A stretch of DNA of 64,000 nucleotides from Verrucomicrobiota bacterium (GTDB taxonomy: Bacteria; Verrucomicrobiota; Kiritimatiellia; CAIQIC01; JAGNIJ01): positions 113,010 through 177,009 of the forward strand of contig JAKLGK010000001.1 of assembly GCA_022710725.1 (NCBI GenBank). Direction: 5' to 3'. How positions within the stretch are numbered: the stretch's first letter is position 1; every line of letters starts with the position of its first letter. A program made the position numbers and the translations under genes. The notes under the pieces are model-generated. The model had not been told where the DNA came from. It saw only the letters and a program-made list of their open reading frames with translations, and did not search any database. This document shows, piece after piece, positions 1 through 64,000 of the stretch.

Positions 1-177
1 TGCTGAAGAATTTCATGCGGGGGCAAGAGGCCCGAGCGCTTCCCGCGCGGCTTGGAATACCCTTCCAATGCGCCGCGATTCCGTGATCCGCCCCTCGTCG
101 TCGCCGGTTTTCACGTTGGGGGTAAATTCATCGAAACCGCCCGGCATGGCAATCTTTTTCCCGCCGGCCGGCGGGCC

Positions 178-909
178 CTATCCGTTCTCGCGCGGCGGGC
201 CCAGAAAGGGCAGCGGATTTTCCATGAAGTCGCGGTAGAAACGATAGTGCTCCGTCTCGCGGTACGCGACCGGCCGGATGGCGGGGCCGTCGAAGCCGTA
301 GAGCCGCGCGCCGGGGCACGCCAGCAGGATGGGCGAATGCGTCGCGATGATGAACTGCGCGTGGCCGTCCCGGCTCATGGCCTGGAGCAGGCGCAGCAGG
401 TCCAGTTGCCCCCGCGGCGTCAGGGCCGTCTCGGGCTCGTCCAGGAAGTACAGGCCGGGAAGGCGGTAGCGCGCGGAGAAGTAGGCCATGAGCGATTGCC
501 CGTGCGACTGGGCGCCGAAGCCCCGCGGCCCAAAAAACTCGTGCATGGCGGAATCGTGGTCGGCGACCTGCGCGAAATTGAAGAAGGTCTCGGACGAGAA
601 GAACGAGCCCGGCATCGGCCCCCGGGCCCAGCGCAACTCGACGGCGCGAAGGAACGCCTCCTCGTCGGCGGACAGGTCCGCGAACCCGCCCCAGATGAAG
701 ATCCCGGCGTTCCGGCACAAGGCCCGCAGCAGCGTCGACTTGCCCGAGCCGTTCTCCCCCACGAAGAGGACCACCCCATGGTTCAGGTCCAGTTCCGGCG
801 TATGGAGCAGGGCCGGCAGGCAAAAGGGGTAGCGTTCGCGCGAGGGGAGGCGGTCCGCGTGCAGGCGATAGCCGGCCAGGTGCATCTCACGGCCGCCCCT
901 GCGGCACAT
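178..909 (-). CDS. P-loop ATPase, COG3910-like (AAA_21/ABC-type ATP-binding protein)
   Basis: Translation has Walker A 'GENGSGKST', Walker B 'LYFLDEPE' and 'ATHSP'. Start may be the internal Met at 885 (MHLAGY...), which overlaps the upstream gene's stop by a few nt. This is the last gene of a minus-strand operon with the two activase-module genes. Confidence 0.75.
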   Translation of the reverse strand: MCRRGGREMHLAGYRLHADRLPSRERYPFCLPALLHTPELDLNHGVVLFVGENGSGKSTLLRALCRNAGIFIWGGFADLSADEEAFLRAVELRWARGPMPGSFFSSETFFNFAQVADHDSAMHEFFGPRGFGAQSHGQSLMAYFSARYRLPGLYFLDEPETALTPRGQLDLLRLLQAMSRDGHAQFIIATHSPILLACPGARLYGFDGPAIRPVAYRETEHYRFYRDFMENPLPFLGPPRENG

Positions 910-2128
910 CCGCGGGGCCGGGCTCGCGGAGATAGTGCATCACCGGCACGAGGGCCTGGTTGGGATCGCCCGAGCCGTCGTAGAACAGGCAGACCATCGG
1001 CGCGCCGGTCTCGCGCTCGACCTGCGGGAAGATGCTCGTCGTGATCGTCCCCGGCATGCAGAACATCGGGCTCGCGTTGACCACGGCCCGGGCGCCGTCC
1101 CGCCGGACGAACAGGACGGCGCGCCCGAGCGTCAGGATCGCCTCCCCCTCGAACTGCCACGGCAGGTACTTCGCACCGGCCTGGATGACCTCGGCGATCG
1201 AGTGCTCCTTCCGGTCATGCAGGACCGGCTCGGCCACCTCGTAGTAATGATGCTCCCACTTCTCGAAAAACAGGTTGCGCTCGAGCCATGTGCGCAGGTT
1301 CTCCAGGCGCGCCCGCAGGCCGCTCGTGCTGCTGGCGACGAGGGTCTGCAGGTAGTTCGTGTAGAGGATCCACTCGGAGACCGGGGCCAGCCACGCCTCG
1401 CCGCCCAGTTCCTCGATCCGGCGGCATACCTGCCCGTTGATGAACGGGTCGCACCGCACGTAGATCTCGCCGACCACGCCGACCAGCGGCCGCTTCTCCG
1501 GGCGCCGCGCGACCCGCGCGACCTCGTCCACGAGCCCCGCGAGCAGCGGGGTCACGGGCCCGACGTCCTTTTGTTCGAAGGCCTTCTCGAGGCGCCGCAA
1601 GCCCTGTTCCAGCGTCACGTCCGTCTCGCCGGGCCTCTGCTCGTACGGCCGCACCTTCATGCCCAGCTTCCGCAGGATGTCGCCGACGACGGCCGCGTGC
1701 CACAGCCGCATCCGCGCCCCGCTGTCGAGGCCCGCGTAGGCATTTTCCGCCGACGGGCTCAAGATGCGGATCCCGCCCCACCCCTGCTTCTCGAAGATGA
1801 TCGAGTCCAGCTTCGCGTACTGCCCGAACCGGCACGGCCCGCAGGCTGTCGGCATGAAGAAGATCACCCGCTCCGGCGGCAGCTTCCGGTCCTGCATGGC
1901 CTTGACCAGCGCGCCGACCGTCAGCGGGCATGGCACGCACTCGCCGCCGGACGTGTGCTTGTGCCCGATGGCCAGCGTCTCCGCGTTTTCCTCCAGCACG
2001 TACGCCTCGTACCCGACGGACCGGAAGACCGCCGCCAGCAACCGCGCGCCGCACGGGTCCATGGGCGGCACGAACAGGGTCCGCCCCTCGCCGGGTCCGG
2101 TCACGCGTTGTTCTTCAAGGTTGGGCAT
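887..2128 (-). CDS. CoA-enzyme-activase-associated domain protein (DUF2229 / HgdB-related)
   Basis: 413-aa ORF with the conserved segments of the uncharacterised domain that accompanies BadF/BcrA/HgdC-type activases. It is 17 bp downstream of the fused activase gene on the same strand. Confidence 0.7.
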   Translation of the reverse strand: MPNLEEQRVTGPGEGRTLFVPPMDPCGARLLAAVFRSVGYEAYVLEENAETLAIGHKHTSGGECVPCPLTVGALVKAMQDRKLPPERVIFFMPTACGPCRFGQYAKLDSIIFEKQGWGGIRILSPSAENAYAGLDSGARMRLWHAAVVGDILRKLGMKVRPYEQRPGETDVTLEQGLRRLEKAFEQKDVGPVTPLLAGLVDEVARVARRPEKRPLVGVVGEIYVRCDPFINGQVCRRIEELGGEAWLAPVSEWILYTNYLQTLVASSTSGLRARLENLRTWLERNLFFEKWEHHYYEVAEPVLHDRKEHSIAEVIQAGAKYLPWQFEGEAILTLGRAVLFVRRDGARAVVNASPMFCMPGTITTSIFPQVERETGAPMVCLFYDGSGDPNQALVPVMHYLREPGPADVPQGRP

Positions 2129-2145
2129 GAGAGGGGCTTCAGGGT

Positions 2146-5100
2146 TCAGGAAGAGAACGATTCACTATTCACTTCCTTGGCGGCGGGCCTCGGGATCTTG
2201 CTCCACGAATGGAAACTCTCCAGGGCCGCCTCGATGCGCGTGAGGTAACCCGCGTCCGCGCCGTGGCCGTCGAACTGGAGGCACAGGTAGGGCTTGCCGG
2301 CGCGGCCCATGATCTCCTTGAAGTACGTCAGGATGTAGCTGTCCGGCCCGCACATGAAATTCGTGAAGTACACGCCGAAGAGCCGCGGCGACCGGGCGAC
2401 GCACTCGGCCGCGGCGAGGATCTTCTGACCGTAGTGCCAGTACATATTGCGGTGGCCGGGCAGGATGTCGGCGGTGTCGAAGGGCAGCATGTCCTGGTAG
2501 AGGACATGGTAGCCCATCTGGGCCACCTTGCGGGGCAGGTCCAGGGTCAGCCCCGGGTCGGTGGTGTTGTACGGCCGGCCGAAGCACACGAGGCCCAGCG
2601 CGTTCTCCTTCTCGATCCGCTCCAGCGCCTCGCGGCCGAGTTCGATGCAGTGCCGGCGGAACGCCGCCTGGGCGTCCTTCGCCGCCCGCAGGGCCCGGCG
2701 CACCGCGGCCGCGTCGGCCTTCAGCGGTTCGCCCACGGCCAGCCCGATCGCGGCCACCTGCTCCTCCTCCGGCCGGCCCAGGTCCACCACGGGGGCCAGC
2801 AGGCGCGGCCCGAGGTTCATGCCCTCGATGGACCGGAGGACGCCCGGGTGCGCCTGGACGTAGCAGCAGAAATGCGCGTCGGTGAATCCCTCCGGGGTGG
2901 GCTCGCGCAGCATGTAGGGCACGAACAGGTAGTCCACGCCGGGATCCTCCGCCAGCGCGCGGGCATGCCCGTGGCTCATGACCACGGGGGCGCAGTACTC
3001 GGCCGTCGTGATCTCGCCGCCGCGGTGCAGGATCTTTTCCGAGGACGGCGGGGAATACACGACCGCCGCCCCGAGCTCGCGCAGAAAGGTCCGCCAGAAG
3101 GGATAGTAGCCGTACGTGCCGAGGCCCCGCAGCAGCCCGACGCGCGGTCCCGGCGCGGGAGCGGCGGGTCCGGCGCCGTCGGACCAGGCCGCCGCCCGCC
3201 TCTTCCAGAACTCGTAGGCGGAGAGGTCCCGCACGCGCATGCGCTTCTCGCCGTAGTCGCGCCCGCACTTGAGCCCCCACGCCACGACCTCGCGGCCCGC
3301 GCGGATGATGGAGAGGTTGCAGAGGTTGTGGCACAGGTCGCAGACCTCGCGGTCCACGGTCACCTTCTCGTCCGCGAAGCCCAGGCCCTTGAACCGCGCC
3401 GAGCGCTCCGCCTCGGGGACGCGCTCGCGGGCCAGCAGGGACATCCCGAGCGAGCCGGTGAGATGGCAGAACGGGCTGACCTCGATCGGCTTCTGCAACT
3501 CCGTCTCGAAGGCCGCGACCAGCGCCTTGTTGCGGGCCGTCGCCCCCTGAAAGTAGACGTGGTCGCCGATGTGCAGCCCGCCGACGACCTTGTTGAGGTA
3601 GTTGTCGCGCACGGAGTGCAGCACGGCGGCCGCGATCTGGTCCTTGCTCCAGCCCCGCGCCATCAGCAGGTCCAGGTCGCGTTCCATGTACACCGTGCAC
3701 CGGTCGGAGGTCCGGGGACAGGGCTGGCTCATCGCGCGGTCCGCGTACTCGGAGAGCGGGAGGCCCAGCTTGTGGGCCTGCTCCTCGATGAAGCTCCCCG
3801 TGCCCGCCGCGCAGACGTAGTTCATCACGGAGTTATACACCATCCCGTTCTGGAGCTGCGTGAACTTCGCGTCCTGGCCGCCCAGCTCGATGATGCTGTC
3901 CACCTCCGGGTCGATGAAGACTGCGGCGCGCGCGTGGGCGGTGATCTCGTTCATCGCCAGGTCCGCCCCGATGACCTCCTTGATCATCTTGCGGCCGGAG
4001 CCGGTCGTGCCGACGCCCCGGATGTCCAGCGTGAAGCCGCCCCGCTTCTCCATCTCGCGGAACGCCTTGAACACCAGCTGGACCGCGTGGATCGGATTGC
4101 CGGCAGTCTTGCGGTATACCCAGCCGATCACGCCGTTCCGCTCGTCGAGGACGGTCGCCTTGGTGGAGGTCGAGCCGATGTCGATGCCGAGCGCCACGCG
4201 CACGGCGCCGCGCTGCGGGGCCACGATGGCGACCTCGCTGTCGTCCTCGTTGATCCAGTGATCGTGCCACGTGAAGGCCGGGTAGCGGGAGAGCTTCAGT
4301 TCCAGGGGGGGGCGCAACGCCTCGGCGGAGGCCGATTTCGAACCCCCGGCCGGCGCCAGCCGCTCCATCCAGTCCGGCGGCAGGCTTTCGACGACGGCCT
4401 GCTGGCGCGCCACGAGGGCGGCCCCGTACGCGCCGGCCAACTCGGGCGAGTCCGGCACCACGGTCTCGACGCCGAGCTTCTCCCGGATGGCGCCGACGAC
4501 CACGGAGTTGCGCGCCATGCCGCCGATCAGCAGCGTCCTGCCGGTCAGCGCCCGGCCGTCGAGCAGGCCGTCCACCGTGGAGGCGCCGAGGCCCACGCAC
4601 AGGCCGGCCGCGATGGCCTCCACGGAGAAGCCCTCCTGCTGGAGGTGGATCATGTCGCTCTTGGCGAAGACGGCGCAACGGGTCGCGACGCCCGGCGGGC
4701 GGCCCTCGTAGCACATGGCGCACTGGGCCAGCTCGGCGGGCGGGATCTGGAGCCGCAGCGCCTGCTGGTCCAGGAACGCCCCCGTGCCGGACGCGCAGGC
4801 GCTGTTGATGCTCGACCGGCGGTAATGACCGGCCTCGTCGAGCTGGGTCAGGCTGAAAGAGCCGCCGCCGATGGACAGGATGTTGCGCGCGTCGGGCGCG
4901 AGCCGGCGCGCGGCCTCGACGCCGGCCACGATGGAATCCAGGCAGGGACCGGGCAACGGAACGGCCCGGCCGCCGGACCCCGTGCGGACGACGCCCCGGA
5001 CTTCCGCAACGGGGAAGCGCTCCAGCAAGCCCCGCACGCACTTCAGGGGCTCGCCCTGGTGGCGCAGGTACTCGCGGCGGACGATCCCGCCCTCCTCGTC

Positions 5101-5154
5101 GATCAGCACCATGCCGACAAACAGGCTGCCGACATCTACTCCCAAGTAACCCAT
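2146..5154 (-). CDS. fused double BadF/BadG/BcrA/BcrD-type ATPase (CoA-substrate-specific enzyme activase) with C-terminal 2-hydroxyglutaryl-CoA-dehydratase-component-like domain
   Basis: There are two tandem ASKHA-type activase domains ('LGVDVGS...', 'LGIDIGSTSTKATV...', 'CAAGTGSF', 'CASGTGAF'), followed by an HgdB-like Cys-rich C-terminal region. The true start is ATG at 5154 (MGYLGVDVGS). The 89 residues upstream in the 1091-aa ORF are Arg/Pro-rich GC artefact. Confidence 0.8.
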   Translation of the reverse strand: MGYLGVDVGSLFVGMVLIDEEGGIVRREYLRHQGEPLKCVRGLLERFPVAEVRGVVRTGSGGRAVPLPGPCLDSIVAGVEAARRLAPDARNILSIGGGSFSLTQLDEAGHYRRSSINSACASGTGAFLDQQALRLQIPPAELAQCAMCYEGRPPGVATRCAVFAKSDMIHLQQEGFSVEAIAAGLCVGLGASTVDGLLDGRALTGRTLLIGGMARNSVVVGAIREKLGVETVVPDSPELAGAYGAALVARQQAVVESLPPDWMERLAPAGGSKSASAEALRPPLELKLSRYPAFTWHDHWINEDDSEVAIVAPQRGAVRVALGIDIGSTSTKATVLDERNGVIGWVYRKTAGNPIHAVQLVFKAFREMEKRGGFTLDIRGVGTTGSGRKMIKEVIGADLAMNEITAHARAAVFIDPEVDSIIELGGQDAKFTQLQNGMVYNSVMNYVCAAGTGSFIEEQAHKLGLPLSEYADRAMSQPCPRTSDRCTVYMERDLDLLMARGWSKDQIAAAVLHSVRDNYLNKVVGGLHIGDHVYFQGATARNKALVAAFETELQKPIEVSPFCHLTGSLGMSLLARERVPEAERSARFKGLGFADEKVTVDREVCDLCHNLCNLSIIRAGREVVAWGLKCGRDYGEKRMRVRDLSAYEFWKRRAAAWSDGAGPAAPAPGPRVGLLRGLGTYGYYPFWRTFLRELGAAVVYSPPSSEKILHRGGEITTAEYCAPVVMSHGHARALAEDPGVDYLFVPYMLREPTPEGFTDAHFCCYVQAHPGVLRSIEGMNLGPRLLAPVVDLGRPEEEQVAAIGLAVGEPLKADAAAVRRALRAAKDAQAAFRRHCIELGREALERIEKENALGLVCFGRPYNTTDPGLTLDLPRKVAQMGYHVLYQDMLPFDTADILPGHRNMYWHYGQKILAAAECVARSPRLFGVYFTNFMCGPDSYILTYFKEIMGRAGKPYLCLQFDGHGADAGYLTRIEAALESFHSWSKIPRPAAKEVNSESFSS

Positions 5155-5213
5155 GGTTCTGCTATTTCCTTTGGACGCCGGGCGCAGGAGCCGCGTACGA
5201 ATCCGTTTCCAGA

Positions 5214-5702
5214 ATGGTCGGGATACTATATCATCCTTTTTCCAAGAACCAAGAGAACGTGAGCCCGTCCCCCGAACGCCGCTGGATTTCGCGAAGCCCG
5301 GAAGAAACCTTCCGGCTGGCCGCCGACCTGGCCCGGGAACTGCCCCGGGGCGCGGTCCTGGCGCTGCACGGCGAACTCGGGGCCGGGAAGACTGCCTTCG
5401 TCCAGGGCCTCGCCCGCGCATTGGGGATCGACCGCCCCGTCAGCAGCCCGACCTTCACCTTGATCAACGAGTATCCCGGCCCGATCCCGCTTTACCACAT
5501 CGACCTGTATCGCATCCGGGATTCCGCGGACGCGCTGGGCCTTGGCCTGGACGAGTACCTGCATGGAAACGGGATCACCGCCATCGAGTGGGCGGAGCGT
5601 ATCGCCGACTTGCTTCCCCCGGACGCGCTGCACGTCCGGCTCCAACCCGGCGAGGAGATGAATGAACGGCTCATCAGCGTCTCCGGAGGCCGTCCGTCGT
5701 GA
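5214..5702 (+). CDS. tsaE: tRNA threonylcarbamoyladenosine biosynthesis ATPase TsaE
   Basis: P-loop 'GELGAGKTAFVQGLARALG' and 'SPTFTLINEY' are typical of YjeE/TsaE. The real start may be the in-frame GTG at 5259. It is divergent from the activase operon. Confidence 0.8.
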   Translation: MVGILYHPFSKNQENVSPSPERRWISRSPEETFRLAADLARELPRGAVLALHGELGAGKTAFVQGLARALGIDRPVSSPTFTLINEYPGPIPLYHIDLYRIRDSADALGLGLDEYLHGNGITAIEWAERIADLLPPDALHVRLQPGEEMNERLISVSGGRPS

Positions 5703-6370
5703 ACCTGCTGGCCATCGAGCTTTCCTCCCGCGTCGGCAGCCTGGCGATCCTGTCGGATGCGACGGTGCGGGCGGAATGCGAACTGGCCGAGGAAGACCGC
5801 CGGAGCCGGGGCCTGTTCCGCGTGCTTCCGGACTTGTGTGATCGAGCGGGGATCGGGCTCGACGACCTGGACCTGCTGGCGCCGGGCCGGGGACCGGGTT
5901 CGTACACCGGCCTGCGCCTGGCCATGACCGTGGCGCAGGCCGTCGCCCTGCCGGCGTCGCGGACGGTGTATCCTGTCGACAGCGGTGAAGCGCTCGCATG
6001 GGAGATCATGCAATCGCGGAAGAACGACGTGGTGGCGGTGATCGGCGATGCACGGCGGGAGCGCCTTTGGCTCGGCGTGTTTGAGCAAGGCAACGACGGC
6101 CCCATGATGCGGCAGCCCTGGGCGGTTCTCCATCCGCGCGACGTACCCCGATGGGTGCCGGACGGCGCGCTGGCCGTGAGTTCCGACTGGAGTCTTCTGG
6201 CCGCCCGGCCCGAGTTTGAAGCCCTGCGCACGCTGCGGTGGATTGAAAGCGACCGATTCCCGCGGGCCCGATGGCTCGGCGCCCTGGCGGAAACCCGGCA
6301 CCGGCATGGAGCGCCCGCGGCTCCGCCGACTCCCATCTACATGCACCCGGCCGTCACGCCGCGCGCCTGA
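5699..6370 (+). CDS. tsaB: tRNA threonylcarbamoyladenosine biosynthesis protein TsaB (YeaZ)
   Basis: 'GPGSYTGLRLAMTVAQ' is the YeaZ/Kae1 inactive-homologue signature. The GTG start overlaps the tsaE stop, indicating translational coupling. Confidence 0.85.
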   Translation: MNLLAIELSSRVGSLAILSDATVRAECELAEEDRRSRGLFRVLPDLCDRAGIGLDDLDLLAPGRGPGSYTGLRLAMTVAQAVALPASRTVYPVDSGEALAWEIMQSRKNDVVAVIGDARRERLWLGVFEQGNDGPMMRQPWAVLHPRDVPRWVPDGALAVSSDWSLLAARPEFEALRTLRWIESDRFPRARWLGALAETRHRHGAPAAPPTPIYMHPAVTPRA

Positions 6371-6384
6371 GTCAGCACGGAGAA

Positions 6385-7383
6385 CTACGGGCTCTTCGAC
6401 GAAGCGGGCGCGGACAAATCCACGCGCTCGCGAAGCTTGATGGTGGCGAGCACCTTCGGCACGTACATCTGCGTTTCCGTCGGCAAGCGATCCTGGATGG
6501 CTTCAAAGGTCCGCGCGGGCGCCGATTTCAGCAGCTTCCCCACCCGCCCCTCCCCCGCGTTGTAGGCCGCGAAGGCCAGGGGCCAGGAATGGAACATCCC
6601 GTGCAAATACCGGAGGTACTTCGCCGCGGCCCCCGCGCTCTTCTCCGGCGCCAGCCGCTCGTCTTTCGGCTTCACGGACAGTCCGAAGCGCTGCGCGGTG
6701 GCCGGCATGAACTGGAACAATCCCGCCGCGCCCACCGGACTGCGCGCCTCGGGATTGAACGAGGACTCCACCTCGGCCAGCCAGATCAGTTCCGGGGGCA
6801 CGCCCTCGGCGCGAAAGATATCCTTCAGCCGCGGCGCCAGCGCCGCCGCGCGCGCCGGGGCCGGGCGGCCGGACAGTTTCGTTTCCCACTTGGAGGTGCT
6901 GCGTGCGCTTTCCATGCGCCGCTGCTGCACGGCCGGGGGCGGCGGCGCGGGTTTCGGCCGCGGCGGGGTCTTCAGTTCGCCGCGCCGGGCCGGCGGCGGG
7001 GGAGGCGGCGGCTGACCCGGCGCGGGCACCTCTCGGACCAGCGCCTCGGCCATGTCGAAGTAGTCCATGCGCTGCTGCAGCCAGTCGGCATAGGACGCGC
7101 CCTCCGGCACCATGCGCAGCATTTCGATGGCCGACTCGGCGGCCGGCTTCAACCAGGCCAGGTCGTCCAACGAACCCGTCTCCAACGTCTGCGTGAGTCC
7201 GGTCCAGAACTCGGTCCACGTTTCCGGGGAAGGCCACTCGTACTGGTCCAGCAAGTCGGCAGGCAGATGCTCCCGGGCCAGTTGCTCGCCGGCCTGCACG
7301 GCCTGCTCCAGCAGGTCGTCCGGGAGCTGGGCGGATGCGGCCAGCGGCCAGGCCAGAGCCGGAATGAGCACGATGCGCTTCAT
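6385..7383 (-). CDS. secreted lytic transglycosylase (SLT domain) with Pro-rich linker
   Basis: The C-terminal SLT motif is 'AEVESSFNPEARSPVGAAGLFQFMP...AYNAGEG'. There is a signal peptide 'MKRIVLIPALAWPLAASA' and a poly-Pro linker. Start is chosen at the signal-peptide Met (7383). The ORF extends to 7422. Confidence 0.8.
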   Translation of the reverse strand: MKRIVLIPALAWPLAASAQLPDDLLEQAVQAGEQLAREHLPADLLDQYEWPSPETWTEFWTGLTQTLETGSLDDLAWLKPAAESAIEMLRMVPEGASYADWLQQRMDYFDMAEALVREVPAPGQPPPPPPPARRGELKTPPRPKPAPPPPAVQQRRMESARSTSKWETKLSGRPAPARAAALAPRLKDIFRAEGVPPELIWLAEVESSFNPEARSPVGAAGLFQFMPATAQRFGLSVKPKDERLAPEKSAGAAAKYLRYLHGMFHSWPLAFAAYNAGEGRVGKLLKSAPARTFEAIQDRLPTETQMYVPKVLATIKLRERVDLSAPASSKSP

Positions 7384-7437
7384 CGCTGAATTAGACCGAT
7401 AAGATGCCGGATTATTCAACATCGAATTGAGCGGAGG

Positions 7438-7866
7438 TCACCACGGCACGTTGTAGTCCGGATGCAGCGTAAAGGCGTTGGGCGTGTGCCGTATTTCGGG
7501 CGTCCCCCGCCCCTCCGCGCCGATCACCTCGACGACATCGAAGCGGAAGTAGTCGGGCTTGGAGCGCATCTGCATCATGTACCGGATGGCGGCCCGCGAC
7601 AGGGCATGGCGCTTGCCGCCCTTGACCGACGCGATGGGCGCGCCGAATTCCTCGCTCGCGCGGGTCTTGACCTCGACGAAGACCAGCGTGTCGCCGTCCC
7701 GCGCGATGAGATCGATTTCGTCCCGGCGGCCTACGCGGAACCGCCGCGCCAGGATACCGAACCCAAGGCCCCGCAGGTGCCGCTCGGCCTGCTGCTCGCC
7801 CCACTTGCCCGCGCGATGCCGGGCATCTTCCGCGCCATTCTTCTTTTTTCCAAAGGGCCAGAGCAT
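7438..7866 (-). CDS. yraN: YraN family (UPF0102) endonuclease
   Basis: 'GEQQAERHLRGLGFGILARRFR...EIDLIARDGDTLVFVEVKTR' is the UPF0102 signature. It is adjacent to rnhB, as in many bacteria. Confidence 0.85.
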   Translation of the reverse strand: MLWPFGKKKNGAEDARHRAGKWGEQQAERHLRGLGFGILARRFRVGRRDEIDLIARDGDTLVFVEVKTRASEEFGAPIASVKGGKRHALSRAAIRYMMQMRSKPDYFRFDVVEVIGAEGRGTPEIRHTPNAFTLHPDYNVPW

Positions 7867-7875
7867 GGAAATACG

Positions 7876-8508
7876 CTATGACAAGGGCAATACGAGCTGG
7901 GATACCGGCGCAAAAGACCGGCGGTGGCAGGGCGAAGGTCCGAGCCGGCGCAGGGCCTCGAGGTGCTCCGGCGTTCCGTACCCCTTGTGCCGCGCCAGGC
8001 CATAGCCGGGATGGAGGCCATCCAGTTCCTGCATCAGGCGGTCCCGCGTCACCTTGGCCACGACGCTGGCCGCGGCGATGGACAGGCTCAACCCGTCCCC
8101 GCCGACGACGGCCGTGGACGGGCATGGGAGCCCGGGCACGGGCAGCCCGTCCACCAGGGCATGGTCCGGAAGGCCGGGGAGCGCGCGCAGGGCTCGGGCC
8201 ATGGCGAGGTGCGTGGCGCGCAGGATATTGAGCCGGTCGATCTCCTCGACCTCGGCCCGGCCGACGCCGATCGATAGTTCGGCGCGGTTTGCCAGCAGGG
8301 CGAAGAAATGGTCGCGCTTGGCGGGGGACAGCTTCTTGGAATCGGTCAGGCCGGCGAGTTCGCCGCGCTCCTGGGCGACCAGAAAAGCCGGGTCGAAAAT
8401 CACGGCCGCGGCGACGACGGGCCCGGCCAGCGGGCCGCGCCCGGCCTCGTCCACCCCCGCCACGCGGGCGCAGCCGGCGGACCAGGCCTGACGTTCGAAG
8501 CGCAGCAA
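7876..8508 (-). CDS. rnhB: ribonuclease HII
   Basis: The motif '[15 protein letters not shown]' is present and the 210-aa length is typical. Confidence 0.9.
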
Positions 8509-8524
8509 GCCGCGCGCCTTCCGC

Positions 8525-8878
8525 TTACATCGCGGTTTCGGTCACGCGCGACTTCTTGCCGGTGGCGCGGCGCAGGTAGTAGAGCTTGGCGCGTCGGATC
8601 TTGCCGTGCTTCTCGACCTCGATCTTCGCCACGCTCGGGGTGTGCAGCGGGAACACGCGCTCCACGCCCTCGCCGTAGGAAATGCGCCGCACGGTGATGG
8701 TCTCCGTCGCGCCCGTGCCGTCGCGGGCGATCAGGGTGCCGGCAAAGGCCTGGAGGCGTTCCTTGTCGCCTTCCTTGATTTTCACCTGGACGCGCACCGC
8801 GTCGCCGATGTGCAGCGCCGGCGCGGCTTCCTTCCGGGCCTGTTCGAGACTGATTTTTTCCAGCATCTTCGCTCTCAT
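8525..8878 (-). CDS. rplS: 50S ribosomal protein L19
   Basis: '[14 protein letters not shown]...[19 protein letters not shown]' matches L19. The start overlaps the trmD stop in an ATGA arrangement. Confidence 0.9.
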
Positions 8879-9591
8879 CCGTCACCTCGTTTTTTCAATC
8901 CATCGTCCCCGCCGCCCAGCAGGTCCGGGCGGCGTTCGCGCGTCCGCTGCAGCGACTGGCTCCGCCGCCACCGGCGGATTTCCTCGTGGTCGCCCGAAAC
9001 CAGCACGTCGGGCACCCTCATCCCCCGGAACTCCGGGGGCCGCGTGTACTGCGGGTATTCCAGACAGCCGTCGCTGAAGGATTCCTCCTCCGTCGCGCCG
9101 GCGCCGCCGAGCACGCCCGGCCGCAGCCGCACCACGGCGTCCACGACGACCGCCGTGGCGACCGCGCCGTTCGTCAGCACGTAGTCGCCGATGGAAATCT
9201 CATCGGTGGCCAGCGCCTGCCGCACGCGCTCGTCCACGCCCTCGTAATGCCCGCATACAAAGATCAGATGCGATTCGCCGGCCAAGTCCCGCGCCATCGC
9301 CTGGTCGAACCGCCGCCCCTGGGGCGTCATCAGGATCACCCGCGCGCCCGCCGGCTCCAGCGACTCCACCGCGGCGAAGATCGGCTCGGGCTTCATCACC
9401 ATGCCCGGCCCGCCCCCGTAGGGGCGGTCGTCCGTGGTCCGGTGTGCGTCGTTCGTGAAATCCCGCAGGTTGACGACCCGGAACTCCACCGCGCCCGACC
9501 GCGCGGCCCGCTTGAGCATGCTCTCGCCGAGGAACCCTTCCAGCATCCCCGGGAATATGGTCAGGATGTCAATCTTGAGCGACGCACCCAT
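8875..9591 (-). CDS. trmD: tRNA (guanine37-N1)-methyltransferase
   Basis: '[10 protein letters not shown]...[11 protein letters not shown]...[10 protein letters not shown]' is the TrmD SPOUT signature. Confidence 0.9.
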
Positions 9592-9597
9592 GCCCGC

Positions 9598-9828
9598 TCA
9601 CTCGACGACCTCCAGCATGGCCCGCTTCCCCTGCCGGGCGGCCGCCGTGCTCACCAGCGTGCGGATGGCGCCGACGGTCTTGCCGTTCTTCCCGATTACC
9701 TTGCCCACGTCCTCGGGGTGACATCGCAACTCGAAGATCACCGTGCGCTCGCCGTCCACCTCGGTCAGGCGGACGTCCTGGGGATGATCCACCAGCGCGC
9801 GGACAATATACTCCACCAGTTCCCTCAT
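9598..9828 (-). CDS. KH-domain RNA-binding protein (YlqC/UPF0109 family)
   Basis: 76-aa protein with 'VGKVIGKNGKTVGAIRTLV', lying between rpsP and trmD. Confidence 0.8.
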   Translation of the reverse strand: MRELVEYIVRALVDHPQDVRLTEVDGERTVIFELRCHPEDVGKVIGKNGKTVGAIRTLVSTAAARQGKRAMLEVVE

Positions 9829-9838
9829 AACCCCATCC

Positions 9839-10105
9839 TCAAGCGGGCGCCGCGGCCCGCCGCTGTGTCGCCCGGTTCTTTTTCAGCAGGCTTCGGACCG
9901 TGTCGGACACCTGCGCGCCCTTGTCGGTCCAGTACTCGATCCGCTCGACCTTCAGCTCGTAGTTCGAGCCCTTGCGCTTCGGATCGTACCAGCCGACGGT
10001 TTCCAGAAAACGCCCGCTGTTCGGACACCGCATGTCCGTGACCACCACCCGGAAGAAGGGCTGCTTGTTGCTGCCCATTCTCCGCAATCGAATCTTGACT
10101 GCCAT
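9839..10105 (-). CDS. rpsP: 30S ribosomal protein S16
   Basis: 'MAVKIRLRRMGSNKQPFFRVVVTD' matches S16. Confidence 0.9.
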   Translation of the reverse strand: MAVKIRLRRMGSNKQPFFRVVVTDMRCPNSGRFLETVGWYDPKRKGSNYELKVERIEYWTDKGAQVSDTVRSLLKKNRATQRRAAAPA

Positions 10106-10180
10106 AGCTTCCTCCCGACACGCCCGCCGGCGCCGCCCGCATGGGGGGCGTCGGCCCTGAACGTGACTGGCTTTGATACC

Positions 10181-11509
10181 CTACCGGCCCTTCCGGATCA
10201 ACCTTTTTTGCATGTGCTTGAACTGCCGGGCCATGCGCCGCGCCTGTTCAAACTGGTGGAGCACGGTGTTCACGTCCTGCACCGTGGTCCCGCTGCCCGC
10301 GGCAATTCTCCGGCGGCGGCCGGCGTTCAGGATGTCCGGATTCCGCCGTTCGCCCGGGGTCATGCTGCGTATGATGGCCTCGGTCCGCTTCCAGTCCTCG
10401 GTCACCTTCCCGGCCTGCTCCGGCCGGATGCGGCCGCGCAACATATCAGCCCCCGGCATCATTTCAAGCAGATTCTCCATGGGCCCCATCTTCTTGACCT
10501 GCTGGATCTGCGTCAGGAAATCCTCCAGCGTGAACCGGTCCTCCAGGAGGCGCTCCTGCATCCGCTCCATTTCCTCCTGATCCACAACCTGTTGCGCCTT
10601 TTCCACCAGGCTGATGACATCCCCCATCCCCAGGATCCGGGAGGCCATCCGGTCCGGGTGAAAAGGCTCTAGGTTGTCCAGCCGCTCCCCCGTCCCGGTC
10701 ATGAGCACCGGGCAGCCGGTAACCGCGTGAACGGACAGGGCCGCGCCGCCGCGCGCATCGCCGTCGAGTTTCGTCAGGATCAGGCCGGTCAGCCCGACCT
10801 CTTTGTGGAACGTCTCGGCCACGTGGACGGATTCCTGCCCGATGGCCGCGTCCAGCACCAGGACGACGTTTCCCGGGTTCACGGTTTCCCGCAGGGCCCG
10901 GACCTCGGCCACCAGTTCGGCATCCATTTGGGAGCGGCCGCCCGTATCAAAAAGGACAACGTCGCACGCCTCGCGGCCGGCCCGATCGAGGGCCCGCCGC
11001 CCCAGGACCGGCAAGTCCTCGCCCGGCTCCGGCGGGCAGAACGCCACCCCGGCCTGGCCGGCGAGGATGCGGAGCTGGTCCACGGCGGCCGGCCGGCGCA
11101 GATCGCAGGCCACCAGCAGGACGGACTTGCCTCTCTTCATCCAGGCGCGCGCCAGCTTGGCCGCCGTGGTCGTCTTTCCCGCGCCGTGCAGGCCCAGCAG
11201 GAGCACGGAAGCCGGCCGGCCGGACAAATCGAAATCCCGTGTGGCGCCGCCCAGCAGCGCGACCAGTTCGTCGTGCACGATCTTGACCATCTGCTGGCCG
11301 GGCGTGATGCTCTCCAGCACCTCGCGGCCCATGGCCTTCTCCTTGACCCTGCTGATGAAATCGCGGGCGACCTGGTAGTTGACGTCGGCCTCGAGCAGGG
11401 CCAGCCGGACCTCCCGCAGCGCGTCCTGGACGTTGCGCTCCGAGAGCTTGCCCAGGCCGCGCCACTTTTTGAACAGCCCCTGCAGGGCCCCTGTAAGCTT
11501 GTCGAACAT
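10181..11509 (-). CDS. ffh: signal recognition particle protein Ffh
   Basis: N-terminus is 'MFDKLTGALQGLFKK'. The G-domain has 'GLHGAGKTTTAAKLA' and 'DTGGR', followed by an M-domain. The 183-aa upstream extension in the 625-aa ORF is rejected. Start is ATG at 11509. Confidence 0.9.
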   Translation of the reverse strand: MFDKLTGALQGLFKKWRGLGKLSERNVQDALREVRLALLEADVNYQVARDFISRVKEKAMGREVLESITPGQQMVKIVHDELVALLGGATRDFDLSGRPASVLLLGLHGAGKTTTAAKLARAWMKRGKSVLLVACDLRRPAAVDQLRILAGQAGVAFCPPEPGEDLPVLGRRALDRAGREACDVVLFDTGGRSQMDAELVAEVRALRETVNPGNVVLVLDAAIGQESVHVAETFHKEVGLTGLILTKLDGDARGGAALSVHAVTGCPVLMTGTGERLDNLEPFHPDRMASRILGMGDVISLVEKAQQVVDQEEMERMQERLLEDRFTLEDFLTQIQQVKKMGPMENLLEMMPGADMLRGRIRPEQAGKVTEDWKRTEAIIRSMTPGERRNPDILNAGRRRRIAAGSGTTVQDVNTVLHQFEQARRMARQFKHMQKRLIRKGR

Positions 11510-11523
11510 GGGCGTGGGTCGGG

Positions 11524-11994
11524 TCAGCGAACCGGCCCGCCTGGTGACGGGGCGTCGGGGACAGGGTTCGTGGATTCCTCGTCCATCCGAACGAGCCCCC
11601 GGCCGCCGCACCGTTCGCAGAAATGGGGGGGATTCACCTCGTCCCAGATCCGGCTCATCCCGCCACAGGCGGGGCAGATTACGTCCCGGTTGTCCACGCG
11701 CCGGATGTACGCGCCCCCGCGGCCCTGGCAGATCGGGCACAGCGTGCGCTCGCCGGGCTTGTCCGCGGACGGAATGAAACCCATCTGACCGCACAGCTCG
11801 CACGGCAGGCGCTCGACGTACCAGGACGCCCCGACCCGGAACAGGGATTGCTTGTTCTGCGTGATCCAGCGCCACTGCATGAGGGCCACGAAAAACAGGA
11901 AAGGCAGCAGAATCGCCACGGCCAGTTGCTGCTTCCGGCCGAAGGCGGCGCGCTGTCCCAGGAGCGGTCCCGAGATTTTCCTGTACGGTTTCAT
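11524..11994 (-). CDS. membrane-anchored DnaJ-type zinc-finger (CxxCxGxG x4) protein
   Basis: One predicted TM helix (AVAILLPFLFFVALM) is followed by four CxxCxG motifs (CELCGQMG, CPICQGRG, CPACGGMS, CERCGGRG). Start is ATG at 11994 (MKPYRK). The GC-rich N-terminal extension of the ORF is rejected. Confidence 0.55.
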   Translation of the reverse strand: MKPYRKISGPLLGQRAAFGRKQQLAVAILLPFLFFVALMQWRWITQNKQSLFRVGASWYVERLPCELCGQMGFIPSADKPGERTLCPICQGRGGAYIRRVDNRDVICPACGGMSRIWDEVNPPHFCERCGGRGLVRMDEESTNPVPDAPSPGGPVR

Positions 11995-12854
11995 GTCCTG
12001 GCCCCGCAAACCACCCGATCGTGCCCGCCCAGGTCCTTCCGGACCTCGACGGACGCAAACCGGTCCGCTTCCAGCCGCCGGCGCACCGCGTCCGCCTGCC
12101 CGCGGCCCACTTCCAGAAATACTATCCCTCCCGACCGCAAGGATGTAAAGGCCTGCGGCACGAGACGCCCGATCACGTCCAGCCCGTCCTTCCCGCCGTC
12201 CAGGGCCGACCGGGGTTCGAAGTCGCGCACGGACCGGTCCAACTCCGCCCACTCCGCCGTGGGCACGTAGGGCGCGTTGGCGATCACGGCGTCCAGCGAG
12301 CCCGGCGGCACGCCTTCCAGCAGGTCGCCTTCCTCGAACTCGATCCGGCCTGCCAGCCCGAGCGCCGCCGCATTCTCCCGGGCGAGGGCCAGCGCTTCAG
12401 GCCGGAGGTCGCGGGCGAGATACCGCGCCCCGGGCCGCCTGGAGGCCAGCGCCAGGACGATACAGCCGGTCCCGGTGCCGATGTCGGCGATGGCCGGCCG
12501 CCGGCCGGACGCCCACAGCGCCGGGTGCGCCAGAACCGTCTCGACGAGCAACTCGGTTTCCGGCCGGGGAATCAACGCCCGGCGGTCCGTTTTCAGGACC
12601 AGGCCCATGAACTCCGCGTCGCCCAGGACGTACTGCAGCGGCTCGCTCTCCGCCAGCCGCCGGACATGGCCCTCGAACATGGACTCGACGGACAGGGGCA
12701 TGGCCTCGCGGGCGTGGAGCGGCAGTTCCAGCCGGCGGCATCCCAGCGCGCGGCCCAGGGCCCACTCGGCCTTGAGTCGCGCCTCGTCGATGCCGGCGGA
12801 TTCGAGGCGGCGCACCGCGACGGCCAGCACGTCGGAAACGAGGGGTTGGGACAC
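11991..12854 (-). CDS. prmC: release factor glutamine N5-methyltransferase PrmC/HemK
   Basis: Has the AdoMet motif 'IADIGTGTGCI' and 'VIANAPYV' (an NPPY-like motif). It is directly downstream of prfA. Confidence 0.85.
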   Translation of the reverse strand: MSQPLVSDVLAVAVRRLESAGIDEARLKAEWALGRALGCRRLELPLHAREAMPLSVESMFEGHVRRLAESEPLQYVLGDAEFMGLVLKTDRRALIPRPETELLVETVLAHPALWASGRRPAIADIGTGTGCIVLALASRRPGARYLARDLRPEALALARENAAALGLAGRIEFEEGDLLEGVPPGSLDAVIANAPYVPTAEWAELDRSVRDFEPRSALDGGKDGLDVIGRLVPQAFTSLRSGGIVFLEVGRGQADAVRRRLEADRFASVEVRKDLGGHDRVVCGART

Positions 12855-12867
12855 GCGGGACTCCCGG

Positions 12868-13950
12868 TCAGGTTTTCATCAATTGCTGGATTCTCGATCC
12901 GATATCGTACTCGCGCAAGGCCTCGACCACCGGCTCCAACCCGCCCTCCATGACGCGGTCCAGCGTGTAGATGGTCAGGTTGATCCGGTGGTCAGTCAGG
13001 CGGTTCTGCGGGAAATTGTAGGTGCGGATCCGCTCGCTGCGGTCGCCCGAACCCATCTGCGTCTTGCGCTCGTTGGACAGGCGGGCCTGTTCGGCGCTGC
13101 GGACCTGGTCGAGGATGCGGGCGCGCAGCACGCGCATGGCCTTCTCGCGGTTGCGCTGCTGGGACCGCTCGTCCTGGCACGTGACCACGGTATTGGTGGG
13201 CAGGTGGACGATCCGCACGGCGGAATCCGACTTGTTCACGCTCTGGCCGCCGGGCCCGGAGGCCCGGCAGTACTCGATCTTCAGCTCCTCCGGCTTGATC
13301 TCCACGTCCACCTCCTCGGCCTCGGGCAGCACGGCGACGGTCGCCGCGGAGGTATGGATGCGCCCGCCGGCCTCGGTCACCGGGATGCGCTGGACACGGT
13401 GCCCGCCGCTCTCGTAGCGCAGCGTGCGGAACACGTTCCGGCCCTCGACGGAAAAGATGATTTCCTTGTAGCCGCCGAGGCTCGACGGGCTGGCGTCGAT
13501 CAGGCCGGTCTTCCAGCCGCAGCGCTCGGCGTACTTGGTGTACATCCGGTAGAGGTCGCTCGCGAAGAGCGCGGCCTCCTCGCCGCCGGTGCCGGCCCGG
13601 ATTTCCATGATGGTGTTCCGGCTGTCGGCGGGATCGGACGGCAGCACGGTTTCGAGCAGCGCGCGCTCCGCCGGCGGCAGCTCGCGGTCGAGGCGCTCGA
13701 CTTCGGCGCGGGCCATTTCCAGCAGGTCCGGATCGCCCCCTTCCGCGCGGAGCATCGCCTCGCTGTCCTCGCGCTCCTTCTGCAGCCGGAAGTAGATGTC
13801 GGCGGCGCGGCGGATCTCCAGCAGGCGCGCGTGCTCCTGCAGCAGTTCCTGGAACCGCCTCTGGTTGGCGGCCGTCGCGGGATCGGCCAGCAGCGACTCG
13901 ATCTCCGCCAGCCGCGCCAGCCAGGCCTCGATATATTTGCGGTCCAGCAT
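12868..13950 (-). CDS. prfA: peptide chain release factor 1
   Basis: 'GGQ' lies in '[17 protein letters not shown]', with '[13 protein letters not shown]' also present. Start is chosen at Met-15 of the ORF (13950), giving 360 aa and an N-terminal spacing that matches RF1. Confidence 0.9.
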
Positions 13951-14136
13951 CTCTTCATCCGGGGAGTTCGCCACGGAGGACACAGAGGCCACGGAAGGAC
14001 CGGACCGGATTCGCCATCCGGCCGGACTCGCCTCGGCGCCCTCTGCGAACTCTGCGGTTCATCCGTCTTCGGGATTGGCCGGGAAAACAAAACGGGCCAG
14101 CCGTGTCCCGCGACATGACTGGCCCGCGAAAGGAAG

Positions 14137-14343
14137 CTAGCGAGCAGGCTTGGCGTAGCGCTTGCGGAAACGCTCGATGCGCCCCTCGGCGTCCAGGATC
14201 TTGGCCTGGCCCGTGAAGAACGGGTGGCAGCGCGAGCACGTGTTGATGTGCATTTCGCGCACGGTGGAACGGGTCTTGATCACGTTCCCGCACGCGCAGG
14301 AAATCGTGGCCTCCCCGTACTCGGGATGAATATCCTTTTTCAT
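14137..14343 (-). CDS. rpmE: 50S ribosomal protein L31
   Basis: 'MKKDIHPEY...[12 protein letters not shown]...[10 protein letters not shown]' matches L31. Confidence 0.9.
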
Positions 14344-14483
14344 AACGCTCTCACAACCCTCGTGTTCCAGCCGCCCCGCGCGGCCGGGTTCTCGGACGAA
14401 GAGCGTGTACCATACCGTCCGCCCCGCCGCAGTTCAAGGCCCTTTTTTGCGGTTTTTTCGGCGTTTTTCCGCGCTCGTCCAAC

Positions 14484-14512
14484 TTGCCTGCCCCGGCCCG
14501 GTAACGTAGAAT
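14484..14512 (+). promoter_or_regulatory. putative sigma70 promoter (TTGCCT-17 bp-TAGAAT) for the cyclophilin gene
   Basis: -35 TTGCCT is at 14484-14489 and -10 TAGAAT at 14507-14512, with a 17-nt spacer. An AGGAG RBS precedes the ATG at 14560. Confidence 0.4.
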
Positions 14513-14559
14513 GCCGGGAAGTTCCGTTGTTTCGTTTCAACGCACAAACACAGGAGTCC

Positions 14560-15192
14560 ATGATGAGGTCCATCCTTGCCCCGTTCGGCCTGTTTCTTGT
14601 CCTCGGGTTTGCCGCCAAGGCCCAGCCGCCTGCCGAACCGCCCGCCGCGCCCGGGGAGACTCCGGCCCCGCCGCCGGAAGCAGCCCCCGCCGCCGCGCCC
14701 CGCGTGAAACTCCAGACCAGCATGGGCGACATCGTTCTCGAACTGGATCCCGCGAAGGCGCCGCTCTCGGTCGAAAACTTCCTGAAGTACGTGGACGACG
14801 GGCACTACAACGGCACGATCTTCCACCGCGTCATCAACGGCTTCATGATCCAGGGCGGCGGCTTCACCCGGAACATGCAGCAGAAACCGACCCGCGGGCC
14901 GGTCCGCAACGAGGCGGACAACGGGCTCAAGAACGCCCGCGGGACGATCGCCATGGCGCGCACCTCCGATCCCCACAGCGCGACGGCCCAGTTCTTCATC
15001 AGCGTCGTGGACAACGCCTCCCTGGACCACACGTCGCCCGACCCGCGCGGCTACGGCTACTGCGTGTTCGGCCGCGTGGTCGAGGGCCTGGACGTGGTGG
15101 ACAAGATCAAGGCCGTCCAGACGACCCAGCGCGGGCCGTTCGCGGACGTCCCGGCGGAGCCAATCGAGATCGTCGAGGCGAAGAGGCAATAG
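14560..15192 (+). CDS. ppiB: peptidyl-prolyl cis-trans isomerase, cyclophilin type (secreted)
   Basis: '[15 protein letters not shown]' and '[20 protein letters not shown]' are cyclophilin motifs. There is an N-terminal signal peptide. The upstream 112 codons of the ORF are rejected. Confidence 0.9.
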
Positions 15193-15218
15193 TAGGACGC
15201 GCTGGCCCAGCACACCGC

Positions 15219-15239
15219 GGCGGCTTGAGCCAAGCCGCC
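15219..15239 (+). terminator. short GC hairpin downstream of ppiB (no U-tract)
   Basis: GGCGGCTTG-agc-CAAGCCGCC is a 9-bp perfect stem with a 3-nt loop, 27 nt after the stop. It is followed by an A-rich rather than a T-rich tract, so its function is uncertain. Confidence 0.3.
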
Positions 15240-15274
15240 CTACCCGGACGCGCCCGAAACAAAAAAGGACTCGC

Positions 15275-16276
15275 ATGGCTTCCAACAAGAACAAGCGCTA
15301 TTGGGTCGGCTTCGACCTGGGCGGCACGAAGATGATGGCGACGGTCTTCAACGAGGGATTCAGGCCGCTGGCTTCGGAAAAGGTCAAGACCCGCGCACAG
15401 AGCGGTCCCCGGCAGGTGCTGTCCCGCCTGCTGGACACCATCCAGGCCGCCGTGGGCCAGGCGCATCTCAAGATGTCCGAGATAGCGGGCATCGGCGTGG
15501 GGTGCCCGGGCCCGCTGGACCTCGACCGAGGGGTGATCCTGACGGCGCCGAACTTGGGGTGGCGCAATGTGCCCCTGAAGAACACGTTGGAGAAGAGGTT
15601 CGGCTGCGCGGCAACGATCGCAAACGACGTGGACGCAGGGCTGTACGGCGAGTTCCGGTTCGGCGCGGCGCGGAAGGCCCGCTGCGCGCTGGGCGTTTTC
15701 CCGGGCACGGGCCTGGGCGGCGCCTGCGTCTACGAGGGGAAGCTGTTCCGGGGCAAAAAGGGCTCCTGCATGGAGATCGGGCATATTCCGGTCGAACGGG
15801 GCGGCCGGTTGTGCGGCTGCGGGCAGCGGGGGTGCCTCGAAACCGTCGCCAGCCGTCTGGCCATCGCGGCGGAGGCCGCCATGGCCGCGCACCGGGGCGA
15901 GGCTCCGCACCTGCTGGGACTCGCGGGCACCGACGTGGGCGCCATGAAGAGCGGCACACTGGCCAAGGCCATCGAGGCGGGGGATCGCGTGGTCGAGCAG
16001 ATCGTGCGCAACGCCGCGCAGAAGCTCGGCGGCGCCCTGGCCGGCGTGGTGAACCTGCTCGCGCCGGATGTCCTCGTCCTGGGCGGCGGGCTGGTGGAAG
16101 CCATGCCCAACCTGTTCCTGGGCGAAGTCCGCAAGGTGATCGAGGACAAGGCGATGAAGATGTACGCGGACGACCTGAAGATCATGCCCGCGAAGCTCGG
16201 CGACGCGGCGACGGCCATGGGCGCCGCCGCGCTCGTCGCCGACATGATCAAGGCGCGGGAGGAAGAGGACGCATGA
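15275..16276 (+). CDS. glk: ROK-family glucokinase (possibly polyphosphate/ATP-dependent)
   Basis: 'GFDLGGTK' ATP-binding motif and ROK Zn motif 'CGCGQRGCLE'. Confidence 0.85.
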   Translation: MASNKNKRYWVGFDLGGTKMMATVFNEGFRPLASEKVKTRAQSGPRQVLSRLLDTIQAAVGQAHLKMSEIAGIGVGCPGPLDLDRGVILTAPNLGWRNVPLKNTLEKRFGCAATIANDVDAGLYGEFRFGAARKARCALGVFPGTGLGGACVYEGKLFRGKKGSCMEIGHIPVERGGRLCGCGQRGCLETVASRLAIAAEAAMAAHRGEAPHLLGLAGTDVGAMKSGTLAKAIEAGDRVVEQIVRNAAQKLGGALAGVVNLLAPDVLVLGGGLVEAMPNLFLGEVRKVIEDKAMKMYADDLKIMPAKLGDAATAMGAAALVADMIKAREEEDA

Positions 16277-17886
16277 GCCCGGATCCCGTCCCGGCGCCCG
16301 AGAGCCCCGCGCCCCCGCGGAACGTCCGCATGGCCGCCGTCATCGACATCGGCGCCACGGCGATCCGCATGGAGATCGCCGAGATCGACAATCAGGGCGG
16401 CGTGCGCAAGCTGGACAGCCTCTCGCACGGCGTCCAGTTGGGCAAGGACACGTTCACCCGCGGGCGGATCCAGCAGTCCACGATCCAGGAGTGCGTGGAC
16501 GTCCTCAAGGGATTCCGGCGGGTCATGGACGAGTACGGCATCACGAAGCCGGAGCAGGTCCGGGCCGTGGCGACCAGCTCGGTGCGCGAGGCGCAGAACC
16601 GGGACACCTTCCTCGACCGCATCTACATCACGACGCGCATCAACGTGCGGGCGATCGACGAGGCGGAGGAGAACCGGCTGACCTTCATGGCCGCGCAGAC
16701 CGTCCTGGCGGACGAGCCCGAGTTGGAGACCGGGTCGCTCCTGGTCGCCGACGTGGGCGGCGGGAGCACGGAGCTGCTGCTGCTCCAGGAGGGGCACATC
16801 GTATTTTCGGATTCGTACCGGCTGGGCTCGCTCCGCATGCGGGAAACCCTGGAGACGCACCGGGCGACCACCGAACGCGTGCGGACCATCCTCGGCCAGC
16901 ACATCCAGCGGCTCGTCGAGCAGGTCGTGCGCAACCTGCCGGTCTCCACGGTCCCCGTCCTGGTCGCCATGTCGGGCGACGCGCATTTCGCCGCCGCGCA
17001 GCTCTGCCTGGACTGGTCCGAGCGGAAGACGGCGCGCCTCGACTACAAGGCCCTCGCGGGCCTCAACGACAAGCTGCTCCCGACCAGCGTCGCGAAGCTC
17101 GTGGGCAAGTACCAGCTGACCTACCAGGAGGCCGAGACCGTCGGCCCGGCGCTGCTGGTGTACCAGCACCTGGCGCTGGCGTTCAAGGCCGAGCACATCC
17201 TCGTGCCGAAGGCCAGCTTCCGGGACGGCCTGCTCAAGGAGATGACGCTGCGCGGCTACTGGACCGGCTCGTTCGCGGACCAGGTCCGCCATTCCGCCCT
17301 GGCCCTGGCGGAGAAGTACAACGTGGACGCCGCCCACGCGGCGCACGTCGCGGACCTGTGTGTGCGGCTGTTCCGGGAGCTGCAGCCCGAGCACCAGCTG
17401 GACCAGCGCTACGAACTCCTGCTCGAGGTCGCCGCGCGCCTCCACGAGGTCGGCGGCTTCATCAGCAGCCGCAGCCACCACAAGCACTCGCTCTACATCA
17501 TCCAGCACAGCGACCTCTTCGGCCTGACGCGCGAGGACCTGGCCATCGTCGCCCTGGTCGCCCGCTACCACCGGCGCGCCCTGCCCGCCGCGACGCATCC
17601 CGAGTACATGGCCCTGGGGCGCGACGACCGGATCACGGTGTCGAAGATGGCCGCGCTGCTCCGCGTCGCCGACGCGCTGGAGCGCAACCACCTGCAGCAG
17701 GTCCGCGACCTGGACTTCGCGCGCGAGCCGGGGCAGTTCGTCATCCGCGTGCGCAACGTCGAGGACCTGACCCTGGAGCGCCTGGCCCTCAAGGAAAAGG
17801 GCGGCCTGTTCGAGGAGGTCTACGGCATGCCGGCGGTGCTGAAGGAGGAGCGGTTCGAGGACGCGGAGGCGCGCGATGGCGCCTAA
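16273..17886 (+). CDS. ppx: exopolyphosphatase / guanosine pentaphosphate phosphohydrolase (Ppx/GppA)
   Basis: ASKHA N-terminal 'AAVIDIGATAIRMEI' and 'VADVGGGSTEL', plus a C-terminal HD-like region. ATG at 16273 overlaps the glk stop. The upstream 324 codons of the ORF are rejected. Confidence 0.85.
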   Translation: MSPDPVPAPESPAPPRNVRMAAVIDIGATAIRMEIAEIDNQGGVRKLDSLSHGVQLGKDTFTRGRIQQSTIQECVDVLKGFRRVMDEYGITKPEQVRAVATSSVREAQNRDTFLDRIYITTRINVRAIDEAEENRLTFMAAQTVLADEPELETGSLLVADVGGGSTELLLLQEGHIVFSDSYRLGSLRMRETLETHRATTERVRTILGQHIQRLVEQVVRNLPVSTVPVLVAMSGDAHFAAAQLCLDWSERKTARLDYKALAGLNDKLLPTSVAKLVGKYQLTYQEAETVGPALLVYQHLALAFKAEHILVPKASFRDGLLKEMTLRGYWTGSFADQVRHSALALAEKYNVDAAHAAHVADLCVRLFRELQPEHQLDQRYELLLEVAARLHEVGGFISSRSHHKHSLYIIQHSDLFGLTREDLAIVALVARYHRRALPAATHPEYMALGRDDRITVSKMAALLRVADALERNHLQQVRDLDFAREPGQFVIRVRNVEDLTLERLALKEKGGLFEEVYGMPAVLKEERFEDAEARDGA

Positions 17887-19990
17887 GGCCGACCGGTTTT
17901 TCAACCGGGAGTTGAGCTGGCTCGCCTTCAACCGGCGCGTGCTGGAGGAGGCGCAGGACGCCTCCCTGCCCCTGCTGGAGCGCCTGAAGTTCCTCGCCAT
18001 CACGAGCTCCAACCTCGACGAGTTCTTCATGATCCGGGTCGGCGGCCTCCAGCAGCTGCGGGCGCAGGGCTGGGACGGCGCGGACGCCTCCGGGCTGACC
18101 GTGAAGGAGCAGCTCGCCGAGATCGGCCAGGCCGTACGCGGCCTGATGGCGGACCAGTACGCGTGCCTGCTGAACGGCCTGGAGCCGCGGCTGGCCGAGC
18201 AGGGCATCCGCCGCATGGATCGCGGCAGCCTGACGCCGGAGCAGGACGGGTACGTGGAGGCGGTGTTCGAGCACGAGATCTTTCCGATCATCACGCCGAT
18301 GGCGGTGGACATCGAGGAGCCGTTCCCGCTGCTGCCCGGCCTCGGGCTCAACCTGTGCGTCCGGCTCAAGGCCGTCCGCGGCGCCGAGCTGCCGCGCTTC
18401 GCCGTCATCCCCCTGCCCCGCGGCCTGGCGCGGTTCGTCACCGTGCCCACCGACGCAGGCTTCCACTACCTGCCGATCGAGGACCTGGTCACCGCCTACC
18501 TCGACCGCGTGTTCCCCGGCGAGCCGATCCTGGAGTGCATCCCCTTCCGGATCACCCGCAACGCGGACTTGAGCGTGGCCGAGGACGCCGCGAGCGACCT
18601 GCTCTCGCAGATGAAGGAAGTCCTGACCGAGCGCAAGCGCAGCCCGTGCATCCGGCTCGAGATCGGCGACAAGCCGTCGGACATCCTGCTCGGCTTCCTG
18701 CGCAGCGCCCTCGACCTGTCGGACCAGGAGGTGTACCCCGCGCCCGGGCCGCTGGACCTCGCGGCATTTTACCGGCTGGCGAGCATGACGGGCTTCGACC
18801 ACCTGAAGATCGAGGACTGGCCGCCGCAGGCACCGCCGGACCTCCCGCCGCAGGAGCCGATGGTCGACGTCCTGGCGCGGCGCAACGTTCTGCTCTACCA
18901 CCCCTACGACAGCTTCGACCCGGTGGTGCGGTTCATCGAGGAAGCGGTGAACGATCCCAACGTGCTGGCCATCAAGCAGATCCTTTACCGGACGAGCGAG
19001 AACAGCCCGGTGGTCGCCGCCCTGGCGCGCGCGGCCGACCGCGGCAAGCACGTGACCGTGGTCGTGGAGCTCAAGGCCCGCTTCGACGAGGCGCGCAACA
19101 TCGGCTGGGCCACCGCGCTCGAGCACGCCGGCGTCCAGATCATCTACGGATTGAAGGGGCTGAAGACCCATGCGAAGATCTGCATCATCGTGCGCCGCGA
19201 GCCCGGCGGGATCCGCCGCTACGTGCATTTCGGGACCGGCAACTACAACGAGAAGACCGCGCGCCTGTACAGCGACATCAGCTTCATGACCTCGGACGAG
19301 GATTACGGCGCCGACGCGTCCTCGTTCTTCAACACCATCACCGGCTACTCCCAGCCCGTCCGCTACCGCAAGATCGAGGCCGCCCCCATCGGCCTGCGCG
19401 ACCGGCTCCTGGACCTGATCCAGAACGAGATCGAGCGCTGCAAGCAGGGCCAGCCCGCGCGGATCATGGCCAAGTTGAATTCCCTGGCCGATCCCGAGCT
19501 GATCCAGAAGCTCTACGAGGCCTCGAAGGCCGGCGTGAAGATCGAACTCAACGTTCGCGGTATCTGCTGCCTACGGCCCGGCGTGCCGGGCTTGAGCGAC
19601 CACATCACGGTCATCAGCATCCTGGACCGGTTCCTCGAGCACAGCCGCCTCTTCTACTTCCACAACGGCGGCGAGGAGCTGGTCTTCATCTCCAGCGCGG
19701 ACTGGATGCCGCGCAACCTCGACCGCCGCGTCGAGCTGCTGGTCCCGGTCGAGGATCCGGAAGGCCGGGCCCGCCTGGTATCGATCCTCGAAACGAGCCT
19801 CCAGGACAACGTCAAGGCGCGGCGGCTGCGTCCGGACGGGACGCACGAACGCCTGTCGGCCCCGGCGAAGCAGAAGGCCGTCCGCAGCCAGGAGGTCTTC
19901 TATCGCCGGGCCGTCGAGACCGCCCGCGCGGCGGCCTCCGCGTCGGGGCCCGTCTTCGAGCCGCACCGGCCGGCCGGGGCCCAGCCGTGA
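17876..19990 (+). CDS. ppk: polyphosphate kinase 1
   Basis: 'FFNRELSWLAFNRRVLEEA', with two PLD-like HKD regions ('THAKICII'). Start overlaps the ppx stop. Confidence 0.9.
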   Translation: MAPKADRFFNRELSWLAFNRRVLEEAQDASLPLLERLKFLAITSSNLDEFFMIRVGGLQQLRAQGWDGADASGLTVKEQLAEIGQAVRGLMADQYACLLNGLEPRLAEQGIRRMDRGSLTPEQDGYVEAVFEHEIFPIITPMAVDIEEPFPLLPGLGLNLCVRLKAVRGAELPRFAVIPLPRGLARFVTVPTDAGFHYLPIEDLVTAYLDRVFPGEPILECIPFRITRNADLSVAEDAASDLLSQMKEVLTERKRSPCIRLEIGDKPSDILLGFLRSALDLSDQEVYPAPGPLDLAAFYRLASMTGFDHLKIEDWPPQAPPDLPPQEPMVDVLARRNVLLYHPYDSFDPVVRFIEEAVNDPNVLAIKQILYRTSENSPVVAALARAADRGKHVTVVVELKARFDEARNIGWATALEHAGVQIIYGLKGLKTHAKICIIVRREPGGIRRYVHFGTGNYNEKTARLYSDISFMTSDEDYGADASSFFNTITGYSQPVRYRKIEAAPIGLRDRLLDLIQNEIERCKQGQPARIMAKLNSLADPELIQKLYEASKAGVKIELNVRGICCLRPGVPGLSDHITVISILDRFLEHSRLFYFHNGGEELVFISSADWMPRNLDRRVELLVPVEDPEGRARLVSILETSLQDNVKARRLRPDGTHERLSAPAKQKAVRSQEVFYRRAVETARAAASASGPVFEPHRPAGAQP

Positions 19991-19991
19991 C

Positions 19992-20876
19992 ATGAACGCG
20001 CCGGGGATCCAGCCTTCGGAATCGGCCGCCGAGTTCCTTCGACGTCACATCCTCGCGCAGGCCGAGGTCATCCGGCGGACGGAGGACGGCGTTCGGGCGG
20101 GACGGGAGGGCCCGCTGCACGACATGCGGGTGGCCATCCGGCGGCTGCGCACGCTCCTGCGGGCTTTCCGCAAGCCGCTGGCGGAGACGCGTGCCGCCGC
20201 GGTAGAGGAAGGATATGCCCGCCTGCTGAAGGAACTCGGCCCCGCCCGCGACACGGACGTCTGGATGCTGTTCCTGAAGCGCCACCCCGTGCTACGGCGC
20301 GGCGCGTCGGCGCGCTTCCTGGCCGCGCAGAAGAGGGAGAAAGCCCGCCGGCAGCAGCAGGTCCGCGAACGGCTGGAGAGCGCGGAGAATGGCGCGCTGA
20401 AAGGAGCGCTGGCGCGGCTGATCGACGAGGATCTCAAGCCCGGCACGCTTCGCGTCCAGCCGAACCCGGCGGCCGACCTCGGGCGCCGGGCGCTGCGCAA
20501 GGCGCTGAAGCGGATCCACCGGCGCGCGCGGGGGCTACCGCGCCTGTCGCCGGAAAAGATGCACCGCCTGCGCATCGCGTGCCGCAAGGCGCGGTACGTC
20601 GCCGAATTCCTCTCCGGCGCGTGGGACGCCCCGCTGGACGCGCTGGCCCGGCGGTTCAAGGCCATCCAGGACGTCCTGGGCGACGTGCACGACCAGGACG
20701 TGTACCTCGCGCACCTGCGGACCTGCCGGCCCCGGCCGCCGGCGCGGATGCTCCGGTCCATCCATCTCCAGCGCGACCGCGACCGGCTCCGGTTCGAGGA
20801 GGACTGGGCCCGCTTCGTGAAGCCGCGCTACCAGCGCAGGCTGGATCGCATCCTGTCCCCGCGCCGTTCGCCCTGA
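19992..20876 (+). CDS. CHAD domain-containing protein
   Basis: Conserved His/Arg helices 'HDMRVAIRRLR' and 'HRLRIACRKARY'. It starts 1 nt after the ppk stop. Confidence 0.8.
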   Translation: MNAPGIQPSESAAEFLRRHILAQAEVIRRTEDGVRAGREGPLHDMRVAIRRLRTLLRAFRKPLAETRAAAVEEGYARLLKELGPARDTDVWMLFLKRHPVLRRGASARFLAAQKREKARRQQQVRERLESAENGALKGALARLIDEDLKPGTLRVQPNPAADLGRRALRKALKRIHRRARGLPRLSPEKMHRLRIACRKARYVAEFLSGAWDAPLDALARRFKAIQDVLGDVHDQDVYLAHLRTCRPRPPARMLRSIHLQRDRDRLRFEEDWARFVKPRYQRRLDRILSPRRSP

Positions 20877-20880
20877 TGGC

Positions 20881-20914
20881 GGGCTGGCCACACTTTGCAA
20901 AGTGTGGCCAGCCC
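20881..20914. repeat. perfect 34-bp palindrome (GGGCTGGCCACACTTTG|CAAAGTGTGGCCAGCCC)
   Basis: Read directly from the sequence, 5 nt after the CHAD stop and ~80 nt before the kinase start codon. There is no U-tract on either strand. It could be a terminator-like hairpin or a dyad-symmetric operator. Confidence 0.55.
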
Positions 20915-20995
20915 CTCTCCGCCGCCGAATCATGGCCGCGGGGCGGGTTTGACCTTGAATCCGGCGGCGCGGAGGGGCAGATTCATGGGCGCGCC

Positions 20996-22708
20996 ATGAG
21001 CAGGGCCCGCGATACAGCCTCGGCCGCGCCGGGCGTGGAGGCCTCGGCCGGCAAGTACCCCGGCAAGGGCTTTCACATCGGCGAATACGTGATCACGGAT
21101 TTTCTCGGCCACGGCTCGATGGCCTCCGTGTATCTGGCGGTGGACGGCACCGGCCACGAGGTGGCCCTCAAGGTTTTCCAGGAGGGCCCCGGCGTCTCGG
21201 CGACCATGCTCGAGCGGTTCCGCCGGGAGGCGGAGGCCTCCAAGAAGCTGCGCCGGCATCCCAACATCATGCCGATCTACGGCACCGGGCGCGACGGCCC
21301 CTACCACTACATCGCCATGGAGTCCATCCGGAACAGCCGCACGCTGGAGGCCGCGCTGGAATCCACGCCGATGAGCCTCCTGCGCGTCGTCGAGATCGCG
21401 ATCCGCATCGCCCGCGCCCTCCAGTACGCCCACACGCACAACATCGTGCACCGCGACGTCAAGCCGACGAACATCATGATCGACGAGTTCGAGGAGCCGC
21501 TCCTCTCCGATTTCGGCGTCGCGGAGCTGATGGACTGGCCGTCCTGCACGCTCACGGGCGCGCTGACGGGGACGCCGCTCTACATGTCGCCCGAGCAGGC
21601 CCGCGGCGAGCGGGTCGGGCCGGCCAGCGATATCTACTCGCTGGGCGTCGTGCTGTACGAGGCCGTGACGGGCGTGATGCCCTACGCCATCCAGCACGGG
21701 TCGCCCGTGAAGGACGTGCTGGAGGCCGTGAAGAACGAGTTGCCGCGGCGGCCGCGCCTGTTCCGCAAGGAGATCTCGCCCGACCTCGAGGCGGTCCTGT
21801 TCAAGGCGCTGGAGAAGGAGCCGCGGGACCGCTACGTGGACGCCGAGGCCTTCGCCCGCGATCTCGAGCGGGTCCAGGCGGGCCGTCGCGTCAGCGCCCA
21901 CCGGTTTTCGATCCTCGCCTACCTGCGGCACCTCGCACGGCGCCACCAGCAGGGGTTGCTCATCTTCCTGGCCATGGCCGCGCTCCTGTCGGGAGCCGGC
22001 TTGCTCTTCCGGCAGCGGCTGCTGCGCACGCGCTTCGAGGAGGTCGTGCGCCGCGCCCAGTTGAAGAACGCCCTCTACATGCTGGCCGAAGCCGAGAACG
22101 GCGCCGGCTTCGAGCGGGAGACCCCTCGGGCGTGGAACGATATCCGGCTGGCGCGCAAGGCCATGATCGGCAGCGATTGGTCCGCCGCGCGGGACGGTTT
22201 CCGGGCGGCGGCGGACATCAGCCGCTCCGTGGGCGACACCCGGACCGCGGCCATCGCCGAACTGGACCAGGCCCGGTGCGAAATCATGCTGCAGGACCGG
22301 GCGGCCGCCCAGGCCCTGTACCACCGCATCCTGACCAACCCCGACGCCTCGCCGGCGATCGCGAACATGGCCCAGATGGAAAGCATCGAACTGGCCCTGC
22401 TCGCGGGCGACCGGCCCCGGGCGTTCGAGGTGCTGATGCTGCGCACCCCGCCCGCCGAAGGGCCGATCCGGACCGCGATCAAGGGGCTGGCCGGCGACCT
22501 GTCCAGCCGGGCCGTCGCGGAGTCGGTGGAGCGCATGCAGCACCCGTTCCAGAACGACGCGTACGTGGCCGCGGCCATCCGGGCCTACCTGGACGGCGAA
22601 ATCCGTCTTGCGGTCGGGTATATGAGGCGCGCCATCGAGCTATCGTCGCCGCCCTCGGAATGGCCGGCGCCCTTCGCGCGCCAACTCTTCAACGAGGTGG
22701 ACCGCTGA
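20996..22708 (+). CDS. membrane Ser/Thr protein kinase (Hanks-type) with extracytoplasmic TPR-like domain
   Basis: 'HRDVKPTNIM', 'DFGVA' and 'SPEQ', then a TM segment 'LLIFLAMAALLSGAGLLF' and a ~230-aa C-terminal domain. Start is ATG at 20996. The 139 upstream codons of the ORF span the palindrome and are rejected. Confidence 0.85.
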   Translation: MSRARDTASAAPGVEASAGKYPGKGFHIGEYVITDFLGHGSMASVYLAVDGTGHEVALKVFQEGPGVSATMLERFRREAEASKKLRRHPNIMPIYGTGRDGPYHYIAMESIRNSRTLEAALESTPMSLLRVVEIAIRIARALQYAHTHNIVHRDVKPTNIMIDEFEEPLLSDFGVAELMDWPSCTLTGALTGTPLYMSPEQARGERVGPASDIYSLGVVLYEAVTGVMPYAIQHGSPVKDVLEAVKNELPRRPRLFRKEISPDLEAVLFKALEKEPRDRYVDAEAFARDLERVQAGRRVSAHRFSILAYLRHLARRHQQGLLIFLAMAALLSGAGLLFRQRLLRTRFEEVVRRAQLKNALYMLAEAENGAGFERETPRAWNDIRLARKAMIGSDWSAARDGFRAAADISRSVGDTRTAAIAELDQARCEIMLQDRAAAQALYHRILTNPDASPAIANMAQMESIELALLAGDRPRAFEVLMLRTPPAEGPIRTAIKGLAGDLSSRAVAESVERMQHPFQNDAYVAAAIRAYLDGEIRLAVGYMRRAIELSSPPSEWPAPFARQLFNEVDR

Positions 22709-22710
22709 CC

Positions 22711-23253
22711 ATGGCCCCGCATCCTCCAGACCCCGGCCGCGCACGGACGCACCGGCGCCGCGGCTTCACGCTGATCGAGCTCCTCGTGGTCGTGCTGATC
22801 CTGGCCATCGGCATCGTCTGGACCGTCCACCACGTGCGGCAGCAGCGACTCACGCGCCGGTGCGCGGAGCAGCTGTGGCACATCTACACGGCCCTGGAAA
22901 TGTACGAAATCGACCGGGGCACGCTGCCCCGGCTGGCCTTTTTCCCAAACGATCCGAAGCAGGACGCCGACAGCCTCTTCACCGTGATCCAGCCCTACAC
23001 CGCGTCGGAGGGGCTGACGGTATGCCCGGCCCTGCCCCCGGCCCAGCGGGCCCTCGGCCTGACCTACGTCTGGAACGTGGAGAACAACGGGCGCAAGCTG
23101 CATCCTCCGGGCGTCGCCAGATGGATGCTCGTGGAGATCAGCGCGCTGTCGGATTCCGTGCCCCCTCCGCACGAGGGGCGCTACCACATCCTGTACTCGG
23201 ACGGCCAGGTGGAGCTGTCCGAAAATCCCCCGCCCGACCTGCGGCGGCTGTGA
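22711..23253 (+). CDS. prepilin-type N-terminal cleavage/methylation domain protein (type II pseudopilin-like)
   Basis: 'RRGFTLIELLVVVLILAIGI' is a class III signal peptide. It starts 3 nt after the kinase stop. Confidence 0.75.
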   Translation: MAPHPPDPGRARTHRRRGFTLIELLVVVLILAIGIVWTVHHVRQQRLTRRCAEQLWHIYTALEMYEIDRGTLPRLAFFPNDPKQDADSLFTVIQPYTASEGLTVCPALPPAQRALGLTYVWNVENNGRKLHPPGVARWMLVEISALSDSVPPPHEGRYHILYSDGQVELSENPPPDLRRL

Positions 23254-23262
23254 CCTTCCCCG

Positions 23263-24144
23263 CTACTGGATCGTGCTCTTGGTGGCCTTGACCAGCGCCT
23301 TCCAGAGCTGCTCGGGGGTTTCCGCCTCGAACAGCCGGTCGCGCGCGTCCTCTTCCTGGAACGTCTGGGCCAGGCCGGACAGCAGCTTGAGGTAGAAGGC
23401 GCTCGCGGCCGTGGGGATGACCATGAAGAACACGATCCTCGTGAGCGCCCGGCCTGGCCCGCCGAAACGGATGCCCTTGCGGTGCAGGCCCAGCGCGAGC
23501 GTCAGGCCCCCGCCCTCCACGCCGCGGACGTGGGGAAAGGCCAGCCCATGCTCTACGGCCGTGCTGATGATGGCCTCCCTTTTCAGCGCCTCCTCCTGCA
23601 GCCGGCCCGCGTCGTCCACGAAGCCTTCCGCCTCCATCTTCTGGCACATCTCCGCGATCACCTCGTCGCGCTCCTGCGAGACCAGCTGGGGGATCATCAG
23701 GTCCACGGACGAGAAGCGGTCGATCCCGACCTTGGCGGGCTCGCTGCGCCGTTTCCGGCGCCCGATATGTCGGGGTAACAACTCGGGGTAGTACAGCATG
23801 CGCGCGCAGTTCGGACAATGATGCAGCGAATCGGCGGCATGAACGGCGTGCACCAGGCTCACCGGCAGCGACATGCCGCACGCCGAGCACACCCCGTTCG
23901 CCACGGGCACGATGGCCAGCAGGCCCTTCTTCTCGATCTTCTGGTAGCGGGCGGCGATCTCGGGGGGAAGCTGTTCGACCAGGGTCTGAATGGAGGCATC
24001 CAGTTGGGAGAGGCGGGCGCCCTGCATGGAGGCCTCCTGTTGGGCGCGGGCCACGCGCAGCTCCTGCAACTGGATCAAGTGATTGATGACGCGGTGCATG
24101 CTTCCTTTCTTATGCGCGGCAGCGATAACAACGGAATCGCTCAT
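23263..24144 (-). CDS. fusion protein: coiled-coil/C4 zinc-ribbon (COG1579-like) + PTS EIIA type-2 (PtsN-like) domain
   Basis: N-terminal half has 'CSACGMSLP...HHCPNCARMLY'. C-terminal half has 'DLMIPQL...GLAFPHVRGVEGGGLTLALGL', with a His in the PtsN phosphorylation-site context. Confidence 0.65.
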   Translation of the reverse strand: MSDSVVIAAAHKKGSMHRVINHLIQLQELRVARAQQEASMQGARLSQLDASIQTLVEQLPPEIAARYQKIEKKGLLAIVPVANGVCSACGMSLPVSLVHAVHAADSLHHCPNCARMLYYPELLPRHIGRRKRRSEPAKVGIDRFSSVDLMIPQLVSQERDEVIAEMCQKMEAEGFVDDAGRLQEEALKREAIISTAVEHGLAFPHVRGVEGGGLTLALGLHRKGIRFGGPGRALTRIVFFMVIPTAASAFYLKLLSGLAQTFQEEDARDRLFEAETPEQLWKALVKATKSTIQ

Positions 24145-24305
24145 ACACGCCCTTCGCCCGCCTTCCGGGGACAGGCCGAGTGACGGTTTCTTCTACCAAA
24201 TGCAACCCCGCCCTGTAAAGACATTCCGGCGAGGAGCGTGGAAGCCGGATGGGCGCGAATGAACAGGCGCCCGGGGGCGGCCGCGCGGCAGAATGGTTGC
24301 GTGTT

Positions 24306-24920
24306 TTATGAACCGAAATAGGCCGGGGCGTTGCCGGGTTTCCACTTGATATTGCAGCCGAGGCTCGGTTTCTGGTCGGCGGACGCCGGGCGGCCCGCGA
24401 GCACGGCGTCCAGGGCCGCGCGCAGGTCGCGGCCGGTCACCGGCCGGCCGTTCCCGGGCCGGCTGTCGTCCAGTTGGCCGCGGTAGGCCAGCCGGCGGCC
24501 GTCATCGAAGAGGAAGAAGTCGGGCGTGCACGCGGCCGTGTAGGCCTTCGCCACGGCCTGGCTTTCGTCGTAACAATAGGGAAAGGCGAACCCGAGTTCC
24601 CCCGCCATCTCCTTGAGCTGCGCCGGCGCATCGTCGGGGTGCCGGTCCGCGTCATTCGAGCTGATGGCCACCATCCCGACGTCGCGCCCCGCGTAGTCGC
24701 GCCCGATCCGGGCGATCTCGCGCTCCACGTGCCGGACGTACGGGCAATGGCGGCAGATGAACATCACCAGCAGGGCGCGGCGGCCGGCGAACGACGCGAG
24801 GGATACCGGCTTTCCGCTGACGGTGTCCGTCAGGCTGAAATCCGGCGCGGGGGTGCCCAGCGGCAACATCGTGGACGGCGTGGCGACCATGGCGGCTCCT
24901 TTTTCAGGAATAAAACCCAT
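24306..24920 (-). CDS. thioredoxin-like (redoxin/AhpC-TSA family) thiol-disulfide oxidoreductase
   Basis: CxxC motif 'CRHCPYV' in a thioredoxin-fold context ('LLVMFICRHCP...AISSND'). The start is ambiguous between in-frame Mets at 24920 and 24890. Confidence 0.75.
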   Translation of the reverse strand: MGFIPEKGAAMVATPSTMLPLGTPAPDFSLTDTVSGKPVSLASFAGRRALLVMFICRHCPYVRHVEREIARIGRDYAGRDVGMVAISSNDADRHPDDAPAQLKEMAGELGFAFPYCYDESQAVAKAYTAACTPDFFLFDDGRRLAYRGQLDDSRPGNGRPVTGRDLRAALDAVLAGRPASADQKPSLGCNIKWKPGNAPAYFGS

Positions 24921-24953
24921 TTCCCGGAAGAATCAAGGCCCGCTCTTCTCCCT

Positions 24954-27900
24954 TCAATAATCCCGCCCCCACTTGAGCCGGAGCCCTTCGCGCAACTGCG
25001 GGCTGCTGATGGTCTGCAGGCGCAGCGAGCGGGACAGCTCCAGTTCCATCGTGACGGCATCGGCCTGGCCCGTCAGGCTCTTTTCCCCCTCGACGTAGAC
25101 GCGGTCCCCCACGTACTTCCCGACGGCGATCGAGGTCAGGGCGGGATCCTCGGCGTCCTGCCGGATGTCCAACTGGTCCACGCGCAGGAGGTTCTGGCCC
25201 TGGCCGAGGACGTCCAGCGTGGCGCCGCCGCCGTGCAGGAGGTTCAGGCCATAGGCCAGGCGCAGGGCCTGCAGGGCCGTGATCCGGTCCGCCTCCCGGT
25301 TGAAGAGCAGCTGCGCCATGATTTCGTCCTCCGGCTGCGGCGGGTCGGAGGTCAGGGTCCAGGCCGGGGCGCTCAAGGAGCCGGCCAGATCGAGCCGCGC
25401 GGTCAGCCTCCCGGTTTCCACGGTCGCGCGGATGTCCAGCTGCGGATCGGGCGGCGAGCGGCCGTCCAGGTTGATCGCAGCGCTCTCCAGGTTGAAGCGT
25501 CGGCCCAGGAATACGAACCGCCCGCGCAGCACGCTGAAGGAGCCGGCCAGCGCCGGTTCGGCCGCCGTTCCCCGGATGCGCAGCTGGCCTTTCCATTCGG
25601 ATTCCAGGCCGCGTCCCCGGATGTACACGCGGGCCGGGGCGCGGATGTCCAGGTCCAGCGACAACGCCGGCGTCAAGCTGCGGGCGGCCGCCGCCTCCCC
25701 CGCCCGCTCCGGACCGTTGATCTCCGCCACGTCCAGTTGCGGGATGGACGCCGCCGGCCGGTCCACGGATTCGTAGTCGAGCTCGCGCACGTCGATGCGG
25801 CCGGACAGCCGGTTGCCGGCCAGCGAGCCGTCCAACTGCACCTCGCCGTCGGCATCCAGCCGGAAGTGGTCCTCGCGCGCCAGCGCGGTGTCTTCAAAGC
25901 GGATGGCCACCTGGTACGGAAAATGGCGGGCGGGCGCATAATCCAGCCGGCCGGTCAGCGCGATCTTGCCCTGGCCGCCATCCGAGGCTGTGGCCCGGGT
26001 GATGGTCAGGCTCGACAGGTCGGAGCGGGCCTCGATGTCCACGTCCCGGAGCACGACGCCCAGGTCCAGGTTTTCATAGTAACCGTTCTGCAGCGCCAGC
26101 GCGCCCTCGATATCCGGGGCCTCCAGGCTCCCCCCGAAGGTCAGGCCGGCGTGCAGCTTTCCGCGAATCACGCGGTCCGCAAGATAAGACGCCGGCACGA
26201 GGCGGGCCAGGTCCACGTCGGCGTCCATTCGCCCATCCAGCGGCGCCGCCGGCCGCACCTCCAGAGACCAGGGGCGCAGGGACCACCGGAACGGGATGCC
26301 CACGGAGCCCGAACCCTGCACGGGACCCGAAACCGCCCAGTTCGCGCGCAGCACACCGTCCGCGAGGCAGACACGCAGTTCGGCATCCGCCGGTTTAAGC
26401 GGGATCAGCAGCGCCTCCCCGGGCCGAACCGCGGACAGATTCAACTGCAATTCAGCCGCCGGATCATCCACCTGGCCCTGCAGTTGGATCGCGCCCTCCG
26501 CCCGCCCCTCCATCGGCGGGCCACCCAGATCGGCGATTACACCCAGGGGAACGCCTTCGAGCCGGGCCATGGCCCGGATCATCCCTCCCGTGATCGAACC
26601 GGCCGTCCGGAAGCGACCGGCGCCGACATGTCCCTTCAGGGGCTGCCAGGCGATCCAGCCGTCGCCCCACTCCACTCGAGCCGGCTCATCCAGGACGAAG
26701 TCGCCGGGCCCGCACCGGCCGTACGCCTCGCGCACGGTCAGAACGGTGCCGGGCTCCGAGGCATCCCAGCGCCCGGCCGCGGCCAGTTCGAAAGGCCGGG
26801 CCAACCGGCCGTCGGCCCGCACCGACCAGTCGCACGCGGACCGGGAACCGTCCACGCGAACGGCCAGGTTCGAAATCGAGGCTCGCTTTGCGCCGACGTC
26901 CCGGGCCACCACCTCCACGCGGCCGGTCGGGTCGGGACCCAGCGGGCACATGTCGGCCTCCATGCGCAGTTCTTCCGCCGAAGCCCACGGGGTCGTCACG
27001 TTACGGACCCGGCCGCTGGCCCGGACGCGCTGCTCGCCGCCCGACGGGTCCAGGTCCACGTCCAACCGGGCTTCCCCGCCGACGGGCCAGCCGAGACGCG
27101 CCGCCGCGTCGGAGAGATAAGGCAGTTCGGCGGACAGGCGGCCCTTCGCCAGCCGGGCGGCCGGATCGAACTCCAGTCCGCCGGTAACGGACAGGGCGCC
27201 GCAGCGCGCGTCGAGATCCCGTATTTCGACGCGGCGATCCGCGTAACGGACCGCGGCCCGCGCCACGACCACGTCTTCCCCGCGCTGAACGCGCGCCGCC
27301 ATTTCCCCCTCCGGCTGCTCCAGCAGGCGGCGCAGCGCGCCGTCCAGTTCCACGCGCTCCACGTCCCGCCGCAACAGTCCGTCGTTCTCCAACTCCGCGT
27401 GAAACGACACGGCCAGCGGCGGGCGCGCATCCAGCGTGAAGGAGCCGCCCAGCCGGCCGGCCCCCGCTGCGTCGGCCTCGAGGGTCCCCTGGCACGATTC
27501 GAGAGGCCCCCTCGCCCCCACCCGCGCCCTGAGCGGTCCGGTCGGTTTCGCCGGCAGATGCCGGGCCAGCGGGCCGCCGACCGCATCGAGGAGGTCCACG
27601 CCCAGGCGCCACCCCTTCGAACGGGACCACGCAAGGGTCGCGTGCGCCGCGCCCGGCAGGGCATCGGTTCGCTCGCCTTGAATGGCTCCGGCGAAGCCCG
27701 CGACGGGGTCCCACGAGGCCCGTCCGAGGACGCGCAATCGAAGGCGCGCTCCCGCGACGGGCTCTTCCAGCGCCAGGCCTTCCACCCGGAGATGATCCAC
27801 GGCCATCGGCCAACGAGGGGGCCCGGTCTTTCGCGTTGCGGACGTCGGCTCGGCCGCCGGGAGTTCCGGGCGGCGGAGGACGTGCACCGTGCGCGCCGAT

Positions 27901-28196
27901 AGTTCGCGCGCGACCAGCCGTCCCGCGCAGAGTTCTCCCGCGGAGAGGCGCAGGCGCACCCCGGCGGCCTGCAGCCACTCGCCCCCGGCATCCGACAGGC
28001 GGATCTCGTCCAGGCGGAGTTCGAACGGCAGCCGGCCATCGAGCCGGCCCAGGCTCACCCTCCACCCGGGCGCGCTCCACCGGCGGGCCAGGACGGCGGC
28101 CAACCGGTCCTTCGCCCAGGGGGTCTGCAGAAGCGCCAGGCCGCCCGCGGCAACCAGGAGCAGACCGCCCAGCGCGCGGAGCAGCCCCTTCCGCAT
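24954..28196 (-). CDS. tamB: translocation and assembly module subunit TamB (DUF490/AsmA-like)
   Basis: N-terminal TM anchor 'LLRALGGLLLVAAGGLALL', a long beta-rich body and the C-terminal DUF490 end '...GLRLKWGRDY'. Start is ATG at 28196. The 112 upstream codons are rejected. Confidence 0.8.
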   Translation of the reverse strand: MRKGLLRALGGLLLVAAGGLALLQTPWAKDRLAAVLARRWSAPGWRVSLGRLDGRLPFELRLDEIRLSDAGGEWLQAAGVRLRLSAGELCAGRLVARELSARTVHVLRRPELPAAEPTSATRKTGPPRWPMAVDHLRVEGLALEEPVAGARLRLRVLGRASWDPVAGFAGAIQGERTDALPGAAHATLAWSRSKGWRLGVDLLDAVGGPLARHLPAKPTGPLRARVGARGPLESCQGTLEADAAGAGRLGGSFTLDARPPLAVSFHAELENDGLLRRDVERVELDGALRRLLEQPEGEMAARVQRGEDVVVARAAVRYADRRVEIRDLDARCGALSVTGGLEFDPAARLAKGRLSAELPYLSDAAARLGWPVGGEARLDVDLDPSGGEQRVRASGRVRNVTTPWASAEELRMEADMCPLGPDPTGRVEVVARDVGAKRASISNLAVRVDGSRSACDWSVRADGRLARPFELAAAGRWDASEPGTVLTVREAYGRCGPGDFVLDEPARVEWGDGWIAWQPLKGHVGAGRFRTAGSITGGMIRAMARLEGVPLGVIADLGGPPMEGRAEGAIQLQGQVDDPAAELQLNLSAVRPGEALLIPLKPADAELRVCLADGVLRANWAVSGPVQGSGSVGIPFRWSLRPWSLEVRPAAPLDGRMDADVDLARLVPASYLADRVIRGKLHAGLTFGGSLEAPDIEGALALQNGYYENLDLGVVLRDVDIEARSDLSSLTITRATASDGGQGKIALTGRLDYAPARHFPYQVAIRFEDTALAREDHFRLDADGEVQLDGSLAGNRLSGRIDVRELDYESVDRPAASIPQLDVAEINGPERAGEAAAARSLTPALSLDLDIRAPARVYIRGRGLESEWKGQLRIRGTAAEPALAGSFSVLRGRFVFLGRRFNLESAAINLDGRSPPDPQLDIRATVETGRLTARLDLAGSLSAPAWTLTSDPPQPEDEIMAQLLFNREADRITALQALRLAYGLNLLHGGGATLDVLGQGQNLLRVDQLDIRQDAEDPALTSIAVGKYVGDRVYVEGEKSLTGQADAVTMELELSRSLRLQTISSPQLREGLRLKWGRDY

Positions 28197-28215
28197 GCCG
28201 CGGGCCACCCGCCGA

Positions 28216-30012
28216 TCAGAAAGCCTGGCCGATGCTGACATAGAATTGGTAATCCTCATCCACGTCCGGGCGCTGGTCCAACGGGACGGCGACGTCCACG
28301 CGAACCAGGCCGAAGGACGTGTAGTAGCGCCAGCCGACGCCGGCGCCCCACAGGTAGTTCTCGTCGAAATCCGGCACGTTGGACTCGAAGGCGGAGCCGC
28401 CGTCCGCGAACAGGACGAGGCCCATGCTGCGCGTCGCGCGCCAGCGCATCTCCACCGAGGATTCCAGCAGCGATCGTCCGCCGAGCGGGTCGTCGCCCTC
28501 GTCGAGCGGCCCGACCTCCTGGTAGGCATAGCCTCGGATGGACCCGCCGCCCCCGGCGTAAAAGCGCTCGTCGGCGGGGATATCCCCGCGCGACGGGCCC
28601 AGCAGGCTGCCCGCGGCGAACCGCCAGGCCAGCACGAGCAAAGGCTGCCGGGCCAGGCGCCAGTAGCCGGCCGCCGAGACCTGCGCGCGGAAGAAGGCCA
28701 TTTCGCCGTTGAGCAGGTCGTACGTCGGCGCCCCCAGGAAGGAGAGCCGCGTGCCCCGCGTCGGATCCAGCAGGTCGTTGGAGGTGTCGCGGATCAGGCG
28801 CGCGGGCAGCGCCCACAGGAAATAGTCCTCCCGTTCCTCCTGTTCGACCTCGGAATACCGGAGGGACAACCCGCCCTGCGCGCGGAGCTTCGGCGACAGC
28901 TCCCGTTCCAGCCCGGCGGCCGCCCGCACCCACTGGCTTGTATAGGCCTCCGCGGATTCGCTCTGCGCCTTCAGGTCCAGCAGCAGGTCCTGGTCGGGCC
29001 TCCCGAACTGGGGCCGACGGAATGAGGCCTCGGCGAACAGGAGGGATTCAGACACGCCCAGCTGCAACTCGAGCTGCTCGGCGCCGCCGAAGAGGTTGCG
29101 ATGCAGCCACGACGCGCGGGCGTCGGCGCCCCCGTCGGTCGCGTAGCCGACACCCAGTTCGACGCGGCGGCGCTTGCGCTCCTTCAGGATAAGCGCGACC
29201 GGGATCTCGTCGCCGTCGGCCGCCGCGCGCCCGGCGTCGATCTCCACCGCGGAAAGCGGGCCGCTCAGCGCCAGGCGGTCGCGCAGCCGGTCCACCCGCC
29301 GGATGTCGTACCAATCCCCTTCGCGCCAGGGAATCAGCCCGCGGACGAAGGACTCGCGGAGACGGTTCAGGCCACGGATCCGGACGGGGCCGAAGCGGAC
29401 CCGCGGGCCCGGTTCGACCCGGAAGCGGACATCCGCGACGCGCCCGGCGTGGTCCACGGTCACGGCCGGGCCCGCCAGCCGCGCGGCCGGGTAGCCGCCC
29501 GCCTGGAACGCGCGGAGGACCTGCGCCTCGGCGTCGAGGACCTCCTGCGCAAGGAGGGGCCGGCGGGCCACGAGGCCCAACCGCGCGGGCGACGGGACCG
29601 CGACGGATTCGGGCGGCGCGCCGGTGACGGCCTCAACGGACACGGAACGGATGAGATAGACAGGGCCCGGCCGGATCCGGAAGGTGATCCGGGGTTTTTG
29701 GCGATGCCGGGAATACGCGGGCTCCACCGTCGCGGCATAGTAGCCTCGGGCCCGGAGGGCCGCCTGCAGCGGGACGACATCCTTCTCGGCCCGGCGGAGC
29801 AGGAGGCGCTGGGTCGGCGGAGGCTTGTGACGGAGCAGCCAGGTTTCCGTGACCGACAGGAGTTCCTTTCGCAAGGCGCGGCCGGGCGCGCCCTCAATGC
29901 GGACGTCGCAGGGCGGAACGGTTTCGGCGCCGAGAACGGTCCGCGCCGCCAGCAGCAGGATCGCCGTTCGCCAACAGATACGCCCGGGCCATGCTGGACG
30001 GCCAACCTTCAT
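28216..30012 (-). CDS. tamA: TamA / Omp85-family outer-membrane protein
   Basis: Signal peptide, POTRA-like N-terminus and a C-terminal beta-barrel ending 'YQFYVSIGQAF'. It is immediately upstream of tamB. Confidence 0.85.
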   Translation of the reverse strand: MKVGRPAWPGRICWRTAILLLAARTVLGAETVPPCDVRIEGAPGRALRKELLSVTETWLLRHKPPPTQRLLLRRAEKDVVPLQAALRARGYYAATVEPAYSRHRQKPRITFRIRPGPVYLIRSVSVEAVTGAPPESVAVPSPARLGLVARRPLLAQEVLDAEAQVLRAFQAGGYPAARLAGPAVTVDHAGRVADVRFRVEPGPRVRFGPVRIRGLNRLRESFVRGLIPWREGDWYDIRRVDRLRDRLALSGPLSAVEIDAGRAAADGDEIPVALILKERKRRRVELGVGYATDGGADARASWLHRNLFGGAEQLELQLGVSESLLFAEASFRRPQFGRPDQDLLLDLKAQSESAEAYTSQWVRAAAGLERELSPKLRAQGGLSLRYSEVEQEEREDYFLWALPARLIRDTSNDLLDPTRGTRLSFLGAPTYDLLNGEMAFFRAQVSAAGYWRLARQPLLVLAWRFAAGSLLGPSRGDIPADERFYAGGGGSIRGYAYQEVGPLDEGDDPLGGRSLLESSVEMRWRATRSMGLVLFADGGSAFESNVPDFDENYLWGAGVGWRYYTSFGLVRVDVAVPLDQRPDVDEDYQFYVSIGQAF

Positions 30013-30066
30013 GCGATCCGCCGAACGCTCATGGCCGCGCGGGGCCTGAAGCGCGGGGAAGACACG

Positions 30067-32037
30067 CTACGGGGCGGCGGGCGCTTCCATGCCGGAGCGG
30101 AAGCGCTCCGCGAGCGCCGGGTTGAGCTTCCGCCCCTTCTCGAACGCCCGTTCCGCATCCTGGGCCATGCCGGCGCCGGCATAGGCCCGGCCCAACTGCA
30201 GCCAGAACATGGGATCGCGCGGCCGGCGGCGGCATGCCTGCTCGAGGGCGGTCGCGGCGAGATCGAATTTCCCGAGCTGCATCCGGACCATGCCCAGGCT
30301 GTACCAGGCGCTGACCATGGCGGGGGAGCCCCGGGTCAGCAGGTCATAGACGAGTTCGGCCTCGGGGAAACGGTCCAGGGCCAGGTAGAAGGTCCCGGCG
30401 CCGATCAGCCGCGGCGAGACCACGGGACGCGCGCAGCAGGCCATGCGCCGCTGGTACTCCCGGCGCTCCTGCTCCAGGACGAGCAGGCCGGCCTTCTGGA
30501 TCTCCTCGTTGGACAGCCAGGCCTGGTTCGCCGCGGTGGGCCGGATGAGGAGGGCGGACGTGCCGTCCAGATAGGCGAGCGCCCAGCGCCGGCTCTCCAG
30601 CAGCATGCGGAGCAGCGGGCCCGCGCCCAGCGCGCAGCCGTTCAGCAGCACCGATTCCGGCTCCCACTTCTTCTCCAGCGCGTCCCAGGCCTCGGCCTCT
30701 CCGTTCAGGCTGCGGGCGACGGCCTCAAAAAACTCGGGGGCGTGCAGGTCCGCGCGCTGGTCCACGAAGACGGGGCGCCCCGGCGCGGCCCACAGGAGGA
30801 AATTGCCGTCCTGAAAGAGATGAACGGTCTTCGCGGGGAAGCCCGGCTTCGCCAGGATCTCCGCGGCCTTCTCGGGGTAGAGCCCGCTCGCCACGCCGAA
30901 CCCGGTCACGGAGGGCGAGCCGACGCTCTCGTAGAAATGATTGGAGAGAACGGCCGCGGCGGAACCGGCGGCGAGGAGCAGGACCAGCAGCGCGCCGGCG
31001 CGGGACCACCAGGCCGCCCGGGTCCCGAGGGCGGGCCGCACCCGGTCGCCCAGGTAGGCCCCCGCCGCGGAGCCGCTCAAGGCCAGGAAAGGAAAGGCCA
31101 GCAGCGCGAAGAACTCCACGTGCCGCAGCGAACGGACGACGAGGAAGGCGCCCAGCACGGCCAGGCTGGTCATCGCGATCGGCAGCTTCCGCTTTTCGGT
31201 GATCAGCCCGATCGCCCCGATGAGCAGGGCCAGCGTCACGATGTTCTTCACGAAAAAGGCGCGCTGGAATTGAAGACTGAACGGCGAGATCCATTCCTGG
31301 ACGTACGCGAACACCACGAGGCTCCAGTCGCGGAATGTCTGGGTGAAGACCGCCGCGCCGAAGGGATTGAGCAGGCTCACAACGAGGGCCGCGGGGATCA
31401 TCGCCGCCGCCCAGCCCACCGCCTTCTTGTCCTGCGACTCCCGGTTGCCGTGCCAGCGCTCGATGGCGAACAGGAGGAAGAGGATGGGGCCCAGCACGAA
31501 GCTCCCGTGCACGTTGGCCCACAGCCATTGGACGGGCAACAAGGTCACCGGCATCCAGGCGCGCGGGCTCTCCGAGAGCACACGGATGAACAGCGCCGCG
31601 AACAGGAGCGAGGGCAGCACCGGGGAAACCACGAAGCGAACGCTCAACAGCCAGGCGCAGCCCAGCAGGGCCAGGGCCGTGCCCACCGGCCCGGCCAGGC
31701 GCCGCGCGGGCCGGATCAGCAGGCCGAACGCCAGGACCACGAAGGCGGCGTGCAGCAGGGTCACCAGGGCGGCCCCGCCGAGGTTCCAGAGGCCGTACAG
31801 CAGGCGATCGTAGAGCCAGGACGTGTTGACCCAGGGCAGGCCGGCCGCGGTAAACGTGAAGGCGTCGGCCCGAGGGATCCCCTGCTCGGCAATCGCCCGC
31901 CCGGTGGCCAGGCGAAGCCAGATGCTGCTGTGCCCGATGGTGCGAATGCCCCACAAGGCCAACACGGCCAGCCCGACCCAGGCCAGCCAGCCGCCGCCCT
32001 GTTTCTGTTCCCCCGCCTGCGGTGACGTCTCGTTCAT
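30067..32037 (-). CDS. polytopic membrane protein with C-terminal TPR repeats (putative GT-C-type glycosyltransferase, family uncertain)
   Basis: More than 10 hydrophobic helices in the N-terminal 420 aa, with C-terminal TPR repeats ('AWYSLGMV...', 'FWLQLGRAYAGAG'). Confidence 0.6.
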   Translation of the reverse strand: MNETSPQAGEQKQGGGWLAWVGLAVLALWGIRTIGHSSIWLRLATGRAIAEQGIPRADAFTFTAAGLPWVNTSWLYDRLLYGLWNLGGAALVTLLHAAFVVLAFGLLIRPARRLAGPVGTALALLGCAWLLSVRFVVSPVLPSLLFAALFIRVLSESPRAWMPVTLLPVQWLWANVHGSFVLGPILFLLFAIERWHGNRESQDKKAVGWAAAMIPAALVVSLLNPFGAAVFTQTFRDWSLVVFAYVQEWISPFSLQFQRAFFVKNIVTLALLIGAIGLITEKRKLPIAMTSLAVLGAFLVVRSLRHVEFFALLAFPFLALSGSAAGAYLGDRVRPALGTRAAWWSRAGALLVLLLAAGSAAAVLSNHFYESVGSPSVTGFGVASGLYPEKAAEILAKPGFPAKTVHLFQDGNFLLWAAPGRPVFVDQRADLHAPEFFEAVARSLNGEAEAWDALEKKWEPESVLLNGCALGAGPLLRMLLESRRWALAYLDGTSALLIRPTAANQAWLSNEEIQKAGLLVLEQERREYQRRMACCARPVVSPRLIGAGTFYLALDRFPEAELVYDLLTRGSPAMVSAWYSLGMVRMQLGKFDLAATALEQACRRRPRDPMFWLQLGRAYAGAGMAQDAERAFEKGRKLNPALAERFRSGMEAPAAP

Positions 32038-32117
32038 GAATTCAGCCCTCCACGCTTCTTCGAACTCGGTTCATTCTGTGGGATGCCCGGCGCGGCGGCA
32101 AGAGGTAAAAAGCCCGG

Positions 32118-33062
32118 TCACGGGCCCGGCCCGCCGGCCGCCTCGGCCCGCACCTGCTCGACGTCCAGCGCGATCTGCACGCGCAGCGATTCCAGGCTGT
32201 CGAAGCGGCGCACCTCCCGCAGCCGGCGCCCGAACCGGATCTCCATGTCCCGCCCGTAGAGTTCGCCCCCGCTGAAATCCAGGAGATGGACCTCGACCAG
32301 GTTCACCCCGGCCGGAAGGCCCTCGTGCGGCTTGCTGTCCAGGAACGCCGCGCCCGTCCAGGCGCCGTCCTTCATCTCGGCGCGGACCGCATAGACTCCG
32401 GGCGGCGGCAGCGCCTCGTTATGCGGGTCCAGGTTGGCCGTGGGGAAGCCCAGCCGCGTGCCGACCCGGCGGCCGGCCATGACGGTGCCCAGCAGGCTGT
32501 ACGGCCGGCCCAGCATGACCGCGGCATCGTCCAGGCGCCCCTCCTGCACCGCGCGGCGGATCCGCGTGCTGGAGATGGCGAGGCCGTCCCACAGGACGGG
32601 CTCCACGATGGTCGCCTGCAAGCCCTGCGCGGCGACCCACTTCCGCAGCAGGTCCGCGTTGCCCCGCCCGCGATGGCCGAAGGTCCAGTTGGACCCCACC
32701 ACCAGCTGGCGCGCGCCCGGCCAGGCCCCGGTGAGCCGCGCCAGGAACGGCCCCGGATCGAGGGCCGCCAGTTCGGGCGTGAACGCCAGCACGAGGCAGC
32801 CCTCGATCCCCAGCTCGTGCAGGAGCCGGATCTTGTGGGGCGTGGAGGTCAGCGAGAGGGGCGCTTCCCGCGGGCGCAGGATCTTCATGGGGTGCGGATC
32901 GAACGTCAGCACCCAGGCCGTTCCGCCCATGGCCGCCGCCTGATCCAGCGCGGCGCGCACGACGCCCTGGTGGCCGCGGTGGACCCCGTCAAAGGTCCCG
33001 ATGGCCACGGTGCTGGGGCCGGGCTCTCGGGACATCTCCTCCAGGGCCCGACGCAGCTTCAT
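32118..33062 (-). CDS. ribF: bifunctional riboflavin kinase / FMN adenylyltransferase
   Basis: 'VAIGTFDGVHRGHQ' is the FAD synthetase motif, with a C-terminal riboflavin kinase region ('GFPTANL'). Confidence 0.9.
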   Translation of the reverse strand: MKLRRALEEMSREPGPSTVAIGTFDGVHRGHQGVVRAALDQAAAMGGTAWVLTFDPHPMKILRPREAPLSLTSTPHKIRLLHELGIEGCLVLAFTPELAALDPGPFLARLTGAWPGARQLVVGSNWTFGHRGRGNADLLRKWVAAQGLQATIVEPVLWDGLAISSTRIRRAVQEGRLDDAAVMLGRPYSLLGTVMAGRRVGTRLGFPTANLDPHNEALPPPGVYAVRAEMKDGAWTGAAFLDSKPHEGLPAGVNLVEVHLLDFSGGELYGRDMEIRFGRRLREVRRFDSLESLRVQIALDVEQVRAEAAGGPGP

Positions 33063-33811
33063 CCGGGCGACCCTCCCGCGAGGAATCCGTGCAGGGGAAG
33101 GACCCGCTCCGCGACGCGGTCCACGTCCATGCGCAGGATGTCGTCCAGCGGCGCGGCGGCCTCCACGGCCAGGGCGCCGGCCCGCGTCCGGCGCAGCGCC
33201 TCCAGGAAGGCCCCGCAGCCGAGCGCCCGGCCGATGTCGGCGCAGAGCGTCCGGACATAGGTGCCCTTGGTGCAGCGCAGGACGAACCGGGCCCGGGGCG
33301 GCTCGAAGGCCAGGAGCCGGAACTCGTAGACATGGATCAGCCGGGGCTCCCGCTCGACGGTCTGGCCCTTGCGCGCGAGCTTGTACAGCGGGACCCCCTG
33401 CTTCTTTACGGCGGAGACCATGGGCGGCGTCTGCATGAGGTCGCCCACCCGGGCGGCCATTTCCCGCTCCACCGCCTCCCGCGTAACGTGCTCCCAGGGG
33501 GCCTCGGCCAGGATCTGCCCGTCCACGTCCTCGGTGTCCGTCGTCGCGCCGAGCTTCAAGGTCCCCTCGTACGTCTTGTCGGAGGCCATGACGCGGTCGG
33601 ACAGCTTGGTGCCGCGCCCGAGCAGGATCACGAGCAGCCCGGTCGCCATCGGGTCAAGCGTGCCGCCGTGGCCGACCTTCCGGAACCCGAACCGGCGGCG
33701 GATGGCGTCGACGACGTCGTGGGACGTCATGCCCGCGGGCTTGTCGACCAGCAGCAGGCCCTCCCAAGGCTCGATGACGGGAGGCGGGGCGGCATAGCGG
33801 CCCCCGCTCAT
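33059..33811 (-). CDS. truB: tRNA pseudouridine(55) synthase
   Basis: 'GLLLVDKPAGMTSHDVV' and 'GHGGTLDPMATGLLV' match TruB. Confidence 0.9.
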   Translation of the reverse strand: MSGGRYAAPPPVIEPWEGLLLVDKPAGMTSHDVVDAIRRRFGFRKVGHGGTLDPMATGLLVILLGRGTKLSDRVMASDKTYEGTLKLGATTDTEDVDGQILAEAPWEHVTREAVEREMAARVGDLMQTPPMVSAVKKQGVPLYKLARKGQTVEREPRLIHVYEFRLLAFEPPRARFVLRCTKGTYVRTLCADIGRALGCGAFLEALRRTRAGALAVEAAAPLDDILRMDVDRVAERVLPLHGFLAGGSPG

Positions 33812-34200
33812 GTCGCCGGGCTCCCGCCCGCGCCGCCCGCGCCCAGTTCGCCGGCATTCTCCATCTTGTGCAGGATATGCAGGACGCGATCGCCCTTCTC
33901 GATGGATTCGTCCAGCTCGAAGGAAAGCCGCGGCGTGTATTTCAGGATGACGTGGCGGTGCAGGATCTCCTGGATCTCGCCCCGGTGCCGGTACAGCCGC
34001 TTGAGCATGTCGCCCCGCTCCGCCCGGTGGTCCCGGATGGACACGCGCACGACCGCCGTCCTCAAGTCGCTGCCGACCTCGACCCCCGTGACCGTCACGG
34101 CCGTCAGGTCGAACCCCGACTCGTTCATCACCCGGAAAAGCGCGTCCGCGATCTCGCGCTTGAGGAGTTCGTTCACCCTGACCATGCGCTGATGACTCAT
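33808..34200 (-). CDS. rbfA: ribosome-binding factor A
   Basis: 'RMVRVNELLKREIADAL' matches RbfA. Start is ATG at 34200. The long upstream part of the 545-aa ORF overlaps infB out of frame and is rejected. Confidence 0.85.
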   Translation of the reverse strand: MSHQRMVRVNELLKREIADALFRVMNESGFDLTAVTVTGVEVGSDLRTAVVRVSIRDHRAERGDMLKRLYRHRGEIQEILHRHVILKYTPRLSFELDESIEKGDRVLHILHKMENAGELGAGGAGGSPAT

Positions 34201-34247
34201 GACCGACTCCGGGATGCAGGCGCCGCGGCAGAAACGACGGCCTCGGT

Positions 34248-36314
34248 TTAAAGCGGCTGCTCGATCTTCTGAACTTCGTAACACTCGATGACGTCGCCCG
34301 GCTTGAAATCGGTGAAACGGTCGAGCCGGATACCGCACTCCAGGCCCTCGCGGACCTCGGAGGCGTCGTCCTGGAAGCGCTTCAGGGAGACCACCGCGCC
34401 CTCGTAGAGCACGTCGTCCGCCCGCTTCACGCGGGCGCGCGCGTGGCTCGTTATGCGGCCGTCCGTCACCATGCAGCCGGCCACGTTGCCCTTCTTGCCG
34501 ATCTCGAAGACCTGTCGGATTTCCGCGTGCCCGATCACGGTCTCCTTGATCACCGGCTCCAGCAGGCCCACCATCGCGTCGCGGACCTCGTCCAGCAACT
34601 GGTAAATCACGCTGTAGAGGCGGATCTCCACGCCCTCGCGCTTGGCCAGGGCGGCGACGCCGTCCTCCTTGCTGACGTGGAACCCGACGACGATCGCGTT
34701 GGACGCGCTGGCCAGCAGCACGTCGTTGCCGGTGATGTTGCCGACGCCCGCCAGGGCGATCCGCAGCAAGACCTTGTCGCTCTTGATTCCCGACAGCGCC
34801 TGCCGGATGGCCTCGAGCGACCCCTGCACGTCCGCCTTGAGCACGATGGCCAGCTCCGTGCGCTGCTGTGTCTCGGCCGGCTTGAGCAGGTCGTCGAGGG
34901 ACGCCCGGCGCGGCGCGGAAATCGCCTGGAGCCGGCTGGCCGCCTCCCGCTCTTCCGCGATCGCGCGCGCCTCGCGGTCGTTGGGATATACCACGAACTC
35001 CATGCCGGGCTCGGGCACGCCGTTCAGGCCCAGGCACTTCACGGGGATGGAAGGCCCGGCCGTGCGCACCTTGATGCCCTGGTCGTTGATCAGCGCCTTG
35101 ACCCGCCCCCAGCAGCGGCCGCACACGATGGCGTCGCCCACCGAGAGGGTCCCCTGCTTCACCAGCAGGTTGGCCGTCGGCCCGCTGCCCGCCTCGAGGC
35201 GCGCCTCGATCACGAAGCCCTGCGCCGGCCGCCGCGCATTGCCCTTGAGCTCCAGCATCTCGGACTGCAGCAGGATCATCTCCAGCAGGTGGTCGATGCC
35301 GTCGCCGGTGACCGCGCTGACCGGGCAGCAGATGGTCTGGCCACCCCAGTCCTCGGGGGCCAGGCCCTCGTGCTGGAGCTGCCTCTTCACGCGGTCCACG
35401 ACCGCGCTCTTCAAGTCTATCTTGTTGATGGCGACCATGATGCACACGTTGGCCGCCCGGGCGTGCTGGATGGCTTCCTTCGTCTGCGGCATCACGCCGT
35501 CGTCCGCGGCGACGATCAGCACGGCGATATCCGTCAGGTTCGCGCCGCGGGCGCGCATGGCCGTGAAGGCCGCGTGGCCCGGCGTATCCAGGAACGTGAT
35601 CGGGTGGTCGCGGTAGGTCACCGTGTACGCGCCGATGTGCTGGGTGATGCCGCCGTCCTCGGACTGCACGACCTTGCTGTGGCGGATGCGGTCCAGCAGG
35701 GACGTCTTCCCATGGTCCACGTGGCCGAGGAACGTGACGACCGGCGGGCGCGGCTGGATGTCCTCGGGGCGCGGCTCCTCGACCTTCGGCTCGACCTTCT
35801 TGACCGGCTTCGGCTCGGGGGCCTTCTTCTCGTGCTCGATCGAGGCCCCGTGGCGGGAGGCCAGCTGCTGGGCCACCTTGAACTCGATGCGCTCGTTGAT
35901 CGAGGCAAACACGTTCATCGTCATGAGCTCGGCGATCAGCAGGTTGGGCTTCAGGCCCAGCTGCTCGGCGAACTCCTTCACGATGATCGGCCCCTTGACG
36001 ATGATCACCTTGGGCGCGGGCGGCGGGGGAGGCGGAGGCGGGGCGGCCGGCGCAGGGGGCGGAGGCGCCGCGGGCTTGGCCGGCGCGGGGGCGGCCTTCG
36101 CCGGCGGCGCGGCCTTGGGCGCCGGTTTTGCGGCGCCGGTTTCCGCGGGCGCCGCGGCGGCGGCCGGAGCGCCGACGGCCTTGCGCACCAGGGCCACCTG
36201 CTCGGGCGACAGGGCGGCGAAATTGTTCCGGACCTCCACGCTCATCGCGTGGAGCCGGTCCATCAGCTCCTTGCTGGTCAGCCCCAGTTCCTTGGCCAGT
36301 TCATGAACTCTCAT
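34248..36314 (-). CDS. infB: translation initiation factor IF-2
   Basis: N-terminal 'MRVHELAKELGL', an Ala/Pro-rich linker, a GTPase domain ('GHVDHGKTSLLD', 'DTPGH', 'NKID') and a C-terminal domain. Start is at 36314. Confidence 0.9.
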   Translation of the reverse strand: MRVHELAKELGLTSKELMDRLHAMSVEVRNNFAALSPEQVALVRKAVGAPAAAAAPAETGAAKPAPKAAPPAKAAPAPAKPAAPPPPAPAAPPPPPPPPAPKVIIVKGPIIVKEFAEQLGLKPNLLIAELMTMNVFASINERIEFKVAQQLASRHGASIEHEKKAPEPKPVKKVEPKVEEPRPEDIQPRPPVVTFLGHVDHGKTSLLDRIRHSKVVQSEDGGITQHIGAYTVTYRDHPITFLDTPGHAAFTAMRARGANLTDIAVLIVAADDGVMPQTKEAIQHARAANVCIMVAINKIDLKSAVVDRVKRQLQHEGLAPEDWGGQTICCPVSAVTGDGIDHLLEMILLQSEMLELKGNARRPAQGFVIEARLEAGSGPTANLLVKQGTLSVGDAIVCGRCWGRVKALINDQGIKVRTAGPSIPVKCLGLNGVPEPGMEFVVYPNDREARAIAEEREAASRLQAISAPRRASLDDLLKPAETQQRTELAIVLKADVQGSLEAIRQALSGIKSDKVLLRIALAGVGNITGNDVLLASASNAIVVGFHVSKEDGVAALAKREGVEIRLYSVIYQLLDEVRDAMVGLLEPVIKETVIGHAEIRQVFEIGKKGNVAGCMVTDGRITSHARARVKRADDVLYEGAVVSLKRFQDDASEVREGLECGIRLDRFTDFKPGDVIECYEVQKIEQPL

Positions 36315-37578
36315 GAGATTCCTCTTGTCCGTGCAGGTGTTCGCAGGCCTTCTCGACGCCCTGCAGCACCTCGCGGGCCGCCGCGGCATCAATGCCTTCC
36401 ACCGCTTCCAGGTCCGCGGGCTCGGCCGCCAGCAGGCCTTCCAGCGTCAGGAATCCCGCATGCACCAGTTTCTCCGCCCGCTCGGGGCCGATGCCGTCCA
36501 CGACGGCCAGCGCGGCCACGGCGCGCGCCACCTTCTCCTCGAAGCTGACGTCGCTCTCGTCCCGCAGGATGTCGATCTTCCAGCCCGTCAGCTTGGACGT
36601 CAGGCGGGCGTTCTGGCCCTTCTTCCCGATCGCCTGCGACAGGTGCTCCGCATCCACCACCACCTGGACCGATTGCGCTTCCGTGTCCACCGTGACGCGG
36701 ATCAGCTTGGCCGGCGCCAGCGCGTTCGTCACGAACGTCTTGATGTCATCGTGCCAGCGCACGATGTCGATCTTCTCGCCGGATAACTCCCGGACGATAT
36801 TTTTCACGCGGATGCCGCGCATGCCCACGCAGGCCCCCACCGGGTCGACCTTGGGATCGTGCGAAACCACGGCGATCTTGCTGCGGAACCCCGCCTCGCG
36901 GGCGATGCCCTTGATCTCGACGGTCTTGTCCGCGATCTCGGAAACCTCGAGCTCGAACAGCCGCCGCACGAAATCCGGGTGGCTCCGGGTCAGGATGATC
37001 TCCGGGCCCTGCGTCCGGCTTTCCACCTTGAGGATGAGGGCGCGCAACCGGTCGCCGATCTGGTACCGCTCCGTGGGCACCTTCTCCGCGACCGGCATCA
37101 GGCCCTCGGCGCGCCCCAGGTCCAAGATCACGTCGCTGCGCTCGATCCGGCTGACCGTGCCGCTGACGATGTCCCCCGCCCGGTCCTTGTACTCGCCGAA
37201 GACGCGCTCCTTTTCAGCCTGCCGGATTTTATGGAGGATGGCCTGCTTGGCGGTCTGGGCCGCGATCCGGCCGAAATTCTTCGGTGTGACCTCGATCTCC
37301 ACGGTATCGCCCAGCTGGGCGTCCGCCTTGATCCGCCGGGCGCTGGGGAGGGTGATCTCGTCATGCGGGGCGTTGACCTTCTCCGCGACGGTCACCTTGG
37401 CCAAAGCCCGGATCCGGCAGGTTTTGCGGTCGATCTCAATGCGCAGGTCCTTGGACGGACCCACGCTCTTCTTCGAGGCGCTCAACAGGGCGGCTTCCAC
37501 GGCCGTAAGAAGGGTCTCGCGATCGATGCCCCTCTCCCGCTCCATGTAATCTATGACAGCCAACAGGTCGTTGTTCAT
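36301..37578 (-). CDS. nusA: transcription termination/antitermination factor NusA
   Basis: Has S1 and KH domains ('VGACVGMRGIRVKNIV', 'AIGKKGQNARL'). Start is ATG at 37578 (MNNDLLAV). It overlaps the infB start by 14 nt. Confidence 0.9.
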   Translation of the reverse strand: MNNDLLAVIDYMERERGIDRETLLTAVEAALLSASKKSVGPSKDLRIEIDRKTCRIRALAKVTVAEKVNAPHDEITLPSARRIKADAQLGDTVEIEVTPKNFGRIAAQTAKQAILHKIRQAEKERVFGEYKDRAGDIVSGTVSRIERSDVILDLGRAEGLMPVAEKVPTERYQIGDRLRALILKVESRTQGPEIILTRSHPDFVRRLFELEVSEIADKTVEIKGIAREAGFRSKIAVVSHDPKVDPVGACVGMRGIRVKNIVRELSGEKIDIVRWHDDIKTFVTNALAPAKLIRVTVDTEAQSVQVVVDAEHLSQAIGKKGQNARLTSKLTGWKIDILRDESDVSFEEKVARAVAALAVVDGIGPERAEKLVHAGFLTLEGLLAAEPADLEAVEGIDAAAAREVLQGVEKACEHLHGQEESHESS

Positions 37579-37633
37579 GACCACCACCCCGCTTTGGGGG
37601 CCGCTTACGCAACCCACTACCACCAAGCGCGAT

Positions 37634-37663
37634 ACACAAAAGAGTGGGTGCGGACCCACTCTT
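37634..37663 (-). terminator. rho-independent terminator downstream of mazG
   Basis: On the minus strand: AAGAGTGGGT-CCGC-ACCCACTCTT followed by TTTGTGT. It is 117 nt past the mazG stop and upstream of nusA. Confidence 0.6.
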
Positions 37664-37779
37664 CAGCGTCACCGGCATGGTGTACTGGCAAACAATACTT
37701 TCTACTACAGAGACCTGGGGCGGTCAAGGTTTGTTTTGCGCGGCCGCAACCGCCGGGGCGACCAGCCTTTCCCCGGCCT

Positions 37780-38574
37780 CTACTCGGCGGCCTTGATTTC
37801 GTTCCAGATGGCGTCGAGCTCGGCCAGCTTGCACTCCGTCATCTTCCGGCCCTGGGCGTGCAGCCGCTCCTCGATGCCCTGGAATCGGCGGGTGAATTTC
37901 CGGACGGTATCCTCGAGCGCCTCCTCGGCGCTGTGGCCGAGGAACCGGCTCAAATTGACGGCGGCGAACAGCAGGTCGCCGATTTCCTCTTTGACCTTCT
38001 TCGGGTCGCCGCCGGCCATCGCCTCCCGGACCTCGCCTACTTCCTCCTCCACCTTGGCCATCACCTGGTGGACCGTGTCCCAGTCGAACCCGACGCGCGC
38101 GGCCCGCTTCTGGATCTGCTGGGCCTTATGCAGGGCGGGCGCGCTCCGCGGCACGCCGTCGACGGCGGACTTGCGGGGCGGCCCCTTCTCGCCCTTCTTG
38201 ATGGCCTCCCAGTTCCGGATCACCTCGGCCGAGTCGCTGACCTGGACCTCGCCGAAGACATGCGGGTGGCGGCGGACCAGCTTGTCGGAGATCGCCGTGG
38301 CCACGTCGTCGAAGGTGAAGCTCCCCTCCTCGCTGGCCACCTGCGCCTGGAACACCACCTGGAGCAGGACATCCCCGAGTTCGTCGCAGAGCCGGGCGCG
38401 GTCGCCGCTTTCGAGGGCGTCCATGGCCTCGTAGCACTCCTCGAGCAGGAAAGGCTTGAGCGTCTGGAGCGTCTGTTCGCGGTCCCATGGACAGCCGTTC
38501 TCCGCGCGAAGCATGCGCATCACTTCGCGCAGCCGGTCGATCGGCTTTCCGCCCGGATCTTTGGCCTGAACCAT
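37780..38574 (-). CDS. mazG: nucleoside triphosphate pyrophosphohydrolase MazG
   Basis: Tandem MazG repeats ('EECYEAMDAL...ELGDVLLQVV', 'EEVGEV...EIGDLLFAAVNL'). Confidence 0.85.
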   Translation of the reverse strand: MVQAKDPGGKPIDRLREVMRMLRAENGCPWDREQTLQTLKPFLLEECYEAMDALESGDRARLCDELGDVLLQVVFQAQVASEEGSFTFDDVATAISDKLVRRHPHVFGEVQVSDSAEVIRNWEAIKKGEKGPPRKSAVDGVPRSAPALHKAQQIQKRAARVGFDWDTVHQVMAKVEEEVGEVREAMAGGDPKKVKEEIGDLLFAAVNLSRFLGHSAEEALEDTVRKFTRRFQGIEERLHAQGRKMTECKLAELDAIWNEIKAAE

Positions 38575-38600
38575 AATATAAATGGCGGGAAAGGGTTACA

Positions 38601-39314
38601 TCATATCTGGCGGAACAGGGAGCCGATGATTTCGGAGGGCGAGGCGTCGCCGGGCGTCTCGATCACCAGGGCGGTTCCGCCGAAGTCCTCGAAGACGGTG
38701 AGTTCGTCGGGCAGCGCGACGCAACTCATGCCGGCCATGACCGCGCCGCGGGCGACCCGCCCGCTGGCGGCCAGCGCGCCGCAACCGCGGGGCCGCCGCT
38801 GGATCGAGCGCGCGGCCTTGACCCACGTATCCGGCGTCGGGAAATCGGCCGCGGCATCCTTGACAAGGAACAGCGTGACGCCCATCTCCTCCAGGCCCAG
38901 CCGCCCGGCGATCGCGCGGGCTGCATCTTCCGGCAGGCTCGTCAGGGCCAGGGCGGGGATGCGGCGCTGGGCGGCGGCCTTCAGGACGCTGGCCAGGGCG
39001 GGATTCAGCCCGGCCTTGTCGGCCGCCAGCTTGTCCAGGACGCGCTGCTGGACCGCTTTTTGCGATTCCGCGTCGCCGCCCAAAATCGCGGGCAGGCTGG
39101 CCGCCGGCGAACCCGTCAGGCCGTGGCGCATGAACAACCGGTCGTCAAACTTCTCCTTGCTCTCCTGGGCGTGGCGGCGAAGCGCGTCGGAGAGGACCTG
39201 CCGGCCGTTTACAGCCAGGTCTTCGAGGACGAAGAGCAGCGCATAGGGAACAACGGCTTCATTCTTGTCCCCGTCATTTTCGGCGACCGGCTTGGCTTCC
39301 GTCTTTGCGACCAT
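38601..39314 (-). CDS. HAD-fold (beta-phosphoglucomutase-like) protein with degenerate catalytic motifs
   Basis: The C-terminal 'PTPDTW...RRPRGCGALAASGRVARGAVMAGMSCVALPDE' aligns to HAD subfamily IA motifs III/IV. Motif I reads 'FVLEDLAV' instead of DxDG, and motif IV ED/DS is replaced by AAS. Confidence 0.5.
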   Translation of the reverse strand: MVAKTEAKPVAENDGDKNEAVVPYALLFVLEDLAVNGRQVLSDALRRHAQESKEKFDDRLFMRHGLTGSPAASLPAILGGDAESQKAVQQRVLDKLAADKAGLNPALASVLKAAAQRRIPALALTSLPEDAARAIAGRLGLEEMGVTLFLVKDAAADFPTPDTWVKAARSIQRRPRGCGALAASGRVARGAVMAGMSCVALPDELTVFEDFGGTALVIETPGDASPSEIIGSLFRQI

Positions 39315-39411
39315 GGCGGCGTTGCTCCTTCTATCTGGGGGTTCTCCCCGCGACTACCGGCCGGTCAGGCCACGAGGGCTTCCGGCCGGGAACATGAAAA
39401 GCGCGGACAGT

Positions 39412-39882
39412 CTAGGGGCTCGAGGGCCCGCGGTCAAGCGTCGACTCCGGCGGCGGGGCGCCGGGCGGGGGGCCGGACAAGCCCTCCAGCGCGCGCTGGT
39501 AGCATTCGGGGCAGACGCCGTGCGTGAACTCGGCCAGCGTGCGGGTCTCGATGAAGTCCTCCATGCGCCGCCAGGCCTGCTCGTCCACCTGCACGCGCCG
39601 GCAGTAGGAGCAGATCTTGATGAGGCCCTTGAGCGCCCGCTTCTGCTGCACGTAGGCGTGGCCGATCGAGACGAAGCCGACCACGATCACGGCGGCCGTC
39701 AGCACGCAGGCGCGGTACCAGTTGAACCGGCCTTCGGGCAGCCGGAAAAGCAGGTTCGGCAGGTCCAGCACCGCGTCCGCCCAGATCAGGCTGACCAGCA
39801 GGAGAAAGGCCATGAACTGCCAGAAGGCGATATACGCGAGCGGCCCGCCTGGGCGCTGCCGCTTGACCTTCCGCCCGGGCAT
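39412..39882 (-). CDS. small membrane protein with C-terminal CxxC...CxxC zinc-ribbon
   Basis: Two hydrophobic helices are followed by 'CSYCRR...CPECYQ'. It lies 4 nt downstream of the esterase gene. Confidence 0.5.
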   Translation of the reverse strand: MPGRKVKRQRPGGPLAYIAFWQFMAFLLLVSLIWADAVLDLPNLLFRLPEGRFNWYRACVLTAAVIVVGFVSIGHAYVQQKRALKGLIKICSYCRRVQVDEQAWRRMEDFIETRTLAEFTHGVCPECYQRALEGLSGPPPGAPPPESTLDRGPSSP

Positions 39883-39885
39883 ACC

Positions 39886-41010
39886 CTACCCCTTTCCGTA
39901 CAGGAAGCGGAGCCAGGCGCCGGTATGGCGGGCCCAGGACTCCTCGTGGTGCCGCCCCTCGAGGTCCTCCACCACGGCCAACCGCGCGCCCGGCTCCACG
40001 CCCCGCGTTTTCAGCAAGGCCAACATCTCGGACATCCCCTCGGCCAGTTCCCGCTCGAGCGGATCGCCCAGCCCGCAGTAAAGGAACAGGCGGATGCCGG
40101 GGACCGCCGCCGCGTTCCGCACCAGGTCCGGGCAGAAACGGTCGCCTTGGAAACGGAAGGCCGGGGAGAGGCAGGCCGCGGCGGAGAACACGTCGGGCCG
40201 GCTCCACGCGAGGAAGAAGGAGATGGTTCCGCCCAGCGACGCGCCGGCCACGGCCGTGGAGGCCGCCCCCGGCAGCGTCCGGTACTCCCGGTCCACCCAC
40301 GGCTTGAGCTCCTCGACCAGGAACCGCGCGTAGGACGCGCCGGCCAGCGATGGATGATACTCCGGCTCCCGGTCGGCGGTGGAATAGACGGCCACGGCGA
40401 TGATCTCCTCCATTTCGCCGGCGGCCATCAGCCGCGCGCACCACTCGTCCACTTCCCAGTCCTGGTTCCCGGACGAAGTCTGCGGGTCGAACACCTGCTG
40501 GCCGTCCTGGAGATAGCACACCGGGTAGCGCCGGTCGGGCTGCTGGGCATAGGACGGCGGCAGCCAGACGATGACGGTGCGGTCGAAGCGGAGGAACGCG
40601 GAACGGAATCCCTCGTGAACCCGGTAGCTCCCCGTGATCTTCGGCGTCCGGGCCCGGGCGGCGTCCCGCCAGCGCAGGACCGTGCGCCGCACCACGGCCT
40701 CCCCGCCCGGTTCCAGCCTGTGGTTCTCCGGGATCTTCCCGTCGTCCCCGACCTCCTCGGTATCCCACGAGCCCCGGGTGATCTTGAATTCCAGGGGCTC
40801 CCGGGAAGAACAGGCGGCCGCGCCGACCCACAGGTCATCCGAGGCCCTCGTCAGGGGCAGGCCGTCCGGCCGCCACGAACCGACGACCTCCTGGCTGCCG
40901 GCGACGAACACCTGCTCGCCGGCCGGGAGCGGCGCGCGGGTGCTGATCTCGAATCGTACGAGCCTGGGTTTCGACATGGCCAGCGCCTCCGGATTTTCGC
41001 CCGGGCCCAT
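39886..41010 (-). CDS. secreted alpha/beta-hydrolase esterase (PF00756-type) with N-terminal Ig-like/carbohydrate-binding domain
   Basis: N-terminal beta-sandwich 'VRFEISTRAPLPAGEQVFVAGS...EFKITRGSWDTEEV' (CBM20/E-set-like). The esterase core has the nucleophile motif 'AGASLGG' and 'PWVDREYRT'. An alternative start is the Met at 40977. Confidence 0.75.
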   Translation of the reverse strand: MGPGENPEALAMSKPRLVRFEISTRAPLPAGEQVFVAGSQEVVGSWRPDGLPLTRASDDLWVGAAACSSREPLEFKITRGSWDTEEVGDDGKIPENHRLEPGGEAVVRRTVLRWRDAARARTPKITGSYRVHEGFRSAFLRFDRTVIVWLPPSYAQQPDRRYPVCYLQDGQQVFDPQTSSGNQDWEVDEWCARLMAAGEMEEIIAVAVYSTADREPEYHPSLAGASYARFLVEELKPWVDREYRTLPGAASTAVAGASLGGTISFFLAWSRPDVFSAAACLSPAFRFQGDRFCPDLVRNAAAVPGIRLFLYCGLGDPLERELAEGMSEMLALLKTRGVEPGARLAVVEDLEGRHHEESWARHTGAWLRFLYGKG

Positions 41011-41049
41011 TATGGACCAACGCCGCCGGCATGGCTAGCCCGCAGACGG

Positions 41050-41085
41050 CAAAAAAGAAGAGGCGGGCCGCCGCCGGCCCGCCTC
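41050..41085 (-). terminator. rho-independent terminator of the giant gene
   Basis: On the minus strand: GAGGCGGGCC-GGCGGC-GGCCCGCCTC followed by TTCTTTTTTG. It begins 25 nt after the stop at 41110 and separates the giant gene from the esterase gene. Confidence 0.7.
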
Positions 41086-41109
41086 GCGAACGCCACCCGG
41101 GGCCGCCCG

Positions 41110-44100
41110 CTACGGATTCATCAGGCGAGTGGGCAAGCTGTACGGCGGCACGTTGGTCCACGTCCACGGCGTGGTGGACCCGCGCGTCCAGATCAGGAAC
41201 CCGTCGTCCGGCGAGATGGTGAAGCCGGCCGCCGACGAGTTGTTGACGTATTCCCACCGCGAGCGCGTGGTGTTGTAATACACGTCAAAGCCGACGCCCT
41301 GTTGCTGCCGGTTGAGCTTGCGGATTCGGTCCGCGGACATCGAGCCTACGCCGCCCTTGAAACCGGAGGCCAGCAGGTTCATTTGAGCCGGGCTCATCGT
41401 GCAGGGCAGGCGCATGTTCACGAGGTTATACGCTCCGTTCGGCTGGATGACCTGCGTCTGGTTGTTCGTCGGCACCCGGCCGATGAACATGAGGAGATAG
41501 GTCTGCGTCTCGTTGGTCGGGATGTTGATGGCCACGCTCTCGTCGAACGGGAACGCATAGTGGTCGGCCACTTGGTTCATGCCGCCCCAGCCCTGGCCCG
41601 TGCGCCACTCGTTGGAGGAGCCCCAGTCCAGGAGGTAGACATCCTTCTGCACCGTCTCGTTGGTCAGGCGGCTGTACCAGGTCACGATCGTGCTGTGCGG
41701 ATCGGTGTACGCCGAGCCGCCCGGCAGGTAATGGCCCAGCACGTTCTTCAGCGTGTTGGAGTCCGGGACCACCGGCAGGCCGACCCAGTTCTGGCCGGGA
41801 TACAGCGTGACGGTCCGCAGGCCGTACACCTCCTCGCTGGCCACGCGCGGCGAGCGGTTGGTCATCCAGCGGTCCTTGGAGGCGGCGCGGTAGAAGCGCA
41901 TGTTGGAGGTCAGCAGCGTCGGCGCCGTGCGATTCAGACCGCCCGTGTCGGACAGCGAGTTGGTGAACCCGCTCTGCAGGAACTGCCACTGGTTGGACAT
42001 CCCGTCGTTGAAGCTGCTGCCGTCCACCCACAGCAGGTCGTACTCGCGGTTCACCCCGCCGGACTGGTTCGTCGCGGCCACCCAGAAGATCTCCGAGTAG
42101 CGGATGTCCCCGCTGGTGGCCTTGACCAGGCCCTGCGTGACGTTGAAGCCCGGGAGCACGATCACCACCTCGTCCGACAGCGGCCCCTCGTTGCCCGCCC
42201 GGTCGCGGCCGACGATGCGGAACTTGTAGTCGGAGCCGAAGATCAGGTTCGACAGGGTGACCGTCGAGACCGACATGTTCGTCAGGGCCGCCTGCCCCGT
42301 GTACCCGTCGAAGTAGGCGCTGCTCGTGGTCACGGTGGACCCGTCTTCGCTGAAGTAGATCCGGTACGAGTTCCACGGCGACAGCGTCGCGCCGTCCGGC
42401 CGGTTGCCGGCGTTGGCCGCGGCGGTCCAGTTCAACTCGACCTCCGTGGTCGGGTCCTCGCCCTCGTCCACCGTGATCCCCATGATCTGCGGCGGGGCGT
42501 GCTGGTCCAGCCGCGTGACGAAGTTGGTCGTCTCGCTCATCTGGCCGTCGAAGGCGCGGTCGTGGTCGGCGTCCACGGCGAAGAGCCGGTTGGTGATCTC
42601 GCCTTCGGCCACGCCGGTGATGATCCGGCTCACGGGCATCTCCGTGCCGTTGGTCAGCGAAGCGGGCGCGTTCGTGTCGTACCGGTAGTGCAGGATCCCG
42701 GACGCGTCGCTGGAATCGGTGAACGACAGCGTGAACGAGTTGGCGTTCGTCCAGTCGGTCGGGCTGACGCTCAACGCCGTGGGCGCGGTCGGCGCGTTGG
42801 TGTCGTCGTCGTACACCACCAGCCAGCCGGCGTTGAGGTTGGTGCGGGCCTGGTCGCCCGGCCGGTCGTTGTCCGAATCCAGCGCGTGCAGCACGATGGC
42901 GTTGCTGTGGCCGGCGGCATCCCAGAACTGGCCCACCTGGTTGGAGGTGAACGTGGTGAACGCCCAGTAGCTGGTCGCGTTCTGGGCGGCGATGCGGGTC
43001 TCGCCGATGGACGAACTCCAGCCCGAGCTGTAATTCGCGGTGTTGCTGGACACCACGGAGCCGATGCTGATGTGCGTGTTCGTCAGGGTGCGCCCGTCCG
43101 AAGTGGTCGTCGCGGTCGTATCGCGCTGCAGGCCCAGGACGTTGTCGTCGCCGAGGTCGTAGCTGTGGAAGCCGAGCATCAGCTGGCTCGATCCGGACAC
43201 CCCGGCCAGTTCGCCGTCGGACACGGCATACACCTGGTTGGACGCGTCTTCCGGGTGCGTGGAATAGGTCCACAGGTTGGACGTCGGGGCGCCGGGGCTC
43301 GGCCCGAGGAGCACGGTCAGCGCGTTCGTGTTCGCGGTCTGATTCGTCGGGAACTGCAGGATCGCCGGCGACGGGTCGTTGTCCTTCCAGGCGATGTACC
43401 CGACCTGGTAGGCCGTCAGCACCGAGGCGTCGTCCGGGCGGTCCTTGTCCGTGTCGGAGACGCTCACCGTGACCTTGCTCGTCGTGCCCACGAAGCTCAT
43501 GTCCCCGAACGAGGTGAAGACCCAGACGTTGGTCGCCGCGGGGTTGTTCGTCGTGCTGGCGCTGCTCGAGGCCAGGGAGAGGTAGGAGACATCGTTCGTG
43601 ATGAAGCCCTCGATGGTCAGGGTCAGGTTCGACAGGGCCTCCGTCCCGCTGCGGTGGTAGCCGCTCTCGTCGTACAGGTTGATGTGCAGGTACGGGGTGT
43701 TCGTGCTGCCCACGTTCTGCATCATGCGGTCGTTCAGGCTCCAGCGCCGGTTCGTCGAGACGCCCGCTGCCGAGGCGTTGGTCGTGCCCTGGTACAGCAC
43801 CATGGGCCCGTGCAGGTTCGGGTAATCGAACGGCTTGTCTTTCGTCATGCTCTGGAAGATCGTCCCGCCCACCGGCGGATTGGTGTCGTCGTCGATGACC
43901 GTCACGGCGATCTGCTGCGTGTACTGAAGGTTGTCGTCCGGCCGGTCGTTGTCGGCGTCCGCCGCGTACACGCTGGCGGTGTGCACGCCCAGCACGATGT
44001 TCGCGAACGCCACCGACAGGTTCGTCGCGTAGAGGTTCGCCCACTCGCCGATGGTCTGGCTGGCGTTGGTCGGGCCGATGTTGAACGGCTGCTGGTTGAA

Positions 44101-47100
44101 CAGCGAGGCGCCGGCCGGGGTCACCAGGTCGAACCGCGTCCCGTACGTCGGGTGGCGGTTGCTGTAGACGCCGCTGGTCGCGTCCGTGACGCGCGCGGTG
44201 ATCGACAGCGTGCCCTGGTTCAGGTCCTGGTCGCTGACCAGGCCGGAGCCCGGCAGCGGGGCCAGGCTGCCCTGCAGCCGCAGGTTGTCCACGCGCCACG
44301 ATCCGGTCGAGCCCGTCGCGTTCGTCGCGTGCAGGCGGAAGGTGACGGCGCCCTCCAGCGACGACAGGCTCAACGCCGTGCTGTTCGTCTTCCAGTTCGT
44401 GTCGGCGTGGTTGCCGCTGGCCAGGGCGGTCGCGTAGCTGTCGCCGCTGTACAGGAAGTACCAGTCGGTGGGGCCGGTGCTGGAGCGGTTGTCCATGAAC
44501 GTCAGGTTCGTCACCGTCAGCGCGTAGCCGGACTCCACCGTCAGCGTGAAGTCGAGGTACTGGTACGCCTGGTAGAACTTGCTGGTGACCGCGCAATAGC
44601 CCGGATTGCCCGTGCCCTGGTTGATGGCGTCCACGCCCCCGCCGAGGACCGCGCCGGCGGTGACATGGGCGACGACCGTGTCCGCGTTGGTCGTGAACGT
44701 GTACGTCGTTTCATCGACGGGGATGTCGAAGTCGTACAGCACCATCGTGCCGTTCTCGGTCAGCCCGGCGCCCGTACCGAGGGCCGTCAGGTTCGTGAAC
44801 AGCGGCGCGTCGGCGTCGTCGTCGGTGACGGCCACCGGCATGGCCAGCGAGCCGTCCTGGTTGTCGTTGAGCCGGTCGAAGTCGAAGTCCGTGACGTAGA
44901 CCACCGCGCTGTACGTGCCGATGTTGATGTAGTTCCACATGCCCGTGGATGCCGTCCGCGTCAGGGCCTGGGTCGTCACGGGCACCCCGTTCGGGAAACC
45001 CACCGACATCGCGTTGGACAGCGCCATGTCGCCGTCCGCGTTATACAGCAGGAAGTGCGGCGCGCTCGCGTAGGCGTTGTTCGTGGCCAGCAGGCCGGAG
45101 GTGTAGTCGGACACCACGTCCACCACCGTGTACTGGCCCGTGGACACCTGCGCGTCCGTCAGGTTCGGCGTCTGCCACTCCATGCCGCCCTGGCTGGTGA
45201 CGCTGAACGCGAAGTTACTGAAATTCAGATCCGTTGCGCTAGCCGCCACCTGCCAGTTGTTGGAGTCGCTGATTGAGGCGAGCAACTCGGAGGACGAGCC
45301 GGTCAGCCTCCCCGTGTAGATAATATTGACCGACTCGGCACCGCCCACGCTGACGGCGGTCACGCCGTTCGTCAAACCACGGTACAGGGCCGAGCACAAG
45401 TTGTTGGTCGGAACGATCGGCAGGTACCACCCGTCCGCCTGTGGCGCGGTGTTCGTGCCGAGCATGTTGACGGCGTACAGGAACGTGACGCGGTCCGGAT
45501 CGTTGGAGGCGTTGACCGAGCCGTTGTACTGGTACACGGTGACCTGGTCGCCGCCCGAGTTGATGTCCTGCAAGCCCAGTTCGAACACCTGCCCGACGTC
45601 CGCGTCGCCCGTCGCGATCCACAGGTTCGTGTGGAACTCGGTCACGCGGTGCCAGTTGGTCCCCGCGTTGTCCGCCCAGCCGCAGTCGGTGAAGTGGACG
45701 ATCGTCCCCGCCGGGAACGGGGCCAGGACCACGAAGGCGAACTTCTCGATCTTGGCGCTGGGCGAGCCGTTGACGCCGACGACGGCGATGTTGCCGGGCA
45801 GCAGGTTGGTGCTGCCGTACCCGCCGACGCCGTCGATGGTGAACTGGGTATGGCTCGGGGCGACCGAGTCGTCGTCCGTGACCTGGAGGTAGCCGAAGAC
45901 GACGTTGGAGGCCACGCTCGCGTCGTCGGTCCGGTCGTGGTCGGTGTCGCGCAGCGTCAGCATCACCGGGTTGGTTTCGCCGGCGGAGCCCGACCCGTCG
46001 CCGGCCCAGAGGGCCGTCATGTCGCTGAAGGCCAGCGAGTCCCAGTGCCAGGCCAGGACCGTGTTGGTCTCGGTCGTGTCGCCCACCGTGCTGCGGCTGG
46101 CGCTGTAGTTGGCGATGTTGTTGGTCTGCCAGCTCGAGGAACCGACGGAGAGCGAGGTGTTCGTGTCCGCGGAGCCCGCGGCGCTCAACTGCAGGCCGCT
46201 GTAGTAGTCGTAGGCGTTGAACAGCAGCGTCAGCGGCGTGCCGGTCATGCCGCCGTCCGTGCCCGTGTAGATCACGGACTGGCCGGAGCCCGAGGCGGTC
46301 AGCAGGGCCGTGGCGTTGGACGCCAGGAGCGTACGGCTGCTCGCCCACTGCGCGCCGTAGGCGAACGTCGGCACGTCGTCGTCGTCGTCCGTGACGTTGA
46401 TCCGGATCAGCTCGTTCGTGCTGACGTTGCGCGCCGTGTTGGGCCCGTCCTCGCAGTAGCCGCCGTAGGTGGCGGCCGGCGCCCCGTAGCTGTTCCACGA
46501 GCCATACGCCGCCCAGCTCCCGTTCTCGGTGCACCCGTCCTCCGAGCTGACGGTCAGGTAGTACTCGATCGTCTCGTCATAGCCGCTGATGGTGAAGGCG
46601 TTGTGCACCCAGGCCGTGATGCTCGGCGAGGAGTTCCCCGCCGACGAGGCGATGTTGCTGCCGTAAAACACCGCGTCGTAACCCAGTTCGTTGGAGGAGC
46701 CGTCCGAATAGAGGCGGAACACGTCCCAGTTCGGCGACACGCGGCCGTCGTCGGAGACGATGTTCCACGTGAAGTTACTGGGCGCAGGCCCGCTGTTGTT
46801 CTGCCTGTTCGTCGCGTACACGCCGCTCGGGTCCTCGATCTTGATGGCGAACCCGATCGCGTTGACCGCCTGCTGGATCTCGGCGTCGGTGATGGACTGG
46901 ATCGGCCCGTACTTGTCGATGTGCGCGTCGAAATCCCCGGCTAGATAGCCCGTCAGGTTGGTGCCGATGTACAGCAGGGTGTGCAACGGCCCCGTGATGT
47001 CGCCCTTGCCGCCGATGCGGAACATCTGGATCTGGCCGCTGGAGAGCGCGCCGGCCGTGTCGCGCGCCCGGACGCGCCACCAGTACTGCGTCGCCGACGT

Positions 47101-50100
47101 GGAGAGGGTGTAGTTCGTCTGGGTCGCCGGCAGGTTCACGCGGAGGAAGATCGAGCCGTTCTCCGTCGTGCCGCTCTCGCCGTTCAACGTTTCGTTCGTC
47201 CCGACCTCCAGGAAGTAGCCGGTGACCTGGCCGTCGCTGTCGGTCGAGGCGTTCCACCACAGCGTCGGGTTGGCGGTCGCGGCATAGTTGTTGGTCGGGA
47301 AGCCGACCGCCGGCGTGCTCGGGATCGAGTTGGCCACCACGCCGTTGGCGTCAAAGACGACGTCGAACCAGAAGTCGATGCTGTTGTCGCTGATGTCCTC
47401 CTGCCAAGCCGACTGCGAGAGGTCGCCGTCGTTGACCTGCTCCGGCGCGATGGAGGCCGCGTCGGCGGCGTCCGGCGTGCCCGCGAGGATCTGGACCGTG
47501 CCGTCGCCCGAGTTGTTCCACAGGTCGTTGTTCAGGAAGCTGGCGACCGTGAACCGGGCCGTGACGGGGCTGCTGACCAGCAGGTCGGAGCGGTTGATCC
47601 AGAACTCCATGGCGTTGTTCGCCGCGCTGGCCGCCGCCGCCGAGCCGGCCGGCGGGCCGTACCAGGTGCCGCCGTCGTCGGCGTACACTTCCACCTGCAT
47701 GGCGCCGTCGGCGCGGTGCACCGTGATGTTGCGCTGCGCGTAGTGCACGGCGGCCTGGCCACCGGCGAAGTAATTGCCGCCGTAGAAGGTCCCGGAGTCG
47801 TCGCCGATCCAGTTCATCGCGCCGCTCGCCGAGGACCGCCGCGTGTCCAGGCCGATGTTGATGTACGGGTGCTGGTCGGACGTGACGTCCCCGTACTTCA
47901 CCAGGAAGTAGACGTTGGTCGTGTCCGCGTAGATGCGGACCTCGCGGATGTCCGCGTTGGTCGTGTTGGCCACGTCCTTGCGCTCCTCGCCGCACTTGTC
48001 CTTCCAGATGAACTCGTTACGCGACACGGTCGACGCGTTGTAGGTGGAGCCCGCCGTGCCCTGCCAGTCCGCCGGGTTGCCGTCCACCACGATGGCCTGG
48101 CTGCCGCCCAGGGTCGAGGCGCTGTCCACCGTGCCGGTCGAGTAGTAGCTGTAGTTCTCGGAGTAGAACCGGTAGTAGTACGTCTGGGAGGACGCCAGGC
48201 CGGTGTCGTCGAAGCTGGACGCGTTGCCGCGGTAGACCACCGTGTCCGAGCCGAGCGTTTCGCCCGCGTAGTAGGCCGTGCCCGGCGTCGGCGCGGTGAA
48301 GCTGCCCGACGTGTTCCGGACGATCATCACGTCGTGGCCCACCGTGTTCTTGGTCCACGCCAGGTTGATCTGGCTGTTGGTGTTGACCGAGTCGCGCGTG
48401 GCCGAGACGGGATTCGGGTTGACCAGGGCATTGACCGTCAAGCTGCCGGACGGATTGGTGCTGATGACGCTGCAGCTCCCGCCGTAGGCGAGGTACACGA
48501 AGTCGTGCACGCCGGTCTTGGTCATCTGCGCGCTGTAGCTCCACCAGCTGTTGTTATTGTGGTTCGACGACCAGGCCATCGAGTAGGTCGAGGTGGTCTG
48601 GTCGGTCCAGCGGATCTGCAGGTCCGCGCTCTGGCCGGAGCCGATCGGGTAGGTCTGGCACTCGAACGTCAGCGAATTGCCGAGGTTCGTCACCGCCACC
48701 GGCACGTTGTTGCTGCCGATCCACGTGGGGCAGGTGACGCCGACCAGCTGCGACCAGTTCGTCGCCAGCCGGATCTCGTCGAAGTACACGTCGCCGATGC
48801 TCCCGCAGTCCGGGTTCAAGGCGCCGACGTTCAGCCGGATGCGGTCCACGGAATCGATGCCCGTGCCCAGCGTCCGGGTAACGTCCCAGCTCGTCGGCTC
48901 GCTGCTCGGGAACTCCGTCGCCGTCGGCAGGTTGTACGCGTTGGCCTGCAGATTCTTCGTGCTGAAGTCGTACTTGCCCAGCACGAGGTAGACGCTGCCC
49001 GTGTGCGCCTCGGCGCCGCCGCCGTACGGCCGCAGATCGTAGCCGGACCACGCGGTTCCGCCGTCGCCCGCCACCCCCAGGGTGTACCAGTTGGCGCCGC
49101 TGGCCTTGCCGAAGAACGCCTTCTCGGTCGCGCCGTTGTAGAAGCTCAACCCGGCCCACTTGTTCGAGCCGTAGTACTGGTAGGCCATCATGAAGGCGAC
49201 GTAGATCTGGCCGGAGTTGATCGCCGCGCCCAGGCTGCGCTCGGCGTAGCCGCTCGAGCCGTTGCCGAGGCCGGTGATCCGCATCAGGTTGCCCGCCATG
49301 TCCGTGTAGCCCTCGATGTTCACGAAGCGCGGGATCGCCGCGGCCTCGGCCGTAGGCGAGTTGGTCCGGATGCCCCAGCTGCCGCTGACCGCCCAGTAGT
49401 TGTCCCCGAAGCCCTTGCCGCCTTTCGTCGCGGTGCCCGGGGCCGTCGCGTTGGTATACGAGAACGGGTTGACGATCTCGTAGCTCTGGTAGCTCCCCAT
49501 CGTCACGTTCGCCGTCAGGCCCGTGGAGTAGTAGTTGACGGCGTTGTACGAGTAGAATTGGTAATACGCGCTCGACCCGTCCGCCACGACGTGCTCCAGC
49601 GTGTCCCCCGTGCCCTTGTAGATGACCGTCGCGCCGTCGATCGTGTCGTTCAGGCTGTAGGTCGTGCCGTCCGTCGGGTCGGTCGAGATGGCGCTGGTCT
49701 TGTACAGGATCATGACGCCGTTGCCGGCGCCGTTCTTCTCCCAGCCCAGCCGCACCATCTCGTTGCCGTCCGCCGTCGCCGACGCGCTCACCGGGTCTTC
49801 CGGTTTCGACGGGACCACGGCCAGCAGCTCGGACCAGTTCGTCGCTACGCGGACCTCGTCGAAGTACACCACGCCCGGCGTGCCGTACCCCTCCGACGCC
49901 CCGGCCCGCAGGCTGATGCCGTCGATCTGCGTGACGCCGCCGACGTTTAGGTACTCCGCGTCCCACGAGCCCGGCTCGCTGTCCGGCACGGAGTCGGCCC
50001 CGATCTTGTACGCCGACGCGTGGGCGTCGTCCGTCGAGAAGTCGTACCGCATGATAATGACGTAGTCGTTGCCGGAGCCGTAATCCAGCTTCTTGGTGCT

Positions 50101-53100
50101 GACGGCGTTATGGACGCCCAGCGTCGCGCTCGCGCCCCAGCACTCGCCGAAGAAAATCTTCTCCGTCGCGCCGTGCATCAGGCTGGCGCCGGCCCACTTC
50201 TGCGCGCCGTCCCACGTGAAGTTCATGATGAAGGCCGCGTACACCTTGCCGCTCGTCCGCGCGGCGAACGAGCGCGATACGTACAGGCCCGCGTTATTCG
50301 AGGGCACCATCACGATCTTATTGCCCGTCGGCGTCGGGTAGTTCGTCTGGCCCGAGAAGCTGCCCGCGTGGTTCGTGACCCAGCCGGTGTTGCCCGACCA
50401 TGCCCCGCTCCAGTCGTTGCTGCCCGCGCAGTTCGCCAGCGTCGTGCCGTTGGTGTACGAGAACGTGTCCACGATCTCCTGCGCGGCGAACTGCTCCGTC
50501 GTCTCGGAATCCGTCAGGCCGGCGGAATAGTGGTTGTTGTTCACGGAGTAGAACGCGTAGTGGTGCTCCGTGCCGGACGCGACCATGTGCTCCAGGCTCG
50601 AGCCCGAGCCCTTGTAGATCACCGTGCCGCTGCCGCAGGAATCCCCAATGTTGTACGTCGTGCCTTGCGTCGGCGCCGTCGAGGCCGCGCCCGGCCGGTG
50701 GACGATCATCACGTCGTACGTGGCGTTCTTCGTCCACGCCAGGTCCATCAGGGTCTTGCCATCCGCCGTCGCGGTCGCCACCGACGGATCGGGGATGTTC
50801 GTCAGGACCAGGACGGCCTGCACGACCTGCGGGCTGTTCGTCGCCGCGTCGTTGCCCGCGCCGGTGTTGGTCACCGTGTTCGTGCCGTAGTAGGTCCCCG
50901 CGGACAGGCCCGTCGCCACAAAGAAGTTCGTGTGGACCTTGCTCGCGCCGTTCGCCAGGCTGCTGCCCGTCAGCGGCCGCACGGTCAGCCAGGCCGCGTT
51001 GGTCGAAAGCACGTACGACAGCGCCCCGCCGCCGATGTTCGTCACGGCGAAGGTGTGGCTCGTCGGCGTGGACCCTACCACGCCGTACACCGCCAGCGCC
51101 GCGCCCACGCCGATGCCCGGGTGGCTCTTCAGCGTCACCGTGCCCGTGGCGGAATTGACGCTCGTGCACAGGGTGTTCGTCCCGCGCACGCGGTAGTAGT
51201 ACACCCCGCCCTCCGTCAGCCCCGTCACCGCGTTGCTCGTCGCCGATACCGCCACGTTGGAGTAGCCGGTCGCATAGGCGATCGCGTTGGACGTGCCGCC
51301 GACGATCACGTCGTCGAAGGCCAGGTTGCCCGCGCTCTTGGTGTAGGTGAAGCGCAGCTTCGTGACCGATCCCGACAGCGGCATGTTCGTGTTCTCGCCC
51401 GTGGTCGGCAGCGGCATGATCGTGGACACCGTGCTCCAGCTGCCGGCATAACCCTCCACCAGCAGCGACGAACTCGCGTCCGTGCCGTTGCCCTTGACCC
51501 AGATCGTCACGCCCGTCGGGCTGCCGCCCAGCGTCGGGGTCTCCACCGCGTCGCCCGTGGCGTCCATCTGCAGCGACGGCGAGCCGCGGCCGTAATTGCC
51601 ATCGGAGGAATAGGTTCCGCCGATGGCGGTGAAGGTCCAGCCGCCGGGCGGGGTCGTCCCGCCGTCAAACGCCTCGTCGATCAGCAGGGCGGCCACCGTG
51701 CTGCCCTGGTAGACATCCAGCTGGTACCCGGTCGCGCCGGCCAGCGCGCTCCAGTTGGCCGTGAAGTCCGCGAAGTTCGTCGGGTTGGCGTAGAGGCCGA
51801 TCGGCCCGTTGGTGAAGCAGGACGCGACGTTCGTGACCACGTAGCCGTAGCCCGCCCCGATCGTGTTGGTCGCGTAGGCCCGGACGTAGTAGGTCTGGCC
51901 GGGCGTCAGGTTGGCCATCGTCGCCGAGAACTCGCCCAGACCCGAGCCGTTGGTCGTGCAGGGGTCGGCGATCGTCGGCGGGTTGGACGTGCTCCAGCAG
52001 ACGCCGCGCCGGGTGACCGTCGCGCCCTTCTCGTCCGTCACGTTGCCGCCGCTCACGGCGGAGCCCGGGATGTTGTTGCTGATCGCGAAGGTCGTCACGG
52101 CCGGCGTGTCCAGCGGGGCCTGGCTGCCCGTCCGCGGGTCGCTGGTCCGGTAGTTCTGGAGCCCGTCGTCGCCGTTGAACTCGTAGATCGCCACGTGGTA
52201 CGTCACGCCGGCGGTCAGGGCGGACATCACCACGCTGGTCCCGCTGCCGATGTACACGACGTAGTTGCCCGTGCCGAGCTGTGTGCCGCTGCCGAAGGCC
52301 GCGTTGTTCGTGTAGCCCATCCCGTCCGCCGGGTTCGAGTCCACCGCGCTCCCCTGCTTGACCACCACAATGGAGTTCGCGCCGTCCCCGCCGGACCAGC
52401 CGATCTGGAAGCTCGTCGCCGTGATGAGCGTGAAGGCCACCGCCGTCGGGTTCGCCGAAGGCTCCGCCGCGAAGGTCGTCGCGTTCGCCGTCGGGATCGT
52501 CGCCGCCGTCAGGTAGTTGTAGGTCTGCCATTGCCCGCCGTCGGCGTTGAACGGGACGATCGAGAAGTTGTACTGCGTGCTCGCCGTCAGGTTGCTGACC
52601 GTCGTGCCCGTCTCGGCCCCGCCGGTGACGATGTTCACCAGGGTCGCGTCGCCGAAGACCGTGGCGAGGGCGTAGTTCGTGCCGTCCGTCGGCGTGCCCG
52701 TCGGGTCGGCGCCCTGCCGCCGGAGGATCAGGTAGCCGTCCACCGGCGCGGACGCCGCCGTCCACGACAGGTTGATCGTCGAGGCCGAGGCCGCCGCGGC
52801 CGCGAAGCTGCCCGCGTGGCCCGCCGGCTCCGCGCTCAAGGTGTACGCCGTGATGACGTTCGAGTTCGAGCTCGCGCCGCTGGCGTTCTCCGCCCGCACC
52901 CGGTAGTAGTACGTCGCGCCCGCGGCCAGGTTGGTCACCAGCTCCGTCGTCGCGCTGACCGAGCGGTTCGAGTAGCCGGGGACGTAGGAATCGCCGGCGG
53001 AAATGCCCCGCAGCAGGACGTCGTCCACGCGCATGGCCGTGCCGCCCGTCTTGACCCAGCGCAGGCTCAAGTTGGCGCTGATCGCCTCCGCGGCCAGCCC

Positions 53101-56100
53101 GAGGTTGGTGACCATGTACCAACCGGCGCCGTCCCCCTCCGCCGGCATATTCGACACGGTGACGGCGTTCCACGCCGTTCCGCTATTGGTGGACCACTCC
53201 AGGTTGAACGTCGCGTTGTTGCCCGCGGCTTCCTTGCGGTACCCGAAGTTCAACTGGAGATAGGCGTAGCCCGTCGAGTCGATCCCGGCGATGCTGAACC
53301 CGTAGTCGCCGGACGTGGAGGTGTGGTAGACGTTGGCCGCGTCGGAGGCCGCGTTGCCGGCCGGGTCGGTGTACCCGCTGGACGAGCTGGTGGCCCGGAG
53401 ATCCGCCGGGCTCGCGGCGCCGCCGTCGGACATGGTGTACCCGTCGTTATCAAAGCCGTTGGCCGATTCGTGCGACGCTATGGTCGTCGTGCCGCCGACC
53501 GTGCCCATGGTCTCGCGGAACACCGTTGTGGTCGTGCCGCCGCCCGAGCTGAAGTCCGAACTCGTGGCCACGTCCAGCCGGTAGCCCGTGGCGCCGGAGA
53601 CGGCGTTCCAGTTGGCCCAGAAGTTGGCAGTGGTCCAGTTCGTCGCCGCCGTGGCGATCGGCGCGGCACAGAGGGTCAGGGCCGTGTTGGTCGTCGAGTA
53701 GACGCTGATGCCGCCGCTGTCCTGGGCGCGCAGCCGCCAGTAGTAGGTCGTCGCCGCAGTCAGGCCCGTGACGCTGAAGGTCGTCACGTCGCCGATCACG
53801 CGGGCCGAGTAGCCGTTGACGAAGCCGGCGAACGTCGAGGACGCGGAGGCGTCGAGCAGGTAGTTCGTCGCCCCCGTCGCCGCGCTCCAGTTGGCGGAGA
53901 AGCTGGCGACCGCCAGGTCCGACGCCGCGCTCAAGACCGGCGCGTCGGGCACGGTCCAGAAGGAGCCGTCGGCCGAGTAGGCCTTGCCCTGCGTGTTGCT
54001 GGCCCAGCCGCGGAAGTAGATTAGCGTGCCCGCGGGCAGGCCGCTGCGCGCGTGCGAGAAGACGCCCGTCGCCGTGCCGCCCTCGCTCGCTTCGTTGGCC
54101 GTCGGCGTCGCCGAGGTGTCCCACACCGTGCCGCGCGAGCCGAGCGCCACGCCGCCGTTGGTCGAGATCTCCGCGCCCAGCGTCGCGCCGTTGGCCGTGA
54201 CCGAGGCGTAGGTCGGGTTGATCACCGTCGGCGCGGCCTGGCTGGCGCGCCGGCCCGGCTCGCCGCTGGCCTGGAAGTCGCCCCGGCTGGCGCTCGTGTT
54301 GTTCGTCGCCCGCACCCAGTAGTAGTACTGCTGGCCCGCCGTGGCGCTCGTGTCGTCGTAGTTCGTCGTGCCCGCCGTGACGCTGGCCAGGAAGGAGGCC
54401 GAGCCGGAAGCGTCGGAGGTGTGCCGCCAGATCCCGTAGCTCGTTTCGCCCGCCAGGTCACCCCACTGCAGCGCCACCCGGTCGGAGTACAGGTCGTCGC
54501 TGGCCACGACGTTCGAGACGATCATGAGCTTCCGGTAGCCGCTGTCGGAGGCGCTGAAATCGCTCTGGCTGGAGGTCACGTTGTTCGTCGCCCGCACCCA
54601 GTAGTAGTAGAGCTGGCCGAAGTCGGCCGTGGCGTCGTCGTAGCCCGTGGCGTCCGCGGCCGCGCTGCCCAGGAACGTCGCGCTCCCGGAATCGTCCGCC
54701 GTGTGGCGCCAGATCCCGTAGCTCGTCTCGCCCGCGCCGTCCGTCCAGGCGACGGCCACCTGCACGGTGGAGGCGCCGTCCCCGGCCGTCACCCCGCCGA
54801 CCGTCGCCAGCTTCCGGTAGCCGGCCGAGCCGCTGGCCTGGAAGTCGCTCTGGCTCGAGCTCGTGTTGTTCGTCGCACGCACCCAGTAGTAGTACTGCTC
54901 GCCCGCCGTCGCCGATGTGTCGTTGTACGTCGTCGAACCCGCCGCCACGCTGGCGACGAACGACGCCCCGCCCGAGGCGTCCGCGGTGTTCCGGTAGATC
55001 GCGTAGCTCGTCTCGCCCGAGATGTCCGTCCAGTCCACCTGCACGTGCGCCGTGCTCGTGCCGTCCGACGCCCCCGTCACCGACACCGTCGCCATCTTCC
55101 GGTAACCGCTGTCCGACGTGCTCTCCGCGCTCGAGCCGGCCGGGTTCGTCGCCGTGACCCAGTAGTAGTAGAGCTGGCCCGCGGTCGCCCCGGTGTCGTT
55201 GTAGGTGAGGGTGTTCGCCGCGTTGGTGTAGATCGCCGTCGAGCTGGCGAAGGTGTCGACCGTGTTGCGCCACAGGACGAAGCCGGTCTCGCTGGAGACG
55301 TCGTTCCAGCTGTTGCTGACGTGCGCCGTGGAGCTGCCGTCCGAGGCCGCGAGGCCGGTCGGCGCCGCGGGCGCCACCTGGCTCGTCGTCACCGTCTGCG
55401 TCGTGGAGTCGGCGCTGACGCACGACCCGCCGCCCACCGCCCGCACGCGGTAGTAATACGCCGTGTCCGCCGTCAGCCCCGTCACCACCTGGCTCACCGC
55501 CGAGACGGAACGGTTGGAGAAGCCGGGGACGAAGCTGGAGCCGCCGCCCAAAGAGGTGACGATGATATCGTGCACGTAAACGGCGCCGGAAGGCTCCGAC
55601 AGACGTAATTCGACGCTCGAATTGGCGTCGTTCACGTAGTTCGAAAACACGGCGCCCGTGGTCGTGGGGTCGAAGGTGGTGACATCCGTCCAGCCCCCGC
55701 CGTTGACGTTCTTCTGGAGCTTGATCGTGCGGCTCGCGCCGGCATCCAGATGAAAGACCGCCGACCCGACGGTATTGAGGGCCGGCAAGGCCAGGATGCC
55801 ATTGGCGGCTTTCAATTGGACTCGCCCCACGGTGCAAGGCCCATCGGCGGAAGCGCTGGGCTGGATGATGCAACGGGTCATCGTGACCGTGCCGGCCGCG
55901 ATGATCTCCGTATACGAACCATAACTGGCTTGAGCCGTCCAACTCTGGATGTTCTCCGAAACCAGCGTGCTCGGCGCCCCGCCGCCGAATGTTCCGTTCG
56001 TGGCGACGTCCAGCTGGTAGCTGGCCGCGCCGCCGAGGGCGGTCCAGTTGGCGGTGAAGTTGGTGGAGCTGATGGCGCTGCCCGCCGCGCTGGTCGGCGC

Positions 56101-59100
56101 GACCTGGAAGCAGTCGGCCACGAAATTCGACTCGTCGCCGTATCCGGTGGGCGAGGCCTCGCTGTTCTGGGCGAAGGCGCGGACGTAGTAGGTCTGGCCC
56201 GGGGTCAGGCCGGTGATGTCGCTGTAGAAGATGCCGGTGCCGGTGCCGTTGGTCGTCCGGGCGTCGGCAATGGTCGGCGTGCCGCCGGTGTTCCAGCACA
56301 CGCCGCGGTTGGTGACGGCGGAGCCGCCCTGCAGGCTGATGTTGCCGCCGCTCTTGATGCTGGTCGGCAGGCTGTTGCTGAACGCGGCCGTGGTCAGCGT
56401 CGGCGGCCCGCCCGCCGGCGTGAAGGTCAGGACCAGGCACCCGCCGCTGGCGGCCAGCGAGAACCCGCCGCCGCCCAAACCCAGGCTCCACGCGCTGCTC
56501 GAGTCCAGGCTGAAATTCGCGGCGGACGAGATGCCGCCGCCGATCAGCACCCAGGAGTACGCGTTCGCGTTGTTGAAGTTCGACGTCACGTCGTCGTCGA
56601 TGACAATCGTCGTCGTCGCGTTGATCGTCGCCGTGCCGGTGCTGTTGGTCACGTAGTCGCGGTCGAGCGTATCGGAGCAGTTCCCGATCTGGAAGACCGC
56701 CTTCGAGCCGTTGTTCATCGTCAGCGAGGACACGAGCAGGCGCCCGATGGCGTTCGACGTCGCGCCCGGGTACATCGTGCCGGCCACGGTCAAGCCGCCC
56801 ACGCTGCCGGAGCCCGTCAGCGTGCCCGCGGCGTTGACCGTGATGGCGGAGCTGGTGTTCGTGCCGTTCATGATCAGCGTGCCGGCGCTGACCGTCGTCG
56901 CGCCGCTATAGCTGCTGGCGCCGGTGAGCTTCAGCGTGCCGGTCAGGAGCTTGTTCAGCGTGTTCCCGCCGCTGATCGCCCCGCTCAAGGTCAGCATGTC
57001 CAGCGACACGCCGATGGACGTCGCGGCGTTCAGCGAGATCGTGCCGGACACCGTGTTGTTGCCCGCGACGTTGCGCAGCGCGCCGAACAGGCCGCCGCCG
57101 GTGCCGCTCAACACCAGGTTCTCCGCCGAGGTGATGTTGTTGGTCAGCTCCAGCCGCCCGCCGCTGGCGACCGTGGTGCTGCCCGCCGAGGTGCCCAGGC
57201 CGTTGTTGTGCGCGATCCGGATCGTGCCCGCGTCGATCACGGTCCCGCCGCTGTAGCTGTTGTTGTTGGTGAACAGCACCATCCCGGCGCCCCGGTTCGT
57301 CACGTAGCCGGTGCCGCTGATGACGCCGAGGTAGTTCGTGTCGTCCGTGCGGTAGAACGCGAGGGCCGAGTTGTTGACGATGCTGGCGGCCGTCACGGCG
57401 CCGGCCGTGCCGTTGGCGCCGAGCTGCACCGCGCCCGCGCTGATCGTCAGCGCGCCGCTGAACGTGTTGTAGCCGGTCAGGGTCAGCAGGCCCGCCCCGT
57501 CCTTGGTCACGGTCCCCGCCCCGGTCCCGATGGCGCTGCTGACCACGATGTTCGAGGCGCCGCCGAAGGTGAGGTTGTAGCCGCTGCCGGAAATGGCCGT
57601 CGCGGAGTTCAGCGTCAGGATGCCCGAGTCGGAATTGATCCGCACGCCCGTGCTCTGCAGCGTGATCGCGCCGGCGAAGGTGTTGTTGCCGCTGATGTTC
57701 CGCAGCGCGCCGCCGCTGGCGATGCCCGTGCCGTTCAGGAACAGCGGCTCCGCCGCCGTCGTGATCCCGCCCGCCAGCTCCAGCGCGCTGGCGGTCGAGT
57801 TGGCGACGTAGGTGTTCCCGCCCGTTCCGCCCAGGCCGTTCGCGTTCGTCACCCGCACCACGCCCTGCGTGATGGAGAGGTTGCCGCTGAAGGTGTTGTT
57901 GCCCGCCAGGATCAGCGTGCCCTTTCCGATGTTCGTCCAGGCCGCCGAGTTCTGGATCACGCCGTTGACCGTCGCCGTGCTGTCCGGCGCCACCCAGATC
58001 CGCGGGCCGGCGGTGGTTCCCAGCTCGATGGTCCGGTTCGCGTGCAACGTGAAGACGTTCGTGAAGCCCAGCGTGCCCGTGCTCCAGACGTTGATCTTCT
58101 CCCCCGCGCCGCCCGGCACCGGGCCCGCCGCCAGGTCCGCCCCGAACGCCAGGATGCCCGCCGTAATGTGCGCCACGCCCGAGTTGGTGTTGAACCCCGT
58201 CAGCGTCAGCATTCCCGACTCCACTTTCTGCCAGTTCGCCGTCCCCACCATGCTGCCGCCGTAGCTCACCGCGTTCCCGCTGGTCACGCCCAGCTTCGGC
58301 GTGGCCACGTCCCCCAGCCGTATGCCGCGGTTGGCGTTCAGGGCGAAGGATCCCGTGAACTGCAGCGTGCCGCTCGACCAGACCTCGAAGTGGTTGGTCA
58401 CCAGCGAGGCGGGCGCCGCGCCGAAGCACAGGTCCGCCGAGCCCTGCAGGATGCCGTTTTCCGCCGCCGAACCGCCCGTGTAGGTGTTGGTCGTGCAGCC
58501 CAGCGTGATCGTGCCCGTGCCGATCTTGTAGAGGCGGTTGGCCGTCGTGCCCGACGCGCAGGCCGCGCCCAGGCCGTCCGTGATCAGGCCGTTGATCGTG
58601 GACGTGCCGTTGCCCCCGCCGAACTCCACCGCGCCGGTGTCTCGCACGGTGGCCGTCTGCTTCCAGTAGGAGTTCTGGCGGTTGTCACCCCAGTCCCACT
58701 GGTACCGCCGGTCGTCATTCAGGAAGATCGAGTAGGCGTCGATGCGGGCCGACGTCGCCGGCGAACCCGCCATCGTCCAGTCGTATTTCGTCTTCCCGTT
58801 CAGGTCCACGTTGAACGTCGAGCTGGAGGTGATCTTGACCTTGACCGTGTAGTTTGCCGCCGACGAGCCCGCGGGCGTGTTCGTGAAGGATTCCCCCGCC
58901 CCGCTGCCGATCGCGTACCACGACCCGATGCCCCCGCCCGACCCGTAGTTCCCGCCGTCCTGACGGACGGACAGTCGCGACCCGCTGACCCGGTTCGCCC
59001 ACGGCGTGCCGGTCGAGCCGCCGTCGTTCAGCGACACGCCGATCTCGCCGTAGTAGCAGCCGTAGCTGTACACGGTGATGCTGAACTCGTCGCCCACCTG

Positions 59101-59880
59101 CAGCTCGCGCGCGGAGGAGGTCGTCGCGCTGGCCGTGCGGAACGTCTTCCAAGCCACCGTGTAGCCCTGGTCGCCGCCCGCCCACATGCCCAGTTCGGTG
59201 CTCCCCCCCGTGTCGAACGTGCCGGCGCCGCTATCCCACCGCGTGTCGTACTGGCTCTGCTGCTGGAGATTCGTGACCGCGGAGAGGTTCTCGCAGGTGT
59301 TCATCTTGTACAGCTCAACATACGTTGAGGCGCTGGAATAGGCGGCAAACCGGGGCGAGCTCGAGTTGTACTGCAGTTTGCGCGCAGACGCGGCGCCCAC
59401 ATTTTGAATCAAGAACCGGCTGGACGCAGTGGTGGCGAACGTCCAGTGCCAGATTGTCGCAGAGCTGGCGGAAGCGGATCTGATCATGCCGTTGGCGGCG
59501 GGGGCGCCGATGTAGATGCTGCCAGCCTCATTGTAGATGCCATAGCTGCTCGAAACCGCATCGATTCTCCACACGCGCCCGACGGCCGGGTCCACAATGG
59601 CGCTGGCGGTGATGGTGACCGCCTGGGCGGAGAGGGCTGCCGTGGATACCGTCGCGAGCGCCGAAGACGCCATCGCGTTGGCGGTGCCGCCGCCGACGAA
59701 GACGTAGTAGCCGCCGGAGGTGATGTCGGCCGTGGACGTGATCAGGGTGAACGTCCCCGACCCGGAGTAGGCGGCCTCGGACCGCATCGGCGCGAGGCAC
59801 CAGGCCGCCGCTGCGATCGCCAGCGCCAACGGCCGCCAGCCGCGCCGGGCGACAGGCTTCGACATCGTTTCATGCTTCAT
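41110..59880 (-). CDS. giant secreted Ser/Thr/Gly/Asn-rich surface protein (6256 aa): signal peptide, PATR (autotransporter-associated beta-strand) repeats, FN3-like arrays, large internal repeats, D-x-D-x-D-R modules
   Basis: It is a single uninterrupted ORF, and I counted all 6256 residues. The N-terminal 'MKHETMSKPVARRGWRPLALAIAAAAWCLAPMRSEAAY' is a signal peptide. Residues ~440-1160 are PATR repeats such as 'GTLILAGNNTFSGNLSITQGVVRV' and 'GMVLFTNNNSYSGGTVIDAGTIRI'. FN3-like modules recur with '...TYYYRVRA / YYYWVRATN'. A GGAGGAG RBS lies 8 nt before the ATG at 59880. Confidence 0.85.
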   Translation of the reverse strand: MKHETMSKPVARRGWRPLALAIAAAAWCLAPMRSEAAYSGSGTFTLITSTADITSGGYYVFVGGGTANAMASSALATVSTAALSAQAVTITASAIVDPAVGRVWRIDAVSSSYGIYNEAGSIYIGAPAANGMIRSASASSATIWHWTFATTASSRFLIQNVGAASARKLQYNSSSPRFAAYSSASTYVELYKMNTCENLSAVTNLQQQSQYDTRWDSGAGTFDTGGSTELGMWAGGDQGYTVAWKTFRTASATTSSARELQVGDEFSITVYSYGCYYGEIGVSLNDGGSTGTPWANRVSGSRLSVRQDGGNYGSGGGIGSWYAIGSGAGESFTNTPAGSSAANYTVKVKITSSSTFNVDLNGKTKYDWTMAGSPATSARIDAYSIFLNDDRRYQWDWGDNRQNSYWKQTATVRDTGAVEFGGGNGTSTINGLITDGLGAACASGTTANRLYKIGTGTITLGCTTNTYTGGSAAENGILQGSADLCFGAAPASLVTNHFEVWSSGTLQFTGSFALNANRGIRLGDVATPKLGVTSGNAVSYGGSMVGTANWQKVESGMLTLTGFNTNSGVAHITAGILAFGADLAAGPVPGGAGEKINVWSTGTLGFTNVFTLHANRTIELGTTAGPRIWVAPDSTATVNGVIQNSAAWTNIGKGTLILAGNNTFSGNLSITQGVVRVTNANGLGGTGGNTYVANSTASALELAGGITTAAEPLFLNGTGIASGGALRNISGNNTFAGAITLQSTGVRINSDSGILTLNSATAISGSGYNLTFGGASNIVVSSAIGTGAGTVTKDGAGLLTLTGYNTFSGALTISAGAVQLGANGTAGAVTAASIVNNSALAFYRTDDTNYLGVISGTGYVTNRGAGMVLFTNNNSYSGGTVIDAGTIRIAHNNGLGTSAGSTTVASGGRLELTNNITSAENLVLSGTGGGLFGALRNVAGNNTVSGTISLNAATSIGVSLDMLTLSGAISGGNTLNKLLTGTLKLTGASSYSGATTVSAGTLIMNGTNTSSAITVNAAGTLTGSGSVGGLTVAGTMYPGATSNAIGRLLVSSLTMNNGSKAVFQIGNCSDTLDRDYVTNSTGTATINATTTIVIDDDVTSNFNNANAYSWVLIGGGISSAANFSLDSSSAWSLGLGGGGFSLAASGGCLVLTFTPAGGPPTLTTAAFSNSLPTSIKSGGNISLQGGSAVTNRGVCWNTGGTPTIADARTTNGTGTGIFYSDITGLTPGQTYYVRAFAQNSEASPTGYGDESNFVADCFQVAPTSAAGSAISSTNFTANWTALGGAASYQLDVATNGTFGGGAPSTLVSENIQSWTAQASYGSYTEIIAAGTVTMTRCIIQPSASADGPCTVGRVQLKAANGILALPALNTVGSAVFHLDAGASRTIKLQKNVNGGGWTDVTTFDPTTTGAVFSNYVNDANSSVELRLSEPSGAVYVHDIIVTSLGGGSSFVPGFSNRSVSAVSQVVTGLTADTAYYYRVRAVGGGSCVSADSTTQTVTTSQVAPAAPTGLAASDGSSTAHVSNSWNDVSSETGFVLWRNTVDTFASSTAIYTNAANTLTYNDTGATAGQLYYYWVTATNPAGSSAESTSDSGYRKMATVSVTGASDGTSTAHVQVDWTDISGETSYAIYRNTADASGGASFVASVAAGSTTYNDTSATAGEQYYYWVRATNNTSSSQSDFQASGSAGYRKLATVGGVTAGDGASTVQVAVAWTDGAGETSYGIWRHTADDSGSATFLGSAAADATGYDDATADFGQLYYYWVRATNNVTSSQSDFSASDSGYRKLMIVSNVVASDDLYSDRVALQWGDLAGETSYGIWRHTSDASGSASFLASVTAGTTNYDDTSATAGQQYYYWVRATNNTSASRGDFQASGEPGRRASQAAPTVINPTYASVTANGATLGAEISTNGGVALGSRGTVWDTSATPTANEASEGGTATGVFSHARSGLPAGTLIYFRGWASNTQGKAYSADGSFWTVPDAPVLSAASDLAVASFSANWSAATGATNYLLDASASSTFAGFVNGYSARVIGDVTTFSVTGLTAATTYYWRLRAQDSGGISVYSTTNTALTLCAAPIATAATNWTTANFWANWNAVSGATGYRLDVATSSDFSSGGGTTTTVFRETMGTVGGTTTIASHESANGFDNDGYTMSDGGAASPADLRATSSSSGYTDPAGNAASDAANVYHTSTSGDYGFSIAGIDSTGYAYLQLNFGYRKEAAGNNATFNLEWSTNSGTAWNAVTVSNMPAEGDGAGWYMVTNLGLAAEAISANLSLRWVKTGGTAMRVDDVLLRGISAGDSYVPGYSNRSVSATTELVTNLAAGATYYYRVRAENASGASSNSNVITAYTLSAEPAGHAGSFAAAAASASTINLSWTAASAPVDGYLILRRQGADPTGTPTDGTNYALATVFGDATLVNIVTGGAETGTTVSNLTASTQYNFSIVPFNADGGQWQTYNYLTAATIPTANATTFAAEPSANPTAVAFTLITATSFQIGWSGGDGANSIVVVKQGSAVDSNPADGMGYTNNAAFGSGTQLGTGNYVVYIGSGTSVVMSALTAGVTYHVAIYEFNGDDGLQNYRTSDPRTGSQAPLDTPAVTTFAISNNIPGSAVSGGNVTDEKGATVTRRGVCWSTSNPPTIADPCTTNGSGLGEFSATMANLTPGQTYYVRAYATNTIGAGYGYVVTNVASCFTNGPIGLYANPTNFADFTANWSALAGATGYQLDVYQGSTVAALLIDEAFDGGTTPPGGWTFTAIGGTYSSDGNYGRGSPSLQMDATGDAVETPTLGGSPTGVTIWVKGNGTDASSSLLVEGYAGSWSTVSTIMPLPTTGENTNMPLSGSVTKLRFTYTKSAGNLAFDDVIVGGTSNAIAYATGYSNVAVSATSNAVTGLTEGGVYYYRVRGTNTLCTSVNSATGTVTLKSHPGIGVGAALAVYGVVGSTPTSHTFAVTNIGGGALSYVLSTNAAWLTVRPLTGSSLANGASKVHTNFFVATGLSAGTYYGTNTVTNTGAGNDAATNSPQVVQAVLVLTNIPDPSVATATADGKTLMDLAWTKNATYDVMIVHRPGAASTAPTQGTTYNIGDSCGSGTVIYKGSGSSLEHMVASGTEHHYAFYSVNNNHYSAGLTDSETTEQFAAQEIVDTFSYTNGTTLANCAGSNDWSGAWSGNTGWVTNHAGSFSGQTNYPTPTGNKIVMVPSNNAGLYVSRSFAARTSGKVYAAFIMNFTWDGAQKWAGASLMHGATEKIFFGECWGASATLGVHNAVSTKKLDYGSGNDYVIIMRYDFSTDDAHASAYKIGADSVPDSEPGSWDAEYLNVGGVTQIDGISLRAGASEGYGTPGVVYFDEVRVATNWSELLAVVPSKPEDPVSASATADGNEMVRLGWEKNGAGNGVMILYKTSAISTDPTDGTTYSLNDTIDGATVIYKGTGDTLEHVVADGSSAYYQFYSYNAVNYYSTGLTANVTMGSYQSYEIVNPFSYTNATAPGTATKGGKGFGDNYWAVSGSWGIRTNSPTAEAAAIPRFVNIEGYTDMAGNLMRITGLGNGSSGYAERSLGAAINSGQIYVAFMMAYQYYGSNKWAGLSFYNGATEKAFFGKASGANWYTLGVAGDGGTAWSGYDLRPYGGGAEAHTGSVYLVLGKYDFSTKNLQANAYNLPTATEFPSSEPTSWDVTRTLGTGIDSVDRIRLNVGALNPDCGSIGDVYFDEIRLATNWSQLVGVTCPTWIGSNNVPVAVTNLGNSLTFECQTYPIGSGQSADLQIRWTDQTTSTYSMAWSSNHNNNSWWSYSAQMTKTGVHDFVYLAYGGSCSVISTNPSGSLTVNALVNPNPVSATRDSVNTNSQINLAWTKNTVGHDVMIVRNTSGSFTAPTPGTAYYAGETLGSDTVVYRGNASSFDDTGLASSQTYYYRFYSENYSYYSTGTVDSASTLGGSQAIVVDGNPADWQGTAGSTYNASTVSRNEFIWKDKCGEERKDVANTTNADIREVRIYADTTNVYFLVKYGDVTSDQHPYINIGLDTRRSSASGAMNWIGDDSGTFYGGNYFAGGQAAVHYAQRNITVHRADGAMQVEVYADDGGTWYGPPAGSAAAASAANNAMEFWINRSDLLVSSPVTARFTVASFLNNDLWNNSGDGTVQILAGTPDAADAASIAPEQVNDGDLSQSAWQEDISDNSIDFWFDVVFDANGVVANSIPSTPAVGFPTNNYAATANPTLWWNASTDSDGQVTGYFLEVGTNETLNGESGTTENGSIFLRVNLPATQTNYTLSTSATQYWWRVRARDTAGALSSGQIQMFRIGGKGDITGPLHTLLYIGTNLTGYLAGDFDAHIDKYGPIQSITDAEIQQAVNAIGFAIKIEDPSGVYATNRQNNSGPAPSNFTWNIVSDDGRVSPNWDVFRLYSDGSSNELGYDAVFYGSNIASSAGNSSPSITAWVHNAFTISGYDETIEYYLTVSSEDGCTENGSWAAYGSWNSYGAPAATYGGYCEDGPNTARNVSTNELIRINVTDDDDDVPTFAYGAQWASSRTLLASNATALLTASGSGQSVIYTGTDGGMTGTPLTLLFNAYDYYSGLQLSAAGSADTNTSLSVGSSSWQTNNIANYSASRSTVGDTTETNTVLAWHWDSLAFSDMTALWAGDGSGSAGETNPVMLTLRDTDHDRTDDASVASNVVFGYLQVTDDDSVAPSHTQFTIDGVGGYGSTNLLPGNIAVVGVNGSPSAKIEKFAFVVLAPFPAGTIVHFTDCGWADNAGTNWHRVTEFHTNLWIATGDADVGQVFELGLQDINSGGDQVTVYQYNGSVNASNDPDRVTFLYAVNMLGTNTAPQADGWYLPIVPTNNLCSALYRGLTNGVTAVSVGGAESVNIIYTGRLTGSSSELLASISDSNNWQVAASATDLNFSNFAFSVTSQGGMEWQTPNLTDAQVSTGQYTVVDVVSDYTSGLLATNNAYASAPHFLLYNADGDMALSNAMSVGFPNGVPVTTQALTRTASTGMWNYINIGTYSAVVYVTDFDFDRLNDNQDGSLAMPVAVTDDDADAPLFTNLTALGTGAGLTENGTMVLYDFDIPVDETTYTFTTNADTVVAHVTAGAVLGGGVDAINQGTGNPGYCAVTSKFYQAYQYLDFTLTVESGYALTVTNLTFMDNRSSTGPTDWYFLYSGDSYATALASGNHADTNWKTNSTALSLSSLEGAVTFRLHATNATGSTGSWRVDNLRLQGSLAPLPGSGLVSDQDLNQGTLSITARVTDATSGVYSNRHPTYGTRFDLVTPAGASLFNQQPFNIGPTNASQTIGEWANLYATNLSVAFANIVLGVHTASVYAADADNDRPDDNLQYTQQIAVTVIDDDTNPPVGGTIFQSMTKDKPFDYPNLHGPMVLYQGTTNASAAGVSTNRRWSLNDRMMQNVGSTNTPYLHINLYDESGYHRSGTEALSNLTLTIEGFITNDVSYLSLASSSASTTNNPAATNVWVFTSFGDMSFVGTTSKVTVSVSDTDKDRPDDASVLTAYQVGYIAWKDNDPSPAILQFPTNQTANTNALTVLLGPSPGAPTSNLWTYSTHPEDASNQVYAVSDGELAGVSGSSQLMLGFHSYDLGDDNVLGLQRDTTATTTSDGRTLTNTHISIGSVVSSNTANYSSGWSSSIGETRIAAQNATSYWAFTTFTSNQVGQFWDAAGHSNAIVLHALDSDNDRPGDQARTNLNAGWLVVYDDDTNAPTAPTALSVSPTDWTNANSFTLSFTDSSDASGILHYRYDTNAPASLTNGTEMPVSRIITGVAEGEITNRLFAVDADHDRAFDGQMSETTNFVTRLDQHAPPQIMGITVDEGEDPTTEVELNWTAAANAGNRPDGATLSPWNSYRIYFSEDGSTVTTSSAYFDGYTGQAALTNMSVSTVTLSNLIFGSDYKFRIVGRDRAGNEGPLSDEVVIVLPGFNVTQGLVKATSGDIRYSEIFWVAATNQSGGVNREYDLLWVDGSSFNDGMSNQWQFLQSGFTNSLSDTGGLNRTAPTLLTSNMRFYRAASKDRWMTNRSPRVASEEVYGLRTVTLYPGQNWVGLPVVPDSNTLKNVLGHYLPGGSAYTDPHSTIVTWYSRLTNETVQKDVYLLDWGSSNEWRTGQGWGGMNQVADHYAFPFDESVAINIPTNETQTYLLMFIGRVPTNNQTQVIQPNGAYNLVNMRLPCTMSPAQMNLLASGFKGGVGSMSADRIRKLNRQQQGVGFDVYYNTTRSRWEYVNNSSAAGFTISPDDGFLIWTRGSTTPWTWTNVPPYSLPTRLMNP

Positions 59881-60077
59881 GGCTTTTCACTCCTCCGGGC
59901 TCGCGAACGCCCGTCGCCCCCTTGGACTAGAACAACGGCTTCCGGTCCATTTCCGGCTGATCAACTCATCGGCTCTTTTCCTGACAGAAATACATTACCG
60001 TCCCCATAAGGAGACAGCTCACGCATAAAGGAGTTCTCCCTGCCGATCCGAGGGAAATCCCTTTTTTACTTACTAGT

Positions 60078-60107
60078 ATTAATACCTAGAATGCCGTTGG
60101 GCGTCAA
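60078..60107 (-). promoter_or_regulatory. near-consensus sigma70 promoter (TTGACG-17 bp-TATTAAT) in an AT-rich island, driving the giant gene
   Basis: The minus strand reads ccaTTGACGcccaacggcattctaggTATTAATactag. The -35 is at 60102-60107 and the -10 at 60078-60084. A local AT-rich stretch lies at 60061-60095 in an otherwise ~70% GC context. The implied 5' UTR is ~190 nt. Confidence 0.5.
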
Positions 60108-60353
60108 TGGATTGTGGACCGGCGCGACGCGGTTTCAGGCCCTGCGGAGACCCGGCGCCGGCGCCGGCGCGAAGAACGGCTCGCAGCGCCATCGCATCGT
60201 CACAATTTGCTATCAATAAGGAGATTCCGTATGTCGAAATTGAACGGGGTGTCTTGGAGGCCGTTCCAGGCCGGCTTGGACGCCGTTGACCCTATTGGGC
60301 CAAAGCACTACAAAGGCAGCGATATGGCGGCCTGCTGCACTCCGGACGGACGC

Positions 60354-62546
60354 CTACTCGATCCAGGCTTTCCCCGCCCGATACGATGCCAGCCGGGCCT
60401 CGATCTGCGCCGCCAGGTCCAGGCCGCCCCCCTCCCGCGCGAGTTCGGCGCCGCGTTTCGCCGCCTGGATCGCCCCGGGGAAGTCGCCGGCGTTCGCGCG
60501 CGCCGCGCCGAGCGTGTCCCACGCCGTGGCGGCCTTCCCGCCGTCCAGCTCGACCGCGCGCGCCGCCCATTCCACCGCCTTCGCGGGCCACTCCTCCATG
60601 CTGGCGTGGTTGACATCGACCGGCTTGGCCGTGGCGAGCAGCCACGCCATGTTGTTGAACGCCACGGCGTCCCGGGGATGCCGCTTCACGTACTCGAGGA
60701 AGTAGCCGTAGGCGTAGCCCCGCGCCCCGTCCAGCCAGATCTGCGCATAGCAGGGGAACAGGTCGCCCCAGGTGCGCCGGGGCTTGCCCGCCGCCTTGGT
60801 CATGCGCTCGGCTGCTTCCGCCGCCTCGTTCGTGCGGCCGGTCTCGTGGCAGACGCGGAGGTATTCCGCCACCGCGAAGGCCGTCGGGTCCTTTTCGAGG
60901 GCGACGGCCTCCTTGAACGCGCCGAACGCGCCGTCGAGGTCGCCCCGCGCCTGCATGCATTGCCCGCGGATGCGCCAGATGAAAATCCGCTCCAGGGGCC
61001 GCTGGTCCCGGACGGCTTCCATCAGGGTCTTGCCGAGCCCCTTCTCGAACCGGGGCCAGGCGTCCTCGGTCAGGTTCGGCCAGCCGCAGCAGTTCCAGAT
61101 CATGCACAGGCGCAGGAAGCAATGGGTGTCGTAGAACGCGCTGCCGGCCTCGTATGCGCGCATCGCCTGCGCCCAGTTCTTCTGGGACAGGTGGCCATCC
61201 CCGCCGAGCATGCAGGCGACCGGGTGGCCCGGGTTGTACGTCCATACCCAGATGCCGAAATGGTCGCGGCTCCGCCAGTGCCGCGACAGGGCCAGCGACA
61301 TCCCGCCCCACACGGCCAGGACCAGCGCGCAGGCGGCGGCGCCCCGCCGCGCGCTCCAGCCGCGCGAACGAATCCAGTCCGCCGCCGCCCACGCCGCGGC
61401 CAGCGTCAGGCCGATCTGCGGCAGGTACATGAACCGCGTAGCCACCCGCTCCGCCCCGGCCCAGATCACGCCGCTCAACGGGAAGAGCAGGCCCGCGAAC
61501 CAGAGCCAGCCCCAGAGCGCGAGGGGGAACCGGTGGCGCAGGCGCCACGCCCCCCAGGTCAGGCCCGCCAGCACGCAGAACGCCCCGGCGAGGAGTTCCC
61601 ACCACGACGGCAGGTCCGGCTGCAGCGGCATCAGCCGCGTCGGCCAGGCCAGCTTGGCCAGGTAGAAAAGGTAGTGGACGGGGATCATCCCCACGCGGTG
61701 CAGCACGGGCACGCTCACCACGGCCTTCCGCGCCACGTGGAACGCGATGGGCAGCGAGGCGAACCCGATCGCCAGGAGCCAGAACGCCCACTTCTCCGCG
61801 ATCAGTCGCCCCGCGTCCTTCCAGAAGCGACTCCAGTCCGTGCGGCCCAGCGGCCAGATGTCCAGCAGCAGGAAGGCCACCGGCATCACGATGACGACCT
61901 GCTTGGCCATGCCCCCGAGGAGCATGCAGAGCCAGGAGAGGAGGATGTACGAGGACGAGGAGGAGGACGAGGAAGAGGAAGAGGAGGAGGATTGGCGGGA
62001 GGCGGTGTAGAACCAGAAACCGAGGAGGATGAAAACCCCGCTCAACACGTCCTTCCGCTCGGTGATCCAGGCCACGCTCTCCACGCGCGTCGGGTGGAAG
62101 GCCCAGAGCAGCGTCGTCGCCAGCGCCAGGCCCACGCGGCCCGTCCAGCGCCGGATCAGCAGGAAGAGCAGGCCGACGTTCAGCGAGAAGAGGATCACGT
62201 TGGTCAGGTGGCAGCTCCACGGCGGCCCGCCGGAGATCTCCATGTCCAGCATGAAGCTCATCCAGAGCAGCGGCGCCCAGTAATTCTCCGGCGCCGTGGT
62301 CCACGCCAGCCGGAGGCCCTTCCAGGAGAAGCCGTCCCCGACCACCGGGCTGGTCTCCACGTAGATCGGGTCGTCCAGGGTGACGAAATCGTAGCCGATG
62401 GTCGGCGCGTACAGCGCAAAGGCGGCCGCCATCGCCAGGAGGCACGCCCCGGCGGCGCGCCCGCGCCCGCTGAAAAGACGACGGGGCTGATCGCGCGTCG
62501 GTTCAGCCAGCTTGCGTTTATCCGCTCTCATGTCTTTCGCCGTCAT
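60354..62546 (-). CDS. TMTC/PMT-like (DUF1736-type, GT-C fold) membrane protein with C-terminal TPR repeats; putative protein O-mannosyl/glycosyl-transferase
   Basis: N-terminal loop motif 'YDFVTLDDPIYVETSPV' (F-x-x-D-D) and 'AFHPTRVESVAWITERKDV' (HP..E.V..I..R.D) are the conserved TMTC/PMT loop signatures. There are more than 9 TM helices and a C-terminal TPR block. A 13-residue poly-Ser run is present. Confidence 0.7.
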   Translation of the reverse strand: MTAKDMRADKRKLAEPTRDQPRRLFSGRGRAAGACLLAMAAAFALYAPTIGYDFVTLDDPIYVETSPVVGDGFSWKGLRLAWTTAPENYWAPLLWMSFMLDMEISGGPPWSCHLTNVILFSLNVGLLFLLIRRWTGRVGLALATTLLWAFHPTRVESVAWITERKDVLSGVFILLGFWFYTASRQSSSSSSSSSSSSSSYILLSWLCMLLGGMAKQVVIVMPVAFLLLDIWPLGRTDWSRFWKDAGRLIAEKWAFWLLAIGFASLPIAFHVARKAVVSVPVLHRVGMIPVHYLFYLAKLAWPTRLMPLQPDLPSWWELLAGAFCVLAGLTWGAWRLRHRFPLALWGWLWFAGLLFPLSGVIWAGAERVATRFMYLPQIGLTLAAAWAAADWIRSRGWSARRGAAACALVLAVWGGMSLALSRHWRSRDHFGIWVWTYNPGHPVACMLGGDGHLSQKNWAQAMRAYEAGSAFYDTHCFLRLCMIWNCCGWPNLTEDAWPRFEKGLGKTLMEAVRDQRPLERIFIWRIRGQCMQARGDLDGAFGAFKEAVALEKDPTAFAVAEYLRVCHETGRTNEAAEAAERMTKAAGKPRRTWGDLFPCYAQIWLDGARGYAYGYFLEYVKRHPRDAVAFNNMAWLLATAKPVDVNHASMEEWPAKAVEWAARAVELDGGKAATAWDTLGAARANAGDFPGAIQAAKRGAELAREGGGLDLAAQIEARLASYRAGKAWIE

Positions 62547-63034
62547 GCCTCTTGCTCGTCCCCGCGCTCCTTCACTCCCTCGTTCTCGTCCTCTTCCTCG
62601 TCCTCGTTCTCGTCCTCGACCTCATACTCCATTCCGGCTTCCATCACCCGATCCGTTACAGAGAAACGATCCACCAATTTTGTGAGCATGGCAACAATCC
62701 GGACCAGCAGCATCTTTCCCTGCTCAACACGTTTTTCGGAACAAGCGTGTTTCGCGACCAACGCGTCGAGGCACGCCGCGCATTCCGTGGCCGAACCCCG
62801 GGCATCATCGAAGAACTTGGCCCGGGTTTTCATCGGCCGCTTGCCATTGCCCTCCGCCGTATTGAAAAGAGAGGAAAGACCGGCCCGGTCCAGGTGATCA
62901 CAGACCTCCGCAATCCTGCGCCCCCGGGCCTCGGCAGACTCGACCAGTTCCACCATCAAATCCGTTGACCATTCGACGAACCGCAGTTCGACCTGGTAGA
63001 CATCAAGGTTCTCGTGGTCCAACTCGTTTTGCAC
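62543..63034 (-). CDS. four-helix-bundle protein (TIGR02436-like, '23S rRNA intervening-sequence protein' family) with acidic C-terminal tail
   Basis: 'LDVYQVELRFVEWSTDLMV...SATECAACLDALVA' are conserved helices, and the tail is 'EYEVEDENEDEEEDENEG'. The GTG start at 63034 is preceded by an AGGAAAGGA RBS. Its stop overlaps the start of the TMTC-like gene. Confidence 0.75.
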   Translation of the reverse strand: MQNELDHENLDVYQVELRFVEWSTDLMVELVESAEARGRRIAEVCDHLDRAGLSSLFNTAEGNGKRPMKTRAKFFDDARGSATECAACLDALVAKHACSEKRVEQGKMLLVRIVAMLTKLVDRFSVTDRVMEAGMEYEVEDENEDEEEDENEGVKERGDEQEA

Positions 63035-63049
63035 GGAGGTTTCCTTTCC

Positions 63050-63285
63050 TCTCGTCCTCGTACTCCTCCTCGTCCATCGTTCCCGATCTCATCCCCTGCT
63101 CTTGTCGAGTACGACGGACGATAACGAGGACGACCGGAAATTCGCGTTTATTCGGCCGCAATCCTCCCCCATCGTTCCCGGTCTCCTCCTCGTCCATCGT
63201 CCTCGATCTCACCCCCCCCCGCTCTTGTCGAGTACGGGGGACGAGAACGAGGACGACGGGAAATAAGCATTCCTTCGGCCGCGAT
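63050..63285. repeat. tandem direct repeat, 2 copies of a ~118-bp unit, each with an internal imperfect inverted repeat
   Basis: The units at ~63050-63167 and ~63168-63285 share TCCTCCTCGTCCATCGT...GATCTCA...CCGCTCTTGTCGAGTAC...GGACGA.AACGAGGACGAC.GGAAAT...TTCGGCCGC.ATC. Within each unit TCGTCCTCG pairs with CGAGGACGA, and GTACTC with GAGTAC. Confidence 0.6.
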
Positions 63286-64000
63286 CATTCCCGCCACGCC
63301 AGGCCCATCCGGTATTTCAGGATGCGCTTTTCGATATCCGTTGCCAAGGCGTCATCCTTTTTCTCCTTGGCCAGGTCCCGCGCCTTCTCCGCCGCGCGGA
63401 CGGCGCCCGTGGAATCGCCCGCGTTGGCGCGCGCGGCGGCCAGCACGTCCCACACGCCGGGGAGCGACGGGTCGCCCGATGCGAGCGCGAGTTCCGCCCA
63501 GCGCACCGCGGCCTGCGGCCACTCCTCCATCCGCGCGTGGGCCAGGCCGTCCGGCATGGCCGTGGCCAGCAGCCAGGCCATGTAGTTCAGGTTGACGGCG
63601 TCCCCGGGAAACCGTTTCGCGTACTCGGCCAGGTAACCATACGCATACCCGCGGGCCCCCCGCTTCCACATCTCCGCGTAAAACGGGAACAGGTCGCGCC
63701 ACGCGCGGACGCGGACGTCCCCCGCGGCCGCCAGGCGCTCGGCCGCCTCGGCGCCCTCCTCCGGGCGGCCGGCCTCGTGGCAGGCGCGAAGGTAGTCCGC
63801 CACGACCAGGGCCGCGGGATCGGGCTCCCACCGGACGGCTTCCTTCAGCGCCGCGATCGCGCCGGCATGGTCGCCCCGGGCGAGCAGGACCTGCCCGCGC
63901 ACGCTCCAAGCCAGTTCCCGCTCCGGGGCCGGCTCCCAATCGGCGAAGCCCAGCAGCGGGAGGCCCCACTTCCGTTCGAACTCGACCCAGGCCGCCGCCG
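63285..64000 (-). CDS. TMTC/PMT-like TPR membrane protein, paralog of 60354..62546 (3' part only; gene continues beyond the window)
   Basis: The C-terminal 205 aa align residue by residue with the C-terminal TPR region of the neighbouring paralog ('LFPFYAEMWKRGARGYAYGYLAEYAKRFPGDAV' against 'LFPCYAQIWLDGARGYAYGYFLEYVKRHPRDAV'). The frame stays open to nt 64000. Confidence 0.65.
   Translation of the reverse strand, partial: AAAWVEFERKWGLPLLGFADWEPAPERELAWSVRGQVLLARGDHAGAIAALKEAVRWEPDPAALVVADYLRACHEAGRPEEGAEAAERLAAAGDVRVRAWRDLFPFYAEMWKRGARGYAYGYLAEYAKRFPGDAVNLNYMAWLLATAMPDGLAHARMEEWPQAAVRWAELALASGDPSLPGVWDVLAAARANAGDSTGAVRAAEKARDLAKEKKDDALATDIEKRILKYRMGLAWRE

Follow-up and report, generated by a model that had tools for sequence, protein, structure and literature searches.

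Our analysis identifies two tandem units of ~123 bp each at 63035-63284 of the window (the whole 64,000-nt stretch of DNA analysed) that are 83-86% identical and each form a strong predicted hairpin. We consider it probable that these units are ORF-less hairpin modules of an inserted four-helix-bundle (4HB, PF05635) gene cassette, with the origin and working proposed below. Judged by comparison with related genomes, the units and the 4HB gene are a single insertion between two TMTC-like paralogs. The layout of this insertion, as read from the sequence, resembles that of rRNA intervening sequences yet sits in an ordinary protein-coding operon. The features of the locus are collected in Table 1.

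Table 1 Features of the inserted block and its flanks, in window coordinates
Feature	Position	Strand	Description
Inserted block (unit 2, unit 1, 4HB gene and one ATGA)	62543..63284	-	742 bp; absent from the orthologous junction in three relatives
Left ATGA	63285..63288	-	spans the stop codon (TGA) of TMTC-like paralog A; candidate duplication of a 4-bp target site
Unit 2	63162..63284	-	upstream ORF-less hairpin module; core hairpin 79 nt, 27 pairs, -48.7 kcal/mol
Unit 2 L arm GTCGTCCTCGTTCTCGTCC	63239..63257	-	63239-63256 is an 18/18 reverse complement of 4HB tail 62598-62615
Unit 2 R' arm GGGGGGTGAGATCGAGGACGATGG	63194..63217	-	sense copy of tail start; local pairing with L2
Unit 1	63035..63161	-	downstream ORF-less hairpin module; hairpin 100 nt, 33 pairs, -46.9 kcal/mol
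Unit 1 L arm GTCGTCCTCGTTATCGTCC	63116..63134	-	complementary 17/18 (94%) to 62598-62615
Unit 1 distal R' arm GACGAGGAGGAGTACGAGGACGAGAGGAAA	63045..63074	-	sense copy of tail; pairs with L1 and TTTCC flank
Four-helix-bundle (4HB) gene	62543..63034	-	163 aa, GTG start; PF05635/TIGR02436
R arm, GAGGAC-type repeat run encoding acidic tail EDENEDEEEDENE	62576..62617	-	core 62598-62615 complementary to L2 and L1
Right ATGA	62543..62546	-	ATG start of paralog B, overlapping the 4HB TGA stop

The tandem duplication described in an earlier note on this DNA at ~85% identity was borne out. Tandem Repeats Finder returned a period of 123 bp over 63063-63286 (1.8 copies, 83% matches, score 323) and a MAFFT alignment of the sense (minus-strand) units, 63163-63290 against 63035-63162, gave 86% column identity with one 3-nt indel. 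The 64-kb window has just two exact occurrences of the 16-mer CGTACTCGACAAGAGC, one per unit. Of the motifs quoted in the note ATGGACGAGGAGGAG is common to both units, whereas the arm GAGTACGAGGACGA is present in unit 1 only. The units are adjacent, in phase and mutual best matches, and each carries the GAGGAC-repeat tail of the 4HB gene as an inverted duplication, the 5' arm (L) being antisense and the 3' arm (R') sense. Their arms carry the tail variant of this very gene (GTT/AAC), which differs from the family consensus. The likeness to the acidic-tail coding end of the gene that had been remarked upon holds: when the loop and R' of each unit were aligned locally to the final 150 nt of the gene, the z scores relative to shuffles were 6.7 for unit 2 and 7.9 for unit 1, both inflated by hexamer periodicity, and unit 2 contains an 18-nt perfect reverse complement of the tail. 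As these alignments show, a unit consists of an L arm, a short loop and a partial sense copy of the 4HB 3' end, and in sequence terms equals a cassette that has lost its ORF. Unit 1 ends at its 3' side in a purine-rich, ribosome-binding-site-like stretch immediately ahead of the GTG start of the 4HB gene. The 5' segment of the units (GCGGCCGAAGGAATGCTTATTTCC) looks like a small hairpin that follows the cassette of another locus, L011 (GAACGAAGGAATGCCCATTCC), and is also weakly like the outer right repeat of a further one, L015, likenesses for which homology could not be established.

Three related genomes (L074, L075/76 and L077) lack both the 4HB gene and the units at the junction of paralogs A and B. 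In the first two of these the stop of paralog A and the start of paralog B overlap at ATGA (GGGAATGA) and in L077 they lie 5 nt apart. The left junction of the window reads cgggaATGA|TCGCGG as against cgggaATGAAGG or cgggaATGAGCA in the empty sites. ATGA (4 bp) brackets the whole 742-bp block and not the individual units, and this short repeat could alternatively stem from selection for intact stop/start codons and not from a staggered cut. Orientation was the same, and the intergenic sequence identical, in 10/10 contigs of the source species from different samples. The 4HB protein matches PF05635 (23S_rRNA_IVP; E = 4e-11, 43.4 bits against a cut-off of 33.8) and TIGR02436 (E = 7.5e-11, 42.2 bits against a cut-off of 24); a PDB sequence search and a PADLOC search returned no match.

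From the empty sites we infer that one module together with the 4HB gene entered the ATGA stop/start overlap between the TMTC-like paralogs, an insertion that would have retained the stop of paralog A and recreated the stop/start overlap with paralog B. The module would then have been duplicated locally; each unit has its closest relative in the other (86% identity). Most likely the second unit copy is not a dedicated regulator but a neutral by-product of the duplication, and the tandem duplication itself is probably of little functional consequence. Among the three explanations offered in the earlier note, remnants of a semi-mobile 4HB cassette comes closest. The gene is indeed an insertion relative to the three related genomes and the R' arm is a copy of its tail, but the units are not merely 3'-end remnants since the tail is also present in antisense.

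A scan of genome contigs with the 4HB protein gave 11 useful loci, the source species not being among them. Related 4HB genes occupy ~12 unrelated gene contexts and, wherever both of their ends could be read, carry an L...ORF...R repeat of 15-35 nt. Cassettes of this subfamily so far come from Verrucomicrobiota, Lentisphaerae and Kiritimatiellia assemblies and are bracketed by a GAGGAC-type hexamer inverted repeat, with the pyrimidine-rich L arm upstream of the start codon and the R arm within the last ~30 codons and hence tail-coding. In the window, L011, L015 and L018 the repeat measures 18-35 nt, with 93-100% complementarity; it is also present in L021-L025, L029, L036, L078 and L079, and occurs with split R runs in L026. 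Complementarity of the two arms scores 15-32 as compared with ~7 (maximum 13) for shuffled upstream DNA, and arms match better within a locus (21.2) than between loci (18.1; permutation 0.0002). The arms are of low complexity and chance complementarity is likelier for them than for random sequence, but the shuffles and a frame-shift argument speak against a chance origin. The same ATCGAGGACGAGGAC... run is translated as EDEDED in the window, L011, L015, L018, L030, L032, L033 and L036 and as SRTRTRTR in L021-L025, L029 and L031, and such identity of R-arm nucleotides in different frames indicates selection on DNA or RNA and not on the peptide.

In most pairwise comparisons of cassettes from unrelated contexts homology runs from at or near the L arm to within the R arm, the residues beyond the R arm being unrelated. 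The cassette is co-oriented with the upstream gene wherever one was called. An insertion into a 2-oxoacid dehydrogenase E2-E3 operon is common to eight species, and the 4HB protein is strongly conserved with 45 invariant columns in 20 sequences. A search with the subfamily gave 3100 matches at E <= 1e-5, and no relatives were found in viral contigs or plasmids. The earlier note had mentioned neither the subfamily-wide conservation of the L...R repeat around the gene nor the reverse complement of the tail within the units.

PF05635/TIGR02436 is a very large protein family whose presence in 23S rRNA intervening sequences (IVS) has counted as a curiosity from the 1990s on. We know of no function for it outside Avd, the nucleic-acid-binding accessory protein of diversity-generating retroelements (DGRs). 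The IVS of Coxiella burnetii, Leptospira, Xanthomonas and Brucella hold the same protein family (S23p/PF05635) in their loop, just as the cassette does. IVS exist as ORF-less short and ORF-bearing long forms, and both ORF-less and ORF-bearing forms are likewise found among the cassettes. Terminal inverted repeats that form a stem of ~20-35 bp closing a loop of ~430-600 nt, and insertion into a transcribed region with no obvious promoter of its own, are further points of likeness. The arms that would form the enclosing terminal stem are complementary over 18/18 nt in the window, where the R' arms compete locally, and over 15-35 nt at other loci. IVS reside within the 23S rRNA gene, in helix 25 or 45, whereas the block is flanked by protein-coding genes on both sides, the empty sites fall at gene junctions and the cassette host is the stop/start junction of a protein-coding operon. 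In addition the 3' arm of the cassette is inside the ORF and translated, its arms are a GAGGAC hexamer repeat and its protein is strongly conserved in contrast to the decay reported for Coxiella. The Coxiella IVS, a 428-nt element with a 28-bp terminal stem whose loop contains an S23p (four-helix-bundle) ORF, is cleaved by RNase III (PMC4990558). By analogy cassette transcripts may also be processed by RNase III.

Given the lack of a recognisable promoter or terminator and the co-orientation with its neighbours, the block is probably transcribed within the host operon. The whole ORF of a simple cassette would be closed off by pairing of its L and R arms in a long double-stranded stem, in the same layout as the 23S IVS, and in minimum-free-energy folds of 8 simple cassettes L pairs with R. 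At the window locus the extra R' arms would capture the L arms locally, and the stretch of transcript from paralog A to the 4HB start would have two very stable hairpins (~-47 to -49 kcal/mol). The predicted fold of the window has both units as local hairpins and no long-range L-R stem, so that the intervening-sequence-like closure may be lost here.

The stem-enclosed-ORF design also occurs, on this reading of the cassettes, inside ordinary operons, and its stem stays perfect across long evolutionary distances and dictates the C-terminal tail of the protein, acidic in one frame and basic in another. This makes the intervening-sequence question, whether the stem serves as a site for RNase III, as a transposition end or in both ways, testable more broadly. 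For annotators it means that acidic or RT-rich tails and poly-serine N-terminal extensions are side-effects of a nucleotide-level repeat. More speculatively, and only as a tentative suggestion, the PF05635 genes of Verrucomicrobiota and relatives could be the cargo of undescribed mRNA 'intervening sequences'. These would be selfish palindromic cassettes at operon stop/start junctions, looped or cut out via the GAGGAC-repeat stem with the host operon still working and spawning ORF-less hairpins, and the 4HB protein, being related to the nucleic-acid-binding Avd, might recognise the stem and aid their maintenance or spread.

Other cassettes too have ORF-less L-R' hairpins beside them: L018, L032 and L033/34 each have a single one, and L028 has at least nine. 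The tail copy of the L018 hairpin spans 94 nt of the gene end (z 12.4), and the L028 hairpins are found within a type I restriction-modification operon and next to it, with one 99-nt copy in frame within hsdM. Such multiplication would fit the view that the units are independent MITE-like miniature mobile elements, transposed beside or attracted to the 4HB gene. With their small size (123-127 bp), terminal L and R' arms, no transposase and no coding signal the units look the part; moreover some 4HB cassettes lie within an element with a 23-bp terminal inverted repeat (ACTGGGTATCCCCTTTACTCTAG) and a duplicated 9-bp target, which is clear only for L015 (9/9) and L030 (8/9), an internally deleted derivative, and 4HB homologues are mostly on very short contigs, as is typical of repeats. 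We nevertheless think this unlikely. No further unit copy and, a serine tract excepted, no other GAGGAC-type arm was found in ~74 kb of the source genome (the 64-kb window and 10 kb beyond), and the adjacency, phase and mutual best matching of the units, together with arms that fit the tail variant of the local gene and not the family consensus, tell against it. For the same ~74 kb the small dispersed repeat family suggested in the earlier note was not supported; in another lineage, the analogous hairpins of L028 are a counterpart to such dispersal.

A scan of metagenome contigs for the unit-loop pattern TCCNNCGTACTCGACAAGAGC gave 12 chance matches, none of them unit-like, and as the source locus itself is missing from this collection the scan is uninformative on copy number in the source genome. 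The generic mini-hairpin pattern TCGTCCTCG N15-45 GATCGRGRACGA gave 25 matches in viral contigs, none of which has a 4HB gene nearby and all of which are due to chance in GC-rich coding DNA; such a pattern is too unspecific for a large collection.

Several known repeat systems share parts of this design. The Neisseria Correia repeat-enclosed elements and the Rickettsia palindromic elements are likewise palindromes of ~100-155 bp that have terminal inverted repeats but lack a transposase, they too are found between co-transcribed genes, and the Rickettsia elements occur in frame within genes as does one L028 hairpin copy. The units differ from both in that dispersed copies were not found in the ~74 kb of source genome, that their arms are derived from and matched to the coding tail of the adjacent gene, and that they are tandem and not scattered, with no partner insertion sequence identified. 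Correia elements bind RNase III and are cleaved or protected, altering the expression of neighbouring genes (PMC2649163; reviewed in PMC2229807 and PMC10969869). On the predicted folds the unit hairpins are likely RNase III or stability elements. Mobile insertion cassettes (MICs) and transporter IS, in which passenger genes between IS-type terminal repeats are moved in trans, likewise have one non-transposase passenger between inverted repeats, and the outer repeat and 9-bp target duplication of L015 and L030 add to this likeness; the window insertion differs in having no recognisable outer repeat and only the 4-bp ATGA repeat at its flanks, and the inner L/R repeat is without a MIC counterpart. 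In hok mRNA the fbi and tac elements provide fold-back 5'-3' pairing. Pairing of a 5' leader with a 3' end that encloses the whole coding region is common to hok/sok-type fold-back and the cassettes, an analogy of form only, as the cassettes have no toxin or antisense RNA and their pairing is much longer and perfect.

Another reading that we hold to be improbable sees in the units a functional RNA leader that regulates the 4HB gene and the TMTC-like gene downstream of it in cis, in which pairing of L with the local R' or the distant R sets translation or mRNA stability. Each 128-nt unit is predicted to form a stable hairpin on the sense strand, with energies of -57.8 kcal/mol (z -2.8) and -52.5 kcal/mol (z -4.0), and 0/200 shuffles were as stable. 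The base of the unit 1 stem overlaps the purine-rich stretch 5-20 nt ahead of the GTG start, and an L-R' hairpin right upstream of the ORF is common to L018, with homology that includes R' (L001 9952-10487 aligned to L018 186-719). Against such a leader stand the absence of the module from many cassettes (L011, L015, L036 and the E2-E3 group) and the different registers in which the hairpins of unit 1 and unit 2 fold. Neither strand of 62300-63500 contains an intrinsic terminator (GC-rich hairpin and U tract), GGACGAGGAGG coming after the hairpins, and Rfam 15 gave zero families at gathering score in the 64-kb window or 9 related loci, and no rRNA either; a permissive search returned only generic miRNA-precursor hairpin models at 17-29 bits against thresholds of 63-96. 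The earlier note's structured RNA or attenuator ahead of the operon finds weak support in the stable predicted hairpins, but it has neither a U-tract terminator nor an Rfam match and the TMTC pair of related genomes does without such an element.

A further point against a leader is that G-U pairs show no strand bias over 11 mini hairpins. The sense strand is the more stable in the window and L018 but the antisense strand in L028, L032 and L034, so that in the absence of a consistent bias selection at the RNA level is inseparable from a DNA inverted repeat maintained by recombination or transposition. MAFFT and RNAalifold gave just 12 pairs for the 11 hairpins, almost invariant, on an alignment that was poor owing to hexamer-register ambiguity and variable loops and too poor for a covariation test.

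A further rival, which we consider very unlikely, takes the L and R arms for the sites at which a DNA segment recombines and inverts (phase variation), with the units as extra site copies. Perfect inverted repeats of 18-35 nt around a segment of 450-620 bp are typical of invertons, as is the maintained identity of arms within a locus, but a single orientation was seen in all ten contigs of the source species and the cassettes are co-oriented with every called upstream gene; nor was a recombinase gene noticed in passing next to them. The units could finally encode a small protein, as a 69-aa ORF (63003-63212, minus strand) with a repeated 'MRS(R/G)TMDEEE' motif spans both of them, its frame kept by the 123-bp period, and the minus-strand translations 'MRSRTMDEEE' and 'MRSGTMDEEEYEDER' given before are correct (ORF 63003..63212, minus), but we rejected this as scarcely credible on the codon-position pattern (unit-to-unit substitutions of 6/3/2 at positions 1/2/3, with no third-position excess), the ORF moreover overlapping the 4HB start and the equivalent hairpins of other loci having no common reading frame. 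Template and variable repeats of a DGR, which differ almost only at adenines of the template, were likewise rejected: the units differ by 22 substitutions, of which 11 affect an A of unit 1 and 3 an A of unit 2, and they are adjacent and non-coding. The serine tract of paralog B was considered as an inserted L arm and rejected, as paralog A has a shorter serine run in the same place; the tract is an expanded simple repeat.

All genes near the two tandem units of the window are carried on the minus strand (see table), and the units lie directly upstream of the four-helix-bundle (4HB) gene, between two TMTC-like/TPR genes termed paralog A and paralog B. The tandem units proposed in the earlier note are borne out by our analysis. 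Tandem Repeats Finder detects a period of 123 bp at 63063-63286 (1.8 copies, 83% matches), MAFFT aligns unit 1 and unit 2 with 86% identity, each unit is predicted to fold into a long hairpin more stable than all 200 shuffles, and the 4HB product is a member of both PF05635 (23S rRNA intervening sequence protein) and TIGR02436 (four helix bundle protein), exceeding both curated cut-offs. A 16-mer, CGTACTCGACAAGAGC, is common to both units and has no further occurrence in the window.

Features of the locus carrying the tandem units (window positions, in order of transcription)
Feature	Position	Strand
TMTC-like/TPR paralog A, stop codon	63287-63285	minus
Unit 2	63284-63162	minus
Unit 1	63161-63035	minus
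4HB gene, 163 aa	63034-62543	minus
TMTC-like/TPR paralog B	62546-60354	minus
Repeat protein, 6256 aa, next gene after paralog B	41110-59880	minus

The 5' arm of unit 2 (sense GTCGTCCTCGTTCTCGTCC, 63239-63256) is an 18-nt perfect reverse complement of the DNA encoding the acidic tail of the 4HB protein (62598-62615), and that of unit 1 is complementary to it at 17/18 positions. The 3' half of each unit copies the same tail region in sense (in unit 2, TGAGATCGAGGACGA...GGACGAGGAGGAG vs TGAGGTCGAGGACGAGAACGAGGACGAGGAAGAG), with alignment z scores against shuffles of 6.7 (unit 2) and 7.9 (unit 1). With an antisense 5' arm and a sense 3' half, each unit is therefore an inverted duplication of the 3' end of the 4HB gene. 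The earlier note had remarked on the likeness to the 4HB tail, recognising the sense half but overlooking the antisense one, and of its three explanations (remnants of the 4HB 3' end, a structured RNA or attenuator, a dispersed repeat) the first comes closest, with the antisense half again missing. A 69-aa ORF running through both units was rejected as coding, as it carries no coding signature (substitutions 6/3/2 on codon positions 1/2/3). The DGR protein Avd belongs to PF05635 and for this reason the mismatch spectrum between the units was examined; adenine is involved in 11/22 mismatches, which are hence not adenine-specific. The 5' segment of the units (63260-63284 and 63135-63161, GCGGCCGAAGGAATGCTTATTTCC) resembles a small hairpin after the cassette at the ABC permease locus L011 (3490-3530, GAACGAAGGAATGCCCATTCCTT) and, weakly, the outer right repeat of the PQQ propeller locus L015, and judged on sequence may be homologous with either.

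The intergenic region is identical in 10 same-species contigs from different samples. In three related genomes, where paralog B orthologues share 71-76% amino-acid identity and the order of paralog A, paralog B and giant protein is kept, the 4HB gene and units are absent from the A/B junction (3/3); the stop of paralog A overlaps the start of paralog B as GGGAATGA in L074 and L075/76, and 5 nt separate the two in L077. The units thus belong to an insertion rather than to a leader present ancestrally ahead of the TMTC-like genes. In the window the stop of paralog A is retained, the start of paralog B is overlapped by the 4HB stop, and ATGA flanks the 742-bp block on either side (cgggaATGA/TCGCGG... 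and ...AGAGGC/ATGA/CGGCG). This would fit a 4-bp target duplication, and the same picture could also come from selection that keeps the stop and start signals intact.

The 4HB protein has 3100 database relatives at E <= 1e-5, and DNA was obtained for relatives from about 12 unrelated gene contexts, among them ABC permease (L011), PQQ propeller (L015), SpoU methylase (L018, L078), glycoside hydrolase 42 (L033/34), carbamoyltransferase (L036), hsdM/hsdS (L028) and further contexts (L027, L030, L032, L079). At loci with both ends readable a pyrimidine-rich L arm (TCGTCCTCGTCCTCG type) precedes the start codon and its reverse complement, the R arm, lies within the last ~30 codons; L028 departs from this layout, its ORF being embedded among arrayed hairpin units. 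Arm scores are 15-32, shuffled upstream DNA scoring about 7 (maximum 13). The match of an arm to its own partner exceeds that to the partner at another locus (21.2 vs 18.1, permutation 0.0002), and variants specific to a locus occur in both of its arms (GTT/AAC in the window, GTCGTCG/CGACGAC in L015). Most pairwise comparisons show cassette homology across contexts starting at or near the L arm and ending in the R arm, after which the residues vary by locus, as if the ORF ran on until the first stop codon. Poly-serine N-terminal extensions in some gene calls are read-through of the L arm. As the nucleotides ATCGAGGACGAGGAC... read EDEDED in one subgroup and SRTRTRTR in another, what is kept is the nucleotide repeat and not the peptide.

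The latter subgroup comprises eight orthologous loci (L021-L026, L029, L031; e.g. L024 2412-2983) from eight different Verrucomicrobiota assemblies, with the cassette between the E2 acyltransferase and E3 dihydrolipoyl dehydrogenase genes of a 2-oxoacid dehydrogenase operon. This insertion is an old one, inherited vertically. The flanks are 68-90% identical over 3.3 kb and the arms still 18-34 nt perfect, which argues that the arms either have a maintained function or evolve in concert. In this subgroup SRTRTRTRRKI, not EDEDED, is the translation of the GAGGAC repeat, whose last hexamers (GGAGGA) lie ~10 nt upstream of the E3 start codon, resembling a ribosome-binding site.

Hairpins lacking an ORF also occur elsewhere. 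A single hairpin of L arm, loop and sense tail copy (R') lies upstream of the 4HB gene in L018, L032 and L033/34; in L018 the loop and R' part aligns to 94 nt of its own gene's 3' end (z 12.4), so that this hairpin would be either a cassette with its ends kept and middle lost or a partial copy of the gene end. The type I restriction-modification operon of L028 (hsdM ... hsdS; 1-3400, Lentisphaerae MAG CAITYL010000375.1) is crowded with at least 9 such hairpins, situated around hsdM, hsdS and one 4HB gene, and two of them make up a 155-bp tandem pair (95% identity). A 99-nt unit lies in frame within hsdM (1834-1932), to which it would contribute 33 residues (PSSSSSFSSSSSKPHSGKKTSTSTRDENDDDEG), a situation that recalls the palindromic elements of Rickettsia. 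Downstream of the 4HB gene in L078 (2921-3270) R-type repeats have expanded into a long tandem array that breaks the scaffold with a gap (run of N), and the finding that most of the 120 homologues listed are on contigs under 2 kb suggests that such repeats often break assemblies. Given these hairpins in other loci, the window units exemplify a by-product that the cassette family yields repeatedly. Their tandem duplication was most likely local and neutral, taking place inside the inserted cassette.

As to mobility, three cassettes (L015 2886-3487, L030 2486-2835, L032 68-863) are bounded by an outer terminal inverted repeat of 23 bp, ACTGGGTATCCCCTTTACTCTAG. A 9-bp direct repeat flanks it in L015 (AGTGATTGA, 9/9 positions matching) and in L030 (8/9), which is a transposition signature. 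The L030 cassette is a copy with an internal deletion, and an in-frame fusion joins it to an upstream 856-aa ORF. The window insertion showed no copy of the outer repeat.

In the minimum-free-energy folds of 8 simple cassettes L pairs with R, closing the ORF into a ~440-570 nt loop, with the long-range pairs contributing a predicted 27-67 kcal/mol. The window block yielded neither a sigma-70-type promoter nor a terminator-like site, the lack of the latter excluding a terminator reading, and the cassette is co-oriented with the upstream gene wherever one was called. We infer from this that the cassette would be transcribed together with its host operon and then processed or stabilised via the L-R stem. 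In the window, the predicted whole-insert fold has both L arms captured by local R' arms, and in the transcript two hairpins of about -47 to -49 kcal/mol would precede the start of the 4HB gene, with the tail R arm left unpaired. The stability of 11 mini hairpins shows no consistent strand bias, and the repeat may instead act purely at the DNA level.

The closest known systems are 23S rRNA intervening sequences bearing S23p, RNase III-sensitive MITEs such as Correia elements (PMC2649163) and passenger-gene cassettes between insertion-sequence ends. The Coxiella intervening sequence (428 nt, 28-bp terminal stem, S23p ORF in the loop, RNase III excision; PMC4990558) has the same layout as the predicted fold of the simple cassettes; however the window locus lies outside rRNA, the defining location, and as a locus without demonstrated dispersed copies it is not assigned to the MITEs. 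It matched no Rfam family, and no description of inverted repeats around TIGR02436/PF05635 genes outside rRNA was found in the full-text literature, of which coverage was partial. The broader pattern is one of stem-enclosed four-helix-bundle ORFs in operons, with a repeat that doubles as protein tail in two reading frames.

Two TMTC-like paralogs and a giant surface protein make up a conserved gene neighbourhood (window, L074-L077). The giant protein contains PATR and fibronectin-type repeats, and gene calls for its counterparts in the related genomes give lengths of 2120, 8429 and up to 12869 residues. Very long ORFs antisense to its gene (55750-59328 on the plus strand and others, e.g. 1192 aa) are arginine- and alanine-rich, a composition typical of spurious frames in GC-rich DNA. 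In paralog B, L-arm-like TCC/TCG/TCT repeats ~550 nt downstream of the cassette encode 16 consecutive serines (61934-61992). The corresponding position of paralog A has just SSSPS, and the longer run looks like a simple-repeat expansion.
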